Part shown: in pieces, positions 1 to 64,000 of the stretch
How the letters are laid out: each line of letters begins with the position of its first letter
Position numbering within the stretch: the first letter of the stretch is position 1
Assembly (NCBI GenBank): GCA_002726495.1
Contig: PBTH01000020.1
Coordinates: 6,650-70,649, forward strand
Direction: 5' to 3'
DNA length: 64,000 nucleotides
DNA from: Methanobacteriota archaeon
GTDB taxonomy: Archaea > Thermoplasmatota > Poseidoniia > Poseidoniales > Poseidoniaceae
Notes under the pieces: generated by a model
What the model was told of the DNA's origin: nothing
Seen by the model: the letters and a program-made list of their open reading frames with translations, nothing else
The model's database searches: none
Translations under genes and position numbers: made by a program

Positions 1-3000
1 ATGAGCGTGATGTTCCTTACCATGCTAACTGTAATTTTCTTGATGGCTCTTCCGTTCTACGGACATCCACAACTTTCCCTTGTTCTTGATTCAACAGGAC
101 TTCAACCGTTCTTGTTTATCTTTGGATTTACGCTTGCGATCGCATTCGTAACAACAGGATTCCGTGACAAGCCATGGTTGCTCGTTTTGGGAACTCTTGG
201 CGGACTTGCAGCGGTGTTCTTTACACTGCTCTTTGCCCTCAAGTTCGCAGGATGGTCCGATGCATGGGACGTTCTCTTCACTGGAAGCGGATATTTCACC
301 AAGACCAAGATTTTCGGAACTGTTGCTGAAGCAAATGCTCCGAACCGAGCTCAACTCTTTGCCTCATTCGGCCCGATAACCTTCTTGCTCGCCCTTGTCA
401 TGGGTGGTACCTTCCTCTGGAGAGGAATGCGTTATCGTCGCTCCACCGATCTGGTTTTCGGTGTGTGGCTCTTTGCAGCTACGTTCATGGCTTGGAACGC
501 TGCTCGTTTCATGTTTAACGCAACTCCGATTATGGCCATCCTCGGTGCAGTTGGTATCGCTTCCTTGTGGAAGTGGGCAAACTGGAGTGGTCTGGTTCGT
601 TCATGGAAGAAGTTCGGGATCCGAACCCCTGCCGACCGTATCGCAGGAGCACGAAAGGCTGTATGGCGAACACCTCAGTTCTCAGCAATTTTCCTCGTTA
701 TGCTCATGCTCTTCAGCCAACAAGCGACTTACGGTCTTGATTCAGCAATTCCTGGCTCTTCTTCATCTGCAGAAGGAGACCTCGATGAAAGAATTTACGA
801 CATCGTTCCAGACATTCTTCGGTTTGATGGACTCGGTTTCTCTATTCTTGACAGCAGCAACCACGAAGGTCGCTGGTATCTTGGAAACTTCGGTTCATCC
901 TTCAACGATGACGGATGGAATCGGGCCTATGAATGGCTTGCTGGACAAGATACAAATGTCACGTACTCTGAACGTCCTGCATTTGTGTCATGGTGGGACT
1001 ACGGTTTCCAAGCATTGACCACAGGTGATCACCCATCGGTTTCAGATAACTTCCAGTCAGGAATTCCAGCAACAGGTAACATGTTGCTCGCACGAAACCA
1101 AGACGATTTGACGGCTATGTTCATCTGGCAACTTGCTGAAGGTGACCGTGATTACGCAAAATCCAAGGGATTGGATACAGTCTTCACTCCTAAATTCCAG
1201 GACATTCTAGATGATTACCTAACTGTAGAGCAGGTTGATGAGTTTACACAAATGGAAACACGTTCCGATGAAGGCATGATTGAATTTATTCAAGATCGCT
1301 CATTCTCCGTTGTCAAAACCAATCGAAACATCGTCATGGCTACAGGACACCAACATGTGGCTGGAATATTTGATGCCGATACGCTTGTTTACCGCCTCTA
1401 CAAAGACGGCGTTCAACTTCCATGTGAATCCGAAACAACCGGTATTTGCTTGGGTGATGACTGGCTCGATAAGAGTGCAGCAGAACAATCATTCAGCAAC
1501 AACATTCGTTCGGCAGATGATACTGTTGAATCAGCATCTCACACGATTTTCGGCGAATATTGGTACACAGAAGATTTGATCGAGGATTATCTTGATGTTG
1601 CAACATCAATTCACAGGAAGAATTCCCGTATTGCAATGGTCACTCAACTCCTCACTGCAGCCCTTGATGCTCGGGAAGATGTAACCATCCACGACATGTA
1701 CCACGACATCATGGACGTCGGTGGAGAAGAGGGCAACTACAATGTGCAAGATTACGAAAAGGCACCTGGTGAGACCATTTCAAGAGATCACGAAATCCGC
1801 TACTTTGCTATTGACAATCGTTTGTACCCCCGTGCTGGTCGCTATACAGCTGATTACAATTACAACGGAGGCCAACCCATGGGTATCTTCGGTGCTCCTA
1901 CCATCCTTGCTGGCCAAGATACTGGCACATACATGGATGAAGTGTACGAAACCATTCGTGGTGACTTCAGTGACGAAATGACTCGTGAAGAGGTTGACCT
2001 CGCAATGCAAAAGGATTTCTTGAATCAGCAAGCAGGAGCAGAAATTGACCCGTTGCAGATTGAGGATGTCCGTGTTGATCACATGCCAGCATTCTTTGAC
2101 ACCATGGTTGCACGAACCTATGTTGGATATGGGGCTTCGACCCTTGGATTGGACACAGCATCTTCCAATCCACAACCATCTCAACACTTCATGGTTTCAG
2201 GTTCTCCGGGCAGCATTCTATCTTCAGCCCTTCCTTTGCCTGGTGCAATGATGAACCACTATGTCATTGCCAACTGGTATGATGATGAAACTGAATCCGG
2301 AATTACTGACTCAAACACCAAGGTAAAGATTCTCAAATACTATCCTGGAAATCAAATCACTGGTCAAGTAACCATGTCCGATAACAGCGAGGGAATCCCT
2401 GGCGTCCGTCTCTTAATCGAGCGTGATGCGTTCTCTGGTGAAGGTCCAGAAGACCTTGATGCAGACACGTATTGGATTCCAATTGGATTCGTAGATGCTG
2501 ATGAAAACGGCAATTACGAGTACACGGTCCCAGCAGGCCGGATTCGTGTTTCTGCCTTTGCAGGAGAATACGACCCAGTCGCAGCTCAGGATTCAATTCG
2601 TGATGGCAGTTATGCTCAAGTTAACAACAACAATCTCGATATTACTTCAGAAACGAACGGAGAGCGTGATGTCTATGCAATAACTGCCCTTCTTGGTCAG
2701 GTTGCTAACATGACTTGGCTGGGTGACGCAGAAATGAACGTCACAGCTGCAATGGCTAACCGAGACGTTAACATCGACACACCTCTTGATGTTTCCATCA
2801 AGAGCAGTGGTGTTTCGGGAACAGTTGTCTGGACTGGCGATGAGTCCTTCTCGGGAGACGCAGTTTCCAATACGACCTTTATCCTACGCAACATTTGGTC
2901 CATGACCGAGAATTATACCGTGACAACAACCAGCGGTTCAATCACCTCCGAAGAGAGCAGAATCCTTCAAGGAACTGGAGAGGCTACATTTACTGAAAAT

Positions 3001-6000
3001 GGAACGTTTGAAAGTACAGGTATGGCAGTTGCAAAGAATTTCATTGGTACATTTACCCGTGAACTCGGAGACAACCGCATGTTCTTTGCAAATGGAACAT
3101 GGGATGGTGTTGGTACTATTGAAGCAACATGGATGGAATCTGTAAACTCTACCGATTGTGAGTTGAGCAACGATTCTTTGCCAATCATGCCGGCCAATTA
3201 CACCGTTTGTGTTGTTGACATCAAAGATGGCATGACCACATACCGTGTCGAGGGAAGTGTCAACGCATCCGGTACCTTCACTTCAGAAGGCATAACAACA
3301 CTCACACGAACTTATGGAGACTATGACACTGGAAGCGGTGATACATTCGAAGGTGCAGGTTCCTACGAAGGTATTGGTACATTCAATGGTACTGGATTGT
3401 TCATTGGTTCTGGAACCTTTTCGGGTCCAATGGTTGAGCCGGGTTCATTCTACAGAACAGGATTGCTACCAGGTACATACAACATGATCGCCATGCTCGA
3501 TAACAACAAAACAGTGGTTCTACCCGACCCTGTAGTTGTTGGTGTCGCACCAAGTTACGACCTTGCAATGACCATGCCAGGTGCAATCTTTGAGGATGTC
3601 CTCAAGGACATGGACGGAGAACTCATGCCGAACAAAACCATTGAATTGATCGATGTAGACCTCGGTGAAGAATTCAAGATAAGTATTGATACCGATGAAA
3701 ATGCAAGTTTCAGTTACGGTCCGATTCCTAAGGGAGATTATTACTACAGAATTGACGCAGACGGCGACAAATGGTTTGACCTCAATGAATCTGTAACAGT
3801 GGATGACGAAACAACAAACATCACTCTAGCATTCGGAGTTCCAGCCACTGTTGACGTCACACTGCATCTTGTATCTCCAGTCAACCCAACCACACAAGAA
3901 CCTCTCTTTGATGTCGTTAACCGGACCATCACATTTGACAACACGGCCGGCATCCTTGACCCGGTAAATGTCACATCGGATGAAAACGGAACCGTATATG
4001 CTGAACTTTTGTTCGGCGTCTATGATATCCGAGATGATGTTAACACGCAATATGTGCTCTTTGACCAAATTGACATTGGATTTGGTTCTGATGATTTGGA
4101 AAAGAACATCACCTACGCTGAATCTGTTTACCTCAACGGAAGTCTACGCTATGATCCGGCTTATGACGACGAGGTTGCTCACGCCGACTGGCTTGCTCAA
4201 TCACCAGAAGTCAAGCTTGAAGCCAGTCAACCCGCCAGTGGGGTTACAGTTGTGTTTAGCAGCGGTGTATTGACCTTTACATCGGTCACGAACCTTACTG
4301 GAAATTACTCAGTACGTGTGCCTGCTGGATTTGATTATGATATGACGACGAGCATGGTCACTCAGGAACTGGGTGGTGGCCAATTGGTTGCTGTATCAAG
4401 TGCGGATGATATGGACATGGGTGTCTTGTATCTGGAGCCAACTACTACGGTTGCAGGAGTTATCCACCTTTACGATAACATGACTCGGTGGAGCAATACT
4501 ATTCCTCGCTGGGAAGCACCAGAGATTGTTGCGACCAACGAAGACGGATTGCAATGGACCACGACTGCCAACGAGATGGGAGAATTTGACTTGAACCTCA
4601 TTGATGGTACATGGGAACTCAGTGTTGCGGAAGAACTTCTCAACATTGATCCTGTTTCTGGAATTGTGGTCAACCGCTCCCTCACTGAGGAGATGTCTGT
4701 GATGGAACTCTTTGCCAACCCTGCATCGGTTGAAGTTTCCTTTGAGATATTCCTCAATTCAGCGGAGGATGGTTCATTTGAGAACGGAACAAAGGTTTCT
4801 CCTAACTTCCGTCTTGTTCCTGCCGATGAATCCCGTGAAGCCATTTACCTTACATCAGCCAATTACACCTCGGATGGCGTCGCTAATGTATCCTTGACAC
4901 CAGGGACCTACACTCTTGTCTTCAACCGAACAACGGCAAGCCATGAGAATGCGACCGATTATGACCTCGTAGGTGAGATTGTCTTTGAAGACATCTACAT
5001 CGGACTTGATGGTCCTGAAGAACCTCTTCCAGTTCCATTGAGAAATACATATCTCGTCACTGGTACATTGCTGAACTCTTCTGAAGTAGGAATCATGAAT
5101 GATTTCTTACTTTACAACGAAGCCGATGACCTTTGGTTTACTGATATTGGTTCAGATGAAAACGGTACCTTTGCAGCCTACGTCCCTGCTGGTGAATGGT
5201 TGATGATTGTCGCACCGTTCTCATACACGAACTCCACTGAAACCCTCCGAGCTCCACTCTCTATTGGAGTCGATTCCTCGGTTCGTCTCAATCAGACTTT
5301 CACGACTCTTGAAGCGGTTGATGTATCAGTTCAGTTGAAAGAACTCTTGACACTTGGTGAACTTCCAGATATGAATCTTGTAGCGGTAAGCGAAGACGGC
5401 CTTGGTAATGTGACCTTCGAAAAGACGGATTCAAACGGTACCATTGAACAAATGCTCATGCCAGGAAACTGGAGCCTGTTCCTCAACAAATCTTCAGGCC
5501 AACGTACATGGTACCTCAACACTTCTGCAACACCTTTCAACATGGACAGTGCTGAAAATGGAAGCTTAGCTCTTGACCCAGTCTTTGCTGCTTTGGAAGT
5601 AGAGATCGGAGGAAGAGTCTACTGGGACCTTGACAACAACAGTGCACCCTCGGAAAGCGAAGGGCTTGAAGGATTCAATGTGACCGTTATCGGTGCAAAT
5701 AATTCAGAAGTTAACACTGTTGTAACAACCGATGCAACGGGTGTATGGACACTCTTTGTCCCAATTCAAGATGTGTACAATGTTACTGTTGAGAAAGATG
5801 GGTTCGATACTGTGTATTACATGACCGGCAATGACTCCGGCTTTACAGTTTACAACAGTCCACAATCAACAGATATCGAAGTTGTCGCTGGATTGGTTGA
5901 AGTAACCGGTTCAGTCACTGATCAAGTCGATACCAACCGCCTCAACGGGGCGTCGATCGTATTGTATCCGAAGGCAGGAATTGAACGTGACTCAGTCACT

Positions 6001-7749
6001 GTAACAGGAGCCATGGTTAACGATACTCTTGAGTGGTCCGCCATGGTGCAACCTGGTGAATGGATTGTGGTCGTAACGGACGCAAACCCAACTCCAAACG
6101 GTGGCGGTGTTGCAGTTGCTTTGCTTGATGCAAGCGTTTCTGATGGTGGAAACATATCAATGGAAATGGCTCTCGGTGGATATCTTGTTCTTGATACGGA
6201 ATGGTTCCCACTCGGGGCTACAACCCCTAATCATGCAGGAGCGGACAATGCGAATGCAGGCGTGATGTCAGAATCAGTTGTTCTTGAAACATCGTTTGAT
6301 GGTAATTCATGGATGGTTGACTTGCCAACAACCGGTACACTCAACCTGCTCATGCCTGAGGGAAGTGTATTGTTTGATAGTTCATTCATGACCACTCAAC
6401 ATTCCAGTAACTTGGAAATGGAATACTTTGGAGGACAAAGTATGACCGTGGCTTCGGATTCAACCATCACAGCAGTATTGGACTACAACCGTCGAATTAA
6501 CTCTGCTCTTGACCTTGAGTTTAACAGCGTTGATGGGGGATTGCTCATGAACGCCACCGATATTGAAATCGGAGCGGTGGTTTCCTCAACAAATGATACA
6601 CTTTACGACCAGTTCATCTTCTCTGTTGACGTCACCTACAACGGTACTGAATCCATGGATGTGTTCACGGTAACCGCTGAAATGGGCTTGGCACAGGATT
6701 CAGACCTATGGACAGTTGAACTGTACAATGAAACCAGCCAAGAGTGGGAAAGTTCAGTTCTCATGTCCCTCGGTGTCGGGAATGTGACCGGTGCAGGCGC
6801 AATCCTATCGGATAATGTCAGTGTTAGAGTCACTCTTCCTTCAGTTGAGAATGCATGGCATCTTGACAACGGTCATCGAGTCTCAGTACGTCTTGAAACT
6901 GAATCCGGAGAAGCCAGCCAAATCACGGTGAAGGCAGTTGTTCCTTCAGATTATGATTATGTCATTTCGGATGCTACAGAACTTCTTGGAATTTCTCCGT
7001 TGGTAAAGCGTGAATTCAGCTTTGACCTGACCAACATTGGAAACGGTAAAGATACGTTTACAATGGAACTTTTGGAAAGCGGAATCCCTGAGGGATGGTC
7101 CGTAACTCCAATGGATTCCAACGTCACGCTTGCAAAGGGTGAAACTCGTGTTCAGATCTTTTCAGTGTTTGCACCTGCAGACTTCAATGAAGACGGTGGA
7201 TTTGATTTGAAGGTCTATGTGGACAATCTTGGAGGAGATGCTAAGGAAGTGGATGTCACAATCCAATACGCCCAAATCAAACTCTCTGTTGACCAAGGTG
7301 AAATTGCAACAGAATCAGATGACATAGCAAACGTTGCAGGAAATGTCGTGATTCCAGTGCGTAACAGTGGACTATTGGACGCAACATCGGTCATTGTATA
7401 TCTCAAACCAGTCGGCGAAGGAACTGTTGAGTTCCAACAAACGATCACTGTGCCAGCCAATGAAACAGTAAACGCAGTGTTTGACAACATTACAAGAGAA
7501 CAAGGCGACCATCGCTTTGAAGTTCGCTTAGAAGTTGTTGGTGAAGAGGCAAACAATGTAGAATCAATCACCCTTCCAGGTACTGCCGATCAAAACGGTA
7601 TACACGACTTCCAACTGCGATACGACCCTGCAGTATCTCCTGATGGAGATTCCATATGGTTGACACTGGCAGTGGTTGTTCTTGGATCGCTTGTTGTGTA
7701 CGGCGGTGTCAAGACAGCACGTAGCGGTCGGTCCGGTTCTAAGTTCTGA
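1..7749 (+). CDS. aglB: AglB/STT3-type oligosaccharyltransferase core fused to a giant extracellular beta-sandwich array with a C-terminal membrane anchor. The N-terminus may lie upstream of the window.
   Basis: The frame is open from nt 1. A multi-TM N-terminal region is followed by the canonical WWDYG motif (nt 991-1005) and a downstream 'IRYFAIDNRLYP...GIFGAP' segment like the STT3 DK/MI region. About 1,850 aa follow with repeated 'D/SxNG.[FY]...P.G.Y' signatures (carboxypeptidase-regulatory-like) and 'N.GN' signatures (CARDB-like). The protein ends in a TM helix (about nt 7650-7710) and a short basic tail. Confidence 0.75.
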   Translation: MSVMFLTMLTVIFLMALPFYGHPQLSLVLDSTGLQPFLFIFGFTLAIAFVTTGFRDKPWLLVLGTLGGLAAVFFTLLFALKFAGWSDAWDVLFTGSGYFTKTKIFGTVAEANAPNRAQLFASFGPITFLLALVMGGTFLWRGMRYRRSTDLVFGVWLFAATFMAWNAARFMFNATPIMAILGAVGIASLWKWANWSGLVRSWKKFGIRTPADRIAGARKAVWRTPQFSAIFLVMLMLFSQQATYGLDSAIPGSSSSAEGDLDERIYDIVPDILRFDGLGFSILDSSNHEGRWYLGNFGSSFNDDGWNRAYEWLAGQDTNVTYSERPAFVSWWDYGFQALTTGDHPSVSDNFQSGIPATGNMLLARNQDDLTAMFIWQLAEGDRDYAKSKGLDTVFTPKFQDILDDYLTVEQVDEFTQMETRSDEGMIEFIQDRSFSVVKTNRNIVMATGHQHVAGIFDADTLVYRLYKDGVQLPCESETTGICLGDDWLDKSAAEQSFSNNIRSADDTVESASHTIFGEYWYTEDLIEDYLDVATSIHRKNSRIAMVTQLLTAALDAREDVTIHDMYHDIMDVGGEEGNYNVQDYEKAPGETISRDHEIRYFAIDNRLYPRAGRYTADYNYNGGQPMGIFGAPTILAGQDTGTYMDEVYETIRGDFSDEMTREEVDLAMQKDFLNQQAGAEIDPLQIEDVRVDHMPAFFDTMVARTYVGYGASTLGLDTASSNPQPSQHFMVSGSPGSILSSALPLPGAMMNHYVIANWYDDETESGITDSNTKVKILKYYPGNQITGQVTMSDNSEGIPGVRLLIERDAFSGEGPEDLDADTYWIPIGFVDADENGNYEYTVPAGRIRVSAFAGEYDPVAAQDSIRDGSYAQVNNNNLDITSETNGERDVYAITALLGQVANMTWLGDAEMNVTAAMANRDVNIDTPLDVSIKSSGVSGTVVWTGDESFSGDAVSNTTFILRNIWSMTENYTVTTTSGSITSEESRILQGTGEATFTENGTFESTGMAVAKNFIGTFTRELGDNRMFFANGTWDGVGTIEATWMESVNSTDCELSNDSLPIMPANYTVCVVDIKDGMTTYRVEGSVNASGTFTSEGITTLTRTYGDYDTGSGDTFEGAGSYEGIGTFNGTGLFIGSGTFSGPMVEPGSFYRTGLLPGTYNMIAMLDNNKTVVLPDPVVVGVAPSYDLAMTMPGAIFEDVLKDMDGELMPNKTIELIDVDLGEEFKISIDTDENASFSYGPIPKGDYYYRIDADGDKWFDLNESVTVDDETTNITLAFGVPATVDVTLHLVSPVNPTTQEPLFDVVNRTITFDNTAGILDPVNVTSDENGTVYAELLFGVYDIRDDVNTQYVLFDQIDIGFGSDDLEKNITYAESVYLNGSLRYDPAYDDEVAHADWLAQSPEVKLEASQPASGVTVVFSSGVLTFTSVTNLTGNYSVRVPAGFDYDMTTSMVTQELGGGQLVAVSSADDMDMGVLYLEPTTTVAGVIHLYDNMTRWSNTIPRWEAPEIVATNEDGLQWTTTANEMGEFDLNLIDGTWELSVAEELLNIDPVSGIVVNRSLTEEMSVMELFANPASVEVSFEIFLNSAEDGSFENGTKVSPNFRLVPADESREAIYLTSANYTSDGVANVSLTPGTYTLVFNRTTASHENATDYDLVGEIVFEDIYIGLDGPEEPLPVPLRNTYLVTGTLLNSSEVGIMNDFLLYNEADDLWFTDIGSDENGTFAAYVPAGEWLMIVAPFSYTNSTETLRAPLSIGVDSSVRLNQTFTTLEAVDVSVQLKELLTLGELPDMNLVAVSEDGLGNVTFEKTDSNGTIEQMLMPGNWSLFLNKSSGQRTWYLNTSATPFNMDSAENGSLALDPVFAALEVEIGGRVYWDLDNNSAPSESEGLEGFNVTVIGANNSEVNTVVTTDATGVWTLFVPIQDVYNVTVEKDGFDTVYYMTGNDSGFTVYNSPQSTDIEVVAGLVEVTGSVTDQVDTNRLNGASIVLYPKAGIERDSVTVTGAMVNDTLEWSAMVQPGEWIVVVTDANPTPNGGGVAVALLDASVSDGGNISMEMALGGYLVLDTEWFPLGATTPNHAGADNANAGVMSESVVLETSFDGNSWMVDLPTTGTLNLLMPEGSVLFDSSFMTTQHSSNLEMEYFGGQSMTVASDSTITAVLDYNRRINSALDLEFNSVDGGLLMNATDIEIGAVVSSTNDTLYDQFIFSVDVTYNGTESMDVFTVTAEMGLAQDSDLWTVELYNETSQEWESSVLMSLGVGNVTGAGAILSDNVSVRVTLPSVENAWHLDNGHRVSVRLETESGEASQITVKAVVPSDYDYVISDATELLGISPLVKREFSFDLTNIGNGKDTFTMELLESGIPEGWSVTPMDSNVTLAKGETRVQIFSVFAPADFNEDGGFDLKVYVDNLGGDAKEVDVTIQYAQIKLSVDQGEIATESDDIANVAGNVVIPVRNSGLLDATSVIVYLKPVGEGTVEFQQTITVPANETVNAVFDNITREQGDHRFEVRLEVVGEEANNVESITLPGTADQNGIHDFQLRYDPAVSPDGDSIWLTLAVVVLGSLVVYGGVKTARSGRSGSKF

Positions 7750-7815
7750 TATTGGAACATTTTGGCCCCTTGTCAAACAAGGGTTCTTGAATCAAACGAT
7801 AGGATAGTCACCACT

Positions 7816-9030
7816 ATGGAAGGTCTTGACCATGTTGAGTACCTACCAGAACCTACTGATAAGAACATAGTTTCTGCAGTCGACCCCGCTGTTGTTGGTC
7901 ACCAGGTCGGTTGGCGCTCCGAGGTCATGGGTTGGGCACCACTGCCGGCTGAGCCGATTGTCCGTACGAGAAGGCGCGCGCTCACTGCAACGAATATCAT
8001 GGGTTTTGCAGTTCTTGTATCAATTGGTATGCTCTTGTGGCAGAACGACCTCCTCATAGTGGATTTGCCACTTGAAGACAGTGAATGGGCCTTTGAGACA
8101 ATCGGTGTTCGTGAACTCAATCAACAGGGATTAACTGGAGAGGGTGTACGTGTTTGCATGGTCGATACAGGTATTGAATTCGATCATGATGCCTTTGATG
8201 GTAAATCTATACTGTTTCATGATATGATTGGTACATCAACGGAGCCACGCGAATATGGGGTGATCGCTCATGGGACGTTGATGGCAGGGATTCTCATCGC
8301 TGATGGGCATCAATCAGGCGTAGCACCTAACGTAACATTCGCTATGGTAGCAGCCCTCCAAGACGATGGTTCAGGAAAAAACAGTGGACTTGAATCAGAT
8401 GTTGGTGATGCGATACGTTGGTGCCAATTTGAATTCGAAGCAGACATCATCTCACTTTCCCTTGGAGGTACTCCAAGCATGATGAATGAACGGGAGGGAG
8501 ATTCCGTATCAGCAACACGACAGGCTACTGATAATGGAATCTATGTCGTAGCAGCTGCCGGAAATGACGGAGGTCCAGATGATGATGGAGATGTTGCAGC
8601 TCCGGGTAACGTGCCGCGAGCGATTTCAGTTGGAGCAACAACCCGTAGCGAGGGCATCTGGGAAAATTCATCTGTTGGAATGCGCAATGGTGATGGTTTT
8701 ACGAGACAAAGTCCCCACTTAAAGCCTGAAATCGTAGCCCCTGGCCATCAAATTATCAGCACTGGAAACGACAATCGCTGGTACACGAGCAGTGGAACTT
8801 CTGATTCTACCGTTTTCGTTGCAGGGGCACTGGCCCTTCTTTTAGAAGCCAATCCGCAATTACGTCCCAATTCTCAAAGTGACGGCTCCTGCATTGACAT
8901 CGTCAAAGAAGCGCTCATGAACTCTGCTAAATCAATCGGTCAGGGTGAGGGCCATCATCCATATGCTGGATACGGACTTCTTGATGCTCAGAAATGGATT
9001 GATTCAATCCCCTCCGAATCCTCATGTTGA
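7816..9030 (+). CDS. Membrane-anchored subtilisin-like serine protease (peptidase S8)
   Basis: Catalytic triad motifs are present: 'VCMVDTGIEFDHDAF' (Asp), 'AHGTLMAGIL' (His) and 'SGTSDSTVFVAGALALLLE' (Ser). An N-terminal signal-anchor 'IMGFAVLVSIGMLLW' is present. The ORF track opens at a TTG at 7762; the first ATG is at 7816. Confidence 0.85.
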   Translation: MEGLDHVEYLPEPTDKNIVSAVDPAVVGHQVGWRSEVMGWAPLPAEPIVRTRRRALTATNIMGFAVLVSIGMLLWQNDLLIVDLPLEDSEWAFETIGVRELNQQGLTGEGVRVCMVDTGIEFDHDAFDGKSILFHDMIGTSTEPREYGVIAHGTLMAGILIADGHQSGVAPNVTFAMVAALQDDGSGKNSGLESDVGDAIRWCQFEFEADIISLSLGGTPSMMNEREGDSVSATRQATDNGIYVVAAAGNDGGPDDDGDVAAPGNVPRAISVGATTRSEGIWENSSVGMRNGDGFTRQSPHLKPEIVAPGHQIISTGNDNRWYTSSGTSDSTVFVAGALALLLEANPQLRPNSQSDGSCIDIVKEALMNSAKSIGQGEGHHPYAGYGLLDAQKWIDSIPSESSC

Positions 9031-9103
9031 AGGAAAATTAAGGGGGGAATCCTTCCCAAATCCAAATTCAGTGTGTGAGCGGTTACCGAAAAAGGGTCAC
9101 TAA

Positions 9104-9134
9104 CCGGATATTTTATTGCGGAATCCGGCTTTTT
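9104..9134 (+). terminator. Weak hairpin plus T5 tract downstream of the S8 protease gene
   Basis: CCGGAT (9104-9109) pairs with ATCCGG (9123-9128) across a 13-nt loop, followed by TTTTT (9130-9134). Oligo-T tracts are the usual archaeal termination signal. Confidence 0.25.
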
Positions 9135-9200
9135 ATGATGATACAAATAGATTAAAATGATATTTTTAATTTGACAATCATGGAGCAGTATTATATTCGG
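9131..9200 (+). promoter_or_regulatory. AT-rich putative promoter region with TATA-like elements upstream of the beta-helix surface protein gene
   Basis: This is the most AT-rich intergenic stretch in the window. It contains 'TTTTTAAT' (about 9163-9170) and 'TTATAT' (about 9191-9196), at plausible distances from the candidate starts at 9208 and 9232. Confidence 0.3.
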
Positions 9201-9207
9201 GCCATCC

Positions 9208-12200
9208 ATGGGAAGAATAGGTGCATCCGATATGTCCCAGAAATTAAAAGCAAAAAGTTTCTCAATTGTAACGCTCTTCTTGTTGTCGTCATTGTTGGGG
9301 CTCGTAGCACTTCCAACAGCTTCTGCTGTGAATGAAACAACAAAGGGTACAATCACTGGTGTAGAAACCTGGACGGGTACAATGAACCTTCAAGGTGACA
9401 TTGAAGTGGCGGAAGGTGCAAAACTGGTCGTCAACGCTGGAACCACTGTCAACATCCCATACGGAAATTACATCGATGTCAAAGGTGCTATTTGTATTGG
9501 TGATTCGGCTTGCGGTGCGAGTGCGGGTTCTTCATCCAACCAAGCCAGATTCATCTGGAGCACACCAAGCGATTATTCCGAAAATGGGTGGTGTCTTAAC
9601 AATCAATCACAGTTACTCAACAATCCCGATACGGCTTGTGGCTCAGGAATGATTATTCGTGATACCATTGACCAATCTTTGACTTCACTCAATTATGCGC
9701 ACTTCGAAAACGGTTATGGCCACCCCACCTACGTCGCAACACTGCAACAAGTTCAGTACGGTGTTCTCGTCTTTGACGGATCAAGCACCACTGCTCGTGG
9801 ATTGACATTCAAGGATACCAATACCTCAAACGTTCTTGCAATTGACTTTGCTTCACCAACCATCACTGACTCCGAGTTTGAACTTGGTATTGACGGTCAA
9901 GGCTACGATGCAGCTGCAGTTCGTGCATACGGTGCAGGTGCTGGAATTTTGTCAACCTTCAAACTTTCAACTTCTGTGTTTACTGGAAACGATGCTGATT
10001 GTGGCAATCAAGGTGGAGGCCGTGCTGTGATTTACATTGAGGACAGTTATGTGGACATGGACGACCTCGAAATCAAAGAAAACGCATACGGTGTTCTCTT
10101 GAAACAAAGTTCTGGCTCATTGACCAATTCCGATCTTACTGTAAAGTGCAACGCAATCGATACAAATTCATTGAAAACAACGGGCACCATCAACCATCTT
10201 CTGACCGTCAACGATAACACCATCACGACCGAGGAAGGAGCAGGTATCACGGCTTATGACGGTGCAAATGTCTACGCTGAGGGCAACACAATATCAGGCG
10301 CCAGTGAAGGATCCGGTGTTGGTATCCGTTCATCAACCGTTGAGTTACACGACAACGTCATTGGCCCAATCGGTGGATGGAACGGTCTTTGGATTTACGG
10401 AACATCAGATGTCATTGCTGAAAACAATACCATCAAAGAAGCCACGAAAGAAGCTGTCCTCATCGGTGAATACCACTATCAGGACCAAGGTTGGCAAGTC
10501 CCAGCCCCTACAGCAGCTCGTCTTTACTTTGCAAATAACATCATCCAGAACAGCAGTGGAACTTGTAATTCCCAAATTTATGGCGGTGATTTCGCCTGTC
10601 CTGCAATTCACGTGTTCATGTCTTCTGCGACAATAATGGACAATACAATTACTGGCAATACTGGAGATATCATTCGAGCGAAGGGCGGCCTTGTCAATGT
10701 CCAACGCAATACTGCCGATTCAGCCGGTGGATTTGCAGGAAACATCTCAATGTATGATAACAACTACGGAGACAAATACGGTTCAGTTGCATACTTCTCA
10801 GGAAATACTTGGACAGGAGTTTCTCAAGTTTACAATGTTACAGAATCTCGTGTCACCGTCCAGAGTGAACAGATTCCGTCTCCTGGCTATGGGGAACTTT
10901 ACCCTGTCTCGATCAGTTGGGAAGGAGCCGAGTGCCCATTCGTTCAAACCGAATGCTTGCAACTTCCTGGAACGGCAGTGCTTCCTCCTGCTCAAATGCC
11001 TTTGGCCATTGAACTGGTTGACAATGCAACGGTCTTCTCTTATGCAGATTTGCAAAACTTTGATTCTTCTATGATACATGTCCAAAACCAAAACACAGCA
11101 TGGGGTTCCCAAGTTCGTGAAGGTGAACTGGTTCGCTACCAAGTCAAGGCAAAGAACAGCAACGTGCAAGGGGCGACCGTCGTCATCAAGGATGCAACAG
11201 GTCTACCGCTTTACGAATTGACAACCGATGCCTTTGGATTCACACAGCAGGTATCCCTGCCATCCGATTTCTTATTGGACCGCAATTGGAATCACCAAGT
11301 TGGAGATAAGAATGCAATCATTCCAGGTTCTGGAAATCCGCCAGTGACCATTGACGAAGATTCCTGTGCTGACGGCATTGATAACGATGGCGACACAATG
11401 ATTGACGGCGATGATGCCGATTGTATCAATGGACGAGAAATGCCATTCTACAGTGTTGAAGCCTTCAAGTTCGGCAGCGGTACTAAGGACTTCTCATACG
11501 TTCTCTCCGGACCTATTGACGATGTCATCAATTTGGACAATCTACGCCCAAGTGTTAGTGTGACACAACAAGACGGAGTGTCCTTTGCAACCACGGTCTC
11601 TCTCACCGGACAGTCTTGGGATGGCGTGAAGTGGCCATATGCCAATGATAACACGGCGAATCAGAAGCAGTTTGGAACGATCACTGCTGTAGAAGTTCAA
11701 CCACCAGGCACCAACGATTGGTACTCTGCTGTTGACACTTCTGGCGCCAATGGAGTCATCACAATGGAAAACCATCCCTTCAAGGATTGGTCATTTGATT
11801 GGGACATGTCTGCTCACCCTGAAGGTGAAGGCGATGTCACGTTCCGTGTCCGTTCCTATGACGGATTGGATTATTCTCCAGTAACCGTTCGATTGTACAA
11901 ACTGAACCTTGTTGCGCCAACCATCGTGGTCGACGTTCCAAACACAGGAAGTACGCACACCAATGGTAAAGTGCTTTTCCAAGGAACTGCTTCAGACCCA
12001 TACTCTGGAACATACGGTAGCGATGTCAAAAAGATCTGGTTCCACATAACAAGTGTTGAGAATGACTATGTGTCTCACTTTTACACTGAAGGTTCAACAA
12101 GCTGGTCATACGAATGGGACTTCAGCGAATTGCTTTCAGGTGAATACACCTTTGAGGTCTGGGCATCGGACAGTGATTTCTGTATCGATCAAGCAGTATC

Positions 12201-13614
12201 CGTAAGCGAAGGCGGCGTTTGTGTTATAGAAACACGCGTCCTCAACATCGTTAACGAAAACACCCCGCCTCAACTGCAACTTTCATGGATTGGTTCAGCC
12301 GACCAAAGCACCGGCGGTGTTGATGGAGGAACCATACGTGCAAGTACAGAAACAACCATTGTTGGTGTTGCTCGTGACATTGGTGGACAAGTGACCCGTG
12401 TTGAAATTGACATCGTAGAATTAGCAACCAGTATCACGCTCAACAACGGTCCACTCCCAGTAACTTCATTCAATCCTGATGGGTCATGGGTTGCTATTTG
12501 GGACACTTCCAAACTGGACAACGATGGTGTCTACGAAGTGACCGTACGTGCATACGATGGTGAAGATTACTCGCCCGACAGCGTCTGGAGAATGAAGATT
12601 AACAATCCAATTAATGCTGAAAACTTAGACCCAGTATTCAATGAAACTGGTTGGGTAGGTTCCATTACAATCTTCTGTGATGTTCAATCAAATTCAATCG
12701 ACAGATGCGGTGGAGGCGCTTCAATTGACCTCACGCAGTTCTTCAGCGACCCTGACGGAATCGGTGAGACAGCCGATGCATTGGAATTCTTCATTCTCGA
12801 TAATGAAGATACCCTTGAAGACGACAGTTATCAGACAGACATACGAATCACCTCTTCTGGAATCGCCATTTACGACCCTATGGAGGGTAAGGCACAAACA
12901 ACGAGCGAGATTTCTGAATGGTCGTTAAACGGTGTTATGTTCTACGCTGAAGACGTTCAAGAATCCAAGGTTTACGCCACGGTGAAGGTAAACTTCCTCG
13001 TAAGGGGCGTGGCGTTCAGTGCAGAGAGAGTCGACGAAGGACCAATCACTCCAAGTGATCCGGCGACCTTCCGAGGAGAAGGTCTCCCTGGAAGCACGGT
13101 GAATATTCGCTTCGCTAATGGAAATGCAAAGCTCAATTCAACCCGTGTATTGTCTGATGGGACATGGGAAATGGACCTGACAAACAGTCAGCTTGGTATT
13201 GAAGGAAATGAAGAAGTCATCTTCGAAATGGACGGTCAAGTGTTCAAATTTGCGGGCCAAACTGAAGATGGCGAATTTAGCATCGTAGTTTCCAGCGGAA
13301 TAGATGAAGATTCATCTCTCTTAACGATCATTTTGGTGGTTGGAGCGATTGTTGTTCTCTTGGGCGTGGGCGCATTCTTCTTCGTTGAATTTGAAGAAAT
13401 ACCTGACATTTCCGAAGAAGAAGAGGCACTTCTTGAAGTTGCAGAAGACCCCTATGCATGGGCCAAGGCAAAACAAACACCAACTATTCCTCAACAAGAA
13501 GCGGCTCCTGCAGAACCCGAACAACAGGTCGCAGAGACATCAACTCACCCGGGTTGGATTTGGGACCAAGCCACAAACCAGTGGGTTCCGGACCCAAATT
13601 ACTCAGCTGAGTAG
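9208..13614 (+). CDS. Giant surface protein with an N-terminal parallel beta-helix-like repeat region, Ig-like domains, a C-terminal TM anchor and a cytoplasmic tail
   Basis: 1,468-aa ORF. The signal peptide 'MSQKLKAKSFSIVTLFLLSSLLGLVALPTASA' suggests the start is at ATG 9232. Repeated short 'N.I..N / G..I' turns typical of right-handed beta-helices span about nt 9330-10890. A Cys-bounded acidic motif 'CADGIDNDGDTMIDGDDADC' lies at nt 11364-11424. The TM helix 'LLTIILVVGAIVVLLGVGAFFFV' is followed by an acidic, Pro-rich tail. Confidence 0.8.
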   Translation: MGRIGASDMSQKLKAKSFSIVTLFLLSSLLGLVALPTASAVNETTKGTITGVETWTGTMNLQGDIEVAEGAKLVVNAGTTVNIPYGNYIDVKGAICIGDSACGASAGSSSNQARFIWSTPSDYSENGWCLNNQSQLLNNPDTACGSGMIIRDTIDQSLTSLNYAHFENGYGHPTYVATLQQVQYGVLVFDGSSTTARGLTFKDTNTSNVLAIDFASPTITDSEFELGIDGQGYDAAAVRAYGAGAGILSTFKLSTSVFTGNDADCGNQGGGRAVIYIEDSYVDMDDLEIKENAYGVLLKQSSGSLTNSDLTVKCNAIDTNSLKTTGTINHLLTVNDNTITTEEGAGITAYDGANVYAEGNTISGASEGSGVGIRSSTVELHDNVIGPIGGWNGLWIYGTSDVIAENNTIKEATKEAVLIGEYHYQDQGWQVPAPTAARLYFANNIIQNSSGTCNSQIYGGDFACPAIHVFMSSATIMDNTITGNTGDIIRAKGGLVNVQRNTADSAGGFAGNISMYDNNYGDKYGSVAYFSGNTWTGVSQVYNVTESRVTVQSEQIPSPGYGELYPVSISWEGAECPFVQTECLQLPGTAVLPPAQMPLAIELVDNATVFSYADLQNFDSSMIHVQNQNTAWGSQVREGELVRYQVKAKNSNVQGATVVIKDATGLPLYELTTDAFGFTQQVSLPSDFLLDRNWNHQVGDKNAIIPGSGNPPVTIDEDSCADGIDNDGDTMIDGDDADCINGREMPFYSVEAFKFGSGTKDFSYVLSGPIDDVINLDNLRPSVSVTQQDGVSFATTVSLTGQSWDGVKWPYANDNTANQKQFGTITAVEVQPPGTNDWYSAVDTSGANGVITMENHPFKDWSFDWDMSAHPEGEGDVTFRVRSYDGLDYSPVTVRLYKLNLVAPTIVVDVPNTGSTHTNGKVLFQGTASDPYSGTYGSDVKKIWFHITSVENDYVSHFYTEGSTSWSYEWDFSELLSGEYTFEVWASDSDFCIDQAVSVSEGGVCVIETRVLNIVNENTPPQLQLSWIGSADQSTGGVDGGTIRASTETTIVGVARDIGGQVTRVEIDIVELATSITLNNGPLPVTSFNPDGSWVAIWDTSKLDNDGVYEVTVRAYDGEDYSPDSVWRMKINNPINAENLDPVFNETGWVGSITIFCDVQSNSIDRCGGGASIDLTQFFSDPDGIGETADALEFFILDNEDTLEDDSYQTDIRITSSGIAIYDPMEGKAQTTSEISEWSLNGVMFYAEDVQESKVYATVKVNFLVRGVAFSAERVDEGPITPSDPATFRGEGLPGSTVNIRFANGNAKLNSTRVLSDGTWEMDLTNSQLGIEGNEEVIFEMDGQVFKFAGQTEDGEFSIVVSSGIDEDSSLLTIILVVGAIVVLLGVGAFFFVEFEEIPDISEEEEALLEVAEDPYAWAKAKQTPTIPQQEAAPAEPEQQVAETSTHPGWIWDQATNQWVPDPNYSAE

Positions 13615-13639
13615 TGTTTGCTAGAGCAGGGTGTTTTGA

Positions 13640-16165
13640 ATGGCGGTTCAACCGAAACCCGGTGTTCAAGAGAGAATTCTCTTGCATCTTCTCGACTATT
13701 CTGACTTCAAAAGCAGTATTGAAGTTCCTTTCGCCCTGTCGCAAATGGGAATTGCAAACGCAGTGGCTATTGCTCGATCCAATGTTCCTAGAGCGATCTC
13801 TGGTCTCAAAGAACAAGGTATCTTGGTAGAACGGCAAGCCCACGTAAAGGGAGTTTCAAGAAAAAGAAAAGCGTACTTCCTCACCGATAGCGGCGTGATT
13901 ATGGCTTCAGAAACATGGGCCAGACTATCGGATTTTCCAGTGCGCTGTATTCTTGATGAGGGAAGTCCTGTTGAAAGCACATTGGGTGGAATTAAATCGA
14001 TCTTACCATTTGAGATGAGGCCTGTCGATGTGATTCGTTACATGGATGAGCACGGTTGTCTGGACTCAAGGTCGCTTTCCCAGGACCTTGTTGAACGGGA
14101 CTTGTCGAAACATGTTGAGAAGCAACTGGTTACTTCTCTTGCGGACCTCCCAAGGCTTCGTCATTTCTACGGTAGAACGACTGAATTGGACAACATGGTC
14201 AATCTTATTGAAGCCCGAGCAACAACGCTCCTCGTTCCAGGAATTGCAGGGATTGGTAAAACCACGGTCGCTTCCAAATTGATTGAGCGTTTTATGCATC
14301 GTCGAAATTTACTCTATCACCGTTGTCAAGATTGGGAAGGGTCTCGCTCATTTTTTGAGTCAATCGCAGATTGGTTGTCCAGTATGGGGAATTCCGAATT
14401 CGCAAGTTATCTTGCTGCGACCCCAATACCACAGCCTGCTGATGCTGCTCGTTTGCTCATTGAAGCATTGGAAGGTGCTCCGTCCTTGGTTGTTATTGAT
14501 GACTTTCACAAGGTCTCGGACTTGGTTCTTCACCAAACGTTCCAAGCAATGTCGTTAGCATTACTCGGTAGCGAAGAAAAAATTGGACTTGTCATCTTCT
14601 CTCGCTCATTCAAACCAGTGGTTCCAACAAAGGATGCTGAGGGTAGAATCGCAAGTTTAGTTCTTCCATTGGATGGTCTGGATCCGGATTCTGGTAGGAA
14701 ATTGCTCAGCAGTTTTTCAAACTTAGAAGACGAACAGTGGCTCCATATTCACGGGTTATCTCGAGGGCACCCGCTCGTTCTTGAACTCATCAACCGTGGA
14801 GCATCAGCGGGTGCATTCCACGAAACGCTTGAGAACTACGTGACAGTAGAAATTTTCTCAAAGCTGAGCGCAGAACAAAAGCGTGTGCTATCTGCCCTAT
14901 CGATTTACAGAGAGCCTATGGTTTTGGATGCGCTCGCTATGCAGCAGTTGGACACGGATGAATTGGATAACTTGGTTGAATCTGGACTTGCGAGACAGGC
15001 CGATTCCACAACATACGATGTACACGATTTGATTCGTGAATTTTTGCTAAGAAGTCTTTCACCTGCTCTGAAAGAAGAATTTCATGGTAAATGCATGGAA
15101 TGGTACGAAAAACAGTCTCCATCCAACGAAGTTTCAATCGAACTGATCTACCACTCAATTCAATCGAACCAATTTGATGTTGCCTCGTCAATACTTATGG
15201 ACAAAGGACGCCACCTCATCTCTCAAGGGCACATGGAACTTCTGGGATTGATTGAGCTCATTGATACGGATGGATTGAAGAAGAATACTGTAGTTTTACT
15301 TGGGCAACTTCAAGGAGACATCCTTGCACTTCTCGGTCGTCTATCTGAGGCTGAAGAGATCTTGACAAAGGCCTTGGAAGGTGCAAAGGAATCAAAGAAC
15401 TCCTCCATTGAAGCAGAAATTCTCTCATCACTGGCTGATGTTAGTCGGAAACAGGGCAACAGCGATATTGCTTTGGCTCGTCATAAAGACGCGCTCAAAC
15501 ATTATATCGGTCAAGGAAACGCTATGTGGGCAGCCAGAACCTACAACAACATTGGATATCTATTGCGAAGAAAAAATGAGCGAAATAAGGCCTTGGAGGC
15601 TTATGGTGAGGTTGAAACCATCCTCGCTCAATCCAAGGGAGACGAACTGTTGTCCAGCCAAATCACGCTTGCTCGCGCACTCATTGACCTTGGCGAAGTG
15701 GACCGGGCACGTGAACATGCCATGGATGCTCACGAGGCTACAGAAGCCTTGGGTGATGCAGCCCTTCATGCTCGTGCGCAAGGAGTGCTGGGTAGATATT
15801 ATTCACGAGTTGAGCAATCCGAACTTGCAATGTTCCATTACAATGCTGCCTTAGAGGCGATGAATGACGCAGGAGATCTCCACTCGCTGGTTGAAATTAC
15901 GATTCTTTTGGGTGAAGTTCTCCATGATGCGGGCCGAACCGAAGAAGCGATGGAGCATTATCGAGAAGCTCTTGTTATTGCTGAAGCGAACGACTTGAGA
16001 ATGCAAATAGGAGAACTTCTTACTCGCCTCGGAGGTGTTGCCCCTGACCGTCAAGGACGCATGGAATATCTTCAACGAGCTCTTTCTGTATTCCGTGAAT
16101 TGGGAGCACGTTCTCGGATGAAAGAAGTGCAAACATTGGTTCACCGTGCAGTGATGGGACGCTAA
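13640..16165 (+). CDS. STAND-class regulator: N-terminal winged-helix domain, NB-ARC/AAA_16-like NTPase and C-terminal TPR array
   Basis: The N-terminus has a wHTH-like segment. 'FYGRTTEL' precedes the Walker A 'GIAGIGKTT' (nt 14240-14266). The Walker B is 'LVVIDDFH'. A 'GHPLVLELI' segment resembles the NB-ARC GLPLAL motif. The C-terminal ~280 aa carry TPR-like repeats ('AARTYNNIGYLLRR', 'ALEAYGE...'). Confidence 0.8.
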   Translation: MAVQPKPGVQERILLHLLDYSDFKSSIEVPFALSQMGIANAVAIARSNVPRAISGLKEQGILVERQAHVKGVSRKRKAYFLTDSGVIMASETWARLSDFPVRCILDEGSPVESTLGGIKSILPFEMRPVDVIRYMDEHGCLDSRSLSQDLVERDLSKHVEKQLVTSLADLPRLRHFYGRTTELDNMVNLIEARATTLLVPGIAGIGKTTVASKLIERFMHRRNLLYHRCQDWEGSRSFFESIADWLSSMGNSEFASYLAATPIPQPADAARLLIEALEGAPSLVVIDDFHKVSDLVLHQTFQAMSLALLGSEEKIGLVIFSRSFKPVVPTKDAEGRIASLVLPLDGLDPDSGRKLLSSFSNLEDEQWLHIHGLSRGHPLVLELINRGASAGAFHETLENYVTVEIFSKLSAEQKRVLSALSIYREPMVLDALAMQQLDTDELDNLVESGLARQADSTTYDVHDLIREFLLRSLSPALKEEFHGKCMEWYEKQSPSNEVSIELIYHSIQSNQFDVASSILMDKGRHLISQGHMELLGLIELIDTDGLKKNTVVLLGQLQGDILALLGRLSEAEEILTKALEGAKESKNSSIEAEILSSLADVSRKQGNSDIALARHKDALKHYIGQGNAMWAARTYNNIGYLLRRKNERNKALEAYGEVETILAQSKGDELLSSQITLARALIDLGEVDRAREHAMDAHEATEALGDAALHARAQGVLGRYYSRVEQSELAMFHYNAALEAMNDAGDLHSLVEITILLGEVLHDAGRTEEAMEHYREALVIAEANDLRMQIGELLTRLGGVAPDRQGRMEYLQRALSVFRELGARSRMKEVQTLVHRAVMGR

Positions 16166-16642
16166 TCATTGGACTGCTTGTGGCCGATCAAGGGTTACAG
16201 TAGTGGCCCCATTTTCATGAACTACCCATATTCGTTCAGCACCTGCTAATGGGATTTCTCCACTGTGTGCTCCGCTTCCAGTGCCTGAAAGAAGGACTTC
16301 CATGTCAAGAGGGCCGCCTTTGTCAATTAATTCAAGTGAAGTGTCAGTCAGTCGAATGTAAAACAGGGATTCGTCAGCCTCTGTAGGCCTCCAAGAAACC
16401 GATTCAGCATAACTCACATTGCCAATTCGACTTGCTTCATCAGCCCGCTCAATGGCGGCTGCCAAGTCGTTCATGTTCGCCTCAACCGCCTCTTCATTCC
16501 AACGCAAACGGGTATTGGTTTCAATGTCCCATGCCCATACACTGAACATGGTCATGAGCAATACTCCGAGCAGAAATGTGAACACATAACCAAGTTCAGT
16601 AGCAGCTGCACGCATGTCTCTTGACAATCTTACTTGTTTCAT
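16166..16642 (-). CDS. Small protein with an N-terminal class III (type IV pilin-like) signal or TM segment
   Basis: N-terminus 'MKQVRLSRDMRAAATELGYVFTFLLGVLLMTMF': a charged stretch followed by one hydrophobic helix. The start ATG overlaps the upstream gene's stop (ATGA at 16639-16642). Confidence 0.5.
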   Translation of the reverse strand: MKQVRLSRDMRAAATELGYVFTFLLGVLLMTMFSVWAWDIETNTRLRWNEEAVEANMNDLAAAIERADEASRIGNVSYAESVSWRPTEADESLFYIRLTDTSLELIDKGGPLDMEVLLSGTGSGAHSGEIPLAGAERIWVVHENGATTVTLDRPQAVQ

Positions 16643-18873
16643 GTCATGGCCTCCCGAGTCGTTACATCAAGTGATGAGAGTTGCAATGTAAATTCTATTG
16701 CCTGGCCGTTTGTATGCCAAACTGCCTCAGATGTTCCGTAACTTGGATCCGGTACCCAGCCTACATAATCCGTTAACAAGTCAAGTCTTCCCGGATATAC
16801 AGTCCAATCTTCACTTGCTTCAAGTCCTATTCCTGCACTGTCGGCGATTGCAGAACCATAGGGTGCTGACCATCCTCGCCGAACTTCATATGCAGGGGTT
16901 GAAGCCAATGATATACGATGTACAAGTTCAATGTCAAGTTCTAATATTCCAGCCCCTGATGCACTATCTGCAGTTGGATGGAGTGAAGGAATGGTTGCTG
17001 CAAAGCGAGGTCCGGGGCCACCTCGGTCTGAAGGAGGGACCACTACATAGGGTTGGAATTCAGGGTGGTTTGTGACAACAGCACCTCCACTGAATGCAAC
17101 CTCCATGCCGACAACAGACGACTGGAATTGGTAAGCGAGTCGTGACAGATGGAAGGCCCAAACGGTTCCGATTGTAGCATGGGTTGAGGTTCCATCACTT
17201 CCAAGAACTTCAATGGATACACTCGATGGATGGCGACCTTCTCGCCAGGCCTCTTGCAGGTCGATTTCTCCTCTTCCTCCCATGCGCTCCCACGGCAAAT
17301 CTGTGGTAATCCAGCCGCTTGCTTGGGTTCCGATGGCGTTGCACCGTTGCTCACCATCGTGTGGGAGGTGGTACAAGCCATTTGAACCACCAAAACGAGT
17401 CAGCCTTAGCGGATGTCCCTTTTCTACGCTTATGTTGGTTGTACCTTCGTTCAAGGTCAAGTTGTGACGGTTATTGTTGTCAAGGAATACACCGGTTTCA
17501 TTGGCGACTCCACTCGCATTCCATGTTGAAGTATAGCCTGCAAGAGCGAGAGTAAATTGTTCGGCTGTCGTGTTGTCAGTGTTCATGTAGGAAAATGAAG
17601 CACCTGAGAGCGAACCTGTATCTTCGGCTGGAATCATCGTAATTCCTGATACGGAATCGGTAATGGTTGTTGCTCCCGATGCCGCCCATGTCACGAACAC
17701 GTCTCCGTCAGCATCGATGGTCGGTGCACCGGTGATTTGCCCCGGAGGCCATGCCATTTCTTCAACTGAATTGGGTTGGACGGAAATCCCTCCTCCTCTC
17801 CAAGTAACGGTAACGATGGTGGCTCCAGGATTCGTGAATCGAAGTGTGCCTTCAGCATTTGGTGGAAGGAAGGAATGGCCGAGATAGGCGCCGGTTGTAG
17901 CTGGCCAAGATGTTATTCCAGATTCGTTGTCAACAGCAGAATTGTACATCATCCGAGATGGTGCGCTGGTGGTGATTTGAACCACCTGATCGGCAGTAAG
18001 ATTCAATTCGTGATCAAAGGAAACTGCGGTTCTGGCCATATTGCTGGGTTGTGCATAATACAATTCGGTTCCAGTTGAGGTCGCAATCTGGATTTGATTT
18101 GCATGCTCACTCAGGATATGGATTTGGGAACGACCCGATTCCATAGGTATGGACCAGGCATGTCCCATTTTGTCCGAAGGTTCTCGGTCCGTTGGTTCCA
18201 GATAGGTTGCTCCTCCAGTTCCTTTTTGCGCCAATACAACCAGTTCATGGCTTGAAGAGACCGTCACGGTTCCGTATTGTGAGAGGTCAAAGACTTCCAT
18301 GTCATCAACTCGAAGGTCCGTTGTGAGCAAGTCGGTTCCCGATTCGCTTAATGTCACATCAACAGGGCCAAGAGGCATTGCAAGGCCCGGCGCAACCGAA
18401 ACAATGGCCTTGTCAATTTGCTCATCAAGTGTGTAGAAGTAATGCTTGTCAGGGCCTTGCCGTAGGTCTGTAATGCAGACAGAAGAAACGAATGACTCCG
18501 GATGACGGATTTCAAGCGTATCATCAAAATCCAACGCTCCTCTTGCTCTAAGGCTCATGTCCTCCTGCCATGTTGCCGAGTACCACATGCCTCCTCGGAG
18601 GGAATCCCAGACAAGTGTTCCGTCAACTGGGATGAGTGTTGCTTGTGCAGAATCTCCAGGCATGCCTCGTTCGCTAAGTTCTGAGGTCTCATGAGCGAGG
18701 AGCGTCATTTGCGCCGACATGTCATGGCGTTCAATAGAACCTTCCAGCTCCTCAATCACCGGCATCAAAGAAACCATCATCAAGCCGATAATAGAAAGAA
18801 CTCCACCAAACAAAAGGACAGTGGCAACTGCTGCCGAAACCGCCTCTTCTTCCCGAGTTAGATTGTGCTTCAA
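16639..18873 (-). CDS. Large (744 aa) pilin-like or adhesin-like protein with a class III signal peptide-like N-terminus
   Basis: N-terminus 'KHNLTREEEAVSAAVATVLLFGGVLSIIGLMMVSL' matches the archaeal pilin N-terminal pattern (AVS....hydrophobic helix). A TTG start overlaps the upstream stop (TTGA). No internal Met would preserve the helix. Confidence 0.55.
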   Translation of the reverse strand: MKHNLTREEEAVSAAVATVLLFGGVLSIIGLMMVSLMPVIEELEGSIERHDMSAQMTLLAHETSELSERGMPGDSAQATLIPVDGTLVWDSLRGGMWYSATWQEDMSLRARGALDFDDTLEIRHPESFVSSVCITDLRQGPDKHYFYTLDEQIDKAIVSVAPGLAMPLGPVDVTLSESGTDLLTTDLRVDDMEVFDLSQYGTVTVSSSHELVVLAQKGTGGATYLEPTDREPSDKMGHAWSIPMESGRSQIHILSEHANQIQIATSTGTELYYAQPSNMARTAVSFDHELNLTADQVVQITTSAPSRMMYNSAVDNESGITSWPATTGAYLGHSFLPPNAEGTLRFTNPGATIVTVTWRGGGISVQPNSVEEMAWPPGQITGAPTIDADGDVFVTWAASGATTITDSVSGITMIPAEDTGSLSGASFSYMNTDNTTAEQFTLALAGYTSTWNASGVANETGVFLDNNNRHNLTLNEGTTNISVEKGHPLRLTRFGGSNGLYHLPHDGEQRCNAIGTQASGWITTDLPWERMGGRGEIDLQEAWREGRHPSSVSIEVLGSDGTSTHATIGTVWAFHLSRLAYQFQSSVVGMEVAFSGGAVVTNHPEFQPYVVVPPSDRGGPGPRFAATIPSLHPTADSASGAGILELDIELVHRISLASTPAYEVRRGWSAPYGSAIADSAGIGLEASEDWTVYPGRLDLLTDYVGWVPDPSYGTSEAVWHTNGQAIEFTLQLSSLDVTTREAMT

Positions 18874-19955
18874 CGACTCACCTCCACACGTTGGTAATCA
18901 ACTTCAAAGTACAATGGCAGCCCTTGGGATGAGATTGTAAATCCGTCAGAACCACTCGCTCGCTCATAAGGTGAAAAGCCAATGAAGGTGTCAAGAGTTC
19001 CAGCAGAACGTTGAATGGTGTAATCTGAAAGCCATGTTTCATGATATTGTGGTGTAATGATATCGTGCAACGCATTGAGTACAGTAAATCGAACGTTGTA
19101 TGCTTCTCCTGTAAAGAGTGTTAACGGCCCAAGTGATACAAATTCCATGCCGATTTTACTGCCCGTTCCAATGGATCCGTTTCCAGTTATATCGGAGAGC
19201 AGGATTGACAATCTCAACTCATCATTGGCCATACGGTCGAATTCAACCATTGGCATGCTTGTGACATCCCATGCGCCGTTTGGAAATCGCTCGGCACGGG
19301 CGTTATTCATCATCACAATTTCATGGGAACCCTGTCCTAATGATGTGGTTACTTGGAGGCCTGAAAGAGAGCTGTAGACGGTTCGGTGCAATGCGCTGCC
19401 TTGCTCATCAAATACGGTGATAATCATCCAGTGAGGATGCGATGCATTGTGGTTGACATATACTTCCTGCGAGGTTGTAGGGACTGTACGTTGGAGCGTC
19501 ATGACCGGTGTTTCAATGGTCAACGACCTTGCTGATTCATTGGCTGCGGTGACCGCCAAAACCGTATCATTGACTTTGCGGATTTCTATCCGTTCGGAAG
19601 GGGTGAAGTCAGCAGAAATCGTCCATTGCTCAACATTTTGTATCGTTCGAATGGATGTTGATTGCATCGCTAAGGTGTTTCGAAAACCCGTTCCTTCTGG
19701 TGCGTTTCCTGCAACTTCAACTCGGTCCTCGATACGGTCTGCTAAACCGGTAGCTGAATTCCAGTTGGTATTGTCCTCAAAATCAGACAAATAGGGGTTG
19801 AGGAATACCCATACTCCGCCCATGATGGTAATGACCATCGCAAGAAGCATGACCACGCCCAAAACCTCGCTGACAGCAAGCTCATCGCGACGAAGGCGAG
19901 GTGAGCGTAGTGCGTCGGCGTGGCGGTTCACGAATAGGACACAATGAGGTATCAT
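18870..19955 (-). CDS. Pilin-like protein (361 aa) with an archaeal type IV pilin N-terminal domain signature
   Basis: 'RRDELAVSEVLGVVMLLAMVITIMGGVWVFL' closely resembles the DUF1628/Pilin_N consensus (R/K..AVS.V.GV.L..A..I). Confidence 0.6.
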   Translation of the reverse strand: MIPHCVLFVNRHADALRSPRLRRDELAVSEVLGVVMLLAMVITIMGGVWVFLNPYLSDFEDNTNWNSATGLADRIEDRVEVAGNAPEGTGFRNTLAMQSTSIRTIQNVEQWTISADFTPSERIEIRKVNDTVLAVTAANESARSLTIETPVMTLQRTVPTTSQEVYVNHNASHPHWMIITVFDEQGSALHRTVYSSLSGLQVTTSLGQGSHEIVMMNNARAERFPNGAWDVTSMPMVEFDRMANDELRLSILLSDITGNGSIGTGSKIGMEFVSLGPLTLFTGEAYNVRFTVLNALHDIITPQYHETWLSDYTIQRSAGTLDTFIGFSPYERASGSDGFTISSQGLPLYFEVDYQRVEVSR

Positions 19956-19988
19956 TTAGCCATTGACCTTAAAATCCGAGCCAAACCG

Positions 19989-20810
19989 TCAGTTGGTGAC
20001 TTGTTTTTTCGGCTCGAAAATCTCATCTCCAACTTGGTCTCTGCCGACATAATGTGAAAAGTCGGGCCCATTTTGAAGAGATATGGTAAGGTCACCATTG
20101 AATATTTCATCAATGTAATACAGGACGGTGGATTCTGCGATATGCGGTTGATTGTTTTTCTCGCTCAAGTGCGTGAGTGTTATGCTACGGGTTGCTTCAG
20201 TACATACTTCTGCTAGAAATTGGCCGGTCTGGTCGTTGGATAAGTGCCCACCTCTACCAGTGATTCTGTCTTTCAATGAATAGGGATAAGGTCCCGAGAT
20301 CAACCGATTATGGTCGTAATTCGCCTCCACTGAGATGTGTTCACAACCTCGCACATGAGTGACAAGTTCATCGGTCCATGAACCGAGGTCCGTGATGATC
20401 GCAGCACGTTCGCCTGCATGGCTCGCAACGAAGGCAACATTCTCGGAACCGTCGTGGGGGACCGGAACAGGAAGTACAGCTAGGTCTTCACCGATTCGGA
20501 CAATATCGAGTGATGAAAAATAAGTGGTCAATTTTGGGTCAAGTCCAAGTTCAAGGGCCGTACGCTCATTAGCTAAAACCCGCATTTCCCATTTGTTTTG
20601 GCAGACTACTGCACCTCCTCCATGGTCGCCATGGTGATGTGAAATGAGGAGACAATCAATATCTGTTGGTTCAAGATTGAGGCGAGCAAGACGTTTTGCT
20701 AATTGTGTGCCGCTGAATCCCTGGTCAACCAATACCTTGACGCTAGGAGTTTCTAGGAGCGTAGCATTGCCCCTGCTTCCTGTGCCTAGATGCGTGATGG
20801 TCATCGACAT
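19989..20810 (-). CDS. MBL-fold metallo-hydrolase
   Basis: 'LISHHHGDHGGG' (HxHxDH zinc motif), an N-terminal 'THLGTGSRGNATLLE' segment, and later His/Asp ligands. It is the first gene of a same-strand cluster with the three pilin-like genes, separated from them by a 33-nt gap. Confidence 0.85.
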   Translation of the reverse strand: MSMTITHLGTGSRGNATLLETPSVKVLVDQGFSGTQLAKRLARLNLEPTDIDCLLISHHHGDHGGGAVVCQNKWEMRVLANERTALELGLDPKLTTYFSSLDIVRIGEDLAVLPVPVPHDGSENVAFVASHAGERAAIITDLGSWTDELVTHVRGCEHISVEANYDHNRLISGPYPYSLKDRITGRGGHLSNDQTGQFLAEVCTEATRSITLTHLSEKNNQPHIAESTVLYYIDEIFNGDLTISLQNGPDFSHYVGRDQVGDEIFEPKKQVTN

Positions 20811-20999
20811 GTGAACGGGGTCTGCTCGGCGCGGGGGGGACTTGAATACACCGATAACCGGATGTTGATTTCATTGATTTAGTGGCGATTGTTCGTATGC
20901 GGGGAATGAGATTTGTATGAACAATGTTCCATCATCCTCATAAGCAATCTTTCCAAGGTGGAGATGTAGCGAAGCGTATGCTTTGTATCGGGTGATTCA

Positions 21000-23900
21000 A
21001 TGCGAAGAAGTCAAACAACCCTTCTCACGACATTAGCAGTGATTTCTAGTCTGCTTTTTATGTCGCAGTTTCCAACGATTTCAAATGTCGCAAACGTTCA
21101 TCCAGATGATACAACCCAAACTCCACCGCCAAACACTGATACAGATGGTGATATGATTCCAGATGTTCATGAGACGCTGTTTGAGGAATGGATGAATTGG
21201 ACCGCAGTTGACGGCCGTAGTGTTTTCATGCAAGGCATGGACAAAAATAACGCCTCGGATGCTTCCATGGATTTTGACCGGGATGGACTCAATGCAACAG
21301 AAGAGTTTTGCTGGCCCTATCCTGCTAATTGTACGGAGCCTGGTTTTCCTAGAGGTTTGACCGGCATTATCAATGAGAATAGCGAACGTGTCTATCTCGA
21401 CCCTAGAATCTCCGATACTGACGGAGATGGAATGCCGGATGGATTTGAAGCATACATGTGCCAAAGGGTTGGTGGCTATGATGTTGTATCAATGCGGTAC
21501 GATTGCAACTCATACAATCCTCTCAACGGCAGTGATTTGACATCGGATGGGGACAATGATGGTTTTGATGTTGATCGTGATGGAACACTCAGTTTATCGG
21601 AACGATTTACAGCACCTGAGGAGTATTCCTTTGGAGCAACTGCGAATTTCACAACTGAACTTGATGGTTTGTGGTGTCATGCAACGCTGCCAGAGGGCTC
21701 AGTCTGGACGAACTGGCCGTTCTTACCATCGGGTGCGAATGCAACGTTCCACAATATTTTACCAGCATGTACGACCAATTCCACTTCCCCTGTTGGCGAA
21801 GATATGTGGCTTGGAACTGACCCGTTATTGGATGATTCAGACCGATACAACTGGGATGGATTTTCAATCCGTAATTTGTACCCATCATTTGGTGACGGTA
21901 TCCCTGACGGATGGGAGGCCCATTTCGGATTGGACCCTCTGAACCGAACAAATGCTCTTGAAGATACGGACATGGATGGCTGGGACTTAAACCGCGATGG
22001 TACGATCACTCAAGATTTAGCTCGGACATTTACGGCTCTTGAATTGGGAGAAGCATTGTCAACGTTGGAGGAATACCTCGTTCATTACGACAATGGAAAT
22101 ACAATTTATCCTGGCTTAAAATCTACGAGTGTTATGGATCCAAGTGCTGAATTCGTAGTTCATCCACTCGTCTATGACTCAGAAGATGATGTCATGTCAG
22201 TCAACCATTATGACATCCGTTCGTTGGCTGAAGACGGTGGGAATTTGTACGTTATGACTCGTTATGGTGTGAGTGTTCTCAATCTTGAGCAACAAACAAG
22301 TTCGCATCAATGGCTCCCTCAAGGCGTACAAGTTCATGATGGAATATTGGTAAAATCAGATGATGATGCCTTTGCTCTGGCCCTAGCAACGACCGCTGGT
22401 GTTGCAGTCATTCCCCTTCTTGTTGACGGTTCAATTGGTCCTCTAACATCTTGGGATTGGAGCATGGTTGGTGAAATGAGTGCTATTACACAATTGTCCG
22501 GTCTGGATGGCAATCAGCAACTCATCTCGCTTGGTCATGCTGGAGCAGGCGCAGTCTTGGAATTGGGCTCAGATGCATCGATTGTTTCTACATACGCCCT
22601 CGGTGCCGGAATTCGTGATGGTCTTGAGGTATCAAATGCCTCAGTGACAGATATCGAACATGGTGCAGCAGGAGGTTCAACTTACAGGCTCTTTATCGGA
22701 ACGGACCGAGGGCTGATGACCGTTGATACCGCATCAGCAAGAGATGAGGCTGTAGGTACATGGCGATTTTACTTCACCACAGAAAGCACTCCGATTGAAT
22801 CGGCTGTTAGCGACCTGCGTGGATTGCCTCTCGGATTCGTAGACAATCCTGCTGAGGTCCGAGACATGGCTCTTGATGGCCCTTCATCTGAAAATGCTCA
22901 AGCCTTGTGGTTCGGTACACCTGCTGGCGTTCACAAACTGGATCTCCTCACTGATACAATTGATTATGGAGGCCTCTTGGTTCATCCCGGAGTTGACGGA
23001 ACACTTGCTCAAGAAACCAACAATGTATATTCCATCATGCCCACAGGCGATGAGATTCTCGTAGGCTCCCAGTGGGGCCTTTGGGCTATTGCAGGAGACT
23101 ACATTGCTGTGTATGGCCAACAAGACCAAACGAGATTGCCGGGGCAAATCACAACGATTGCAACGTTTGAGATGAACGGCAATATGACGGTATTCGGGGG
23201 TGCTTCTCCTGGGAAGTATGCCAACTTACAACTCATAGACCCTGGAGCAAACGATTCCGATGCCGACGGTATGCCAGATGGATGGGAAGTTGTCAACGGC
23301 TTGGACCCAACTGACCCTTGGGATGCTTTGTATGATACCGATGGCGACGGTATAGATTTGGATCAAAACGGTGATTTTTCATTGGACCGATTGTGGACCA
23401 ATCTTGATGAATTTAGATATGAGAAAACAACTCCTGATGGTTATGATTCAACGACTCCAACCGCCGACGATACCGATGGTGATGGCATTAAAGACGGTGC
23501 TGAATATTTCGGATTCTATTACGAAAACAGCACCTTGTGGTGCCACTATACCGTTCAGATGGTTTACATTTGTGATGATGCCGCTGGACAAGCCGCCAAC
23601 GCCACATACCTAAGTGTCGCAAATGTAGATTCGGGAACTGACCCAACAAATCCCGACTCAGATGGAGATGGTATGCCAGACGGTTGGGAAATCCAGCACC
23701 GTCGATGGGTTGGGATGACATTTACCGGTGGAAATAATTGGAGTCTTGACCCTCTGCGTGCTGATGATGCAAATTGGGATGCTGACGGTGATGGACTGCC
23801 CAATTTGTGTGAATATCAATGGTCAATCGTTCGCAACCTCGGACTTCAAGGAGAATTGTACGAACTCTATGGTGAATCTCCAGAGAGCGTCGGAACATGG

Positions 23901-26753
23901 TCTGAACCAGACCCCAATAACATCGATTCAGATGGTGATACACTTCCTGATGGATGGGAATCAAAGGGCCTCTGCTCTTGGGATCCAAGTCGTTTAGGTG
24001 TTAATCCACTCAACGGCTCTGATGCGTTAGAAAATCCAGACGGGGATGGATATGATATCAACCACGATGGTGTTCTTGACCTCAATGAATCCTTTGTAAA
24101 TTATCTTGAATACCACCTAAGAAGTGACCTTTTTGCTGGTAACGAGACACTTGATGGCCTCACACTTCCATATGGCCTCTCTACAAATCTCTTCGACCAT
24201 ATCAGTGATTATGGCGCTCCAGAGGCAACCTTCGCTGAACGAGCATCAGGTGGAGTGACAGCCGGCCAATCCACCTATAGCATAGGTGCATCAGACCCAC
24301 TCAGTTCCGATTCAGATGAAGATGGAATGCCCGATGGGTGGGAGATATGGTTCGCTCGGTGGGATCTCCTTGACGATGCTTGGACACTGAATCCTTTGGA
24401 TTCCACAGACCGATGGGACGACACGGATGAAGACGGAATGACCAACTGGGAGGAATACAATGCGATTGCACCTCAATTTACAGAAATTGACGGTGAACGT
24501 TCATCGCCTCAATGGTTTGTGACCACCATTGGGCAGGCTTATGCTCTACAACAATGGCCAGGTATCACGACTGAGAAGTCATTTGGAAGTTTCATCACTC
24601 AAGATCAAATCAATCTAACAGGATTGACTCTGGACCCAAACAACGTTGACACCGATGGGGACGGGATGCTTGATGGAGTTGAACTTCTGTTCACAGCATG
24701 GAATCAATCTGCAGAAACATGGACATTGAATCCACTCGTGCCTGGAGATGGTTTGTTTGATGGTGACGAAGATGGATTAATTGACTTGCAAGAGTTCAAT
24801 CTTGCAGTAGCTCAACCCGATAACGGGCTATCACACCCGAGCGATGCACCATTAATGCATGTTGATGGTGACTTCCAGCAACCAACTGAAAAGGCCCAAA
24901 GAGTGTTCAACATTCTCATCACGAAGGATACCAGAGGAAAGCGATTGCTCACCGATTTCAATGCATGGCAGCAGGGTGAACCTCCTACAGCGTTTATCGA
25001 AGTTATTCTAGGCATGACCGACCCAACCATTTCGGATACCGACGGAGATGGTATGGATGATGGATTTGAATATTGGTTCACAAACTGGGATTTGGAAGAG
25101 AACCGTTGGAGTATGAATCCGCTCATTGATGGAGATGTTAATCTTGATACGGATGAAGACAGTTTTGACTGCAACGGTGATGGGACCATAGACGTGAATG
25201 AAACGTTTAGCAATCTTCGTGAATGGGAATCCAGAACATACGGAAAATACATCACTCGTGGAACGGTTCCTGCTAATTTAGGAATCATAGATTTCGGAGA
25301 AGATGCGATGAATGCTTACATCGAAGAACAAGGATACAATCTTGTCCAAGCCCAACAAGCACTCTACGAAGATTTCGTCAAGAAGGGAGCCGATTCCCAA
25401 GACCGCATGAATGAAATCAATACCTATGATGAGGACAACTTCAATCGCAGTCTTCGAGGAGTTACAGACCCAACACATCCAGATTCTGACAGTGATGGAA
25501 TACCCGATGGTTGGGAATACTGTTATGCTATATTTGGGATGGACGATCCCACTACAATCAATCATTGGGCCGCAAATCCTCTCAATCCATTTGATGTAAA
25601 TTACGATGGCGACCACGATGGATGGTACGACAGAAGTGAATTTGACTTCCCAGCGACTCAAGGAGTATGGGATGAGCGAACATTGATTCCATCCGGCCAG
25701 ATCATCCAAAGAGGTCTTGGAGCTTTGCCGTTCACCAATTTCATGGAATATGACAATGAAACTCGTCCGGATAAGAACGACAGCGATAGCGACAGTATCT
25801 CCTACATTACTACGGTTGAGAATGGCGCCGTTGTCTCCCATGTTAGGGATTATAATTATTCAGACGGCCGGGAAGTGTTCAAGTATGGTTCAAATCCAAG
25901 CGATAATGATTCAGATGGTGACATGATACCAGATTGGTATGAGTACAAGCGAGCTTGGAACGAGTCAAATGATAATTTCAGTTCATACCTTGACATACGC
26001 GTCGTTTGGATTGACGTTGCTACCGGCGGTCCGTGTGATACGAGTACGAATTCTTGTTTGCCTCTTTCACAGGATGGATCCGGCGGGACACTTGGTCGTC
26101 CAGACCTCGAATTCACCTGGTTTACAATGGACCCCGCAGATCCAGATGATGCAAACGAAGACCCCGACCAAGACGGTAACTGGGATTGTTCAGGGGCAGG
26201 TTGTAATTACGAACCGTATACGAATTTCCAAGAATTTTATGCGGTCACACTGTCAGAGTATTCGTCTCCAAATGCAGTCAGGCTCAGTGCCCTCACCTAT
26301 CAGGGCTCGCCCGTGACGGAAGGATGGCAATTCCGTGCATCAATTCTTGGCCTTGGCCAATCCAATGAATTGGTACTCAACTATCTCAAACTTGACCAAT
26401 ATTCGGGCATAGATCGTCAATACGGTTACATCGTCAACGATTATGATACCAACTTTTTGACGGTCGATGCAAGTGATGACGTCATTCTCATGGCTGGCAA
26501 TCTCACGGATGCATGGGATATTTACTACCAAGGTTCACCAAATACTCCTCCCGTTCGCAATGTAGGTGAACATGAGTTTGGTTGGTACCTTCTTGATTTT
26601 GATGATGACCACCTTGCCGAAGGAAGCGATCCAACCAATTGGGATACGGATGGAGATTGGATGAACGATTGGTTTGAAGTTCGTGATGATGAAGAAGACG
26701 GAGTGCGTGGAGATTCCTCGCCGATTCGTTATGATTCGCGAACCACAGAATGA
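21000..26753 (+). CDS. Giant secreted protein with more than 20 thrombospondin type 3-like calcium-binding repeats and a central Reg_prop-like beta-propeller
   Basis: N-terminal signal/anchor 'LLTTLAVISSLLFMSQF'. The motif D.D.DG.PDGWE recurs (e.g. 'DTDGDGMPDGFE', 'DSDGDGMPDGWE', 'SDSDEDGMPDGWE', 'DSDSDGIPDGWE'). The region at about nt 22237-23240 has blades of the type 'LFIGTDRGLMTVD', 'LWFGTPAGVHKLD', 'ILVGSQWGLWAI'. There is no C-terminal TM helix. Confidence 0.85.
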   Translation: MRRSQTTLLTTLAVISSLLFMSQFPTISNVANVHPDDTTQTPPPNTDTDGDMIPDVHETLFEEWMNWTAVDGRSVFMQGMDKNNASDASMDFDRDGLNATEEFCWPYPANCTEPGFPRGLTGIINENSERVYLDPRISDTDGDGMPDGFEAYMCQRVGGYDVVSMRYDCNSYNPLNGSDLTSDGDNDGFDVDRDGTLSLSERFTAPEEYSFGATANFTTELDGLWCHATLPEGSVWTNWPFLPSGANATFHNILPACTTNSTSPVGEDMWLGTDPLLDDSDRYNWDGFSIRNLYPSFGDGIPDGWEAHFGLDPLNRTNALEDTDMDGWDLNRDGTITQDLARTFTALELGEALSTLEEYLVHYDNGNTIYPGLKSTSVMDPSAEFVVHPLVYDSEDDVMSVNHYDIRSLAEDGGNLYVMTRYGVSVLNLEQQTSSHQWLPQGVQVHDGILVKSDDDAFALALATTAGVAVIPLLVDGSIGPLTSWDWSMVGEMSAITQLSGLDGNQQLISLGHAGAGAVLELGSDASIVSTYALGAGIRDGLEVSNASVTDIEHGAAGGSTYRLFIGTDRGLMTVDTASARDEAVGTWRFYFTTESTPIESAVSDLRGLPLGFVDNPAEVRDMALDGPSSENAQALWFGTPAGVHKLDLLTDTIDYGGLLVHPGVDGTLAQETNNVYSIMPTGDEILVGSQWGLWAIAGDYIAVYGQQDQTRLPGQITTIATFEMNGNMTVFGGASPGKYANLQLIDPGANDSDADGMPDGWEVVNGLDPTDPWDALYDTDGDGIDLDQNGDFSLDRLWTNLDEFRYEKTTPDGYDSTTPTADDTDGDGIKDGAEYFGFYYENSTLWCHYTVQMVYICDDAAGQAANATYLSVANVDSGTDPTNPDSDGDGMPDGWEIQHRRWVGMTFTGGNNWSLDPLRADDANWDADGDGLPNLCEYQWSIVRNLGLQGELYELYGESPESVGTWSEPDPNNIDSDGDTLPDGWESKGLCSWDPSRLGVNPLNGSDALENPDGDGYDINHDGVLDLNESFVNYLEYHLRSDLFAGNETLDGLTLPYGLSTNLFDHISDYGAPEATFAERASGGVTAGQSTYSIGASDPLSSDSDEDGMPDGWEIWFARWDLLDDAWTLNPLDSTDRWDDTDEDGMTNWEEYNAIAPQFTEIDGERSSPQWFVTTIGQAYALQQWPGITTEKSFGSFITQDQINLTGLTLDPNNVDTDGDGMLDGVELLFTAWNQSAETWTLNPLVPGDGLFDGDEDGLIDLQEFNLAVAQPDNGLSHPSDAPLMHVDGDFQQPTEKAQRVFNILITKDTRGKRLLTDFNAWQQGEPPTAFIEVILGMTDPTISDTDGDGMDDGFEYWFTNWDLEENRWSMNPLIDGDVNLDTDEDSFDCNGDGTIDVNETFSNLREWESRTYGKYITRGTVPANLGIIDFGEDAMNAYIEEQGYNLVQAQQALYEDFVKKGADSQDRMNEINTYDEDNFNRSLRGVTDPTHPDSDSDGIPDGWEYCYAIFGMDDPTTINHWAANPLNPFDVNYDGDHDGWYDRSEFDFPATQGVWDERTLIPSGQIIQRGLGALPFTNFMEYDNETRPDKNDSDSDSISYITTVENGAVVSHVRDYNYSDGREVFKYGSNPSDNDSDGDMIPDWYEYKRAWNESNDNFSSYLDIRVVWIDVATGGPCDTSTNSCLPLSQDGSGGTLGRPDLEFTWFTMDPADPDDANEDPDQDGNWDCSGAGCNYEPYTNFQEFYAVTLSEYSSPNAVRLSALTYQGSPVTEGWQFRASILGLGQSNELVLNYLKLDQYSGIDRQYGYIVNDYDTNFLTVDASDDVILMAGNLTDAWDIYYQGSPNTPPVRNVGEHEFGWYLLDFDDDHLAEGSDPTNWDTDGDWMNDWFEVRDDEEDGVRGDSSPIRYDSRTTE

Positions 26754-26807
26754 TGTTCTGCCCTCATTTTTGTGTGACTCCAAACCGCATGATTCAAATT
26801 CTAAGTC

Positions 26808-29800
26808 GTGTGTCTTCGTCGTATGCAGGGTAGCGATACGCATACATTTTTCTCTCGCGGCGCCTTTTGGTTGCTCGTCATTTTGATGGTGACGACCCCA
26901 TTGAGTCCGCTAACATCCCTCATTTCCGAGGATTCTTCCGCTGCTTCAGGTACTCGTCACGTCTATGACTTCCATGATGGTTCAACTGAATACGTTGCCC
27001 TTTACCAGGGCGCCAATCCAGACCTCGGTGCGAAGGTCAGTCTTCCCCGAGGTGCCTTGGTTACCGATGTGAGTATGACCCTTTCCGGAGCGTCCGCCAC
27101 TGGTTGGTCACAAATCTTGACCGACACACGCGACCATTGGATTGATGGACAAGAATCCAATACTGACGACAGAAGTGGCGACCTGACCCTTTCACTGGAC
27201 AGTGTCACGGAATCATTCTATCCGCACGGTTTTGATGAAGTGACCAATGCTAATTCTGATGCTTGGTTGGACAACGGGTCCTACGCCCTTCGACAACCTC
27301 ACACATCAAACGCAACCGAGAGTCTCTTCTCCCAACAGATTACCAAATCCTCATCAAGTTTCATGGCCCAAAGCCAAGGTGCTATTCTCAAACATCACGA
27401 TTGGTTGTTCCTTTCAACATGGTCCTCTTCGACCTTCAGCAATGTTGTTCATCGTCTTTATCCAAACAATGCAAGCCGTGAATCAATCATTACCTTGGAC
27501 CAAGCCCAATGCAATCTTCCTCAAAAGCACTCATCTTCGTATTATGGATATTATGGCTTTAGGGATTGGACCGTCACCGACGACGAACGATTGTTTGGAA
27601 TCCTATCGGGATACCGTTATACTTACGGCTCAAATGCGCCTGTAAATTATCATCGTGTAATGGAAATGGACATCTCCAGGGACAGTGTTTGGACATGTAT
27701 CGATTCCTATGACATCTCTGCAGGAGCAGGCGATTATACGGGTATTGCATACGACCGAGATAATGATAAGGTATGGGTCGTGCACAATCAAGGAGGAAAA
27801 ATAGTTTCATACGATTTCTCAGGAGATGGCACATCCACATGGGACCGTGATGAGAAATATTACACCTTCACCTCTTCTTCTTCAAGCAGTCGTGAATGTG
27901 GCCAAACCAATCAAATGGTCCGTGGTCTTGAAGTTAATTCAACCACGTTTTTCATGCGTTGCCAGAAAGATTCCTATTACAACGACCGTGATCAACTTGA
28001 GGCCTGGGATATTTCAGGTTCAGCCCAAGCACTCATCCCTCAATCAAATACCCGACAAATATCTCGAACAGGTTACGGTTTGCAATTTGACGGAAATCGT
28101 TTCATCAGTGTTGATTCGGGCTATTCTACATGGTCGGGAGCAACGCTGTATTACAGAGAGTTTGGAACAAGTTGGATGTATGACACCACCCCTGCCCCAG
28201 GTACCACAACATGGTATGGGCCAGTAACAACCTATGTTGACGATGTACTGGCTGCGAATGTCCAAACATACTGGTCTGCCGCATCCATCGGTGACCGTGT
28301 TGATTATTGGGTCTCCGCAGATAACGGTACACACTGGGAACAAGTTGTTTCCAACTCGACGATTCACTTTGACTACCCCGGTAAAGAACTGGTTTGGAAA
28401 GCTCAGTTGATTGGTTCAACAGCAGTTTCATGGTGGGTTGACATCGACGCATCAACACAATATGCAACATCAGGTGATTGGACTTCACCTTACTACAACA
28501 CTGGAACAAAAGTGGGTAAGGTTCGTCCGACATGGGTTGCTGACCTGCCAGCGGGTACATCGCTCCAAGTTGTTGTTTCAAACGATAACGGCAGTACATG
28601 GCTTGATGCAGAAAACAATGTTGAAACGAGTTTTTCAACCGATGCTGCGGGAAATACCCTGCGCTATGCCATCTTCTTGACAACCAATAACACAGATCAC
28701 ACCCCGAGTGTAGACAGTTTCACGCTATGGTATGAAGAAGGATATCCGGACAGGCCGATGTTGGATGTAGGTGGAGATGGCTCCTATGACTGGGAGGCCA
28801 TGATTTTCCTCAACGAATCAGCAGTTGTAGCCACTGATGATTCACAAGTAGGAGTTATTGTCAAAAAGGCACCTACATTGATTGACGCTTTCAACGATTA
28901 TATTCCTGAAAACGGAGAAGGTATGCTCGATATTCCTATTGGAATTAAGGCCGCTTCATCGGGTCGGATCAAGGTTTCAAACATTGACGTAACCTATGCA
29001 ATGCAGACCCGTGCTATTGATGCCTCCTTTGAAGGAGGTCTCGCTTCTCCAGATGGTGCGTATCGAAATTTCATCACTCGTGTTGCTCCAGGTGATGAGG
29101 TTGACCGAGTCACTGAAGCGACCATTGCCCTCAACCACAGTTATGGAGAAAACCCTTCCTTTACTTGGCTTCGTGGTGATACATGCAGTACCAATAATGA
29201 TGGTGGAGGTATTGTGGTGTTTGACACTGCAAATTGCACTTCAACAGTGGATGCATTAGGTGTTGTATCTATTTGGATTCCGACCAAAGTCAACTGGAGT
29301 TGGAATGACGAAGCAGATTTGGAAGCGATCATTACCGTGAAAGACGACCTTGGCGTAGCCGTTGACCAGTGGGATACTACTGAGATGGACTTGGTTATTG
29401 AGAACGACATACAACTCGACGGATTGCGTGTTTGGGAGGAGACAGGACGGCAATTGTTCCCGATGGATTGGGTTCGTGGAGGATTTAACCTCAGTTTTGC
29501 AGGTGGTCTTCACTTCCAAGATTCTCAACTCATGCCCCCTGCAGGTAGCTTCAGTCTTCGTGTCATGGGTCAAAATGTCACCTATGATGGAGACCCTATG
29601 GGGGCGTCTGTCCTGCTTCATGAAGAAGTGAACCCAGCATTTGGTGAATACAATTTGACCTTTGTTGCACCTATTGAATCTGCACCCGGTGGTATGATCT
29701 TTTACGTCCAAGCAGTCAATCTTGAAAACGGTTCAACCTATTCCAATCCAGGATACAACACGATTCGCCTCATTCTTGATGGAAATTCTCCTCTTGTTCT

Positions 29801-32210
29801 GAGTTCAACACCAACCGATGGTGAGGAGCGTCATGCTGGTTCGGCAGGTGTTGGACAAGCGGTATCTGTTGTCGTTCAAGATTCGGTTGACCCTCCCCAA
29901 CAAATTACCTTGAATTACTGGGTTGGTTGCCTTGCAAGCGATGCAATCGGTTGCAATGATTACAACTTTGATGGCCTACCAAATGAAGATGAGTATGTGA
30001 GGAAGACGCTGTCTTCCCCTGAAACAAGAGTGGGCGGCATCAATATTTTTGAAGGCCTTATCGATGACTCAATGCTGTTGCATGAGCAGCGAGTTTCTTA
30101 CTTCATCACTGGAAAAGACCAGCAAGATAACGAGATCGCCATGGGCGGTGGCCCAGTCTGTCCCGTGACCAATGTTGTTTGTGGTGACCGTCCTGGAGAA
30201 GTTTTACCAGATTGGTCTGCAGACCTTTCGACGTATTTCATTCGGCAAGAATTTGAACCGATGGTCGACTTGGGTAACTCATCCATTATCGGACATGACG
30301 ATTACGAACCGCTTCACCCTGGCATCCCCTACACCGCACGTATTCTTATCAGTGACCAAAACGGATGGGATGATATCCAATTTATCCAAGTCGCTTTAGG
30401 TGGTGATCTTGACGATGAAGAAGCATCAATGTTCATCACACTTACACCCGATGAAGCCGGCAATCCTGTTGCAGTGATGGAAACCGGTTCCGATTACATC
30501 GCGGTTTCAAATCTATATTCAACCGTTGAACTTGATGAAACAAATCAAAGTATTGTCATCATCCAAGCACGTTTCCAATTGACATGGCAGTTCCCCGAAT
30601 CGTTTGATACAAATGGAGTCTCTCACTTTATACCAAAGGTACTGGTGACGGATTTACCTTGTAATGAAGGAGAAGTTACACCTTGTTTCGAAACCCGCTT
30701 CGGAATGGGCGACGATTGGTGGAGTTTGGACAATGACTTCAGGTTTGACACAGAACAAGGACACATCCGTGCCGTAGAATTACGTAACAGTGAAAATCAT
30801 TACAATTCTGACAACATTGAGACGATTATTGGTGCTGGACAAGCATTGCGTGTAAACGGTCGGGTTTTGTTCTCAGAAGACGAAACGCCTGCGCCAGCAG
30901 GAGCTTTTGATGTTGTCTTCGGAGATTTCGAGAACAACTGGAGAACATCAACCAGAGCCGATGGAGAATTCAGTTTGGACCTTTTGGTACCTTCAGTTCG
31001 CTCAGGTCACCTTGACCTTCGTTTAACGATGGATGACTTACCTGGACTGGCCTTTGATGAAACACCAACTCAACCCCGTGTCCGCCTTGCAGTTGACAGC
31101 GCTCGTCCTACGATTGAGAGCATTGGCCTTAACGGAATTTTACCGGGCTCCCCCATCTCCATTGGTGATGCGTCGAACCTAAAGGTGATGCTTGAGACCA
31201 ATGATGAAAATGGCTTTGATTACAATGAAGCAGCGTTACTCCATTATCGAGTCAAAGCCGGTGAGGCTGAGATTTCTCGCGGCAGTGTTTCTTTGCCCGA
31301 TATCACACCCTTTGGCTCACAATTCTTCTGGAGTGGTGTGCTTGATCTGACCGATTCGGGTGCAACCACATTGTTGCCATCCTACACCGTTGATGTGTGG
31401 GTTTCGGGTTCGGACGAGGCAGGAAATCCGTTCGACACATTCGGAAATTCAATGATTGAACCCTACGCTTCGTGGCCTCTGGCTCTTCTCGGCCCACGCA
31501 TTGACTTGCAGGACGAATCCACCGTGATGCAATGGGACAATCCAAGTCCTTACGAAGGTGAATCTGCATCCATGGTCGTAACAACGAAGAATCTTGCAGG
31601 CGAGGGGGATGTCACCTTCGCTCTCCAACGTTTGGTTGATGGAGGCTTCTGGTCTACATCATCTCAAGTTGCTCTTCAAGTTTCAGAGGGACAACTTCTC
31701 AGTGCGAGTTTACCTGTAGTTGCCGATGTTCCAGCAGGCCAAATCGTTCAATATCGAGTCCTTGTCTTGGTGGATGGTGTTGAGATGGACCGCCACACAG
31801 TTGATTCCCTTTTGGTTAAGGAAGAAACCATTCGTGATGGTGACGCTTTATCTCAACAAGTATCAGAAGATTTGTTCAGTATTACCTTGTTTGTCATTGC
31901 ATTAATCTCAGTGTCATTTGGTCTTTGGGCGATGGTTATGCAACGCCGTATGCTCAATCCTCCGGAGGAAGATGAAGCAGACCAAACCGATGTGGTTGCT
32001 GCGGAAATGGAACAAGATGCGAAAATTATACCCGACCTCGCAGGGTCTCCACCAGTTCCGCCCCAACCCGATATGAGTGCCACACCTCAACTCCCAAGTC
32101 TTGACCGCTCCGTGCCCCCTCCAGTTCCACCTACAGGTTTGCCCAACGGTTGGACTCAAGAGCAATGGGCGTCTTATGGATGGCAATACATCGATGCTCT
32201 AACAAAGTGA
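26808..32210 (+). CDS. Giant membrane-anchored surface protein with Asp-box (BNR-like) motifs, a C-terminal TM helix, a Pro-rich linker and a Trp-rich tail
   Basis: 1,800-aa ORF. The start is probably ATG 26823; the track opens at GTG 26808. A signal peptide 'AFWLLVILMVTTPLSPL' is present. Asp-box motifs 'SADNGTHW' (28314-28337) and 'SNDNGSTW' (28578-28601) are present. The TM helix lies at about 31873-31941. The tail ends 'GLPNGWTQEQWASYGWQYIDALTK'. Confidence 0.8.
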   Translation: MCLRRMQGSDTHTFFSRGAFWLLVILMVTTPLSPLTSLISEDSSAASGTRHVYDFHDGSTEYVALYQGANPDLGAKVSLPRGALVTDVSMTLSGASATGWSQILTDTRDHWIDGQESNTDDRSGDLTLSLDSVTESFYPHGFDEVTNANSDAWLDNGSYALRQPHTSNATESLFSQQITKSSSSFMAQSQGAILKHHDWLFLSTWSSSTFSNVVHRLYPNNASRESIITLDQAQCNLPQKHSSSYYGYYGFRDWTVTDDERLFGILSGYRYTYGSNAPVNYHRVMEMDISRDSVWTCIDSYDISAGAGDYTGIAYDRDNDKVWVVHNQGGKIVSYDFSGDGTSTWDRDEKYYTFTSSSSSSRECGQTNQMVRGLEVNSTTFFMRCQKDSYYNDRDQLEAWDISGSAQALIPQSNTRQISRTGYGLQFDGNRFISVDSGYSTWSGATLYYREFGTSWMYDTTPAPGTTTWYGPVTTYVDDVLAANVQTYWSAASIGDRVDYWVSADNGTHWEQVVSNSTIHFDYPGKELVWKAQLIGSTAVSWWVDIDASTQYATSGDWTSPYYNTGTKVGKVRPTWVADLPAGTSLQVVVSNDNGSTWLDAENNVETSFSTDAAGNTLRYAIFLTTNNTDHTPSVDSFTLWYEEGYPDRPMLDVGGDGSYDWEAMIFLNESAVVATDDSQVGVIVKKAPTLIDAFNDYIPENGEGMLDIPIGIKAASSGRIKVSNIDVTYAMQTRAIDASFEGGLASPDGAYRNFITRVAPGDEVDRVTEATIALNHSYGENPSFTWLRGDTCSTNNDGGGIVVFDTANCTSTVDALGVVSIWIPTKVNWSWNDEADLEAIITVKDDLGVAVDQWDTTEMDLVIENDIQLDGLRVWEETGRQLFPMDWVRGGFNLSFAGGLHFQDSQLMPPAGSFSLRVMGQNVTYDGDPMGASVLLHEEVNPAFGEYNLTFVAPIESAPGGMIFYVQAVNLENGSTYSNPGYNTIRLILDGNSPLVLSSTPTDGEERHAGSAGVGQAVSVVVQDSVDPPQQITLNYWVGCLASDAIGCNDYNFDGLPNEDEYVRKTLSSPETRVGGINIFEGLIDDSMLLHEQRVSYFITGKDQQDNEIAMGGGPVCPVTNVVCGDRPGEVLPDWSADLSTYFIRQEFEPMVDLGNSSIIGHDDYEPLHPGIPYTARILISDQNGWDDIQFIQVALGGDLDDEEASMFITLTPDEAGNPVAVMETGSDYIAVSNLYSTVELDETNQSIVIIQARFQLTWQFPESFDTNGVSHFIPKVLVTDLPCNEGEVTPCFETRFGMGDDWWSLDNDFRFDTEQGHIRAVELRNSENHYNSDNIETIIGAGQALRVNGRVLFSEDETPAPAGAFDVVFGDFENNWRTSTRADGEFSLDLLVPSVRSGHLDLRLTMDDLPGLAFDETPTQPRVRLAVDSARPTIESIGLNGILPGSPISIGDASNLKVMLETNDENGFDYNEAALLHYRVKAGEAEISRGSVSLPDITPFGSQFFWSGVLDLTDSGATTLLPSYTVDVWVSGSDEAGNPFDTFGNSMIEPYASWPLALLGPRIDLQDESTVMQWDNPSPYEGESASMVVTTKNLAGEGDVTFALQRLVDGGFWSTSSQVALQVSEGQLLSASLPVVADVPAGQIVQYRVLVLVDGVEMDRHTVDSLLVKEETIRDGDALSQQVSEDLFSITLFVIALISVSFGLWAMVMQRRMLNPPEEDEADQTDVVAAEMEQDAKIIPDLAGSPPVPPQPDMSATPQLPSLDRSVPPPVPPTGLPNGWTQEQWASYGWQYIDALTK

Positions 32211-32220
32211 AGGTGGTTCA

Positions 32221-32667
32221 TTGGACGACGCTACTGAAGGTGTTGATGGGCTTGTCACCCTCCAAGAACGCATGGTGAATCTTATCAATCAACTGAGCAT
32301 GCCGCTTGTTGAGGTTTCACTTGTCCTTCAAAAACACATCAAAGGGCTGTCGCAATCGCTTGACGAATATTTGAATCAAAGCGGGGATGAGGTGCCTGAA
32401 CGTGTATCTCAGCCTTGGCCAATCAATGTTGAACAATCGAATTCCCAAGCCAATTTTTCACTGGAAAAAGTACTCGAAATCGTTGACCATCAGCGCATGG
32501 ACATCCTAGAAGCATTGATTCGGGTGACCCTCATTGAAATTGAAGTCTCTCTCATAGAGGGAATCCTTGCTTTGCGTGCCTGGGAACAACTTGCTCGTAC
32601 CCAACTCGCACAAGCAACTGGTCCGGGCCAACTGTTCTCACCACTGGAAATACCTGAAAACTGGTAG
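32221..32667 (+). CDS. Hypothetical acidic helical protein
   Basis: The ORF begins 10 nt after the giant gene (TTG 32221; first ATG 32272). It has no recognisable motif. The call rests on position in a tightly packed same-strand cluster. Confidence 0.35.
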   Translation: MDDATEGVDGLVTLQERMVNLINQLSMPLVEVSLVLQKHIKGLSQSLDEYLNQSGDEVPERVSQPWPINVEQSNSQANFSLEKVLEIVDHQRMDILEALIRVTLIEIEVSLIEGILALRAWEQLARTQLAQATGPGQLFSPLEIPENW

Positions 32668-32704
32668 GGATGAGATTCAAAAACCACCGCATAGACCCCT
32701 GTCC

Positions 32705-33493
32705 ATGGGCAAGGACCGAGCGAAGGCAACGTTGTTTGTTCTTATGTTGATGATGACGAGTCTCTCAGGATGTTTTGGAGATGAACTGTCTGATCTGATT
32801 CCAGAACGCAAAGGAATTCCTGGGGGCTTAGCTCTCGCATGCTTACGTGCAGACGCCTACACCTCCATGGTGGTTGAAATTGATTATGAGCCGGGCTACA
32901 GGCCAATGTCCAGCAGTACCGATATGCTTCTTGACCGACTGGAAAGCGTATGCGATAAACCAGATGGTATCACCTTTGATTTTAGTGAAGTTTCCTTTGG
33001 CCACGAAGGCGATTGGACTGCTGATGATGTTAGAGAAAAGGCTTGGGACAATAAAGACAGTTCGCCTCTAGAAGGTTCAACATTGACATGGCAGATCATT
33101 TTCCCATCAGGATATTATGAGGACGATTCTGTTCTGGGCGTAGCAGTTGATGCTTCGTCAATTGCGCTGTTTGGGGATTCGATTGATACTGCCAACGGCC
33201 CCTTTAATCGGCCGTCGGTAGAAGATGTTGAAAACAGTGTAACAGTTCACGAGGTTGGTCATCTGTTGGGGTTGGTTAACCTCGTTTATCAATCTCCAGT
33301 GGACCATGAAGATGAAACCCATAAGGGCCATTCCAATAATGAAGATTCAGTCATGTACTGGGCCGTTGAATCAGCGGACCTTGGAAACATTATTTTTGGT
33401 ACCTTACCCAATGAGTTTGATGATGATGACTTGAACGACCTCTCTGGAATGGCAGACGGTTCAATCAAAGTGACGGATCAACTTTGGAGTTAG
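32705..33493 (+). CDS. Putative zinc metalloprotease lipoprotein
   Basis: The start 'MGKDRAKATLFVLMLMMTSLSGCF' contains a lipobox-like LSGC. A HExxH motif 'VHEVGHLLGL' is followed by 'DHEDETHKGH'. The longer track ORF from 32567 overlaps the previous gene and is probably an artefactual extension. Confidence 0.6.
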   Translation: MGKDRAKATLFVLMLMMTSLSGCFGDELSDLIPERKGIPGGLALACLRADAYTSMVVEIDYEPGYRPMSSSTDMLLDRLESVCDKPDGITFDFSEVSFGHEGDWTADDVREKAWDNKDSSPLEGSTLTWQIIFPSGYYEDDSVLGVAVDASSIALFGDSIDTANGPFNRPSVEDVENSVTVHEVGHLLGLVNLVYQSPVDHEDETHKGHSNNEDSVMYWAVESADLGNIIFGTLPNEFDDDDLNDLSGMADGSIKVTDQLWS

Positions 33494-33812
33494 GGTCAAA
33501 AGCCAGTGCATCCCTCCAGGCATCAAATATTGACCAAAGCCATAGGCCAATCCATAGGATGACTGTAAGTGCGAGTGGAATTTGAAGCAGAAACCAGTCA
33601 AACCCTTTGCGATGGTTACGATTAAAATGCTGACCAAGGTAAAGTCCAGGAACAATCGCCAGTAAGGCCGCGATGAGTGGACGGAACGCCCCCCATGTCC
33701 CAACTCCAAAGGTGATTTCTCGCCAAATCTCTTTGACAAGTCGCACTGGCATGAATCCAGAACGCTCATTGGGCGCTTGTGGTGAAAACTGGACGACCAA
33801 ATCTTCTTCCAT
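33465..33812 (-). CDS. Small two-TM membrane protein
   Basis: Two hydrophobic helices, 'LIAALLAIVPGLYLGQHF' and 'FLLQIPLALTVILWIGLWLWSIF'. The start is chosen at the internal Met 'MEEDLVV'. The 3' end overlaps the convergent metalloprotease gene by 29 nt. Confidence 0.45.
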   Translation of the reverse strand: MEEDLVVQFSPQAPNERSGFMPVRLVKEIWREITFGVGTWGAFRPLIAALLAIVPGLYLGQHFNRNHRKGFDWFLLQIPLALTVILWIGLWLWSIFDAWRDALAFDPNSKVDPSL

Positions 33813-33906
33813 GACTCCCACTACCTTTTGCTGGCGACGATTGCTTGTCAATCTAACCCCTAAATTATGCCGGATGGATGAAAAACCCAACCTACCTGAG
33901 AATATC

Positions 33907-34920
33907 ATGGGCCCCCTGCGAATTCTCGTTACGGGGTTTGAACCGTTTGGGACGCATCAATACAATCCAAGTCAAGAGGTTGCTCTTGGACTAGAAGGTC
34001 ACCATCACCTTAGCATTGCTGGAAGCGAGATGTCAATCAATGCTGAAATCACCTCAAGAGTGCTCACCGTTGATGAACATGGAGCAATTCAAACGGCGAA
34101 TTCACTCGCTTCAGGAGAATCATGGGATGCGATTTTACACATTGGGCTGTGTGATTCTTGTATTCACCCCCGAGTGGAACAACGGGCTCAGCAGCGTCTA
34201 AGCATGCGGATTCCTGACAACAGCGGTAGGATGTTGCATGAACAGCATATCGATGGAAGAGGAGATACGGGTTGTTGGATTGACATCAGTACATGGAAGA
34301 AGCAGGATTTCTCGTGTGATTTTGAGCTTTCCTACGATGCAGGGTTATTTGTCTGTAATGAGACCTATTATCATACACTCCATGCTTTGCAACTTCATTC
34401 AGCGTTGCAGTTACCACCTCCATGTCTCTTTCTCCATATTCCTCCAACCGAACATCTATCGGTTGCTTCAGCCTCACAATTTGCCCTTGATTGCATTGCT
34501 ACCATGGTTCTTCCATCTCCCAATCCAATTGTCGAAGTTGTTGCAGGTCTGGTGACAAATAAACAAGGGCAGGTACTTCTTGCTCAGCGCAGTGACGACC
34601 ATACTTGGGAATTTCCAGGTGGGAAATGCGAACCAAATGAAAATTGGGCAGATGCCATGGAACGCGAACTTCTTGAAGAGCTGAATGTCAAAGTAGAAGC
34701 CAATAGAATTCTAGGTACTTGGGAACATCTGAGAAATGGTTCTATGCTACGAATACACCTCATTGACTGCTCAATATCGTTTGGTCAACCAAGAGCGGAT
34801 CCTTCCGTACATGCATCATTGATGTGGTGTGACCCTCTTGACCATGAGAGCATGAACTGGACAGGTAGGGACGGTGCCATGATGGAGTACATTGCAAAGT
34901 ACAATTCAATGCCACGTTGA
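33907..34920 (+). CDS. pcp: Fusion protein: pyroglutamyl-peptidase I (C15) N-terminal domain plus Nudix hydrolase C-terminal domain
   Basis: 'LRILVTGFEPFGTHQYNPS' is the Pcp N-terminal signature. The catalytic Cys sits in 'AGLFVCNETYY' (TGT at 34354-34356) and His in 'FLHIPP'. The Nudix box 'GKCEPNENWADAMERELLEELNV' fits Gx5Ex7REUxEExGU except that the last G is N. Confidence 0.8.
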   Translation: MGPLRILVTGFEPFGTHQYNPSQEVALGLEGHHHLSIAGSEMSINAEITSRVLTVDEHGAIQTANSLASGESWDAILHIGLCDSCIHPRVEQRAQQRLSMRIPDNSGRMLHEQHIDGRGDTGCWIDISTWKKQDFSCDFELSYDAGLFVCNETYYHTLHALQLHSALQLPPPCLFLHIPPTEHLSVASASQFALDCIATMVLPSPNPIVEVVAGLVTNKQGQVLLAQRSDDHTWEFPGGKCEPNENWADAMERELLEELNVKVEANRILGTWEHLRNGSMLRIHLIDCSISFGQPRADPSVHASLMWCDPLDHESMNWTGRDGAMMEYIAKYNSMPR

Positions 34921-35421
34921 GGCTTCTCCGTCGTCCAACATTGCTCGTTCGTCGTCGACTGTCCGGGGAACTTGAGTGCGGCCGTTATGCCATGTTGCTG
35001 CTTCCAGCCATTCTTTCAATCCATTTCCACTCAGTTGGATACTGATTAAACCTCCAAGAGGTTCCTTGCCAAGGATTGCAAACGAGACCTTCTCGTTGAT
35101 GGCTGCTTGCCGTGAAATAGAAAATTCAGTTTGGTCGTTGGCGAGATTACGGCTCATGCAATCAAGGGCGGTGTCCAATATTCGCTGTTCGTGGAGGGCA
35201 GCAAGAAATGTCTGCATAGAGAGGTTTTCAAACGTCCATGCTGCACTGGAAGGGGCGCCAAATTTGGGTTCATCTGGGAGAAGTTCTAATGTTGCATCGG
35301 GAAAAAACGAGTGAATGGATTGCATCACACGCTGAGGAGAGTCAGCACCTGAAAGAACCGTGACAACCGTTGTTGTCAACCCCTCTCCTGTACCGGTCAG
35401 GCGTAAACGTGGTTCATCCAT
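34906..35421 (-). CDS. Hypothetical protein, possibly a COG1931/PF01877-like RNA-binding protein
   Basis: 'VLSGADSPQRVMQSIHSFFPDA' and 'FSISRQAAINEKVSF' resemble the conserved 'TED..KV...lfP' and 'DKQAA..G..sF' segments of that family. The start is set at the internal Met 'MDEPRLRL'. Confidence 0.4.
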   Translation of the reverse strand: MDEPRLRLTGTGEGLTTTVVTVLSGADSPQRVMQSIHSFFPDATLELLPDEPKFGAPSSAAWTFENLSMQTFLAALHEQRILDTALDCMSRNLANDQTEFSISRQAAINEKVSFAILGKEPLGGLISIQLSGNGLKEWLEAATWHNGRTQVPRTVDDERAMLDDGEASTWH

Positions 35422-35509
35422 AGTCGACCGAGTCGTTCTGCCTTCAAGAAGGTGCTGTGGAACCAAATCTAAGGCGAAGTGTGAAAATCTAAACAGGATT
35501 CCACGGTTT

Positions 35510-36547
35510 ATGGACCAACCAAAAGGCCCCTCCATCGCCACGGTTATTCCTGTCCTCAATGAGGTAAAACACATTGAATCATGCTTGAATGCATTGCTCC
35601 ATCAAACCGTTTCACATGAGTCCCACATGATCATCGTCATGGACGGTGGTTCCACCGATGGGACTCAAGAGCGTGTCCAACAATTGATTGAACGGTCAAA
35701 GGCTTCATCGTCGCCACGGCTTGAGATCTATGATAATCCGGGAATGACCGTTGCTCATGCCAGGAATCTTTCTCTTGATTATTTACCCGATTCAGTAGAA
35801 TACATCATTGAACTCATCGGCCATTCCACGGTTGAATCCGACCATATTGAACAGCGGCTCAAAGCATGGAAGGTGAGTGAAAATAAGGCAGGGCACGAGT
35901 TAGCCGGAGTGGGCTGTCGAGTCGTCAAGCGCACTGGAGAATTGAAAGGAACTGAACATTGGATCGAGGGATGCCTCGCTTCACCGTTTGGACACAGTGA
36001 TGGGCAATTCAGCCAATTCAATGAAAACGGTCCAACTCAAATTCCTGCTTTTGTTATGCACCGGAGAACGGCAATTGAATCGGTCGGGGGTTGGGATGAA
36101 CGTTTCATTACAAGTCAAGACAGTGAACTCTCAATGCGACTTTTGGATGCAGGGCATGCACTCTATCGGCATCCAGAACCAACCGTGAGTATGGTCAAGC
36201 GCACTCGGCTACAACAATGGTGGCGAATGGGGCATCGTTACGGTTTTTGGAGGACGAAAGTTCTCCTCAAACATCCAAAGCGAGCTCAAATTACCGAGTT
36301 TTTACCTCTGCTTGGTTTAGTTCTCATGCTGTCACTTTTTGTCTCGGGGCAGGCCATGTGGTGGGCACCAGTGCCCATTTATCTTGCAGTACTCTTGATC
36401 GAAGGGGTCCGCCACAGTCTTCAAACACGAAATATATCTTCAGTATTTGGTGTTCCGATTTGTTTGGTCATGCTTCATACAAGTTTCACAATTGGACTTG
36501 CTGATGGTTTAGTGAGAAAGGGAAGGTCTCCTAAGGACCGCAACTAA
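35510..36547 (+). CDS. Family 2 glycosyltransferase with C-terminal TM helices
   Basis: 'IATVIPVLNEVKHIESCLNALLHQT' and 'IIVMDGGSTDGT' are typical GT2 N-terminal motifs. At least two hydrophobic C-terminal helices are present. The start is ATG 35510; the track opens at GTG 35360. Confidence 0.8.
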   Translation: MDQPKGPSIATVIPVLNEVKHIESCLNALLHQTVSHESHMIIVMDGGSTDGTQERVQQLIERSKASSSPRLEIYDNPGMTVAHARNLSLDYLPDSVEYIIELIGHSTVESDHIEQRLKAWKVSENKAGHELAGVGCRVVKRTGELKGTEHWIEGCLASPFGHSDGQFSQFNENGPTQIPAFVMHRRTAIESVGGWDERFITSQDSELSMRLLDAGHALYRHPEPTVSMVKRTRLQQWWRMGHRYGFWRTKVLLKHPKRAQITEFLPLLGLVLMLSLFVSGQAMWWAPVPIYLAVLLIEGVRHSLQTRNISSVFGVPICLVMLHTSFTIGLADGLVRKGRSPKDRN

Positions 36548-36602
36548 GCACAACAAGCCCATAGATACTTGAGTGCAGTTCGTGACAGGGAGAGCGAGGA
36601 AG

Positions 36603-37538
36603 ATGGAGAGTCCACGCAGTTTTACTTCACGTGGCTTAGCATTGCTACCCTTACTGATCATGGGTGCATGCCATCTATCTCTTCCCCCTTTACAAAGTAT
36701 GTTTGACCTTGAACCTCGACTTATGTATGGCTGGTATGGGACGTCCTTGGTTCTAGGATTTATCATATTTAGAAAGACGAGAGTGGTCAAGGATTTTGAA
36801 TACAATCGTGTCAAAGCAATGAAGAAAATTAAGCATGTTTACGATGCAGAAGAGCGAGGTGTATGGAATACTGATGTACAACTTGACTCGGCCATGGACA
36901 ATGTAACGAAAGCAGGTTTGGTTCAGCCAGTTTCCAATCTTTCTCATGAAGCTCCCGAAATGCAGGTTCCTGAGGATAATGAAATCGAGGTGAGCATGCT
37001 CAATGAAGCCTCCCACATCGTCAAAGCAAATTCACGTGTCAGTGGAGGTGTTTCATTTGATGAAGAACAAATTACAGGGACCATCGGTGCAGTTCGTAAA
37101 CCGACTCCAATGGACCGAATGTTCGATATGATTTCATCCCTCTTTGGAAGAGATGCTCGTGCAGAGCGTGAAGAAAAACGCCAAGCACGCCTACGAGCAG
37201 CAGCTGCATCTGCACCGGTAATTGCTCAACGGCCTGTTGCACCATTACGGGTTGAAGGTGAACGTGATGATGTCAAAGTTAACATGACAAGTTACAGTGA
37301 TTCAGGTGGAGTCAGTACTGTAATTTCATCATCTGGTGAGGAAATTAATGACGATATAATGCCTCAGAAGCAGACTCAATCTGTTCCAAGCGAATCGTAT
37401 GAGCCAATGGCAATGCTTGGGACAACCATCACTCCGGCTCAGCCGCCGTCCTCACCCCAAGGGAATATTTGCAGAGGATGCAATTCTCCCGTGAGTATCG
37501 GTGAACGATTTTGCCCACATTGTGGCCTTGATATTTGA
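36603..37538 (+). CDS. Membrane protein with a C-terminal zinc ribbon
   Basis: N-terminal TM helices ('LALLPLLIMGACHL', 'WYGTSLVLGFIIF'), a charged linker, and a terminal 'CRGCNSPVSIGERFCPHCGLDI' (nt 37470-37535). Confidence 0.55.
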   Translation: MESPRSFTSRGLALLPLLIMGACHLSLPPLQSMFDLEPRLMYGWYGTSLVLGFIIFRKTRVVKDFEYNRVKAMKKIKHVYDAEERGVWNTDVQLDSAMDNVTKAGLVQPVSNLSHEAPEMQVPEDNEIEVSMLNEASHIVKANSRVSGGVSFDEEQITGTIGAVRKPTPMDRMFDMISSLFGRDARAEREEKRQARLRAAAASAPVIAQRPVAPLRVEGERDDVKVNMTSYSDSGGVSTVISSSGEEINDDIMPQKQTQSVPSESYEPMAMLGTTITPAQPPSSPQGNICRGCNSPVSIGERFCPHCGLDI

Positions 37539-37595
37539 TGGATATTCCGTGAGATTCAAAGGTGTCCTGTTCTCGTCGTGAAACGGGGCGACGCC

Positions 37596-38726
37596 ATGGC
37601 AGACAAACGAGACTACTACGAAGTCTTGGGAGTTGAACGTTCTGCCAGCGAAAGTGACCTCAAGAACGCCTTCCGGCGCCTTGCTCGTAAATACCACCCA
37701 GATCGCAGCACTGAAGAGGATGCTGAAGACCGATTTAAGGAAATTCAGGAAGCATATGCCATCCTTTCTGACCAGCAAAAGCGAGCACAGTACGATCGGT
37801 TTGGTCATGACAGTCCACAGGGGAATCCATTTGGTGGTTTCGGAGGTGGAGGATTCAACATCAACCTCGAAGATTTACTTGGAGGCGATTTCTTCTCAAG
37901 CATGTTTGGTGGTGGTGGAAGAGGAAGGACCCGTCAACGTAGGGGAAGTGACATTCTCATTCGTCACTCAATCGACTTGAAACATGTACTGGAACAATCC
38001 GAACAAGAAGTCATTATCGAACTACCAGAGGCATGCGATTCATGCGCAGGATCCGGGGCACAAGACGGTGAGATGACGTCCTGCACGAAATGTGCTGGAC
38101 AGGGTCAGGTACGCGTTCGTCAACAAGTTGGTCCCTTCATTCAGCAATCGGTTCAACCATGCGATGAATGTTCGGGAAGAGGCAGTATAAGCGAAAACCC
38201 GTGCCGTGAATGCGCTGGAAGCGGGCAAGAAATGAAGAGCAAGACATTGAGATTTAACATCCCACTCGGTGCAGAGGACGGTACACGATTGCGGATGCGA
38301 GGAAACGGTGAACCTGCACCTCAAGGCCAAGGAGAACCTGGAGATTTGTTTATTGAATTAGAGATTGAGCAACACCCTTGGTTTGAACGAAGCGGCGCCG
38401 ATCTCATCATGTCCTTGCCTCTTGGATACTCAGATATGGTGACTGGGACTACAATTACACTGGAACATCTTGATGGCAAATCACTGGACATCAAAATCCC
38501 AGCCATGTCAAATTCAGGTGAAACCATCACGATAAAGAAGCGAGGATTGCCACGCCAGCGAGGAAGCGGTCGTGGTGATGTTATTGTTCTTCTCAAATTG
38601 CACATGCCGAAGAAAATTTCCAAGGCTACGAAAAAGGCACTCTCTGCTTTGAAGGAAAACCTCTCGCCAGCTGATACTAAGCAGAGCATACTGGATGATG
38701 CAGTGGACCGAAGGGCAGGCTCGTGA
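37596..38726 (+). CDS. dnaJ: Molecular chaperone DnaJ (type I)
   Basis: J-domain 'DYYEVLGV...KYHPDR', a G/F-rich linker, four CxxCxGxG zinc-finger motifs (CDSCAGSG, CTKCAGQG, CDECSGRG, CRECAGSG), and a C-terminal substrate-binding domain. Confidence 0.95.
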   Translation: MADKRDYYEVLGVERSASESDLKNAFRRLARKYHPDRSTEEDAEDRFKEIQEAYAILSDQQKRAQYDRFGHDSPQGNPFGGFGGGGFNINLEDLLGGDFFSSMFGGGGRGRTRQRRGSDILIRHSIDLKHVLEQSEQEVIIELPEACDSCAGSGAQDGEMTSCTKCAGQGQVRVRQQVGPFIQQSVQPCDECSGRGSISENPCRECAGSGQEMKSKTLRFNIPLGAEDGTRLRMRGNGEPAPQGQGEPGDLFIELEIEQHPWFERSGADLIMSLPLGYSDMVTGTTITLEHLDGKSLDIKIPAMSNSGETITIKKRGLPRQRGSGRGDVIVLLKLHMPKKISKATKKALSALKENLSPADTKQSILDDAVDRRAGS

Positions 38727-38727
38727 T

Positions 38728-40944
38728 TCACTCTTCCTCTTCACGAACCAGAGTTTCAGGTATTCGTGCTGCGAAAGGAATGGTATTCATCCTACCGTTG
38801 AGTTCAATATCAACCGAAGGTGCATTGCCTTCCAACTCAACGAGGACAAACATCCGATTGCCTTGCTTTAGGGTATCAAGGAATACCTCCTCTCCTTGGA
38901 ATAAGAATCTCGGCTCTACATGTTGAATGGCATATGCTTGGCCACCGGGGGCATCAAATCGAACTGCTGCGAGGTCCCATTCACCTTCAATCACGTGAAC
39001 TCCAACTACGATTGGCCATGCATGTTCTGTTTTTGCCATTCGTTGGTCGACCCTCCAAACCGCTAAATCCAGAATTTCAGTTCGGTGCGATAGGACTGGC
39101 TGACCCCATGTTTCAACTCCATCATCCCATGGGAGTTGAGCAACTGCGTGAAGTGCCCGAACCAAATCTTTCTGTGATGTTGTGATGTTTACTTCACCCG
39201 AATCCAAACGTCGTCTGTACCAATCCAACCGTGCCTTTTTCGAGAATATCTCGTTGGCGTAGGCTCTACTCCTTTGCAAGTGAATAACAAGGTAAAGAAC
39301 CGGAATAAGGAACGAGGTTCCCAAAACCCAACGTGCTACTCCTCCCCAGAACACAGCATCTTCACTTGGGGGGAACCAAGGTTCATCACCTTCATCGACC
39401 AGCAAGTAACTTGGTGAAATGGTGTACATCAGTGACTCGGCATCGTCGCCCCAATTATGGTTGGTAACATCGGTCGCATTTGCATGACGGATTTGGAGGT
39501 AATGGGTTCCTCTGCCAACCTTTAGGCTGACTTTCAAGGATTCCAAAGAAGAACTTGAAACAGAAGTGTCAAGCACTTCTGATGTGTATTGGTCAATGTC
39601 CCATATTTGTGCTTCCAAGCCAGTGATATTTCCAGTGATGGTGAATTGTACAAGATGGATTGAATCTTCCCACCCATCCACTACAAACCTGTAGGTATCA
39701 ACGGTGTCATGTATCGCTAAGGTCAATTCACCAACTCCGTTTGTCGTTAGGTTGACAGTGGGCCATGAAGAATTATCAGATTCAAGGTCGGCAGGTCTGT
39801 ACGATGGTGCCTCCATCCATGCGTTGTTGTCAGAATACGTAATTGCACGTATTTGCAATGCAAATACGGGTGTTTGTTCAACAACAATTCTGCCACCAAT
39901 GTTTCCCGGATAAGGATAGATGGTGCGGGACTCACCTTGCTCCATCGAGTGCATTGTTCCAATAACCCAAGATCCGTTCAGCAATTGATCAACTCGGATG
40001 TTTGCTTCACCCAATGGGCTATGAACTTCAATCGCAGTGGTAGCGTTCCAATCAAATACAGATTCAGTGGCGGCATGCCCTAACAGTTCAACTCCATCAA
40101 GCAAATTCAGTCCAATCAAAGGCGTTGATGGAATGTTGGTATGAATCAATGCATGTGCAATCCACGGCGCGGGGAATACGGGGCTGGATATACGGACAAT
40201 AAAGCGACCATAGTCAGGAGCAATCCACCAATTGACCGGCACGGGTTCCTCGTTGAGTTCATTGTAACCTGCATTACTTGAGAGAGTGGATTCAAAGGAC
40301 TGTTCGTCGGTACTGTTTTGGAAATAAATCTGAACTGTAACCTCTTCTGGAGTGTTCAGCCATTGCCATTCAAGAGTATCACCTATGTTGGCATCCACAA
40401 CAATGTATTCGTCAGCCGTGGTATTGATGATGCCGGTGTGCAGAGCATCAATAATTTTTGTTTCATTAATCACTGATGATAGGGAGTCCAAGGGTGCACT
40501 CGTACATTCTGTGGGAGTTGTACACATTCCAACCATGCTGGAAGGATGATCATTTTGTGGACTCGGGCGAACGGTATCGTGGGTGTCGACAAAATTGTAT
40601 TGTAATGCAAAACGAATGGTCTCGCTTTGAGATGATGAAATGCTAATGTTTACCGTTCCAGAATTTGACATTTGAAGAATGAGATTGGATGAACCAGATG
40701 TGTTTTCGTTTTCGGCAACGATGGTACCAATGCACGCAACACAATCAAGAGCCAATATGACAAAATCATCTTTTTCCACCTCAATCGTTGTTTCGTAGGT
40801 TGTACCTGCATCTAATGAGATTACTGTGATTCTTCCATCAACAACGTATGATTCGTGTTCTTGAGCTTGGACAAAAGGAGAAAGTGAACTCAGGATGAGG
40901 AGTACCAAGACGAGCCCCAAAGGCAGCGAACTTTCCCTTCCCAT
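38728..40944 (-). CDS. Single-pass surface protein with a ~190-aa cytoplasmic domain
   Basis: Signal peptide 'LPLGLVLVLLILSSLSPFVQAQE', a ~530-aa ectodomain, the TM helix 'WVLGTSFLIPVLYLVIHL', then a basic juxtamembrane segment and a globular C-terminal region ending 'REEEE'. Confidence 0.65.
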   Translation of the reverse strand: MGRESSLPLGLVLVLLILSSLSPFVQAQEHESYVVDGRITVISLDAGTTYETTIEVEKDDFVILALDCVACIGTIVAENENTSGSSNLILQMSNSGTVNISISSSQSETIRFALQYNFVDTHDTVRPSPQNDHPSSMVGMCTTPTECTSAPLDSLSSVINETKIIDALHTGIINTTADEYIVVDANIGDTLEWQWLNTPEEVTVQIYFQNSTDEQSFESTLSSNAGYNELNEEPVPVNWWIAPDYGRFIVRISSPVFPAPWIAHALIHTNIPSTPLIGLNLLDGVELLGHAATESVFDWNATTAIEVHSPLGEANIRVDQLLNGSWVIGTMHSMEQGESRTIYPYPGNIGGRIVVEQTPVFALQIRAITYSDNNAWMEAPSYRPADLESDNSSWPTVNLTTNGVGELTLAIHDTVDTYRFVVDGWEDSIHLVQFTITGNITGLEAQIWDIDQYTSEVLDTSVSSSSLESLKVSLKVGRGTHYLQIRHANATDVTNHNWGDDAESLMYTISPSYLLVDEGDEPWFPPSEDAVFWGGVARWVLGTSFLIPVLYLVIHLQRSRAYANEIFSKKARLDWYRRRLDSGEVNITTSQKDLVRALHAVAQLPWDDGVETWGQPVLSHRTEILDLAVWRVDQRMAKTEHAWPIVVGVHVIEGEWDLAAVRFDAPGGQAYAIQHVEPRFLFQGEEVFLDTLKQGNRMFVLVELEGNAPSVDIELNGRMNTIPFAARIPETLVREEEE

Positions 40945-41011
40945 GGATTTGGGGTTGGGCCGGGGCCTTTCAAACTCACGGCTCTTTCTTGTTCAAACCC
41001 TTGAAGAAGCG

Positions 41012-42802
41012 ATGGTGACAGGGTGTACCATGACGGCCCCACTTGCACGTACCGTGCTTCATCGTCTTCGCTTTGCGAGAAGTTGGGGTTTGGGTGACAG
41101 AAAGTCACCATCTGCTACCACTCCAAGTCTGATTAGAATGGACGGTGACCCGGAAGTCGACCTCGCATACGCTTGCTTCGAAGTGAAGAAAACAAATCAA
41201 CTGCCAGCACGTCTACAACTTTGTGCCCTGGGCCCCTTCTCCCCTCCCAATTTTGCTGACGCATCCCCTCGATACGATGTCAATATTGGTCATGTTTTAC
41301 CGCCCTCTTTAGAAGAGGCAAATGCAGGTGAAGAGCAAGGAACGTCCCCCCTTCTTCCCGTGTCATGGCAACGGATGAACCACGATCCTTCGCTCATGGA
41401 TGAATCACTAAATCCAGAGGTTGTTGTCCTCACCGATGCCGTTCAATTGGCTGCACAACCTGGGAAGTTGGTTGATGCTCTTGTCGTTTTGAAGAAACAA
41501 TTTCCTGGTGCGTTGATTTGGACACCGGGGCTTGGTGGACCCGATAATGCAGCAGTTCTGGCTTGGATGGGTGTTGATTTGTTTGACATGGCTCGAAGCC
41601 ACGAAGCATCAGCCTCTGGCGTGTTGCTCACCATGTTTGGACCTCGTTTTCCTTTAGCCCATGAGTCATCTCTTATCGATGCACAGTCAACACATTGGTT
41701 GCAGGCTCTTGACGAGGTCCGCTCTTCGATTGCAAGTGGGACATTAAGGACGCTTGCTGAGCGACAAACGCTCTCAAGTCCACGTTTGGTTGAACATTTA
41801 CGATACCACGATCAAGCTTGTTCTGATGTAAGGGGACTTCTCACAACCCATGTTGCTAAGGAAACTCGGTTTCCATGTTATTCTACAACAATGCTATCCG
41901 AGCCATTGGTTACAGATTGGGAGACATTTATGATGTCGGCATATGAGCCTCCCGCCGAAGTTCGAGAAGTCATGATTTTGTTGCCATGCTCTGCCCGTAA
42001 ACCGTACCGCCTCTCAAAATCCCATGGACGCTTTATCCAAGCCATTCAGTCCACGGCATGTCATGAAGTGATGATGACTTCACCTCTCGGTTTGGTCCCT
42101 CGTGACTTGGAGGATGTTTGGCCTGCTTCGCATTACGATGTGCCCGTGACGGGGGATTGGAATCTTGATGAACTAGCCAGAGTTGAACGAATGCTGACGA
42201 ATTTGGTCGCTCGTGTTGGTTACAAGCGCATCATCAATCATACTGAGATGGACCTTTCTTTCCTCGGATGCGAGGTCATTGAAACACGAAAGAACCGAGG
42301 TGCAGGTTCACATGAAGCACTCCAAGATTTGAAATCAGCGGTCAAGGACGCAGTAGCGGCATATGAATTGAGAAATCAGAAGAATTCACTCCGTCTGCGT
42401 TCAAATTACATGAGTGTTGCACGAAAGAACATGCGTAATGACAAATGGCTTGAGGATGTTTCAGTACGTGGGAAATTACCACGTTGGCGCTTGGAGAAAG
42501 ACGGAATTCAAGTTGCGGTGTGGTCCATTGACAGGAGTGGATTTTCTTTTTCTAAATCTTCAATTGACCTTCTTCATGAACATGAATCACTTCCCAAAAT
42601 TCATATCAAAACTGATTTGAAATGGAAAGGAGACATTTTTTCCCCCATGGTTGAAGCATATGACTCCAATATCCGTAAGGGAGATGATCTCTTGGTGATT
42701 CAAGATGGAAATGTAATCGGTCTTGCCCGAGCAGTTGCTCCTGGATGGGAATGGAACGGTACTCCTGGGACTTTAGCAAAATCGCATCAGCGAAAAAAGT
42801 AG
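41012..42802 (+). CDS. arcS: Archaeosine synthase-like protein (TGT-like N-terminal region, PCxxxKPY motif, C-terminal PUA domain)
   Basis: 'LLPCSARKPYRLSKSHGRF' (nt 41984-42007) matches the ArcS signature. The C-terminus 'GDIFSPMVEAYDSNIRKGDDLLVIQDGNVIGLARA' is PUA-like. Start candidates are ATG 41012 and ATG 41030; the track ORF from 40895 overlaps the divergent gene. Confidence 0.8.
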   Translation: MVTGCTMTAPLARTVLHRLRFARSWGLGDRKSPSATTPSLIRMDGDPEVDLAYACFEVKKTNQLPARLQLCALGPFSPPNFADASPRYDVNIGHVLPPSLEEANAGEEQGTSPLLPVSWQRMNHDPSLMDESLNPEVVVLTDAVQLAAQPGKLVDALVVLKKQFPGALIWTPGLGGPDNAAVLAWMGVDLFDMARSHEASASGVLLTMFGPRFPLAHESSLIDAQSTHWLQALDEVRSSIASGTLRTLAERQTLSSPRLVEHLRYHDQACSDVRGLLTTHVAKETRFPCYSTTMLSEPLVTDWETFMMSAYEPPAEVREVMILLPCSARKPYRLSKSHGRFIQAIQSTACHEVMMTSPLGLVPRDLEDVWPASHYDVPVTGDWNLDELARVERMLTNLVARVGYKRIINHTEMDLSFLGCEVIETRKNRGAGSHEALQDLKSAVKDAVAAYELRNQKNSLRLRSNYMSVARKNMRNDKWLEDVSVRGKLPRWRLEKDGIQVAVWSIDRSGFSFSKSSIDLLHEHESLPKIHIKTDLKWKGDIFSPMVEAYDSNIRKGDDLLVIQDGNVIGLARAVAPGWEWNGTPGTLAKSHQRKK

Positions 42803-42886
42803 TTTCAATGCAGGCCCAACTGGGCCATGGCGTAGCGGAGTGGTTAAGAAGGGGAGATTAGTCGGAAGGCCGCTTGGTGATTGCAA

Positions 42887-43345
42887 ATGGCACGTATGTT
42901 CAAGTCCCGAAAAGGCCAAAGTGGCTCCTCTCGACCCCATGTCAAAGAAGCTCCTGCTTGGTCCAATACGGATAAGGCAGCCGTTACATCCCTCATTCTT
43001 GACCTTGCTAAGTCAGGAAAATCTACTGCAGAAATAGGGACCATTCTCCGAGATAAGCACGCAGTTCCAAACGTCCGTTTGGTTCTCGGAATGCGTATCG
43101 GCCAAGTCCTCGCAGAGAATGACATTACCAATTCATACCCTGAAGACATGATGAACCTCATGCGACAAGCTGTTGCCATCATCAACCACCTCGGTTCAGG
43201 AAATCACAAGGACATTCACAACAAGCGAGCCTTGGAAATCACCGAATCCAAAATTCGCCGTCTTGCTAACTACTACAAAGGCGAGAATCGCCTGCCAAGT
43301 GACTGGCGATACAAGAGAGACGAACTCCGTCTGATGGTTGAGTGA
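42887..43345 (+). CDS. rps15: 30S ribosomal protein uS15 (S13e type)
   Basis: 'MARMFKSRKGQSGSSRP...' at the N-terminus, and 'HKDIHNKRALEITESKIRRLANYYK' in the conserved S15 C-terminal helix region. Confidence 0.9.
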   Translation: MARMFKSRKGQSGSSRPHVKEAPAWSNTDKAAVTSLILDLAKSGKSTAEIGTILRDKHAVPNVRLVLGMRIGQVLAENDITNSYPEDMMNLMRQAVAIINHLGSGNHKDIHNKRALEITESKIRRLANYYKGENRLPSDWRYKRDELRLMVE

Positions 43346-43414
43346 TTGTTTCAATACCTTCTCTCGCAAGGTCAACTTGATGAGGGGTAACTGCCTAAGC
43401 GTGGCGGGAGCACC

Positions 43415-44320
43415 ATGCGAGACCTTCTTGAGACTCCATTTTTTAACGGCTCTAAGGAGCGTTTGATGGCTCAGGCATCCCGTATCCAAGAAGCATCCAT
43501 GCTTCACCTCCATGCCCCTTCCAGCCTTGAAGGAGTCCTCGCCCTTGGCTTCATGGAAGCGGCATGTTTGGATGCAGGATACAAGTATCAACGTAGACTC
43601 TACCCTGCAAAGCACCACCGTCCAAGGGATGAGGTGTTGACCATCGAATCGTCTTCATCAGGATTGGGAGTGTTGATTCTTTCTGAAGAAGAAACATGGG
43701 ATGCAAATGATTTGAAAGACGATGGGCCTGTCAAACTTGTTCCAACCTCAACAAATGTACAACTTGGAACTCAGAACCGTATCCATCATGGGGCCTTGGA
43801 TTGTGTGATTCAAGCCTCTGCTCTTGCTGCTTGTATAGCACCAAACGGTAGAAGGGTTCGTCAAATGCGCCCTTTTTCATCCCTAGGGCTGTGGATGAGA
43901 GCCTCCCTTGATAGAACCATTGATCCGATTCATACCGCAGTCGTCATGCATCTCAAAGAAGAAGGCAGTATTCGAGTTGTTTCGCTTCCTGAGGTGAAGC
44001 AACCTGAGCCAGATATGATTCCGGGCTTGGCCGAGCGTCGGCTTAAGAAATTGCATCGGGCTTGGGCTGGGATGGATGTTGAAGAGCGTACTCAAGCTTT
44101 GAGTGAACTTGTACTTCCGTGTTTGGTTGAACCAACACTTTCAACGCCCCGATTGGAAGAATTGATCTGGCACAGGATGCTTTCGGGAGATGAAGATGTG
44201 GACATAGCAAGTCAAGCATTTGCAGCACAGAGAACGTGGCCTAAGACGCTCAGTGATGAGCGATTGCATGCTTCCAAATTGATTGACCATTGGATACAAA
44301 ACGGCAATTTACTGCTGTAA
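43415..44320 (+). CDS. Hypothetical protein, possibly a degenerate DHH/RecJ-like domain
   Basis: 301-aa ORF immediately after rps15. 'LHLHAPSSLEGVLALGFMEAACLDAG' has the spacing of DHH motifs I-II, but the acidic ligands are replaced. Confidence 0.5.
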   Translation: MRDLLETPFFNGSKERLMAQASRIQEASMLHLHAPSSLEGVLALGFMEAACLDAGYKYQRRLYPAKHHRPRDEVLTIESSSSGLGVLILSEEETWDANDLKDDGPVKLVPTSTNVQLGTQNRIHHGALDCVIQASALAACIAPNGRRVRQMRPFSSLGLWMRASLDRTIDPIHTAVVMHLKEEGSIRVVSLPEVKQPEPDMIPGLAERRLKKLHRAWAGMDVEERTQALSELVLPCLVEPTLSTPRLEELIWHRMLSGDEDVDIASQAFAAQRTWPKTLSDERLHASKLIDHWIQNGNLLL

Positions 44321-44363
44321 TCTCAAGCGACGGGTTGAAAGATAGCACCTCCATGCCCTAACC

Positions 44364-44714
44364 ATGGCGATTGAGCGTTTGTTAACCGGAAGCATCCAAA
44401 ATCAGATACAGGAACTGATGTCAACAGAAGACCTTGTCATTGAAGCATTTCGTGATCTCGTGAAAGACGAGCTCAAGACACACATTCGGGCTAAAGTGGA
44501 TGAAGACCCGGATTTGAAGGCTGAGATCAAGGAGGCTGTGGCCTATTATTTCCACTCGAAAGCAAGAAGCATATACGCTGAATTAAAAGCCACAAGAGCA
44601 GCGACACGCCTCGGCCTCAGATTGCTTCCAGACGAACTTCAGGGTGAAGTCGGTGAGGCTTTGGTGACCTTGTTCGAGAAGGAACTTGGCGCCTTGCTTG
44701 AAAAGGCACTTTAG
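44364..44714 (+). CDS. Hypothetical small helical protein
   Basis: 116-aa ORF with charged heptad-like composition in a compact same-strand arrangement. No motif was recognised. Confidence 0.45.
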   Translation: MAIERLLTGSIQNQIQELMSTEDLVIEAFRDLVKDELKTHIRAKVDEDPDLKAEIKEAVAYYFHSKARSIYAELKATRAATRLGLRLLPDELQGEVGEALVTLFEKELGALLEKAL

Positions 44715-44781
44715 GCATATTCTTGCCCAAAGATGAGTTCAAGTTATGTGCCTTTCAATCATCGGGTCTTTTGTAGGTAAC

Positions 44782-46812
44782 ATGCGAACTGCTACATTCA
44801 TCAGTTTTCTCTTCGTTGGGATGTTGGTTTTACCCTTCGTTTCAACCTCGGTTGAAGCGGCTGATAGTGAAGATGTTGTCGTCTACAGCGATGCCTCTGA
44901 AGTTGAATTATATCTCCTTGGAAGTGATAGCAACAAGGTGTTAACACCCTTCCTCGCAGAATTGGGTGAAGAATCTCAATCTGTAAAGATCCAAAATTCC
45001 ATACAATCACAAGAGACGGTTGGGAAATGGACGCTCCCGCAAACATGGGAAGGGACAGTTCCTGCATCGGAATGGACGTTTTCCATCTCATACGTCGTTA
45101 GCGGGGCGGCAGCAGCTCAAATTAATGCCACTGCGACGATTACAATCGGTTCCAAAAGTTACAGTGCTCAAACCGATCCTGGGGGGTCAATTCTTGCTCA
45201 AGGATCGGGCAATCTAGAGTTCAAGATTGATGTTGAAGCGGGAGGAGTTCTGACCACGTCGTCAAGTCTTGAGTTGGAGATGACGGCCCAAACACTTCTG
45301 TTTTCACTTCCCGAGGGAGCTGATGCAAAGTTGGAGTTTTTCTGGGGAAGCACAGACGATGACTCTTCAATAGAGGGGACTCTTCCTCTTCTAGACATCA
45401 TGATGCCAGAACCTGAAATTGAGGGTTCGGATGTCTATCTTGCCGTTAAGTTGGATTCACCATGGGGTCTGTCCACTCTGGCACTAGCAGAATCCATCAG
45501 CCTCAGTGTTGACGGTCAACCCGTTACAGGAGACCCGATTGAAACAGCATCCGGGGATACAGTTCGAGTTACTTGGACATGGGACAAAGCTTCGGGAGGA
45601 ATTGAGACAATCAAGGTGGAAGTTGAATTACAATTCCAACCTGGAATGCCTCCGTTGAAGGGTTCAACAACATTTGAGATTGAAACTTTTGATGGAAGCG
45701 GCGGTACTGGAACCTACTATCCACCGGATGAACCGTTGCGAACAAACGGTGATGGAAGTTCTCTTGATATCGACATACAAATGGACCTAACCAACGATGC
45801 AAACGGTCTGCGTTTGCAGAAGGTGACAACGCTTACCGTTGGCAATGAAATGGCATTTTGGATGCGTTGGGGCCTTGACCACATTGGAGATGATGACCAG
45901 TCGCTTTCAACCACTCTGAGAGCATTCAGTGCGGGATCCGTGACCGATGAAGACCGCATTAGCCGTAATATTGAACCAACTGAAGTTGGTGAATTTGAAC
46001 GGCAAATGGCAAACCTCGGCCCGATGTATCTTTCAAGTGGTTTAGGAATAAATGCCGAGGATCTTTTGGGTGTGTTTCCGGATTTTGACTCCATTCAGGT
46101 TGACCTTGACCTCAATGGAGAAAACGGTGTTGTGAATCATCCTGTGACGCTTCGTATTTCAACAACAGAAACTGTTGAAGATGATAAGAGGACGGAACTG
46201 ATCAATGATTTCTTAATCGTTCAACCCGCTCCCTTGTGGAGTGATTTTTCAATTTCACTGACGGCTAAAACCAACGCCTTCACATCGCTCAGTTTTAGTG
46301 AATTAAAACTCTCCGAAAATTTGGATTTATCGGTTTCAAGAATGCCATGGGGAGATACAATCCACCTTGAGGGCGATGGTCTTCAGCAGGAAGAGGAATT
46401 CCGATTGGAGACGGTTCCAACCAAAGCCCTCGTCTTTGCACCGTTGGTTATTGCAGTCCTGTCCGCAGCGGGTTTGTTGCTCGCATTTGCCATCACCATG
46501 CGTATCACACGTCAAAGGAAGCGTTCCTTTGTGTACTTTGAACTTGTATTCGTACCGATTATTGGTCTAATATACATCTTTGGATACAATTCAATCGTGG
46601 TTGGTGGTACGATTATTGGCAGTGCTTTGGTCTGGTGGATTACCGCCTTTTCAAGTCCAAGATTGGCCCCTCAACATTCCCGCCAATCCGCTGCGTCCTA
46701 CCCGATGATACCCTGCCCCGCCTGTCAAGTGATGAACCCAGTGACCTCGATGGAACGCCCGCATCGATTTGCGTGCACTGGATGTGAGCGAGTCATCAAA
46801 CTCGTCGCTTGA
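44782..46812 (+). CDS. Surface protein with three C-terminal TM helices and a terminal zinc ribbon
   Basis: Signal peptide 'MRTATFISFLFVGMLVLPFVSTSVEA', a ~540-aa ectodomain, TM helices ('LVIAVLSAAGLLLAFAITM', 'FELVFVPIIGLIYIFGY', 'VGGTIIGSALVWWITAF'), and a terminal 'CPACQVMNPV...FACTGCERVIKL'. Confidence 0.65.
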   Translation: MRTATFISFLFVGMLVLPFVSTSVEAADSEDVVVYSDASEVELYLLGSDSNKVLTPFLAELGEESQSVKIQNSIQSQETVGKWTLPQTWEGTVPASEWTFSISYVVSGAAAAQINATATITIGSKSYSAQTDPGGSILAQGSGNLEFKIDVEAGGVLTTSSSLELEMTAQTLLFSLPEGADAKLEFFWGSTDDDSSIEGTLPLLDIMMPEPEIEGSDVYLAVKLDSPWGLSTLALAESISLSVDGQPVTGDPIETASGDTVRVTWTWDKASGGIETIKVEVELQFQPGMPPLKGSTTFEIETFDGSGGTGTYYPPDEPLRTNGDGSSLDIDIQMDLTNDANGLRLQKVTTLTVGNEMAFWMRWGLDHIGDDDQSLSTTLRAFSAGSVTDEDRISRNIEPTEVGEFERQMANLGPMYLSSGLGINAEDLLGVFPDFDSIQVDLDLNGENGVVNHPVTLRISTTETVEDDKRTELINDFLIVQPAPLWSDFSISLTAKTNAFTSLSFSELKLSENLDLSVSRMPWGDTIHLEGDGLQQEEEFRLETVPTKALVFAPLVIAVLSAAGLLLAFAITMRITRQRKRSFVYFELVFVPIIGLIYIFGYNSIVVGGTIIGSALVWWITAFSSPRLAPQHSRQSAASYPMIPCPACQVMNPVTSMERPHRFACTGCERVIKLVA

Positions 46813-47223
46813 TCAGAGTTTAAGGTCTTGAAGGTTGGAAACCAAATTTACAGCGTCTTGGTAATCTCCTGGTGAAAAGTATCCGGCGAATTCTTCGTTT
46901 TCATCAACAGCAACGACTGCTTGAGGGCTGCGAAGTTTTACATTTTCCAAGACGCTCTTTAGCTCGTCTGTTAAGTGTACCAGCATGAAGTCCATTTCCA
47001 TATGTTCATGACACAATGCCGATGATGCATCGACTCCTTCACTCAATGCTTTGATAAGCTGTTTGTGGCCAATCACGCCTTGTACATTGTTGTCATCATT
47101 GAGGACAATGAGGATTCCACCAGTAATACTTAGCAAGCGTTTCGCACCTTCTTGAAGTGAGTCGTTTCCTCCGATGGTTGTGTGTTCATCGTCAAGTTTC
47201 AAACTGGATACTGTCTTGCCCAT
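46813..47223 (-). CDS. CBS domain pair protein
   Basis: Two CBS-like segments: 'GGILIVLNDDNNVQGVIGHKQLIKAL' and 'AVVAVDENEEFAGYFSPGDY'. Confidence 0.8.
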   Translation of the reverse strand: MGKTVSSLKLDDEHTTIGGNDSLQEGAKRLLSITGGILIVLNDDNNVQGVIGHKQLIKALSEGVDASSALCHEHMEMDFMLVHLTDELKSVLENVKLRSPQAVVAVDENEEFAGYFSPGDYQDAVNLVSNLQDLKL

Positions 47224-47265
47224 ACAAGGGGCTACACTGCAAGTATTCTATCTAACTTGCTTACT

Positions 47266-49035
47266 TTATTCATCAAAACTTTCATGACAAAGTATGAATG
47301 AATCGTTTTCTTTGATGCAAGCATAACCAATACGTTCGAGTTGAACGATGGTGCCCGGTGCAAAATTGTGTTTCTCAATGCGACCCTGAACTGTTTGTAT
47401 TTCATCATTTGATGTTGACAAAAGGGTTCCTTCAAGGCTGTTTTCCTTGGTGATCCAATGGACGATTGGTCGCTTGTCACTTCGTTCATAGGAGTCAATG
47501 TTGGCGACAGGAGAAGGCGCGCCTTTCAACGTGATATCTGCAAATTCTTTGAGCCGTAGTGAGCCTTTTTGAGCATCTTCATTCTCAATGTAAATCTCTC
47601 TTCCAATCATTTCCCATGTTCGCATCCCCATACTTTCATCATTGGGGTGAACCGGTGTTGAAATTGAATTTGGAATCTCATCGCCTTCAACCTTACATAG
47701 GACTGGATGGCGTATGAATGACAACCTTGGAGCCTCAGCATCCACAACCTTGGTATTGTGTGCATAAAGAGTTGATAGCGGGACAGATATGTCCTTCTGC
47801 GTGATTCCAAGCTCAAGCCAAAATGCACGCAGTGCAGTGTTTGAGATCCCCCTTCCGCTCAGCCCCTCTAAGGTTGGGAGACGCGGGTCGCCCCACCCTG
47901 GATAGCGGCCAGATTCAATGTCATTTCGCATTTTGGAAGTCGAGAAACCACCCCACTCATGAACTTTGACTCGACCCCAGTACATTGTTTCGGGATAATC
48001 CCAACCAAAGTGCTCGTAGAGGAGTGTTTGCTTACGTGTTGAGTCCATGAGGTCTTTTCCACGAATGATGTGTGTTACTCCTTGTAGATGATCCTCAACT
48101 GCACTTTGGAAGTCAAGTAAGGGCCATACCACATATTTTGAACCGACTTCTGGCCTTGGATGGGGATGAGATTCCGTATCTTGCAGTCGGAGTGCTGGCC
48201 AATCTCTCAGAGCAGGATTTTTCAACGTCATGTCCGTTTTCACACGTACAACAACATCACCTGGCTTAAATTGACGCTGAAGCATCATGCTCCATAAATT
48301 CAGATTTTCGCTCGTTTTTTGGTCACGGCAAGGACAATTGGTTTTAGCAATCCTATGCTCTTTGAAAACTTCTGCAGAACATTGGCATACGTAACCATGG
48401 TCGTTTTGGAGCATCAATTCTGCATGTTCGTAATACGCTTCCATTCTGTCTGATGCGATAATGACCCGGTCAGGCTTCCTTCCAGTTAGCCAAGCAGTCT
48501 CCTTTTGGATTCGCTCATAAGCATCGAGCATAGGAGGCTTTACTTTGGTATCTGTATCATCAAACCTTAGAATGAATTCACCATCATACATTTCCCTGTA
48601 GGTGCTATTGATAACCAATCCACGGGCATGGCCAAACGACAATGGTCCGTTTGGATTGGGTGCAAATCTTAGAACAACCTTTCCTTTCTCAGCGTTCTTG
48701 AGATCTGGGAGACCGGTTCTTCGCTCCTTAACTTCTCTTTTTTCCAAGAGATGAGGCGCTTCTTTTTCTAGAATTTCTTTAAGCACATCAAGTCCTTCTG
48801 CTGCGGCGGTTGAATTGGCCTTATTGACTTCCTTGGCCACAAGACCGGTTACGATCTTTCCATGTTGACGTAAGTCAGTACGCATGCCCATGATTCGGCC
48901 AATCACAGAACCAATGGCCGCTTTACCTTCGTATTCAATAGCATTCTGAATGGCTACATGACGAATCAGGTTCGCTGTCTCATCATCGGGTGTCCAATCC
49001 ATGTCGCTCGCCCTCTCCTGTTCGCATCCCTTCAT
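47266..49035 (-). CDS. gltX: Glutamyl-tRNA synthetase (archaeal type)
   Basis: 'RFAPNPNGPLSFGHARG' (HIGH-region variant) and 'FSTSKMR' (KMSKS-like). The ATG at 49035 overlaps the rnhB stop as ATGA. An alternative start is ATG 49002. Confidence 0.9.
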   Translation of the reverse strand: MKGCEQERASDMDWTPDDETANLIRHVAIQNAIEYEGKAAIGSVIGRIMGMRTDLRQHGKIVTGLVAKEVNKANSTAAAEGLDVLKEILEKEAPHLLEKREVKERRTGLPDLKNAEKGKVVLRFAPNPNGPLSFGHARGLVINSTYREMYDGEFILRFDDTDTKVKPPMLDAYERIQKETAWLTGRKPDRVIIASDRMEAYYEHAELMLQNDHGYVCQCSAEVFKEHRIAKTNCPCRDQKTSENLNLWSMMLQRQFKPGDVVVRVKTDMTLKNPALRDWPALRLQDTESHPHPRPEVGSKYVVWPLLDFQSAVEDHLQGVTHIIRGKDLMDSTRKQTLLYEHFGWDYPETMYWGRVKVHEWGGFSTSKMRNDIESGRYPGWGDPRLPTLEGLSGRGISNTALRAFWLELGITQKDISVPLSTLYAHNTKVVDAEAPRLSFIRHPVLCKVEGDEIPNSISTPVHPNDESMGMRTWEMIGREIYIENEDAQKGSLRLKEFADITLKGAPSPVANIDSYERSDKRPIVHWITKENSLEGTLLSTSNDEIQTVQGRIEKHNFAPGTIVQLERIGYACIKENDSFILCHESFDE

Positions 49036-49772
49036 GAAATGCTTGCATCATCATGGTCAAACAACGATTGTTGCACGGTACTGGACTGGCCACGAACCGG
49101 CGGGTCACCTCTGCAATTGTTGCTCCAAAATCGGGTGGCTGTTGCCCACCCCCAGCGAACATCATTATGCATGCCATCATTATCGATAAGAAGATGAAGT
49201 GCGTTCTTTGTGTTTGGATCGCTTGGGTAGCCCGAACCTATTGATTGACCGACCTCATTGGCAAGGTGTTGTATGCACCGATCTCGTTCTTCTTTTGCCA
49301 GAATGCTTGCCATACTCACAATAGCAAAATTTTCGTCAGCCTTGTGAAAACTGTTCATGGTTGAATCAAGCCATGGCCAAGAGGGAAGTTGATTTGATAT
49401 CCTTTGTGTGAACCGTTCTGCATTGACATCACACGCATCGTTCGTAATGTTCAATGAGGTCTCTATTTCCAATCCAATAATCGCCTCGCCAAACGCCCTT
49501 ACTTCCAACCAATTGAGTCCATCGGATTGGAGGGCCATATCAATGCGCTCCGGAGTGCAATTTACAAGTGATTTTTTCCAGCCACGTTTGCTTGATTGTT
49601 CTTCAAACCACAGTTCAAGTTCATGGCGCCTCTTAGCACTCAGATCTTTTGAGTCCTTCACGCCCATTTCAATCAGCATGGGGATGTCTGAAGATGGAAT
49701 CGCACAGGCAGCCACGACCAGCGGGCCCAATACAGGTCCTCTACCTGCTTCATCAACACCAACTTCCCACAT
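49032..49772 (-). CDS. rnhB: Ribonuclease HII
   Basis: 'VGVDEAGRGPVLGPLVVAA' and 'DSKDLSAKRRHEL' are hallmark RNase HII motifs. Confidence 0.9.
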   Translation of the reverse strand: MWEVGVDEAGRGPVLGPLVVAACAIPSSDIPMLIEMGVKDSKDLSAKRRHELELWFEEQSSKRGWKKSLVNCTPERIDMALQSDGLNWLEVRAFGEAIIGLEIETSLNITNDACDVNAERFTQRISNQLPSWPWLDSTMNSFHKADENFAIVSMASILAKEERDRCIQHLANEVGQSIGSGYPSDPNTKNALHLLIDNDGMHNDVRWGWATATRFWSNNCRGDPPVRGQSSTVQQSLFDHDDASIS

Positions 49773-49780
49773 AGTGTCAC

Positions 49781-52273
49781 CTAGAATTCTAAATCATCCT
49801 CTGATGGTTTATCGACTGATGGCAACGGTACTTGCGCAACTTCTTCTACCTCTTGTGGAGCTTGAGGCATGACTCCATGGGGGTCGTTTCTTACAGTCAA
49901 CGATGGTTGATGCTCCTTGACAGGAAGTGATTCATTTGATGGATGGGGTTTGGCTACTGCTCCGGTTTGAATTTGCTCAAGAAGTACGTCGGCTTTTTGC
50001 AACGTTGCTTGTTCAGAACGAACGTCAAGAATCAACGATGCAGCCACTCTAAGTTCCTCATTCACGGGTTCTTGAGCAGGTGTTGTGTTGCCCGATTTGC
50101 GTCGGAATGCTGCAGCAAATTCATCCTTTGAAACTTGTTGAGGGGCCGCTGTTATCTCGACGGTTTCTTGCGGTTTTGCTTCAGTCGCATATTGCTTCAT
50201 CCAATCGTTTGCGTCGGTTTTGATATCCTGATACGGGAGCAGCCCTTTGTCGTCAAGCCTTTGTTGGCGTACAATGAGTGCTTTGTAGATGATGACTCCT
50301 GAGAATATGATCGCGAAGACAACCCCTGACCAGGCCTTGGTGTAAGCCCAAGCAGTCGCCCCCAATTCACCCCAATTACGTCCCTCATCAACGGCCTCGT
50401 TCTGCCATGGTGTGCCGATATAATCCGCTTTTGAAGTATAAACGAACATTTGCCCTTCGGGTTCAAATATCGATGTGATGGTTGTATTGATGTACACCGT
50501 TCCATTGCTCGTTTGGTTAGTGGGTAGGTCAATCCAAGCTCTAAGAGTTAAGTTAGAACCCAAGGGGACCCCGTTAAGTTGGAACGAACGAGGGTATTGA
50601 ACGTCCTCCTCATACACGGCTCCATCAGGAGGTATGAGCCCCATCGGAACTGAATGACTCGACTGAAGTTGAACAACAAAACCATCGATAGCATTCCCAT
50701 CATTGCGAACTTCAAACACAACAGAAAGACGGTTATTGGGGCCGATGTCTTCTTCCACCGCTCCAAGTGACCATTGAACTATTGGGGCGGCACGAACTTG
50801 AATGGTCACCGTATTCAATACGGAACCTGTATCATCGATCAGTTCCAATTCTACTTCTCCTTGAGTAAAGGCGAGGGTTTGATTTCTGACATTGATATAG
50901 ACAGCGCTGAATGTCTTTTCTTGGTTTGCTTGAACCAATATGGAATTTTGAGGTACAATTGCACTAAATTCATCGGTCACTTTTCCAACTCTCAAGCTGA
51001 ATGTATTGTAGGAATTTCCCGTGTTTACAACCGTGATGTTGCTCGCACAAGGAACATCCGGTTTGAGTGTCATGCATCCACTTTCAACCGATGTCAGTGT
51101 AGCATTTGTCGTGCGGTTTATGGTTGCCCCAACCCGCACTGTTTTGGTCATGTATTCGGCTCCGTTTGCAAAGACTTGTACCTCGACATTCATTTCTCCA
51201 GAGAATTCAACCGGTGATTGTATCCCAATTTCGATGGTTCGTGATTCGTTGGGCAAGAGGTCAATCTCTTCCAATCCACCGAAGAGTGCGACCGTCCAGC
51301 CACTGTAATTGAAGCGATCAGATGCGGAATATCCAGTGAGTGGATTTCCTGACATGTCCAATCCTTGCAAGGTGATGTTGACTCTGTTAGGAATATTTCC
51401 TACATTGCGGACTGTCACATTCAAACGCCCATCTTCACCGGGTGCGAGTTCAATATTCTCTTCAAATTCATCGATGCTCACATTTCTTTTTTCATTCATC
51501 AACAAGTCAAACGCCCATGAAGTCGTCTGCCTATCAAGTCCAGATATACCGGTTAAGGTGAATCGTGGCCCAGTTCCTTCAAGTGGAGCGCCGTCAATTA
51601 CCGCCGGCACATCCACCCACAAATAGACGTAGGAGAGGCTATCGGTTTCGAGGTTGAGATACGCATTTCCTTGCTCATTTGTATCCATGCTCCACCCCCA
51701 ATTCCAACCCGATTGACTGTAAAGGTCAAACGTGACATTATCTGCAAATGATGCATTGTTGGTGATGTTAACTGCGACACCAGTTCGTACTTTTTCATCA
51801 ACGGTAAGTTCCGTAACTCCTTGTGAGCCGAACTTGAGATTCGAGTACGGGGCAACAGTGACATTCATCCAAACGGATTGCAAAAAACTAGAATCATAGT
51901 CACTGGTTATGCTAAATTCAACTTGGTGTGTGGTGTAACCTGCGCTGGCATCGGCAGTGATTCCAAAAGCAAGTTGTTTGAGGTGATTGGGGACCAGAAC
52001 TTCGGACAGAGGTAAGTTCACGGCCGTTAAGACCGCCGGCATGTCGTTCACTGCGACAGTCAATTCTTGATTCACTGACAGAAGGTTGTGCAATGTGATG
52101 TAGGTGCTCACTGTCTCATTGGGATGAACGATTGCTTCTGATGGGGCCGCAATCCCTACAATTTCCCCCTCTCGGCCAGAGTCAATTGGGCCGGCAGAAA
52201 TGACTGGAGTCATCAAATGCAGAAGGAGAAGGACTGCTATTCCTCCCCATCTCATGCTAGTGCGACAACACAT
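49781..52273 (-). CDS. Surface protein with CARDB-like repeats, a C-terminal TM anchor and a ~190-aa cytoplasmic tail
   Basis: Signal peptide 'MRWGGIAVLLLLHLMTPVISAG'. Repeats of the type 'VRNVGNIPNRV', 'VVNTGNSYNTF', 'VRNDGNAIDGF'. TM helix 'WSGVVFAIIFSGVIIYKALIV'. Its stop lies 8 nt upstream of the rnhB start. Confidence 0.7.
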   Translation of the reverse strand: MCCRTSMRWGGIAVLLLLHLMTPVISAGPIDSGREGEIVGIAAPSEAIVHPNETVSTYITLHNLLSVNQELTVAVNDMPAVLTAVNLPLSEVLVPNHLKQLAFGITADASAGYTTHQVEFSITSDYDSSFLQSVWMNVTVAPYSNLKFGSQGVTELTVDEKVRTGVAVNITNNASFADNVTFDLYSQSGWNWGWSMDTNEQGNAYLNLETDSLSYVYLWVDVPAVIDGAPLEGTGPRFTLTGISGLDRQTTSWAFDLLMNEKRNVSIDEFEENIELAPGEDGRLNVTVRNVGNIPNRVNITLQGLDMSGNPLTGYSASDRFNYSGWTVALFGGLEEIDLLPNESRTIEIGIQSPVEFSGEMNVEVQVFANGAEYMTKTVRVGATINRTTNATLTSVESGCMTLKPDVPCASNITVVNTGNSYNTFSLRVGKVTDEFSAIVPQNSILVQANQEKTFSAVYINVRNQTLAFTQGEVELELIDDTGSVLNTVTIQVRAAPIVQWSLGAVEEDIGPNNRLSVVFEVRNDGNAIDGFVVQLQSSHSVPMGLIPPDGAVYEEDVQYPRSFQLNGVPLGSNLTLRAWIDLPTNQTSNGTVYINTTITSIFEPEGQMFVYTSKADYIGTPWQNEAVDEGRNWGELGATAWAYTKAWSGVVFAIIFSGVIIYKALIVRQQRLDDKGLLPYQDIKTDANDWMKQYATEAKPQETVEITAAPQQVSKDEFAAAFRRKSGNTTPAQEPVNEELRVAASLILDVRSEQATLQKADVLLEQIQTGAVAKPHPSNESLPVKEHQPSLTVRNDPHGVMPQAPQEVEEVAQVPLPSVDKPSEDDLEF

Positions 52274-52348
52274 TACCTTTCAATAACTTGCTTTTTTTGT
52301 TTAATTTCCCTTCGCAGGTTTCATGAACAGGTGTGAATTCCCGAGAAC

Positions 52349-52741
52349 ATGGCACCTATATGGCCGTTCAAGAAAAAGCAAGAAGTTCTCGAAGTTGATG
52401 AGGAACCCCCGCCTACGATTTCTTACAAGAAAGGGGAGGACCCAAATGCACGACCAGCTACAACTACGGTTGATGCTTCTGCCTACAAAGATGCGCTCGC
52501 ACTGTTTGGAGGGGGCTCCTCTAATGTGGAGGCTGCAAGCGATCAATCCGTGAATTATGATGGAGTCGCTGAACCCGCAGGGAACTCAACTGTCGCAAAG
52601 GAATCTCAACCAGTGAAGGAAGAATCGTTCACATGGGTCCATCATACGGATGGATATCACTACAAGAAGAATGCTGACGGCTCGTTTGAACCCACGCCAC
52701 ACAGTAAGAATGCCGATGGCTCATACGTGCCATATGCTTAA
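52349..52741 (+). CDS. Hypothetical small Pro/acidic-rich protein with an aromatic C-terminal repeat
   Basis: 130-aa ORF in a 470-bp gap between two minus-strand genes. The C-terminus 'WVHHTDGYHYKKNADGSFEPTPHSKNADGSYVPYA' contains a duplicated KNADGS[FY].P unit. Confidence 0.4.
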   Translation: MAPIWPFKKKQEVLEVDEEPPPTISYKKGEDPNARPATTTVDASAYKDALALFGGGSSNVEAASDQSVNYDGVAEPAGNSTVAKESQPVKEESFTWVHHTDGYHYKKNADGSFEPTPHSKNADGSYVPYA

Positions 52742-52753
52742 TTGAACAAACTC

Positions 52754-54502
52754 TCAAACAGGATCTTCCAGTAAGTTGACCAAAGCCGTGATGTCAATTT
52801 CTGCTCCGTTAATTGGTACTCGGAGTTCGTATTTCATGCAAACCGCTGGGTCAAGTTCTCCAAAACAACCGACCCATGTGTCATTGACAATGAGTTTAGC
52901 ACCTCGCCCAGCAAGCCATGGGCCATCACCTGGTTCAAGGGGTTCTGCGCTCCATTCGTTGATTCCTAAGTCAATGCACATAGCTTGAATGCGCCCTCGG
53001 ATTGCAGCAAAACCACCACTTCGCTCTGCAGTTAGAAATGCTAAACGATCGGAATTAACATGGTTTCGAACAACGGTGCCGAGTTCGTAAACTCCCTGTG
53101 GGAGGTCATGATGACGGTTGCTTGCAAGCAACCTTATGAGTCCTGGCAAAAGGAATTGACGCAGCATTGTGTGGTCTACTGTGATGGGGTTTGTAATGGA
53201 AGTGACATCATGTTGTTGTTCCCATCGCATGTTGGTGAATTGGTCCGTTTCATTTGAGAGAGTAAGGGATTGGATTTGCATTAATCCCAACCCTTGCATG
53301 GAATCTCTGAGCCGTCGCCTCATGTTGTGGTCTTGACGCGGCTGAGCCGTGAGTTGGGCGACAGGTAGGTCTTCGCCGAGGTCCTCGTATCCATGGCCGA
53401 TTGCAATATCTTCTACCAAGTCAACTGGGTGAAGAATGTCAAATCTCCACCGAGGCATGACAAATTGCAACAACGAACCCCCCTTACTCACTTCAGACAT
53501 TTTCGAAGCACGTTCGGGTGAGCCATCAGGAGCATCACTCTTTCCTGAAAAGTGTCCTCCCATGCGATTGATGGCATGGGAAAGTTCAGCATCAGTGAAG
53601 GTTCTTCCAAGGAGATTGGTAACCAATTCTTCTGGGACAAGGTGAACTTTCCCCTGTCCGTTTGGTGTTGAAATAATATCTCCATCACAGGTGGTGACTT
53701 CGACGGTTTCAACGGTTCCTCCTCGTTCTTGAAGTTGAAGGCAAATGAGCATGAGCGACGCTTCACATGCACGTTGGTCCCAACCTGTGACATCGATGAA
53801 GAAATCTCTTGTTTTGTGTGTTACAGTGGTGTGGTTCCCGTTAATTATCGGTGGAAATGAAAGAACATCTTCATTGGCGTCAAGGATAAGGGGATATTCG
53901 TCCTTTGATTCCAGCAAATGTGCATAGTCAACTCCCTTTGGGTGCTGTGTAAGAATGGTTTCAAGATCCATTTCTGCGGCCTCTCCAAGAGGGACAAATG
54001 AATGGTTGCCGGATGCAGAGACTACACGGAAAGGTGGAGTGATTGTTGCAAGGTCGTGTACACCAATTGAGGCCCGCTTTCTACCCCGTCCTAGTGCAAA
54101 ATGCAGTTTTTCTTGATGGTCCATGAGTCCTTTGATGAATACTTCTTGTTCAGAACTGTTTTCAGGAAGAGAAATACCTTTCACAACCGCTCCCATAATT
54201 ACCGGGCGGATGTTCTTCAATTGCTCATCAACATGCATTGTAATCCCGCTGGGGCGTGTCTTCATCTCTGGGTTTGCATCGCTTCCATGGAGGAACGGGC
54301 GAATCGCATGGGCGAGTGTCTCGCCGCTCAACAGGTCAGGTCTATCTGGAAAGATTTCAATGTCCAATGTTTCCTTGTCGCAGTTGTCGATATCGGTTCC
54401 CAAAAGCGGGAGTTGCTCACCCATTTGTTCAACATCATGAGAAATCCCATGCTTCTTCAAAAGTGCTGTTAGAAGGGATTGGGGGACGGATATGGTAGGC
54501 AT
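52754..54502 (-). CDS. pheT: Phenylalanyl-tRNA synthetase beta subunit (archaeal form)
   Basis: The ~580-aa length and 'MPTISVP' N-terminus fit archaeal PheT. B3/4- and B5-like regions are present, and the C-terminal half resembles a class II core ('LGTVVRNH...'). Confidence 0.85.
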   Translation of the reverse strand: MPTISVPQSLLTALLKKHGISHDVEQMGEQLPLLGTDIDNCDKETLDIEIFPDRPDLLSGETLAHAIRPFLHGSDANPEMKTRPSGITMHVDEQLKNIRPVIMGAVVKGISLPENSSEQEVFIKGLMDHQEKLHFALGRGRKRASIGVHDLATITPPFRVVSASGNHSFVPLGEAAEMDLETILTQHPKGVDYAHLLESKDEYPLILDANEDVLSFPPIINGNHTTVTHKTRDFFIDVTGWDQRACEASLMLICLQLQERGGTVETVEVTTCDGDIISTPNGQGKVHLVPEELVTNLLGRTFTDAELSHAINRMGGHFSGKSDAPDGSPERASKMSEVSKGGSLLQFVMPRWRFDILHPVDLVEDIAIGHGYEDLGEDLPVAQLTAQPRQDHNMRRRLRDSMQGLGLMQIQSLTLSNETDQFTNMRWEQQHDVTSITNPITVDHTMLRQFLLPGLIRLLASNRHHDLPQGVYELGTVVRNHVNSDRLAFLTAERSGGFAAIRGRIQAMCIDLGINEWSAEPLEPGDGPWLAGRGAKLIVNDTWVGCFGELDPAVCMKYELRVPINGAEIDITALVNLLEDPV

Positions 54503-54512
54503 GTGAATTCAC

Positions 54513-56117
54513 CTATCGTGCGAACCAGTGTGGGAGTGGGCGGTCATAACCTGAAAGCCGAAGGCCACTGACTGCTGCGGTTTCATGGTCAAGTGCACGA
54601 AGGTGGCCTCGTTCAAGAACATCGATACTGTCAACACCGATGCGGCGCAGGTGCTGAGCAAGTTCATCTTGAGTTCCTTGAAGCCAATAGGCGATGTCCA
54701 TGCCGTTAGCCATTGGAGCTTCACATGCGATGATGCTGACTCCGGAGGCGACAAGGACCGCTAGGTCATGTCCGTTGGCTGCGAAGCCCAGCAAAAATCC
54801 TGTTTGGATGTCAGGGGATGTGATGTGGGCTTTCTTCGAACGTCCTGTCATCGGCAATGCTGCTGCTTCTGAGATACCGGAGCCATCTTCAATTCGGGCC
54901 ATTGCTAGGTCTGCAAGATGGTACTGTGCTCGCTGGTGCAGTGTTTGAATTCGGGTGATTGCTTGGACAAATATGACTGGAGCATTCTCCCTTGCAAGGG
55001 AACGAAGGGCGACGATTAAGCCATCTATTTCTTCCGCATTCATATGAGGCAAGTTGTCAAAATCAATACCGAAACCACCGGCGCTTGAGAGTTCAGAACC
55101 TACCTCCAAAATATTGGATTCATTGACCAACAATACATCAACAGGTCGGGGTTCTGAAACAGTCATCACAGGATGTCGATTGAGGACATCCATGGCGATT
55201 TGATCGCCTTTGGCTTCAACTTCCATTGTCGATGCAGTATCAACAAATGGTAACATTGGAAGGGGCAAGGCAAGGGATTGGACCTGCTCAGAGGTCCCAA
55301 TAAGTGCCACAGTGTCGACCGTTGCGTAAGTTGGAAGTGCAGGCCTCGAATCGCCCACAAGCCCAACATGCGACAGGTCACCTGAAGAAACCGTGTGGCC
55401 GTAGGATTCAACGTCCAGTCCTTCTTGTGGAGTTAAACATACAGCATCGCTTGGTATGTGAAGTGTTTCATCTTCGAGCAAGGTGTTGATTTCTTTGACT
55501 TCTTTTTTGGTGAGTGGACGCAATACAACGCCGGGTGGAGGAGTTGGACAACGACCGTTGATGACAATTCTGCCACCCATGATGCCCGCACCAGGGTCGG
55601 CACCAACATCTCCATGAACAACGATCAATCCATCTTGCATGCCTCCGCCGATTCGTTGGCCAGCGGCTCCTCGAACAACAAGAATTCCCCCTTCCATGCA
55701 TGCTCCAGCATCGTTGCCACAACCATCGAGCACGGTTATGATGCCATCACGCATTCTGTAACCAGTAAAATCTCCAGCCATTCGCTCGCAAACCACAGTG
55801 GTTCCATTATTAGCGGCACCTAGGAATGAACCAGCATCGCCTTGAACTGTAAATGAACCACCCTGGCCAAACGCTGAAACCCATGAGCCAAGTACGCCAA
55901 GCGCTCGTATTCTTGCTCCATCTGGCAAGGCTGGACAAAGTCCAAGTTCACCGTTTTTGGGGACAGGGTCCCCTGCATTGGTCCAACCAATGCGAAGGAT
56001 GGCGTTTTGTTCAGCAGCGGCTTGCAGGCGAGGTCCCAACTTTTCGTTGATGCTCATAGACCGCTGAACCACTTCTGAGACATCCGCCATGTTGGTGTGC
56101 TCGTAGCGCCTGCTCAA
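54513..56117 (-). CDS. GXGXG-domain protein (glutamate synthase alpha-subunit C-terminal / FwdC-like) fused to a diverged glutamate-synthase FMN-domain-like region
   Basis: The N-terminal half has stacked G.G.G turns ('GDAGSFLGAANNG', 'GCGNDAGACMEGG', 'GAAGQRIGGGMQDG', 'GDVGADPGAGIMGG'). The C-terminal half has 'IEDGSGISEAAALPMTG', reminiscent of the 'HDGGTGA' FMN-site segment, and a GltB-like end 'IGVDSIDVLERGHL'. Confidence 0.7.
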   Translation of the reverse strand: MSRRYEHTNMADVSEVVQRSMSINEKLGPRLQAAAEQNAILRIGWTNAGDPVPKNGELGLCPALPDGARIRALGVLGSWVSAFGQGGSFTVQGDAGSFLGAANNGTTVVCERMAGDFTGYRMRDGIITVLDGCGNDAGACMEGGILVVRGAAGQRIGGGMQDGLIVVHGDVGADPGAGIMGGRIVINGRCPTPPPGVVLRPLTKKEVKEINTLLEDETLHIPSDAVCLTPQEGLDVESYGHTVSSGDLSHVGLVGDSRPALPTYATVDTVALIGTSEQVQSLALPLPMLPFVDTASTMEVEAKGDQIAMDVLNRHPVMTVSEPRPVDVLLVNESNILEVGSELSSAGGFGIDFDNLPHMNAEEIDGLIVALRSLARENAPVIFVQAITRIQTLHQRAQYHLADLAMARIEDGSGISEAAALPMTGRSKKAHITSPDIQTGFLLGFAANGHDLAVLVASGVSIIACEAPMANGMDIAYWLQGTQDELAQHLRRIGVDSIDVLERGHLRALDHETAAVSGLRLSGYDRPLPHWFAR

Positions 56118-56240
56118 ATATCCTCCCGTCTTGGTTGCTCAAAATTTATCGTTCTTCAATGGAATTTTCGGATGGGATGTTTTGATTTTCCAACAACAGT
56201 GTTTATTGACGGTCTCAATGAGCAACATATGGAGAGGGAC

Positions 56241-57278
56241 ATGAGCATAAAGGTCGCCATCAATGGTTACGGGACAATTGGAAAGCGTGTTGCAGATGCT
56301 GTAGATGCTCAAGATGACATGGAGATTATCGGCGTGACGAAAACACGTCCTTCATTTGGATGTGATTTAGCAGTTCGCAAGGGCTTTCCCCTCTATTGCA
56401 CCTACGATGACGAGGAAAAAATTGCTGCCTTTGCAAAAGGCGGTTATGTTTGCGAGGGTGGGCTGTCAGACCTTCTCTCAGTTGCAGATATTGTCGTCGA
56501 TTGTTCTCCTGGAAAAGTAGGAGCTTCAAACAAAGAGAAGTATCTCGCAGCAGGTGTGAAGTATATTTTCCAAGGCGGGGAAAAGCACGCTATGACTGGA
56601 ATGTCCTATACCTCCTCCGCCAACCATCAGGCAAACATGAACGTTCAAGGAACCCGTGTTGTTTCGTGCAATACTACAGGGCTTTCCCGAACGCTCGTTC
56701 CATTGTACGAACACTGCGGTTCGCTCTCCGTTGAGTGCACCATGATACGTCGTGCTGCCGACCCTGGTGATTCCGCAAAAGGCCCCATCAACGCCATCAA
56801 ACCGGTTCTCAAGGTCCCATCTCACCATGGCCCGGATGTCATGACGGTCAAGCCTGAAATTGCCATCAACTCAATGGCCGTTGCTGTTCCAACCACGCTG
56901 ATGCACTGCCACTCCATCGTTGCAACCCTGCCTGAAGGGCATGGTATGACCACCCAATCTGTGTTGGATTTGTGGGCGAGCAATCCAAGGATTATCATCA
57001 TGAACGGAGGAGAAACGAACATCACCACCACTGCCGAAGTCATGGAATACGCTAGAGATATCGGTAGAAAGTGGGGAGATCTCCACGAAATCTTCGTTTG
57101 GGAGGACGGTGTAAAACTCGACGGTAACACGCTTTATTACTTCCAGGCAATTCATCAGGAATCGGATGTCATTCCTGAAAATGTTGACGCCATTCGCGCC
57201 CTCATGGGGTCCGAAGAAGACTGGAGAGCCTCCGTGGCCAAAACCGACGCAGCAATTGCAATTTACAACGGGATTTGA
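56241..57278 (+). CDS. gap: Glyceraldehyde-3-phosphate dehydrogenase, archaeal type II
   Basis: 'MSIKVAINGYGTIGKRVADAV' (Rossmann N-terminus) and 'VVSCNTTGLSR' (catalytic Cys). Length is 345 aa. The track ORF from 56097 is an upstream extension. Confidence 0.95.
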   Translation: MSIKVAINGYGTIGKRVADAVDAQDDMEIIGVTKTRPSFGCDLAVRKGFPLYCTYDDEEKIAAFAKGGYVCEGGLSDLLSVADIVVDCSPGKVGASNKEKYLAAGVKYIFQGGEKHAMTGMSYTSSANHQANMNVQGTRVVSCNTTGLSRTLVPLYEHCGSLSVECTMIRRAADPGDSAKGPINAIKPVLKVPSHHGPDVMTVKPEIAINSMAVAVPTTLMHCHSIVATLPEGHGMTTQSVLDLWASNPRIIIMNGGETNITTTAEVMEYARDIGRKWGDLHEIFVWEDGVKLDGNTLYYFQAIHQESDVIPENVDAIRALMGSEEDWRASVAKTDAAIAIYNGI

Positions 57279-57348
57279 TTGATTTTTCCATTGGCTCGTT
57301 CGCCCATGGAAGAGCATTCTTCAAAAGTGGAGTAGAGTTGGTAGGTTC

Positions 57349-60300
57349 ATGCGCTCTCGTATTGCCTTTGGTTTTGTCCTAGCATTGATGGTGCTTACTC
57401 CCCTATCTACCATGCTGGTTCAACCGGCCGAAGTCGCCTTTACTCAGGACAAACCAATGCCGAATCATGCAGTTGACTTCAGCGAGGAAGAACGCCTTGC
57501 TTTAGCCACGGAAATGTGGGGCGACATGCCTGAAGCTTCGTTGATTTCAGTTGAACTGTCACCGTCAACAGGTATGCTTCATCTTGCAAGCGGTTCATTT
57601 GACCCGCTTCTCTCAAGCGGGCCGGAAGTGATCCCCTCCTTTTCCAGGCCAAATGATGCCGTCCATACCGGATTTGCGATGGTTCAAATGCACGATACCA
57701 ACCGCGAATCGTTTGATGCTTTATCCAAAGAACATGACCTTGAAGTGTTGGATTTCCTTCATGATGAGGGATTTCTCGTCCGCTTACCGTCTCCGCCAAT
57801 GGATGTATTCTCCACACTCCAAGAGGACGAACGAATCCGATGGATTGGACATCAGCAACCTCAGTGGAGGATTGCTCCGCAATTGATTGATGAAGCCTTC
57901 ATTCCTCAATCGTTAACCTTCATCCCTGCATCAGACCTCGGCCACGGAGGCTATCCAGTTCTTGCCACAGATTTGATTCGCTATGGGGCCGATGAAGCGT
58001 GGTGTGATGCTTGGCTTTGTCGAGCAGTTGTTTCTGAGGAGACACTTGCGACCTTGTTGAGAAATGTGGCTCACGACGGTCGTATCATCTGGACTGAACC
58101 CTCTGCTGAATTAAGATTGCATAATGCACTTGCATGGTCCATTGCAGGAGTCCAAGATGTCAACAACAATGCATCATTTACTCTCGATGGATCCGGTGAA
58201 ATGATTGCCATAGCAGATACAGGTTTGGACAACAATCACCCTGATTTGACAGGGAGAGTGGCCGCCACATACACACAATTTGGACTTGATCCTTCCCCGG
58301 CCGATACCAATACAGGTCATGGTACTCACATTGCTGTTACAGTCGTCGGTAACGGCACGGGGGACTCATCCGCTCAAGGTGTCGCCCCAGCCGCCAACCT
58401 CGTCATGTATGCACTGGAGCACGACCCTACAGGTGTCTTTGGTAGAATTGGTTCAATTTACGATATCCTCAGAGATGCAGAGCAAATGACAGCGAGAATC
58501 GCTGTCAATGCATGGGGTCTGAATGGGAATTACGGCCAATACACTGCAGATGCGCGTTCAGTTGACATGTTTGTCAACGACCGAGATGATTTGACTCCGA
58601 TCTTTTCAATTGGCGACCGAGGTGGACAAGGTGCATCCCAAGTGACATCACCCTCGACTGCAAAAAACACCATCGCTATTGGAGCCTCCACTACAGGTTC
58701 TTCCGGAACAATTGCCGCAGGGGAAGTTGCAAACTTTTCATCGCAAGGACCATCACTTGACGGACGAATCAAGCCGGATCTTGTTGCTCCTGGTGTCGGT
58801 GTCTGTTCCGGGTTAGCTGAAGAGGCAAAATTCCCATCAGGTCCTTCCTGTTTGACCGGTTCGCATTCAACTGGAAATTCGTATTACATGGAACTTTCAG
58901 GTACTTCCCAAGCAACAGCAGTTGCTTCTGGAGTGGCGGCTTTAACACGTGAATTCCTTCGTGAACAAGCCGGTGTGAGTTCACCTTCCAGTTCTCTTGT
59001 AAAAGCAGCTCTCATCAACGGCGCTGAAGATTTGGGTACGCCCGATATTCCAAACGCTGACGAAGGATGGGGGCAAGTTGACCTTTCTCGTACCGTTCTG
59101 CCCATGGATGGAACAACTCCTTTGAATACATTCTTTGATGACAACAAACTTCTTTCCCCAGGATTTGGATTGCTTTATTCCTTCTCACTTGACCCGTCCC
59201 ATGGCGTTGACATCACGCTTGCATGGACCGATGAAGCAGGCAGTGCAAATGCCCCTCAAAGCCAACCAAGACTCGTTAACAACATGGATTTGATCCTCGT
59301 TGACCCGAACGGAGTTGAGTGGTTGGGCAATCAATTTGCAAACGGGATAACCACATCGGGTGGTACAGCCGATGATGTCAACAATGTCGAACGTATTCGC
59401 ATCCCAGCCGGAGCCCTCTCAGGTGGACAAGGACAGTGGATTTTGAAGGTCCTTCATCGTGGAGGGACTTCTCAAGACTTTGGCTTGGTCATGTCCGCTG
59501 TTGCAACGCCAACACCTCAAGCGGATTTGGCGGTATTTGATGGCAGCATCATTACTTCCTCGGTCAATCCGCTTCGAAACGACCTGATTGCAATCAGCAT
59601 TGCATGGGTCAATCAGGGGACGAGTCCATCCGGAAGCTTTGACATTCTCTTTGAGGATTTAACCTCTCAAGATGTCCTTACAGGCACAACGCGTAGTGGA
59701 TTGCAGCCAGGTGAGTTGGATGCTATTACCATCTATCATCAATTTGCAACAACTGGAATTCACACGCTTAGAGTATCTGTTGATACGACCGACCAAGTCG
59801 TAGAAATGAACGATGCAAACATAGGTACTGACAACAACATATGGACGGTTGATGTGGAAGTTATGGCTCTGGGAGTCCGTGTTGTTGTCGCTGATGCACA
59901 AGGAAATCTACCCACCACCAGTGCTGAGCGTGATGCTAATGCGAATCTTGTTCTCGATGTGAGGAACGATTCCGGAATTGATATTCCTCTAGCCGTGCTT
60001 CACGAAGGTACTGGGAATCAATCCGTCACCCTTTCATCGACGATGGTCCAAGTTCCATCACCAGACCGTGCAGACTTCTTCCTCCCCAGTCAAGACCAAT
60101 GGAGCCGAACGTTTGACGAAACGACCAACTTCATTCTTACCGCACAAGGTACCAACGATGCAAACAATACCATCAATTTGCGCTTGGAAGACTTGGATGC
60201 AGATTTGACAACCGACCCCCAAAGTCCTCGTTTTGTTCGGGCAGGGACCTATGTCATTGACATTACCGCCCGCTATGAATTCCAGCCTACTGTTGCTCAC

Positions 60301-62322
60301 AGTCAGCGTATTTACATCGTGGTTGAGCAGTTGGATCAAGTGAGCGTTGTCCCTGCGGGAACCAGTGGGTTACAAGCGGAACCAGGCAAATCTAGTTTCT
60401 TTTCTATCTCCGTAAAGAATACCGGTAATGCACCAGCTCAGTACAGTGTTGAGTGCTTCTCTGAACACCGTTGGCAGGTCATGCTCGGTGGTTCAAATTC
60501 ATCCCGTCTGGATTTTGAACCGCTCAATATTCAAGAATATCTCCCAATGGCAGTGCGAATCATCGTGCCTTTGGTAGCGGGTGGAATGCCGGCGGCTGGC
60601 GATACTGATACTGTGACGTGTTATGTCACTTCGCTGACTGATTTGACGATGAATTTCACCGAAACAGTATCGATTGAAGTTCTTCCGCAAGAATCCTTTG
60701 AAGTGCATCTCTCTGATGATGATGGCAGGGTTGGTCCGTCTCATTTAGCCAGTGATCATGCAGTTGATAGCGGTGAAAAGCTGCACATGAATCTAAGCGT
60801 TGAAAATACCGGGAACATAGCAGTGTCACTCGATGTAAGAGTTCAACCATCAAATCCACTATGGGCCATCCGGGTCAGTCATGACGGACAGGATGACTCT
60901 CGTACGCTTGGATTTAACATCCAACCCGGTGATACCAAGGTTGTTATGCTCGTATTTACCGTTCCCATTACCGCCGAAGAAGGGGATGAAAATGCCTTCA
61001 CAATTCGAACCGAACGCTCCTCAACCAACTTTAGATCAAATGTCACAGAACTCGTCGTGAGGGACGAACTCGCCGTTCAATTGACAGGCCCAGAAAACAA
61101 TCATATTGATGTGAGCATAGGAAATAATTTTGCTTACGCTGATTTCACCGTCAAAAACACCGGCAATACCGCACTTAGTTTGGAGTGGACTCATGGTTTA
61201 GCACCTGACGGTTGGACGGTTGGTTTCGCCAACCCGATTCTCTACTTGGAGCCAAGGGAAGAGGAAGTTGTCAGTTTCGGAATGACTCCACCCGCACAGG
61301 CGAATGTTTCTACTAATGCCTTTGAGATACTTGTGTCTGTCAATGGGACAAATACAGGCCGATTCACAGAAGATGCAGTCATGTTGTCGGTGGGTGTCTT
61401 GGAATCCATGTATGCCAATCTCACCGTTGAAGATACAGAAATTCGCCCGTTGGAAGAAATCCCTCGGGATGGTTCTGCTTCGCAAAATTTTGTACTCCGA
61501 AACGATGGTAATACGCCATTTAGCGGAGAAGTACAAGCTGAAATTCTTGACCAAGATGGAATGCTTCGTGATGACTGGAAGGTCACAATAACTCCAACAA
61601 CAGTTTCAGACCTCGCCGTTGGTTCAACGGTTCTATTGACCGTGACCCTTGAGCCGCTCGAAGATGTTTCAAGGTCAGTTGGATCACTCACCATCAATGT
61701 AACCGCAGACGGTCAACAAATCACCTCCTTTGCCATTGATGCTGGCGCCAAGGCCGCAGTAGGGAATCAGGGGCTCTTCAGTTCGTTATCACCAGGTGCT
61801 ACAGCATCTGTGTTGGGACTGATAGGAATTTGTGTCGCTGTTGTTGCTCGCCGTGTCAAAAAGTCAGGTGAACTGCACGACGATGGTTTGGAACTTGTTG
61901 CACCAGATTCCCATACCAATCCCGATTCAATGGGTGCTCGAAGAGATGAAGTATTGGATATCAGTAGCGCAGTTGACGACTTGACAAGCGGCGAGGTAAG
62001 TGATGAAGAGATCGCAAAAGCACTCATGCAATCTATGGATTTACCTTCAGCACCAGCAGCCGTCCCCTCCGGACTGCCTCCCGGGATGCCTCGAGCAGGA
62101 ATGCCTCCAGTAGGAATGCCTCCAAAGGGGCTCCCTCCAGTCCGCTCTCAAGCGCCTCTCCCGATGCCTTTGCCTTCGCTACCGGTTCAACCTGCCCAAC
62201 CAGCGGTAACGGTTGCTCCATCCGCTCAAGGCCCCCCTCTACCGCCAGATGGCCTCCCTCCGGGATGGACGATGGAACAATGGGCACATTACGGCCATCA
62301 GTGGCTTCAGCGTCAAGGATAA
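57349..62322 (+). CDS. Giant membrane-anchored subtilisin-like protease (S8) with a beta-sandwich/CARDB-like array, a Pro-rich linker and a Trp-rich tail
   Basis: A signal peptide is present. Triad motifs are 'IAIADTGLDNNHPDL', 'GHGTHIAVTVVGNG' and 'LSGTSQATAVASGVAAL'. A post-catalytic beta-sandwich follows ('ITLAWTDEAGS...LVNNMDLILVDPNG...NNVERIRI'). CARDB-like repeats include 'VKNTGNAPAQY', 'VENTGNIAVSL', 'VKNTGNTALSL' and 'LRNDGNTPFSG'. The TM helix lies at about nt 61801-61848. The tail ends 'GLPPGWTMEQWAHYGHQWLQRQG'. Confidence 0.9.
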   Translation: MRSRIAFGFVLALMVLTPLSTMLVQPAEVAFTQDKPMPNHAVDFSEEERLALATEMWGDMPEASLISVELSPSTGMLHLASGSFDPLLSSGPEVIPSFSRPNDAVHTGFAMVQMHDTNRESFDALSKEHDLEVLDFLHDEGFLVRLPSPPMDVFSTLQEDERIRWIGHQQPQWRIAPQLIDEAFIPQSLTFIPASDLGHGGYPVLATDLIRYGADEAWCDAWLCRAVVSEETLATLLRNVAHDGRIIWTEPSAELRLHNALAWSIAGVQDVNNNASFTLDGSGEMIAIADTGLDNNHPDLTGRVAATYTQFGLDPSPADTNTGHGTHIAVTVVGNGTGDSSAQGVAPAANLVMYALEHDPTGVFGRIGSIYDILRDAEQMTARIAVNAWGLNGNYGQYTADARSVDMFVNDRDDLTPIFSIGDRGGQGASQVTSPSTAKNTIAIGASTTGSSGTIAAGEVANFSSQGPSLDGRIKPDLVAPGVGVCSGLAEEAKFPSGPSCLTGSHSTGNSYYMELSGTSQATAVASGVAALTREFLREQAGVSSPSSSLVKAALINGAEDLGTPDIPNADEGWGQVDLSRTVLPMDGTTPLNTFFDDNKLLSPGFGLLYSFSLDPSHGVDITLAWTDEAGSANAPQSQPRLVNNMDLILVDPNGVEWLGNQFANGITTSGGTADDVNNVERIRIPAGALSGGQGQWILKVLHRGGTSQDFGLVMSAVATPTPQADLAVFDGSIITSSVNPLRNDLIAISIAWVNQGTSPSGSFDILFEDLTSQDVLTGTTRSGLQPGELDAITIYHQFATTGIHTLRVSVDTTDQVVEMNDANIGTDNNIWTVDVEVMALGVRVVVADAQGNLPTTSAERDANANLVLDVRNDSGIDIPLAVLHEGTGNQSVTLSSTMVQVPSPDRADFFLPSQDQWSRTFDETTNFILTAQGTNDANNTINLRLEDLDADLTTDPQSPRFVRAGTYVIDITARYEFQPTVAHSQRIYIVVEQLDQVSVVPAGTSGLQAEPGKSSFFSISVKNTGNAPAQYSVECFSEHRWQVMLGGSNSSRLDFEPLNIQEYLPMAVRIIVPLVAGGMPAAGDTDTVTCYVTSLTDLTMNFTETVSIEVLPQESFEVHLSDDDGRVGPSHLASDHAVDSGEKLHMNLSVENTGNIAVSLDVRVQPSNPLWAIRVSHDGQDDSRTLGFNIQPGDTKVVMLVFTVPITAEEGDENAFTIRTERSSTNFRSNVTELVVRDELAVQLTGPENNHIDVSIGNNFAYADFTVKNTGNTALSLEWTHGLAPDGWTVGFANPILYLEPREEEVVSFGMTPPAQANVSTNAFEILVSVNGTNTGRFTEDAVMLSVGVLESMYANLTVEDTEIRPLEEIPRDGSASQNFVLRNDGNTPFSGEVQAEILDQDGMLRDDWKVTITPTTVSDLAVGSTVLLTVTLEPLEDVSRSVGSLTINVTADGQQITSFAIDAGAKAAVGNQGLFSSLSPGATASVLGLIGICVAVVARRVKKSGELHDDGLELVAPDSHTNPDSMGARRDEVLDISSAVDDLTSGEVSDEEIAKALMQSMDLPSAPAAVPSGLPPGMPRAGMPPVGMPPKGLPPVRSQAPLPMPLPSLPVQPAQPAVTVAPSAQGPPLPPDGLPPGWTMEQWAHYGHQWLQRQG
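62071..62142 (+). repeat. In-frame tandem repeat of about 15 nt encoding (G-[ML]-P-[PR]-x) x5 in the cytoplasmic linker of the giant subtilase
   Basis: Protein: 'GLPP GMPRA GMPPV GMPPK GLPPV'. DNA units: GGAATGCCTCCAGTA / GGAATGCCTCCAAAG / GGGCTCCCTCCAGTC and flanking variants. Confidence 0.7.
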
Positions 62323-62363
62323 GACCGTGTCAATCTTGAAAGGTAAGAGGTCCTAGCCCTGCC

Positions 62364-62990
62364 ATGGGCAGCATTGTACTTTTTGGGCCGCCTGGGGCCG
62401 GTAAGGGCACTCAAGCACAGCGAATAATGGAGCACACCGGACTGCCTCAGGTTTCAACAGGGGACATGCTAAGAGCCGCAGTTAAGATGGGGTCTCCAAT
62501 CGGTTTGGAGGCAAAATCATTCATGGACAAGGGTGCTCTCGTTCCCGATGATGTGATTTTGGGATTGATAAAAGAACGAATTCAACACGATGATGCAGCA
62601 AATGGCGTCATGTTCGATGGTTTCCCAAGAACAATACCACAGGCTGAAGCATTGAGTAATTTAACAGAAATCACACATGTTCTGGCCATTGAGGTCCCTG
62701 ATGAGCGAATTGTTGAACGAATATGTGGTCGTGTGACCTGTGGCGCTTGCGGAAAGGTCTTTCATGATACCTTCAATCCTGTTCCTCCCGAAGGCTGTGA
62801 ATGTGGTTCATTTCAAGAAAAGCGTCGTGTTGACGATAATGAAGCAACGGTATTGACACGACTTGATGCATATCATGTACAAACATCTCCTCTAGCCGAT
62901 TGGTACCGCTCTCGAGGCTTGTTCCATTCAGTTGACGGTGACCGAGATATCGCAGATATTACCGATGACCTTCTCAACATTCTCAACTGA
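62364..62990 (+). CDS. adk: Adenylate kinase (long, bacterial-type, with a Cys4 zinc lid)
   Basis: P-loop 'GPPGAGKGTQA', 'VSTGDMLR', 'GFPRT', and lid 'CGRVTCGACGKVFH...CECG'. Confidence 0.95.
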   Translation: MGSIVLFGPPGAGKGTQAQRIMEHTGLPQVSTGDMLRAAVKMGSPIGLEAKSFMDKGALVPDDVILGLIKERIQHDDAANGVMFDGFPRTIPQAEALSNLTEITHVLAIEVPDERIVERICGRVTCGACGKVFHDTFNPVPPEGCECGSFQEKRRVDDNEATVLTRLDAYHVQTSPLADWYRSRGLFHSVDGDRDIADITDDLLNILN

Positions 62991-62995
62991 GGTTG

Positions 62996-63349
62996 ATGTT
63001 CATGGCTCGTAACCGACGTAGAACTTCTCGTCAGCAGCGCGGTGCTTCAGCAAAGGTTGCACAACAGCATTTGATTGAAATTTTATCATCCCCCTTGGAC
63101 CATCATCATGAGGTCGTTGATTCAGCAGCAGTACATTTGATGAAAATATCGCGGCGCCATCGGTTGTCAATTCCTTCAGAATCACGCCATTTGGTATGCA
63201 GGAAGTGTTGGATTGCCCATTCGATAGCGGGAAGGGTTAGAGTCCGCATTAAGGCCGGTCAACGAACGACAACTTGTCTTAAATGCGGAAGTATTCGCAG
63301 GCACGGTGGCGGACCTAAATTCCACCGCTCAAACCGAGGTGATGTTTAG
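62996..63349 (+). CDS. rnp4: RNase P protein component 4 (Rpp21 family)
   Basis: A basic N-terminus and a zinc ribbon 'VCRKCWIAHSIAGRVRVRIKAGQRTTTCLKCGSIRR'. Candidate starts are TTG 62993, ATG 62996 and ATG 63002. Confidence 0.8.
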   Translation: MFMARNRRRTSRQQRGASAKVAQQHLIEILSSPLDHHHEVVDSAAVHLMKISRRHRLSIPSESRHLVCRKCWIAHSIAGRVRVRIKAGQRTTTCLKCGSIRRHGGGPKFHRSNRGDV

Positions 63350-63615
63350 TGGCTTCCATTCCTGAACGAGTTCTCCGCCAAGCTAAATCAAGAGACTTTA
63401 GACCAAGTGTTCGTATTGGAAAGTCCGGCATCACTGAGACAGTTATTGATGAAATAAGCAATCAGCTCAAGTCCAAAGAATTGGTCAAAATTAAAGTTAA
63501 CAAAGGCCTGTTTGAACGAGAGCAACGTTCAGAGGTGTGGGCTTACATTGCAACGGAGACGAACTCAACCCTCGTTTTGCAACGAGGAAACATAGGCGTT
63601 TTGTGGCGTTCTTAG
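63349..63615 (+). CDS. YhbY/CRM-domain RNA-binding protein
   Basis: 'VRIGKSGITETVIDEISNQLKSKELVKIKV' matches the CRS1/YhbY signature. The GTG start overlaps the preceding TAG stop by 1 nt. Confidence 0.8.
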   Translation: MASIPERVLRQAKSRDFRPSVRIGKSGITETVIDEISNQLKSKELVKIKVNKGLFEREQRSEVWAYIATETNSTLVLQRGNIGVLWRS

Positions 63616-63678
63616 ACATCTCTCATGCAAATGGTCAAAGAGTGAATGCCTTTCCCTTGAAATAACTGGAGACTTTAC

Positions 63679-64000
63679 ATGAACTCAAATCTCTTTACAA
63701 ATAAAGGCCGCAGCATCTCATTTGGATTGTTGGTCTTTACTGGCTCCATGATTTGCATGGGCTCTTCTCAAGCAGGTGGAGGTGGAGGAATAAGCCTTGA
63801 CCTCCACATCAAGGAATCGTTGGAAACTCAAGCTGTCTGGGTCGGATTAGCAATTCTCATCGGCGTCTACGCCTTGATTATCACCGAAGTTGTTCACCGC
63901 ACTCTTGCGGCTGCACTTGGTGGACTTGCAGCAATGCTCGCCTTGAATTATTACACGGTTGAAGACGCGCTTTCCCTTGCTCAAGTCACCACAATGATCG
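63679..64000 (+). CDS. Partial (3'-truncated) membrane permease, ArsB/NhaD/CitMHS-like
   Basis: My own translation from ATG 63679 runs stop-free to the window edge: '[22 protein letters not shown]...[37 protein letters not shown]'. The 'I.E..HRT.AA..G' segment is typical of the first helices of ion-transporter-superfamily permeases. This ORF is not in the supplied track. Confidence 0.55.

What the first reader, a model, noticed from the sequence alone, without database searches (positions are those of the whole stretch)
1..7749. Oligosaccharyltransferase (AglB) core fused in frame to a ~1,850-residue adhesin-like ectodomain with a second membrane anchor
The WWDYG catalytic motif (nt 991-1005) and the downstream STT3-like segment are continuous with about ten carboxypeptidase-regulatory-like beta-sandwich repeats and CARDB-like modules. 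The ORF ends in a TM helix, so the ectodomain would be tethered at both ends. AglB enzymes that I know of are roughly 600-1,000 aa. Here at least 2,582 aa lie in a single frame with no stop. By eye the product carries on the order of 50 N-x-S/T sequons (an approximate count), so the enzyme may be a major substrate of its own activity. Fusing an N-glycosylation enzyme to a giant envelope scaffold could couple glycosylation spatially to envelope assembly.
Basis: partly seen in the sequence, partly recalled or inferred. Interest (0 to 1): 0.72.

Follow-up and report, generated by a model that had tools for sequence, protein, structure and literature searches.

The report
Giant membrane-tethered archaeal oligosaccharyltransferase (AglB)
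The N-glycosylation enzyme of this marine archaeon (Marine Group II, Poseidoniales) is a real single protein of about 3,200 residues whose outer part is a long, sugar-site-rich rod anchored in the membrane a second time; the design is shared across a whole archaeal phylum but I found no paper describing it.

Summary
Nt 1-7749 is one open frame of 2,582 codons, cut at its 5' end by the window; the full protein is about 3,200 aa. WWDYG lies at nt 991-1005. There is one C-terminal TM helix plus a basic tail. The outer part has 56 N-x-S/T sequons against 20 +/- 4 in shuffles.

It is not an assembly artefact. 52 species-level Poseidoniales genomes carry the same uninterrupted frame (3,168-3,260 codons, CV 0.6%). 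Long-read assemblies split it only by frame changes at scattered positions.

The catalytic motifs are invariant: TVAE and WWDYG in the window, DPWY and DHD in orthologues. The outer 1,800 aa are modelled as all-beta sandwiches with no other enzyme domain. Sequon enrichment (about 2.5-fold) and many single sites are conserved.

More distant giants of 2,000-2,770 aa, from MAGs labelled Methanomassiliicoccales and Thermoplasmata, have a colinear, homologous ectodomain (hhalign E 6e-81). The fusion is therefore ancient and widespread, not special to this window.

A membrane-anchored S8 subtilase follows the gene in 56 of 56 loci.

Best reading: an active AglB with a built-in, fixed-length, heavily N-glycosylated, doubly anchored surface arch. 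What the arch does is inferred, not shown. "Adhesin-like" is not favoured.

The parts
1..7749 (+). Giant AglB gene, 5'-truncated by the window (2,582 codons plus stop). The full-length orthologue is about 3,197 aa.
1..740 (+). Last five or so transmembrane helices of the STT3 membrane domain, including external loop 5.
   Evidence: Hydropathy peaks at aa 10, 45, 69, 128 and 180. NCBIfam TIGR04154 archaeo_STT3 matches aa 7-368 to profile positions 245-574, E 2.8e-13.
319..330 (+). TVAE (aa 107-110), a TIxE-type motif of external loop 5 that holds the catalytic Glu.
   Evidence: T107 and E110 are invariant in alignment A1. The tier-ii homologue has TISE at the aligned position. The role of the motif is from established AglB/PglB structural work, cited from memory.
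991..1005 (+). WWDYG motif (aa 331-335).
   Evidence: It is invariant in 43 sequences and aligns to the WWDYG of solved AglB C-terminal domains 3vgp and 3vu0.
868..2118 (+). Extracytoplasmic AglB globular core (aa ~290-706), with a less conserved insert at aa ~371-560.
   Evidence: Model pLDDT is 75-93. Foldseek gives A. fulgidus AglB 7e9s prob 0.97 and 3wai prob 0.93.
2119..2259 (+). Connector (aa 707-753), predicted to be coil but as conserved as the catalytic core (YVGYGASTLG...PLPGAMMNH).
   Evidence: family identity 0.74. A homologous element is present in tier-ii proteins.
2323..7635 (+). All-beta ectodomain (aa ~775-2545). I estimate roughly 15-17 beta-sandwich modules from the strand pattern; this was not counted on coordinates. 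It carries 56 N-x-S/T sequons.
   Evidence: Models 1 and 2. Foldseek matches pilin shafts, transthyretin, alpha2-macroglobulin MG arrays and integrin legs. Pfam CarboxypepD_reg E 3.7e-13.
2854..3384 (+). Poseidoniales-specific insert (aa 952-1128): very long beta strands, an invariant Cys pair (C1053/C1070) and G-x-G-x-F repeats.
   Evidence: No counterpart in the tier-ii profile.
5656..5820 (+). Best-scoring CarboxypepD_reg / NOMO-like transthyretin-fold module (aa 1886-1940).
7030..7182 (+). Weak NPCBM_assoc (CARDB-clan) module (aa ~2344-2394).
   Evidence: E 0.033. True CARDB hits occur near the C-terminus of tier-ii homologues.
7654..7746 (+). C-terminal transmembrane helix (aa ~2552-2573) plus the basic tail ending ...SKF.
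   Evidence: Every intact family member ends in a TM helix, a basic tail and a final Phe, as ...[KR]F in the GTDB loci and ...PF in some representatives. F2582 is nearly invariant.
7762..9030 (+). S8 subtilase with an N-terminal signal-anchor-like helix. It is the invariant downstream neighbour, probably co-transcribed. The likely true start is the ATG near nt 7816.
   Evidence: Pfam Peptidase_S8 E 3e-39. It lies 16-115 nt downstream on the same strand in 56 of 56 loci.
9208..16165 (+). Conserved downstream neighbours: a secreted beta-helix protein (9208-13614) and an HTH-STAND NTPase-TPR protein (13640-16165).
   Evidence: Pfam. Both keep the same order and spacing in nearly all loci with enough flank.

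Best explanation
This is the oligosaccharyltransferase AglB of a Poseidonia-like Marine Group II archaeon, in a giant form that is ancestral to much of the phylum Thermoplasmatota.

Build, from N to C terminus:
- an extra polytopic region of about 350 aa (outside the window);
- the STT3 membrane domain;
- the WWDYG globular domain on the outer face;
- a conserved connector;
- about 1,770 aa of beta-sandwich modules;
- one stop-transfer helix with a basic cytoplasmic tail.

Shown:
- It is a single gene, conserved as one frame.
- The catalytic motifs are intact.
- The ectodomain is all-beta with no other enzyme domain.
- Length and domain order are rigidly fixed.
- Sequons are about 2.5-fold enriched and many are positionally conserved.

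Inferred mechanism:
- The enzyme module is inserted and folds first.
- The rest of the chain is then threaded outward and N-glycosylated at some 50 sites. This is done by resident copies, or by the protein's own active site, which sits next to the emerging chain.
- The last helix re-anchors the chain.
- The result is a fixed-length, glycan-coated arch tethered at both ends beside the active site.
- I take the arch to be a permanent structural part of the enzyme at the cell surface, a built-in scaffold or spacer that also contributes to the glycocalyx. I do not take it to be a variable adhesin.
- In Poseidoniales the adjacent membrane-anchored subtilase may trim or mature it.
For: Single gene:
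- 52 of 80 GTDB species loci hold an uninterrupted frame of 3,168-3,260 codons, and 24 more are cut by a contig end; 23 of those 24 stay open as far as the contig runs, and L066 also carries an internal stop.
- The long-read loci L001-L003 are colinear over all 2,582 aa, with frame changes at different places.

AglB identity:
- TIGR04154 E 2.8e-13.
- PF02516 scores above its gathering threshold in the full-length orthologues P0054 and P0109.
- The family profile matches A. fulgidus AglB 3WAJ at E 5e-15, aligning GGsDPWY and aDHD.
- WWDYG aligns to solved AglB domains.
- Foldseek gives 7e9s prob 0.97.
- T107, E110 and W331-G335 are invariant.

Ectodomain:
- Model 2 has pLDDT 85.5, is all-beta and ends in one helix.
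- It gives only generic beta-sandwich rod matches.

Glycosylation:
- 56 sequons against 20.3 +/- 4.0 in shuffles.
- Median enrichment is 2.47-fold in 52 orthologues, against 0.66-fold in the core.
- 31 alignment columns carry a sequon in at least half of 53 sequences, and N903 and N913 occur in 53 of 53.

Antiquity:
- 85 of 142 representatives exceed 2,000 aa.
- The ectodomain-only profile comparison with 66 tier-ii proteins gives Prob 100, E 5.9e-81 and 1,362 colinear columns.

Topology:
- The basic tail after the last helix fits the positive-inside rule.
- The AglB C-terminal domain is extracytoplasmic in the solved structures (established knowledge).
Against: - No experiment bears on activity, glycosylation, processing or localisation.
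- The DK/MI-type motif that completes the Ser/Thr pocket could not be located by sequence.
- The membrane part of model 1 is poor because the sequence is truncated.
- I could not check whether these genomes also carry a conventional AglB that does the general work.
- A 1:1 fusion of a low-copy enzyme to a surface scaffold argues against the arch being the main envelope layer.
- The invariant subtilase neighbour and the conserved unstructured connector are also compatible with cleavage into two proteins.
Confidence: 0.6

Rival explanations
1. Precursor model. The gene encodes a polyprotein, and after export the ectodomain is cut from AglB, for example by the co-transcribed membrane-anchored S8 subtilase. 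It then acts as an independent C-terminally anchored surface glycoprotein, an envelope or S-layer-like component. The fusion would serve only to deliver the ectodomain next to the glycosylation site.
For: - The S8 subtilase lies 16-115 nt downstream on the same strand in 56 of 56 loci and has a signal-anchor helix.
- A connector predicted as coil (aa 707-753) is as conserved as the active site.
- The ectodomain has the features of archaeal surface glycoproteins: all-beta, sequon-rich, C-terminal anchor.
- Some tier-ii members carry a PGF-like motif before the last helix, as archaeosortase substrates do.
Against: - The connector motif is also conserved in tier-ii proteins.
- The one tier-ii locus inspected has no subtilase neighbour.
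- No stand-alone ectodomain gene was found. The shorter hits inspected at DNA level (L001-L003) are frameshift splits, and others sit on contigs too short to hold the whole gene; several without an STT3 hit on long contigs were not checked.
- No cleavage site is identifiable.
Confidence: 0.2
2. Adhesin model. The ectodomain is an adhesin that attaches the cell to particles or other cells, and AglB merely provides a membrane anchor and local glycosylation.
For: - The rod of Ig-like, pilin-shaft-like beta-sandwiches resembles bacterial adhesin and pilin stalks.
- The window is rich in other giant secreted proteins.
Against: - Length CV is 0.6% over 52 species at 41-88% identity.
- Domain-by-domain colinearity extends across orders.
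- There is no terminal binding or lectin domain.
- Both ends are in the membrane, so there is no free tip.
- The gene appears as a single conserved locus with fixed synteny, unlike fast-evolving, repeat-variable adhesins.
Confidence: 0.1
3. Pseudo-enzyme model. The STT3 part has lost activity and survives only as a polytopic anchor for a surface protein, while another AglB glycosylates proteins.
For: - The DK/MI motif was not found by sequence.
- Pfam AglB_core-like scores are below threshold.
- The presence of a paralogue was not tested.
Against: - DPWY, DHD, T-x-x-E and WWDYG are invariant, and the core is highly conserved (identity 0.72-0.74) across the family.
- The same motifs are kept in distant tier-ii proteins.
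Confidence: 0.05
4. Artefact. A missed frameshift, stop or chimeric join creates a false fusion of an ordinary AglB gene with a neighbouring surface-protein gene.
For: Gene calls on long-read assemblies show a 913-1,213-aa STT3 protein followed by separate large ORFs.
Against: - Those splits are frame changes at different, non-homologous positions, one directly after WWDYG, in assemblies that also fragment neighbouring housekeeping genes.
- 52 independent, mostly short-read assemblies keep one frame.
- Composition is even across the junction.
Confidence: 0.02

Closest known systems
Archaeal AglB (e.g. Archaeoglobus fulgidus AglB-L, PDB 3WAJ/7E9S, 868-875 aa; Pyrococcus AglB C-terminal domains 3VGP/3VU0)
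   Same: - STT3 membrane domain.
- DPWY and DxD-type acidic motifs, in orthologues.
- T-x-x-E motif in external loop 5.
- WWDYG in an extracytoplasmic globular domain.
- Sequence and fold matches.
   Different: - About 3.7 times longer.
- An extra polytopic region of about 350 aa at the N terminus.
- A large insert in the globular core.
- About 1,770 aa of beta-sandwich modules after the core.
- A second membrane anchor at the C terminus.
- The DK/MI motif is not recognisable by sequence.
Uncharacterised giant STT3 proteins of Methanomassiliicoccales/Thermoplasmata MAGs (2,000-2,770 aa; e.g. NCBI MFA5772382.1, named 'carboxypeptidase regulatory-like domain-containing protein')
   Same: - The same overall architecture.
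- A homologous, colinear ectodomain (E 5.9e-81).
- The same connector motif.
- A single C-terminal helix with a basic tail.
- Sequon enrichment.
   Different: - No N-terminal extension.
- They lack the inserts at window aa 868-906 and 952-1128.
- Their CarboxypepD_reg and CARDB signatures are clearer.
- Some have a PGF-like motif before the last helix.
- There is no subtilase neighbour at the one locus seen.
Eukaryotic OST complex: STT3 plus non-catalytic type-I subunits with lumenal beta-sandwich domains and C-terminal TM helices (ribophorins, OST48); resemblance recalled from memory
   Same: Works like: a catalytic STT3 accompanied by beta-sandwich domains on the non-cytoplasmic face, each held by a C-terminal helix. 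Self-glycosylation of the catalytic subunit is known for yeast Stt3 and Campylobacter PglB (from memory).
   Different: - Here everything is one polypeptide.
- No homology to the accessory subunits was shown.
- The Pfam NOMO/EMC7-like hits are generic transthyretin-clan matches.
- This is an analogy only, not membership.
Archaeal surface (S-layer) glycoproteins with a C-terminal anchor (e.g. Haloferax volcanii S-layer glycoprotein, PGF-CTERM/archaeosortase A substrate)
   Same: All-beta, heavily N-glycosylated and exported, with a C-terminal hydrophobic anchor followed by basic residues.
   Different: - It is covalently continuous with the enzyme.
- The window protein has no PGF motif (the sequence before the helix is SPDGDSIW).
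- Lattice formation and abundance are unknown.

Membership tests
AglB/STT3 oligosaccharyltransferase catalytic subunit | Polytopic STT3 membrane domain (Pfam PF02516 / NCBIfam archaeo_STT3) | tested here: met
   The window fragment lacks most of this domain, so PF02516 is silent. TIGR04154 matches aa 7-368 at E 2.8e-13, below its full-length cut-off. The full-length orthologues P0054 and P0109 score 39.4 and 55.1 bits against a cut-off of 24.5. The family profile matches 3WAJ at E 5e-15.
AglB/STT3 oligosaccharyltransferase catalytic subunit | WWDYG motif in the extracytoplasmic domain | tested here: met
   It lies at aa 331-335, is invariant in 43 sequences and aligns to the WWDYG of 3vgp, 3vu0 and 3waj.
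AglB/STT3 oligosaccharyltransferase catalytic subunit | Acidic catalytic residues of external loops 1 and 2 (D in DPWY; DxD-type motif) | tested here: met
   These lie upstream of the window. In the orthologue profile, GGsDPWY aligns with GGNDPWY of A. fulgidus AglB, and aDHD aligns with NDHH. They are nearly invariant in A1. This is not verifiable on the window sequence itself.
AglB/STT3 oligosaccharyltransferase catalytic subunit | TIxE/SVSE-type motif with the catalytic Glu in external loop 5 | tested here: met
   TVAE is at aa 107-110, and T107 and E110 are invariant. The tier-ii homologue has TISE at the aligned position.
AglB/STT3 oligosaccharyltransferase catalytic subunit | DK/MI-type motif that completes the Ser/Thr-binding pocket | tested here: inconclusive
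   The core-only profile aligns to solved AglBs only around WWDYG. A candidate is the invariant stretch R600-Y-F-x-x-D605...I629-F630, but no structural superposition was possible.
AglB/STT3 oligosaccharyltransferase catalytic subunit | AglB-like fold of the C-terminal globular domain | tested here: met
   Foldseek gives 7e9s prob 0.97 (E 6.7e-4) and 3wai prob 0.93. TM-scores are low because the model has many domains.
AglB/STT3 oligosaccharyltransferase catalytic subunit | Transfer of lipid-linked glycan to Asn in N-x-S/T | not testable with these tools
   This needs biochemistry or genetics.
CarboxypepD_reg (PF13620) transthyretin-like beta-sandwich repeats | Pfam score above the gathering threshold | tested here: met
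   50.1 bits against a cut-off of 32.3, with 3 stretches. A fourth stretch appears in the segment scans.
CARDB (PF07705) | Pfam match | tested here: not met
   No CARDB hit at E <= 10 in the window protein, only NPCBM_assoc at E 0.033-0.087. The homologues P0128 and P0206 do hit CARDB near their C-termini.
PGF-CTERM / archaeosortase A substrates | P-G-F motif immediately before a C-terminal TM helix and basic tail | tested here: not met
   The window protein reads ...SPDGDSIWLTLAVVVLGSLVVYGGVKTARSGRSGSKF. The family ends in a conserved ...[KR]F or ...PF instead. Several tier-ii proteins do have PGF/PGFE before the helix.
Repeat-variable surface adhesins | Variable repeat number or length between related strains and species, and a distal binding module | tested here: not met
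   Length is 3,168-3,260 codons, CV 0.6%, n=52. The ectodomain is colinear across orders. No binding or lectin domain was found.
S-layer glycoprotein | Highly abundant and forms a 2-D lattice covering the cell | not testable with these tools
   No expression, proteomic or imaging data were available. One metatranscriptome paper lists an 'oligosaccharyltransferase' among genes more abundant in metatranscriptomes where Thalassarchaeaceae genus O1 was active (PMC9723583), without saying which gene.

The most novel reading that the evidence does not exclude
The enzyme and its principal substrate are one polypeptide. On this reading the giant AglB is the major self-glycosylating envelope protein of Poseidoniales and related Thermoplasmatota. 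Its fixed-length, doubly anchored glycan-coated arches would build the cell's outer coat in place of a conventional S-layer, and the adjacent subtilase would mature it. It would also be a single-chain counterpart of the eukaryotic arrangement of STT3 plus beta-sandwich accessory subunits.
Probability: 0.15. Interest if true: 0.85.

Novelty: new variant of a known kind. Interest (0 to 1): 0.6.

Why it matters
Poseidoniales are among the most abundant archaea in the surface ocean and remain uncultured. Their cell envelope is essentially unknown.

In every genome sampled here, the enzyme annotated simply as STT3 (or as a 'hypothetical protein') is a protein of about 3,200 residues. It carries a conserved, sequon-dense, doubly anchored ectodomain. 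A shorter version pervades MAGs labelled Methanomassiliicoccales and Thermoplasmata.

That changes what 'AglB' means for a whole phylum. It gives a concrete candidate for a major surface glycoprotein. It also offers a natural single-chain model for how an OST can be coupled to beta-sandwich modules on the outer face of the membrane.

There is a practical lesson as well. Long-read assemblies and short contigs fragment this gene into an 'STT3' piece and a 'carboxypeptidase regulatory-like' piece, which hides the architecture in databases.

Tried and rejected
- **CARDB.** Pfam and NCBIfam on the whole protein and on ten overlapping segments found no CARDB hit, only weak NPCBM_assoc, DUF11 and choice-of-anchor-T matches.
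- **DK/MI motif.** I built a core-only profile (A4) and searched it against PDB sequences. Only the WWDYG neighbourhood aligned.
- **Foldseek.** Searches of the two multi-domain models gave AglB plus generic beta-sandwich rods. No lectin, enzyme or S-layer match appeared. I did not run the viral library.
- **Literature.** Nine searches found nothing describing a giant or fused AglB. They combined AglB, STT3 or oligosaccharyltransferase with Poseidoniales, Marine Group II, Thermoplasmata, Methanomassiliicoccales, archaeosortase, carboxypeptidase regulatory-like and S-layer. Two papers were read in part. Subscription-only literature was not searchable.
- **Stand-alone ectodomain.** Hits without an STT3 domain that I inspected at DNA level (L001-L003) are frameshift-split genes, and others lie on contigs too short to hold the whole gene. 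Several such hits on long contigs were not checked.
- **Subtilase link in tier ii.** It was not seen at the one tier-ii locus retrieved.
- **Artefact hypothesis.** Rejected.
Full report
**1. The observation**

Translation of nt 1-7800 in frame 1 gives 2,582 sense codons and then a stop at 7747-7749. The ORF list shows no competing long frame.

- WWDYG is at aa 331-335, which is nt 991-1005.
- Hydropathy finds five helices in aa 1-190. After that there is nothing until a single helix at aa ~2552-2573, followed by KTARSGRSGSKF.
- There are 59 N-x-S/T sequons, 56 of them after aa 781. Shuffling the ectodomain 2,000 times gives 20.3 +/- 4.0 (maximum 36). The reversed motif occurs 18 times.
- GC content is flat at 0.45-0.49 across the proposed junction.

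The description is therefore accurate. The main correction is that the frame is open at base 1.

**2. The gene is cut by the window**

NCBIfam TIGR04154 (archaeo_STT3) matches aa 7-368 to profile positions 245-574. tblastn places window residue 1 about 624 aa into P0012.

In the closest relative, L004 (88% identity), the frame is 3,202 codons from stop to stop. The first ATG is at codon 5, which gives about 3,197 aa.

Full-length orthologues have about 20 hydrophobic peaks before WWDYG. Pfam STT3 begins only at about residue 400. So an extra polytopic region of about 350 aa precedes the canonical enzyme.

**3. Not an artefact**

A scan of GTDB species representatives found at least 532 relatives. 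The best 80 are all Poseidoniales apart from two obviously mis-binned records.

| Loci (of 80) | State of the frame holding WWDYGFQ |
|---|---|
| 52 | Uninterrupted, 3,168-3,260 codons |
| 24 | Cut by a contig end (L066 also has an internal stop) |
| 4 | Interrupted or shortened (L008, L024, L048, L049) |

Length is extremely constrained: SD 19 codons, CV 0.6%.

Three long-read, pilon-polished contigs (L001-L003) have the gene called as a 913-1,213-aa STT3 followed by separate ORFs. Yet all 2,582 window residues align colinearly there. The frame changes fall at different positions in each locus, and one is directly after WWDYG. Housekeeping neighbours such as purD are split as well. These are indel errors, not real gene boundaries.

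**4. The enzyme part**

- The family profile (A1) matches A. fulgidus AglB (3WAJ) at E 5e-15. GGsDPWY aligns to GGNDPWY, and aDHD aligns to NDHH.
- WWDYG and its flanks align to the solved AglB C-terminal domains 3VGP and 3VU0.
- In the window, T107 and E110 (TVAE, the TIxE-type loop-5 motif) and W331-G335 are invariant.
- Model 1 (aa 1-1180) is confident for aa 350-1180. Foldseek recovers AglB: 7e9s prob 0.97 and 3wai prob 0.93.
- I could not locate the DK/MI motif by sequence.
- The core has a less conserved insert at aa ~371-560 (identity 0.46, against 0.72-0.74 for the rest).

**5. The connector**

Residues 707-753 are predicted as coil. They are nevertheless as conserved as the catalytic core, at 0.74. 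The motif FFDTM..R.YVGYG...PLPGAMMNH has a clear counterpart in distant homologues, FFDTMFYKAYIGY...MPGWMMKHFKLVY. In both it is followed by the same KYY.GA..G.V start of the first sandwich. It is an old, functional element. It could be a docking segment or a processing site.

**6. The ectodomain**

- Pfam recognises CarboxypepD_reg (E 3.7e-13) plus NOMO-like and SpaA-like transthyretin-clan matches. It gives a weak NPCBM_assoc hit near aa 2344-2394 and no CARDB hit.
- Model 2 (aa 1384-2582) has mean pLDDT 85.5. It is all-beta and ends in a single helix at aa 2552-2573.
- Foldseek returns only generic beta-sandwich rods: alpha2-macroglobulin MG arrays, integrin legs, contactin and titin.
- From the strand patterns of both models I estimate roughly 15-17 modules.
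- Residues 781-1160 are more conserved (0.59-0.62) than the remainder (0.40-0.47).
- Residues 952-1128 form very long strands with an invariant Cys pair and G-x-G-x-F repeats. This module and aa 868-906 are specific to Poseidoniales.

**7. Glycosylation sites**

Across 52 intact orthologues the ectodomain holds 2.47 times the expected number of sequons (range 1.8-3.7). The enzyme core holds 0.66 times the expected number. 31 alignment columns carry a sequon in at least half of 53 sequences. 16 of the window's sites are shared by at least 80% of them, and N903 and N913 by all. Ectodomain identity is only about 46%, so this indicates selection on the sites themselves.

**8. A much larger family**

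An exhaustive HMMER search with aa 1-800 gave 413 representatives. Of 142 new ones, 85 exceed 2,000 aa.

Besides the Poseidoniales tier (3,150-3,230 aa) there is a distant tier, 32-37% identical over the membrane and WWDYG part. Its members are 2,000-2,770 aa, with WWDYG at aa ~575-690. They show 5-7 strong CarboxypepD_reg stretches, SdrD_B and true CARDB hits, plus one C-terminal helix and an Arg/Lys tail.

A follow-up search found at least 516 clusters, mostly 2,150-2,190 aa. They are labelled Methanomassiliicoccales, Thermoplasmata or Ca. Saliniplasma MAGs and carry only automatic names.

The Poseidoniales ectodomain profile aligns to the profile of 66 tier-ii ectodomains at Prob 100 and E 5.9e-81, over 1,362 colinear columns. 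Off-register alignments score E 1e-39 or worse. The fusion therefore predates the split of these lineages.

Several tier-ii proteins have PGF/PGFE immediately before the last helix. The window protein does not.

**9. Neighbourhood**

In 56 of 56 loci with enough flank, an S8 subtilase lies 16-115 nt downstream on the same strand. It is followed by a secreted beta-helix protein and an HTH-STAND-TPR protein at fixed distances. The subtilase has a signal-anchor-like helix. The one tier-ii locus retrieved lacks it.

**10. Interpretation**

Shown:
- one gene;
- an intact AglB motif set;
- an extracytoplasmic all-beta extension of fixed length;
- conserved sequons;
- a second anchor;
- ancient origin.

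Inferred:
- the enzyme is active;
- the extension is N-glycosylated, in cis or by neighbouring copies;
- it stays attached as a doubly tethered, glycan-coated arch that is a structural part of the enzyme at the surface.

The rigid length and colinearity argue against a variable adhesin. Equimolarity with a polytopic enzyme of more than 20 helices argues against it being the bulk envelope layer, though this is not excluded. Cleavage by the neighbouring subtilase is the main rival.

**11. Novelty**

The sequences are public but fragmented or generically named. Nine literature searches found no description of a giant or fused AglB. I rate it a new variant of a known kind: real, widespread and apparently overlooked, with its function still open.

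Noticed in passing
window 7762-9030 (+): An S8 subtilase with an N-terminal signal-anchor-like helix starts 13 nt after the giant ORF. It occupies the same position and strand in 56 of 56 Poseidoniales loci, which suggests co-transcription and a functional link such as maturation or cleavage. It is absent at the one tier-ii locus seen (L084).
   Followed up: partly
window 9208-13614 (+) and 13640-16165 (+): A secreted right-handed beta-helix/Big_7 protein (1,468 aa) and an HTH-STAND NTPase-TPR protein (841 aa) follow at fixed distances (about 1.45 kb and 5.9 kb) in nearly all loci. Upstream in relatives are purD and a CarS-like gene. This is a rigid gene block.
   Followed up: partly
L004:248-2120 and P0054 aa 1-400 (upstream of the window start): Full-length Poseidoniales orthologues carry an extra polytopic region of about 350 aa, with no Pfam match, in front of the canonical first STT3 helix. 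Tier-ii giants lack it.
   Followed up: partly
P0135, P0141, P0153, P0158, P0168, P0187 (C-termini): Several distant giant AglBs have a PGF/PGFE motif directly before the last helix and basic tail, like PGF-CTERM archaeosortase A substrates. If real, their ectodomain end would be cleaved and lipid-anchored. Poseidoniales instead end in a conserved ...[KR]F or ...PF.
   Followed up: no
window 2854-3384 (aa 952-1128): A Poseidoniales-specific, highly conserved insert with 18-28-residue beta strands, an invariant Cys pair (C1053/C1070) and G-x-G-x-F repeats. It does not look like a simple CarboxypepD_reg repeat, and its function is unknown.
   Followed up: partly
L001-L003 (long-read, pilon-polished contigs of 0.9-1.1 Mb): Frame-shifting indels split this gene, and neighbours such as purD and the subtilase, into several called ORFs. 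Databases therefore hold a roughly 900-1,200-aa 'STT3' and a roughly 2,000-aa 'hypothetical/CarboxypepD_reg' fragment, which hides the real architecture.
   Followed up: yes
L048 (record titled Salipiger bermudensis), L063 (Salinimicrobium sp.), P0103 (Deltaproteobacteria bacterium): Records labelled as bacteria carry this archaeal gene with its archaeal neighbours. These are probably mis-binned contigs in public MAGs.
   Followed up: no
window 26808-32210 (+) and 57349-62322 (+): Two otherwise unrelated giant secreted proteins (1,800 and 1,657 aa, both with signal peptides) end in the same short motif, P.GWT.EQWA.YG.Q (pairwise E 0.013). It may be a shared C-terminal sorting or attachment tag. 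ORF 9208-13614 ends in a loosely similar W-rich tail.
   Followed up: partly
window 16639-19955 (-): Two adjacent genes (744 and 361 aa) have N-terminal archaeal type IV pilin-like / DUF7289 signatures at weak E-values. They lie between the conserved block and a metallo-beta-lactamase-fold gene.
   Followed up: no
window 1-2340 versus 2341-7635: Sequons are depleted in the enzyme core (0.66 times expectation across 52 orthologues) while enriched 2.5-fold in the ectodomain. Other secreted proteins in the window are only mildly enriched or not at all (for example 29 against 16, 20 against 8, and 11 against 15).
   Followed up: partly
L008, L024, L048, L066, L049: A few species-representative loci have the giant frame interrupted or shortened. 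I did not determine whether these are pseudogenes or assembly errors.
   Followed up: no

What the first reader, a model, noticed from the sequence alone, without database searches (positions are those of the whole stretch)
32130..32207. Conserved Trp-rich extreme C-terminal cytoplasmic tail shared by unrelated giant surface proteins (copy 1)
After the TM helix, a basic stop-transfer segment ('QRRM') and a Pro-rich linker, the protein ends 'PTGLPNGWTQEQWASYGWQYIDALTK'. The giant subtilase at 57349-62322 ends 'PDGLPPGWTMEQWAHYGHQWLQRQG' after the same TM / basic / Pro-rich layout. The shared pattern is GLP.GWT.EQWA.YG.Q[WY], although the ectodomains are unrelated. The beta-helix adhesin tail (13546-13611, 'HPGWIWDQATNQWVPDPNY') looks like a looser relative. 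By the positive-inside rule these tails are cytoplasmic. They are therefore not like PGF-CTERM/archaeosortase signals, where the motif precedes the TM helix. The tail may be a docking tag for a cytoplasmic partner involved in positioning, export or turnover. It loosely recalls short GW/WW-type Trp modules, but I cannot assign it to a family.
Basis: seen in the sequence. Interest (0 to 1): 0.66.

Follow-up and report, generated by a model that had tools for sequence, protein, structure and literature searches.

The report
Shared cytoplasmic Trp-rich tail module
Two unrelated giant surface proteins in this marine archaeal (Poseidoniales, Marine Group II) window end in the same roughly 25-residue Trp-rich module on the cytoplasmic side of the membrane; hundreds of other Poseidoniales surface proteins carry it, no library searched describes it, and it is probably a common handle for a still unknown intracellular partner.

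Summary
Both proteins have a signal-like N-terminus, a giant ectodomain, one C-terminal TM helix, a basic stop-transfer, an acidic/Pro-rich linker and a shared end motif.

The full module is PP[LIV]PxxGLPxGW[TS]M[ED]QWx[HYW]YGxx[WY]L (window 32118-32192 and 62233-62307).

- **Recurrence:** a DNA pattern for the motif hit at least 120 loci in 105 species-representative genomes, essentially all Poseidoniales. My estimate of chance hits is about one. An exhaustive profile search found 649 protein clusters, nearly all with the module at the extreme C-terminus.
- **Hosts:** at least 8 unrelated ectodomain families carry it. Orthologues of both window genes keep it.
- **Selection:** it is the best conserved stretch of the subtilase's last 420 residues, while its synonymous sites vary freely.
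- **Topology:** cytoplasmic placement rests on the positive-inside pattern and on co-occurrence with SAP domains on the same side.
- **Annotation:** Pfam, NCBIfam, PDB and the literature search gave no match. AlphaFold predicts a non-helical, non-strand Pro-rich stretch followed by an amphipathic helix.

The docking-tag idea is plausible but untested, and no partner was found. The beta-helix adhesin tail is not a relative. It is a separate conserved motif.

The parts
26808..32210 (+). Host protein 1: 1800-aa surface protein with no Pfam domain, whose C-terminus carries module copy 1
   Evidence: ORF list. No Pfam hit. Orthologues in L057, L012, L092 and L084 keep the tail.
26847..26921 (+). 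N-terminal hydrophobic, signal-peptide-like segment of host protein 1
   Evidence: Hydropathy scan. 68 of 70 complete module-bearing ORFs have such a segment.
31872..31940 (+). Single C-terminal transmembrane helix LFSITLFVIALISVSFGLWAMVM
   Evidence: Kyte-Doolittle scan; coordinates.
31941..31952 (+). Basic stop-transfer QRRM (positive-inside signal)
   Evidence: Across 118 proteins, mean K/R is 2.2 after the TM helix against 0.55 before it.
31953..32114 (+). Acidic then Pro-rich cytoplasmic linker (54 aa)
   Evidence: Across the family the linkers average 16% Pro and 15% Asp+Glu, and are 30-138 aa long.
32118..32192 (+). Module copy 1, conserved core PPVPPTGLPNGWTQEQWASYGWQYI
   Evidence: Profile score 50.2 bits. 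Position-specific conservation. AF2 predicts a helix over QEQWASYGWQYIDALT, with pLDDT 83-88 over residues 11-40 of the 42-aa tail.
57349..62322 (+). Host protein 2: 1657-aa Peptidase_S8 + CARDB subtilase carrying module copy 2
   Evidence: Pfam hits. The subtilase and downstream adenylate kinase each match 17 loci; GAPDH upstream matches 5.
61798..61848 (+). C-terminal transmembrane helix of the subtilase
61849..61863 (+). Basic stop-transfer RRVKK
61864..62232 (+). 123-aa cytoplasmic linker with acidic islands (DEVLDIS, GEVSDEEIAKAL) and Pro-rich GLPPGMP / MPPxGxPP repeats
   Evidence: Conservation profile across 16 orthologues.
62233..62307 (+). Module copy 2, conserved core PPLPPDGLPPGWTMEQWAHYGHQWL
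   Evidence: Profile score 61.5 bits. It is the most conserved stretch of the last 420 residues among 16 orthologues.
13546..13602 (+). Separate tail motif B (HPGWIWDQATNQWVPDPNY) on the beta-helix adhesin; not a member of the module family
   Evidence: Not scored by the module profile. A DNA pattern for motif B found at least 120 marine metagenome loci, and 105 of 108 ectodomains fall in one orthologue family.

Best explanation
The feature is an undescribed mini-module of about 25 residues that is specific to Poseidoniales (Marine Group II). Its consensus is PP[LIV]PxxGLPxGW[TS]M[ED]QWx[HYW]YG[QH][QE][WY]L.

Shown:
- It sits at the end of the cytoplasmic tail of single-pass (type I) surface proteins.
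- A disordered acidic/Pro-rich linker of 30-138 residues tethers it to the inner end of the TM helix.
- It is attached to many unrelated ectodomains.
- It is under strong purifying selection at the protein level.

Predicted: a Pro-rich stretch with no helix or strand assigned, then a turn (GLPxGW), then one amphipathic helix whose Met/Trp/Tyr/Trp/Leu stripe forms a single face.

Inferred mechanism: the module is a common docking handle. One cytoplasmic partner, encoded elsewhere in the genome, recognises it. Through it the cell can hold, position, cluster or turn over a defined subset of its surface enzymes and adhesins from the inside.

The module is one element of a wider modular tail vocabulary in these archaea. 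Other elements are an ANSMYGG linker motif, an acidic LLDDLDL/F end, SAP domains and zinc ribbons.
For: Recurrence and lineage:
- Four of the five loci labelled bacterial are colinear with MGII loci; the fifth, L084, gave no match in that test.
- Exhaustive HMMER over 1.84 billion representatives found 649 clusters at E<=1e-3 and 431 at E<=1e-10, with matches almost always ending at the C-terminus.

Modularity: at least 8 unrelated ectodomain clusters carry it, including a subtilase, an RCC1-like repeat protein (by eye, not scanned), a TSP3-repeat protein (E 1.7e-4, below Pfam's cut-off) and a protein with a CxxCH motif.

Selection:
- Positions the search pattern did not fix are 86-99% conserved: P-8, P-7, P-5, G-2, L-1, M5, [HYW]10, [WY]15, L16.
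- Codons at conserved residues are fully mixed.
- The tail is the conservation peak of the subtilase C-terminal region.

Cytoplasmic side:
- Positive-inside asymmetry.
- 68 of 70 complete ORFs have an N-terminal signal-like segment.
- The module co-occurs with SAP domains above Pfam's threshold on the same side of the membrane. This includes L059, where SAP and the module precede the TM helix.

Structure: AF2 gives mean pLDDT 78 and a helix over residues 26-41. The helical hydrophobic moment is 0.34, against 0.18 for shuffled sequences.

Other linear motifs in the same tails fit a docking-platform reading.
Against: - No partner was identified.
- No gene family recurs next to module-bearing genes of different families.
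- The AF2 model covers only 42 residues. Its 3D contacts could not be inspected, so packing of the Pro-rich stretch against the helix is not shown.
- Absence outside Poseidoniales was not tested exhaustively.
Confidence: 0.45

Rival explanations
1. Self-association module. The amphipathic aromatic helices of neighbouring tails pack against each other and cluster different surface proteins into patches, with no separate partner.
For: - There is a single hydrophobic Met/Trp/Tyr/Trp/Leu face.
- Many different carriers share the same module in one genome: the window has 2, and up to 3 were seen per assembly in a truncated scan.
- No partner gene was found nearby.
Against: - Invariant Gly, Pro and Gln positions and the PPxP segment suggest a specific fold or interface rather than a generic zipper.
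- Homo-oligomer prediction could not be run.
Confidence: 0.15
2. Membrane-interface anchor. The Trp/Tyr-rich amphipathic helix folds back onto the cytoplasmic leaflet as a second anchor, or as a curvature or lipid sensor.
For: - The sequence is rich in interfacial aromatics and has a significant helical hydrophobic moment.
- The flexible linker would let the helix reach the membrane.
Against: - The module carries a mean net charge of -2.7, and 96% of copies are net negative. This is unfavourable for binding lipid head groups, which are usually anionic (my knowledge).
- Strict conservation of G, P, Q, T and M is not explained by interfacial partitioning.
- Mean hydrophobicity of the helix is about zero.
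Confidence: 0.1
3. Biogenesis signal that acts as a nascent chain. The last roughly 30 residues interact with the ribosome tunnel or translocon at the end of synthesis of a giant exported protein, as a pause or arrest and checkpoint.
For: - About 110 of 118 copies end only 2-9 residues after the YG.
- The sequence is rich in Trp and Pro, as known arrest peptides such as SecM and TnaC are (my knowledge).
Against: - Some copies lie 31-57 residues from the stop, before an acidic end motif.
- In L059 the module precedes the TM helix. In P0154 it is internal, between an N-terminal TM helix and a C-terminal SAP domain.
- The distance to the TM helix varies from 30 to 138 residues.
- AF2 models it confidently as a folded helix.
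Confidence: 0.1
4. Chance resemblance, or a low-complexity by-product of Pro-rich tails.
For: The tails are compositionally biased (Pro, Gln, Ala, acidic residues).
Against: - Profile scores are 50-61 bits against 5 bits for the best other window ORF.
- At least 120 genomic hits were found, against about 1 expected by my calculation.
- 431 clusters match at E<=1e-10.
Confidence: 0.01

Closest known systems
C-terminal protein-sorting signals (PGF-CTERM/archaeosortase, LPXTG/sortase, PEP-CTERM/exosortase, GlyGly-CTERM/rhombosortase)
   Same: Each is a short, lineage-restricted C-terminal element shared by many otherwise unrelated surface proteins. This implies a many-to-one relation with a single recognising machine.
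   Different: In those signals the signature motif lies outside the membrane, directly before the TM helix, and the protein ends in a short basic cluster. Here the order is TM helix, basic cluster, a 30-138-aa linker and then the motif, so the motif is cytoplasmic. Nothing suggests cleavage. No NCBIfam sorting-signal model matches apart from a negligible LPxTATN hit (E=6), and that hit is on the beta-helix adhesin tail, not on the module.
WW domain (Pfam PF00397)
   Same: The N-terminal signature LPxGW is preceded by prolines. The only weak PDB sequence similarities involve that segment: the Salvador WW domain and LPEGWT of the MeCP2 MBD, at E 0.7-1.
   Different: There is no second Trp-x-x-Pro 20-22 residues on and no Pfam hit. 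AF2 predicts a helix rather than a three-stranded sheet. The module is also too short, at about 25 residues.
PP-fold / Trp-cage type miniproteins (a polyproline stretch packed on one aromatic helix)
   Same: The element order matches: a Pro-rich stretch, a turn, then a short amphipathic helix rich in Trp and Tyr, within about 30 residues. This is a resemblance recalled from my own knowledge.
   Different: There is no sequence relationship. Packing of the Pro-rich segment on the helix could not be inspected. Foldseek found nothing.
Cytoplasmic tails of adhesins in wall-less Mycoplasma (Pro-rich P1/P30 tails, EAGR box) and eukaryotic type I receptor tail motifs (integrin NPxY, cadherin-catenin)
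   Same: The logic is the same: a surface adhesin or enzyme with one TM helix and a short conserved cytoplasmic motif that couples it to an intracellular scaffold. This rests on my own knowledge.
   Different: There is no sequence similarity. No match to any Pfam family was found. The partner here is unknown.

Membership tests
PGF-CTERM / archaeosortase-type C-terminal sorting signal | Signature motif immediately N-terminal to the TM helix, on the extracytoplasmic side | tested here: not met
   The motif lies 30-138 aa C-terminal to the TM helix.
PGF-CTERM / archaeosortase-type C-terminal sorting signal | Protein ends with a short basic cluster right after the TM helix | tested here: not met
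   A basic cluster is present (QRRM, RRVKK), but 85 and 152 more residues follow it.
PGF-CTERM / archaeosortase-type C-terminal sorting signal | Match to a curated sorting-signal HMM (NCBIfam/TIGRFAM) | tested here: not met
   NCBIfam scan of the last 133-200 aa at E<=10 gave nothing relevant for the module-bearing tails.
WW domain (PF00397) | Match to the Pfam HMM; two Trp residues 20-22 apart with a terminal Pro | tested here: not met
   No Pfam hit at E<=10 for the tails or E<=0.01 for the full proteins. The Trp residues are 5 and 7 apart.
WW domain (PF00397) | Three-stranded antiparallel beta-sheet | tested here: not met
   AF2 predicts no strands and one helix at residues 26-41.
Any solved-structure family | Significant sequence or fold similarity to a PDB chain | tested here: not met
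   Profile against PDB sequences: best E=0.67. Foldseek: best E=6.
Proposed new family (Poseidoniales cytoplasmic Trp-rich tail module) | Core PPxPxxGLPxGW[TS]x[ED]QWxxYGxx[WY] after a TM helix, a basic cluster and a linker, at or near the C-terminus | tested here: met
   Both window copies score 50-61 bits against a profile of 68 independent copies and have the required layout.

The most novel reading that the evidence does not exclude
Poseidoniales may use a eukaryote-like code of modular short motifs on the cytoplasmic tails of their surface proteins. The elements seen are the Trp module, an ANSMYGG motif, an acidic LLDDLDL/F end, SAP (HeH) domains and zinc ribbons. Through this code, ectoenzymes and adhesins would be physically coupled to intracellular structures such as a cytoskeletal scaffold or the nucleoid. 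The Trp module would be the most widespread handle, with a dedicated and so far unknown reader protein.
Probability: 0.25. Interest if true: 0.8.

Novelty: new variant of a known kind. Interest (0 to 1): 0.58.

Why it matters
Marine Group II archaea are among the most abundant planktonic archaea and remain uncultured. [quoted passage not shown]

A conserved intracellular handle shared by at least 8 families of these proteins points to an unknown layer of cell-surface organisation. Its topology is the reverse of all known prokaryotic C-terminal sorting signals.

The module also has practical uses:
- It is a simple sequence marker for annotating a coherent set of surface proteins in MGII genomes.
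- It is a defined 25-30-aa bait for finding the partner.
- It is a candidate for a new Pfam/NCBIfam entry.

Tried and rejected
- **Family libraries.** Pfam and NCBIfam scans of the tails and the full proteins gave no family for the module.
- **Solved structures.** A profile search of PDB sequences returned only LPxGW look-alikes at E>0.6. Foldseek on the AF2 model found nothing.
- **Literature.** String searches for the motif found no papers. General MGII searches found nothing on tails.
- **Word-indexed protein search.** With the tail profile this returned only short contig-end fragments. They were useful as alignment rows but not for architecture, so the exhaustive search and the genome pattern scan were used instead.
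- **Viruses.** The viral contig scan found 0 hits, so there is no sign of viral carriage.
- **Partner by neighbourhood.** No ORF family is shared between loci of different module-bearing families.
- **ORF 32221-32667 as partner.** It is a real conserved gene, but it is syntenic only with the copy-1 family.
- **ORF 52349-52741 as a WW-like reader of PPLP.** The family is conserved (225 clusters). AF2 shows only a small C-terminal beta-meander with no significant PDB fold match. This idea was not supported.
- **Beta-helix adhesin tail as a divergent copy.** Rejected by profile scoring.
- **Recent duplication or gene conversion between the two window copies.** Rejected on codon evidence.
Full report
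**Observation**

Window 32130-32207 (+) is the end of a 1800-aa ORF (26808-32210) and reads PTGLPNGWTQEQWASYGWQYIDALTK followed by a stop. The 1657-aa ORF 57349-62322 ends PDGLPPGWTMEQWAHYGHQWLQRQG.

The second protein is a Peptidase_S8 subtilase with a CARDB domain. The first has no Pfam domain.

Both proteins share one layout:
- a hydrophobic N-terminal signal-like segment;
- a single C-terminal TM helix (31872-31940 and 61798-61848);
- a basic stop-transfer (QRRM and RRVKK);
- an acidic then Pro-rich linker of 54 and 123 aa;
- the shared motif at the end.

A six-frame regex finds exactly these two copies in the window.

**Is it more than chance?**

I wrote a degenerate DNA pattern for P.GW[TS].[DE]QW..YG, with 18 fixed bases and four two-fold positions. 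By my own calculation, about one match is expected by chance in the 596-Gb species-representative genome collection.

Nearly all are labelled Poseidoniales, Poseidoniaceae, Thalassarchaeaceae or generic Euryarchaeota/Thermoplasmatota MAGs. Five loci carry bacterial MAG labels; four of them are colinear over most of their length with archaeal-labelled loci, so they look like binning errors, and the fifth (L084) gave no match in that test.

A profile of 68 copies scores the window copies at 61.5 and 50.2 bits. The next best ORF in the window scores 5.3 bits.

An exhaustive HMMER search of 1.84 billion representative proteins found 649 clusters at E<=1e-3 and 431 at E<=1e-10. In almost every listed case the match ends at the protein's C-terminus. 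One listed hit, P0228, is a repeat protein full of GLPDGWT units that looks eukaryotic and MBD-like. I treat it as a false positive.

**Anatomy of the module**

From 343 non-redundant copies the consensus is PP[LIV]PxxGLPxGW[TS]M[ED]QWx[HYW]YG[QH][QE][WY]L. It is followed by 2-6 variable polar residues.

Positions the search pattern did not fix are still 86-99% conserved. These are P-8, P-7, P-5, G-2, L-1, M5, the aromatic or His at +10, [WY] at +15 and L at +16.

Codons at the conserved residues use all synonymous alternatives. The two window copies share 17 of 25 residues but only 53% of nucleotides, and 14 of the 17 identical residues are encoded differently. The constraint therefore acts on the peptide. 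It does not act on the DNA or RNA, and the two copies are not a recent duplication.

**Context**

Of 125 copies analysed, 118 have a TM helix 30-138 residues upstream, with a median of 72. About 110 of the 118 end 2-9 residues after the YG. The linker averages 16% Pro and 15% acidic residues. Of 70 complete ORFs, 68 have an N-terminal hydrophobic segment, and the median length is about 1170 aa.

After removing the tails, the ectodomains fall into at least 8 BLAST-unrelated clusters. They include:
- the subtilase family;
- a protein with RCC1-like repeats, judged by eye and not scanned against Pfam;
- a thrombospondin-type-3-repeat protein, with a Pfam hit below its curated cut-off;
- a protein with a CxxCH motif;
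- several families with no Pfam domain.

Database names for the full-length members looked up are almost all 'hypothetical protein'; two fragments are named 'PKD repeat protein'.

**Orthologue conservation**

The copy-1 protein has orthologues at 23-73% identity in L057, L012, L092 and L084, and all four keep the module.

The subtilase and the adenylate kinase downstream of it each match 17 of the fetched loci; the GAPDH upstream matches 5. Across 16 subtilase orthologues the module is the best conserved stretch of the last 420 residues. Pairwise identity there is about 0.9, against 0.1-0.4 in the flanking ectodomain and linker.

Variable positions follow the protein family rather than the genome. 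The tails are therefore inherited vertically within each family.

**Topology**

- K/R residues average 2.2 in the 14 residues after the TM helix and 0.55 before it.
- In L059 a SAP domain (Pfam E=5e-9, above threshold) and the module both lie N-terminal to the only TM helix of a protein with no signal peptide.
- In P0154 an N-terminal TM helix is followed by the module and then a C-terminal SAP domain, E=3e-11.

SAP is an intracellular nucleic-acid-binding fold (my knowledge). These architectures therefore place the module in the cytoplasm independently of the positive-inside rule.

**Structure**

AlphaFold2 with a 70-sequence alignment gives mean pLDDT 78. It predicts a helix over QEQWASYGWQYIDALT. 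The preceding Pro-rich segment has pLDDT of about 83 but no regular secondary structure.

The helix is amphipathic, with a hydrophobic moment of 0.34 against 0.18 +/- 0.09 for shuffles. The module is acidic, with a mean net charge of -2.7, and 96% of copies are net negative.

The element order recalls PP-fold or Trp-cage miniproteins (my knowledge). I could not inspect the 3D contacts, and Foldseek found nothing.

**What it is not**

- No Pfam, NCBIfam or PDB sequence match was found.
- No paper contains the motif string.
- It is not a PGF-CTERM-type signal, because the order of elements is reversed.
- It is not a WW domain. Only the LPxGW start is shared, there is no HMM hit, and the prediction is helical.
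- No viral contig carries it.

**Mechanism**

The evidence supports a folded or foldable peptide module displayed on a flexible tether at the inner face of the membrane by a defined subset of surface proteins. In the window this is 2 of roughly 6 proteins with a hydrophobic segment near the C-terminus.

The same tails carry other short conserved motifs:
- LPxxDx[VI]ANSM[YF]GGxxE[IL]FQQP appears in the linkers of two unrelated families.
- An acidic LLDDLDL/F motif at the very end follows the module by 30-60 residues in one family.

Other Poseidoniales surface proteins end in SAP domains or zinc ribbons instead.

This modular vocabulary is best explained by recognition of the tails by cytoplasmic partners, so I commit to a docking handle as the most likely mechanism (about 0.45). 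The step from 'conserved cytoplasmic module' to 'binds a partner' is inference.

No partner was found:
- No neighbouring gene family is shared between loci of different carrier families.
- ORF 32221-32667 is syntenic only with copy-1 orthologues.
- The 130-aa product of 52349-52741 belongs to a conserved family. It shows only a small C-terminal beta-meander with no significant fold match.

Rivals:
- **Tail-tail clustering.** It cannot be excluded.
- **Interfacial membrane binding.** It is disfavoured by the negative charge and by the pattern of invariant Gly, Pro and Gln.
- **A nascent-chain or arrest role.** It is disfavoured by copies that are internal or precede the TM helix, by C-terminally extended copies, and by the variable distance to the TM helix.

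**The third tail**

The beta-helix adhesin tail (13546-13602, HPGWIWDQATNQWVPDPNY) is not recognised by the module profile.

A separate DNA pattern for GW.WD....QW.PDP hit at least 120 marine metagenome loci. Of 108 ectodomains, 105 belong to one orthologue family of about 1470 aa. In the listed hits the TM helix is typically 41-69 residues upstream and the motif ends 4-8 residues from the C-terminus.

Three other hits are unrelated membrane proteins, including one that looks like a MIP/aquaporin channel by its NPA motifs (my reading of the sequence printed). Motif B is therefore an analogous but distinct cytoplasmic tail motif.

**Verdict**

The docking function is plausible and untested. The claimed third relative is rejected.

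The module is, as far as these libraries show, undescribed. I rate it a new variant of a known kind: a shared C-terminal element on diverse surface proteins, but with inverted topology. Interest is moderate to good.

Noticed in passing
window 13546-13602 (+); loci L121-L240: The beta-helix adhesin ends in its own conserved Trp motif, QHPGW[LI]WDxxxxQWVPDPNY. The motif lies 41-69 aa after the TM helix and 4-8 aa from the C-terminus. It was found in at least 120 marine metagenome loci. Nearly all belong to one orthologue family, but the motif also sits on the tail of a protein that looks like a MIP/aquaporin channel (L210) and on a multi-TM protein (L220).
   Followed up: partly
window 49784-49801 (-), end of ORF 49781-52273; L078, L086, L093, L105, L112; P0148, P0174, P0205, P0207, P0237, P0239: A second terminal tail motif is acidic-hydrophobic: LLDDLDL/F, or EDDLEF in the window. 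It ends several surface proteins. In one family it follows the Trp module by 30-60 residues.
   Followed up: partly
L002, L005, L007, L011, L020, L027, L031, L066, L070, L082, L114 (linkers between the TM helix and the module): A conserved linker motif, LPxxDx[VI]ANSM[YF]GGxxE[IL]FQQP, lies 26-89 aa upstream of the Trp module. It occurs in two unrelated ectodomain families (18 of 27 and 4 of 21 members).
   Followed up: partly
L059 (N-terminal region), L097 (C-terminus of a subtilase), P0154: SAP (HeH) domains, above Pfam's threshold, sit on the cytoplasmic side of single-pass Poseidoniales membrane proteins. One is a Peptidase_S8 subtilase whose tail is a SAP domain instead of the Trp module. 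This may point to membrane-nucleoid tethering.
   Followed up: partly
window 44746-46812 (+), C-terminal ~40 aa; L007, L011, L020, L035, L036, L038, L101, L104, L118: Some surface or membrane proteins end in a cytoplasmic CPxC...CxxC zinc-ribbon-like tail. In nine loci such a gene lies within the same 8-kb locus as a Trp-module gene of cluster 0.
   Followed up: no
window 52349-52741 (+): This is a small (130 aa), mostly disordered protein conserved across Poseidoniales (225 clusters). Its invariant islands are WPFKKK, AYKDALALFGGG and a C-terminal TWVHHTDGYHYK...DGSFEPTPH segment. AF2 models the C-terminal island as a small beta-meander (pLDDT 80-88). No family or fold match was found.
   Followed up: yes
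window 32221-32667 (+): This 148-aa ORF starts 10 bp after the copy-1 gene. It is conserved and syntenic in L012, L057 and L092 (48-67% identity). It has no Pfam or NCBIfam match and may be specific to that giant protein.
   Followed up: partly
window 1-7749 (+): The listed ORF begins at window base 1, so the gene may start upstream of the window. Its 2582-aa product has an N-terminal multi-TM region with a weak AglB-core-like hit (E=0.004, below the cut-off), CarboxypepD_reg domains and a C-terminal TM helix followed by a short basic tail. It carries no Trp module.
   Followed up: no
window 56097-63349; L016, L024, L026, L039, L058, L067, L069, L077, L083, L091, L106: The subtilase and the adenylate kinase downstream of it each match 17 of the fetched Poseidoniales loci, and the small ORF after the kinase matches 15. 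The GAPDH upstream matches 5. This marks the module-bearing subtilase as a core gene of the order.
   Followed up: partly
window 21000-26753 (+): This is a 1917-aa protein with repeated D.DGDGMPDGWE (bacterial TSP3-like) units. It has no C-terminal TM helix or tail module. Its P.GW repeats are unrelated to the tail module.
   Followed up: no
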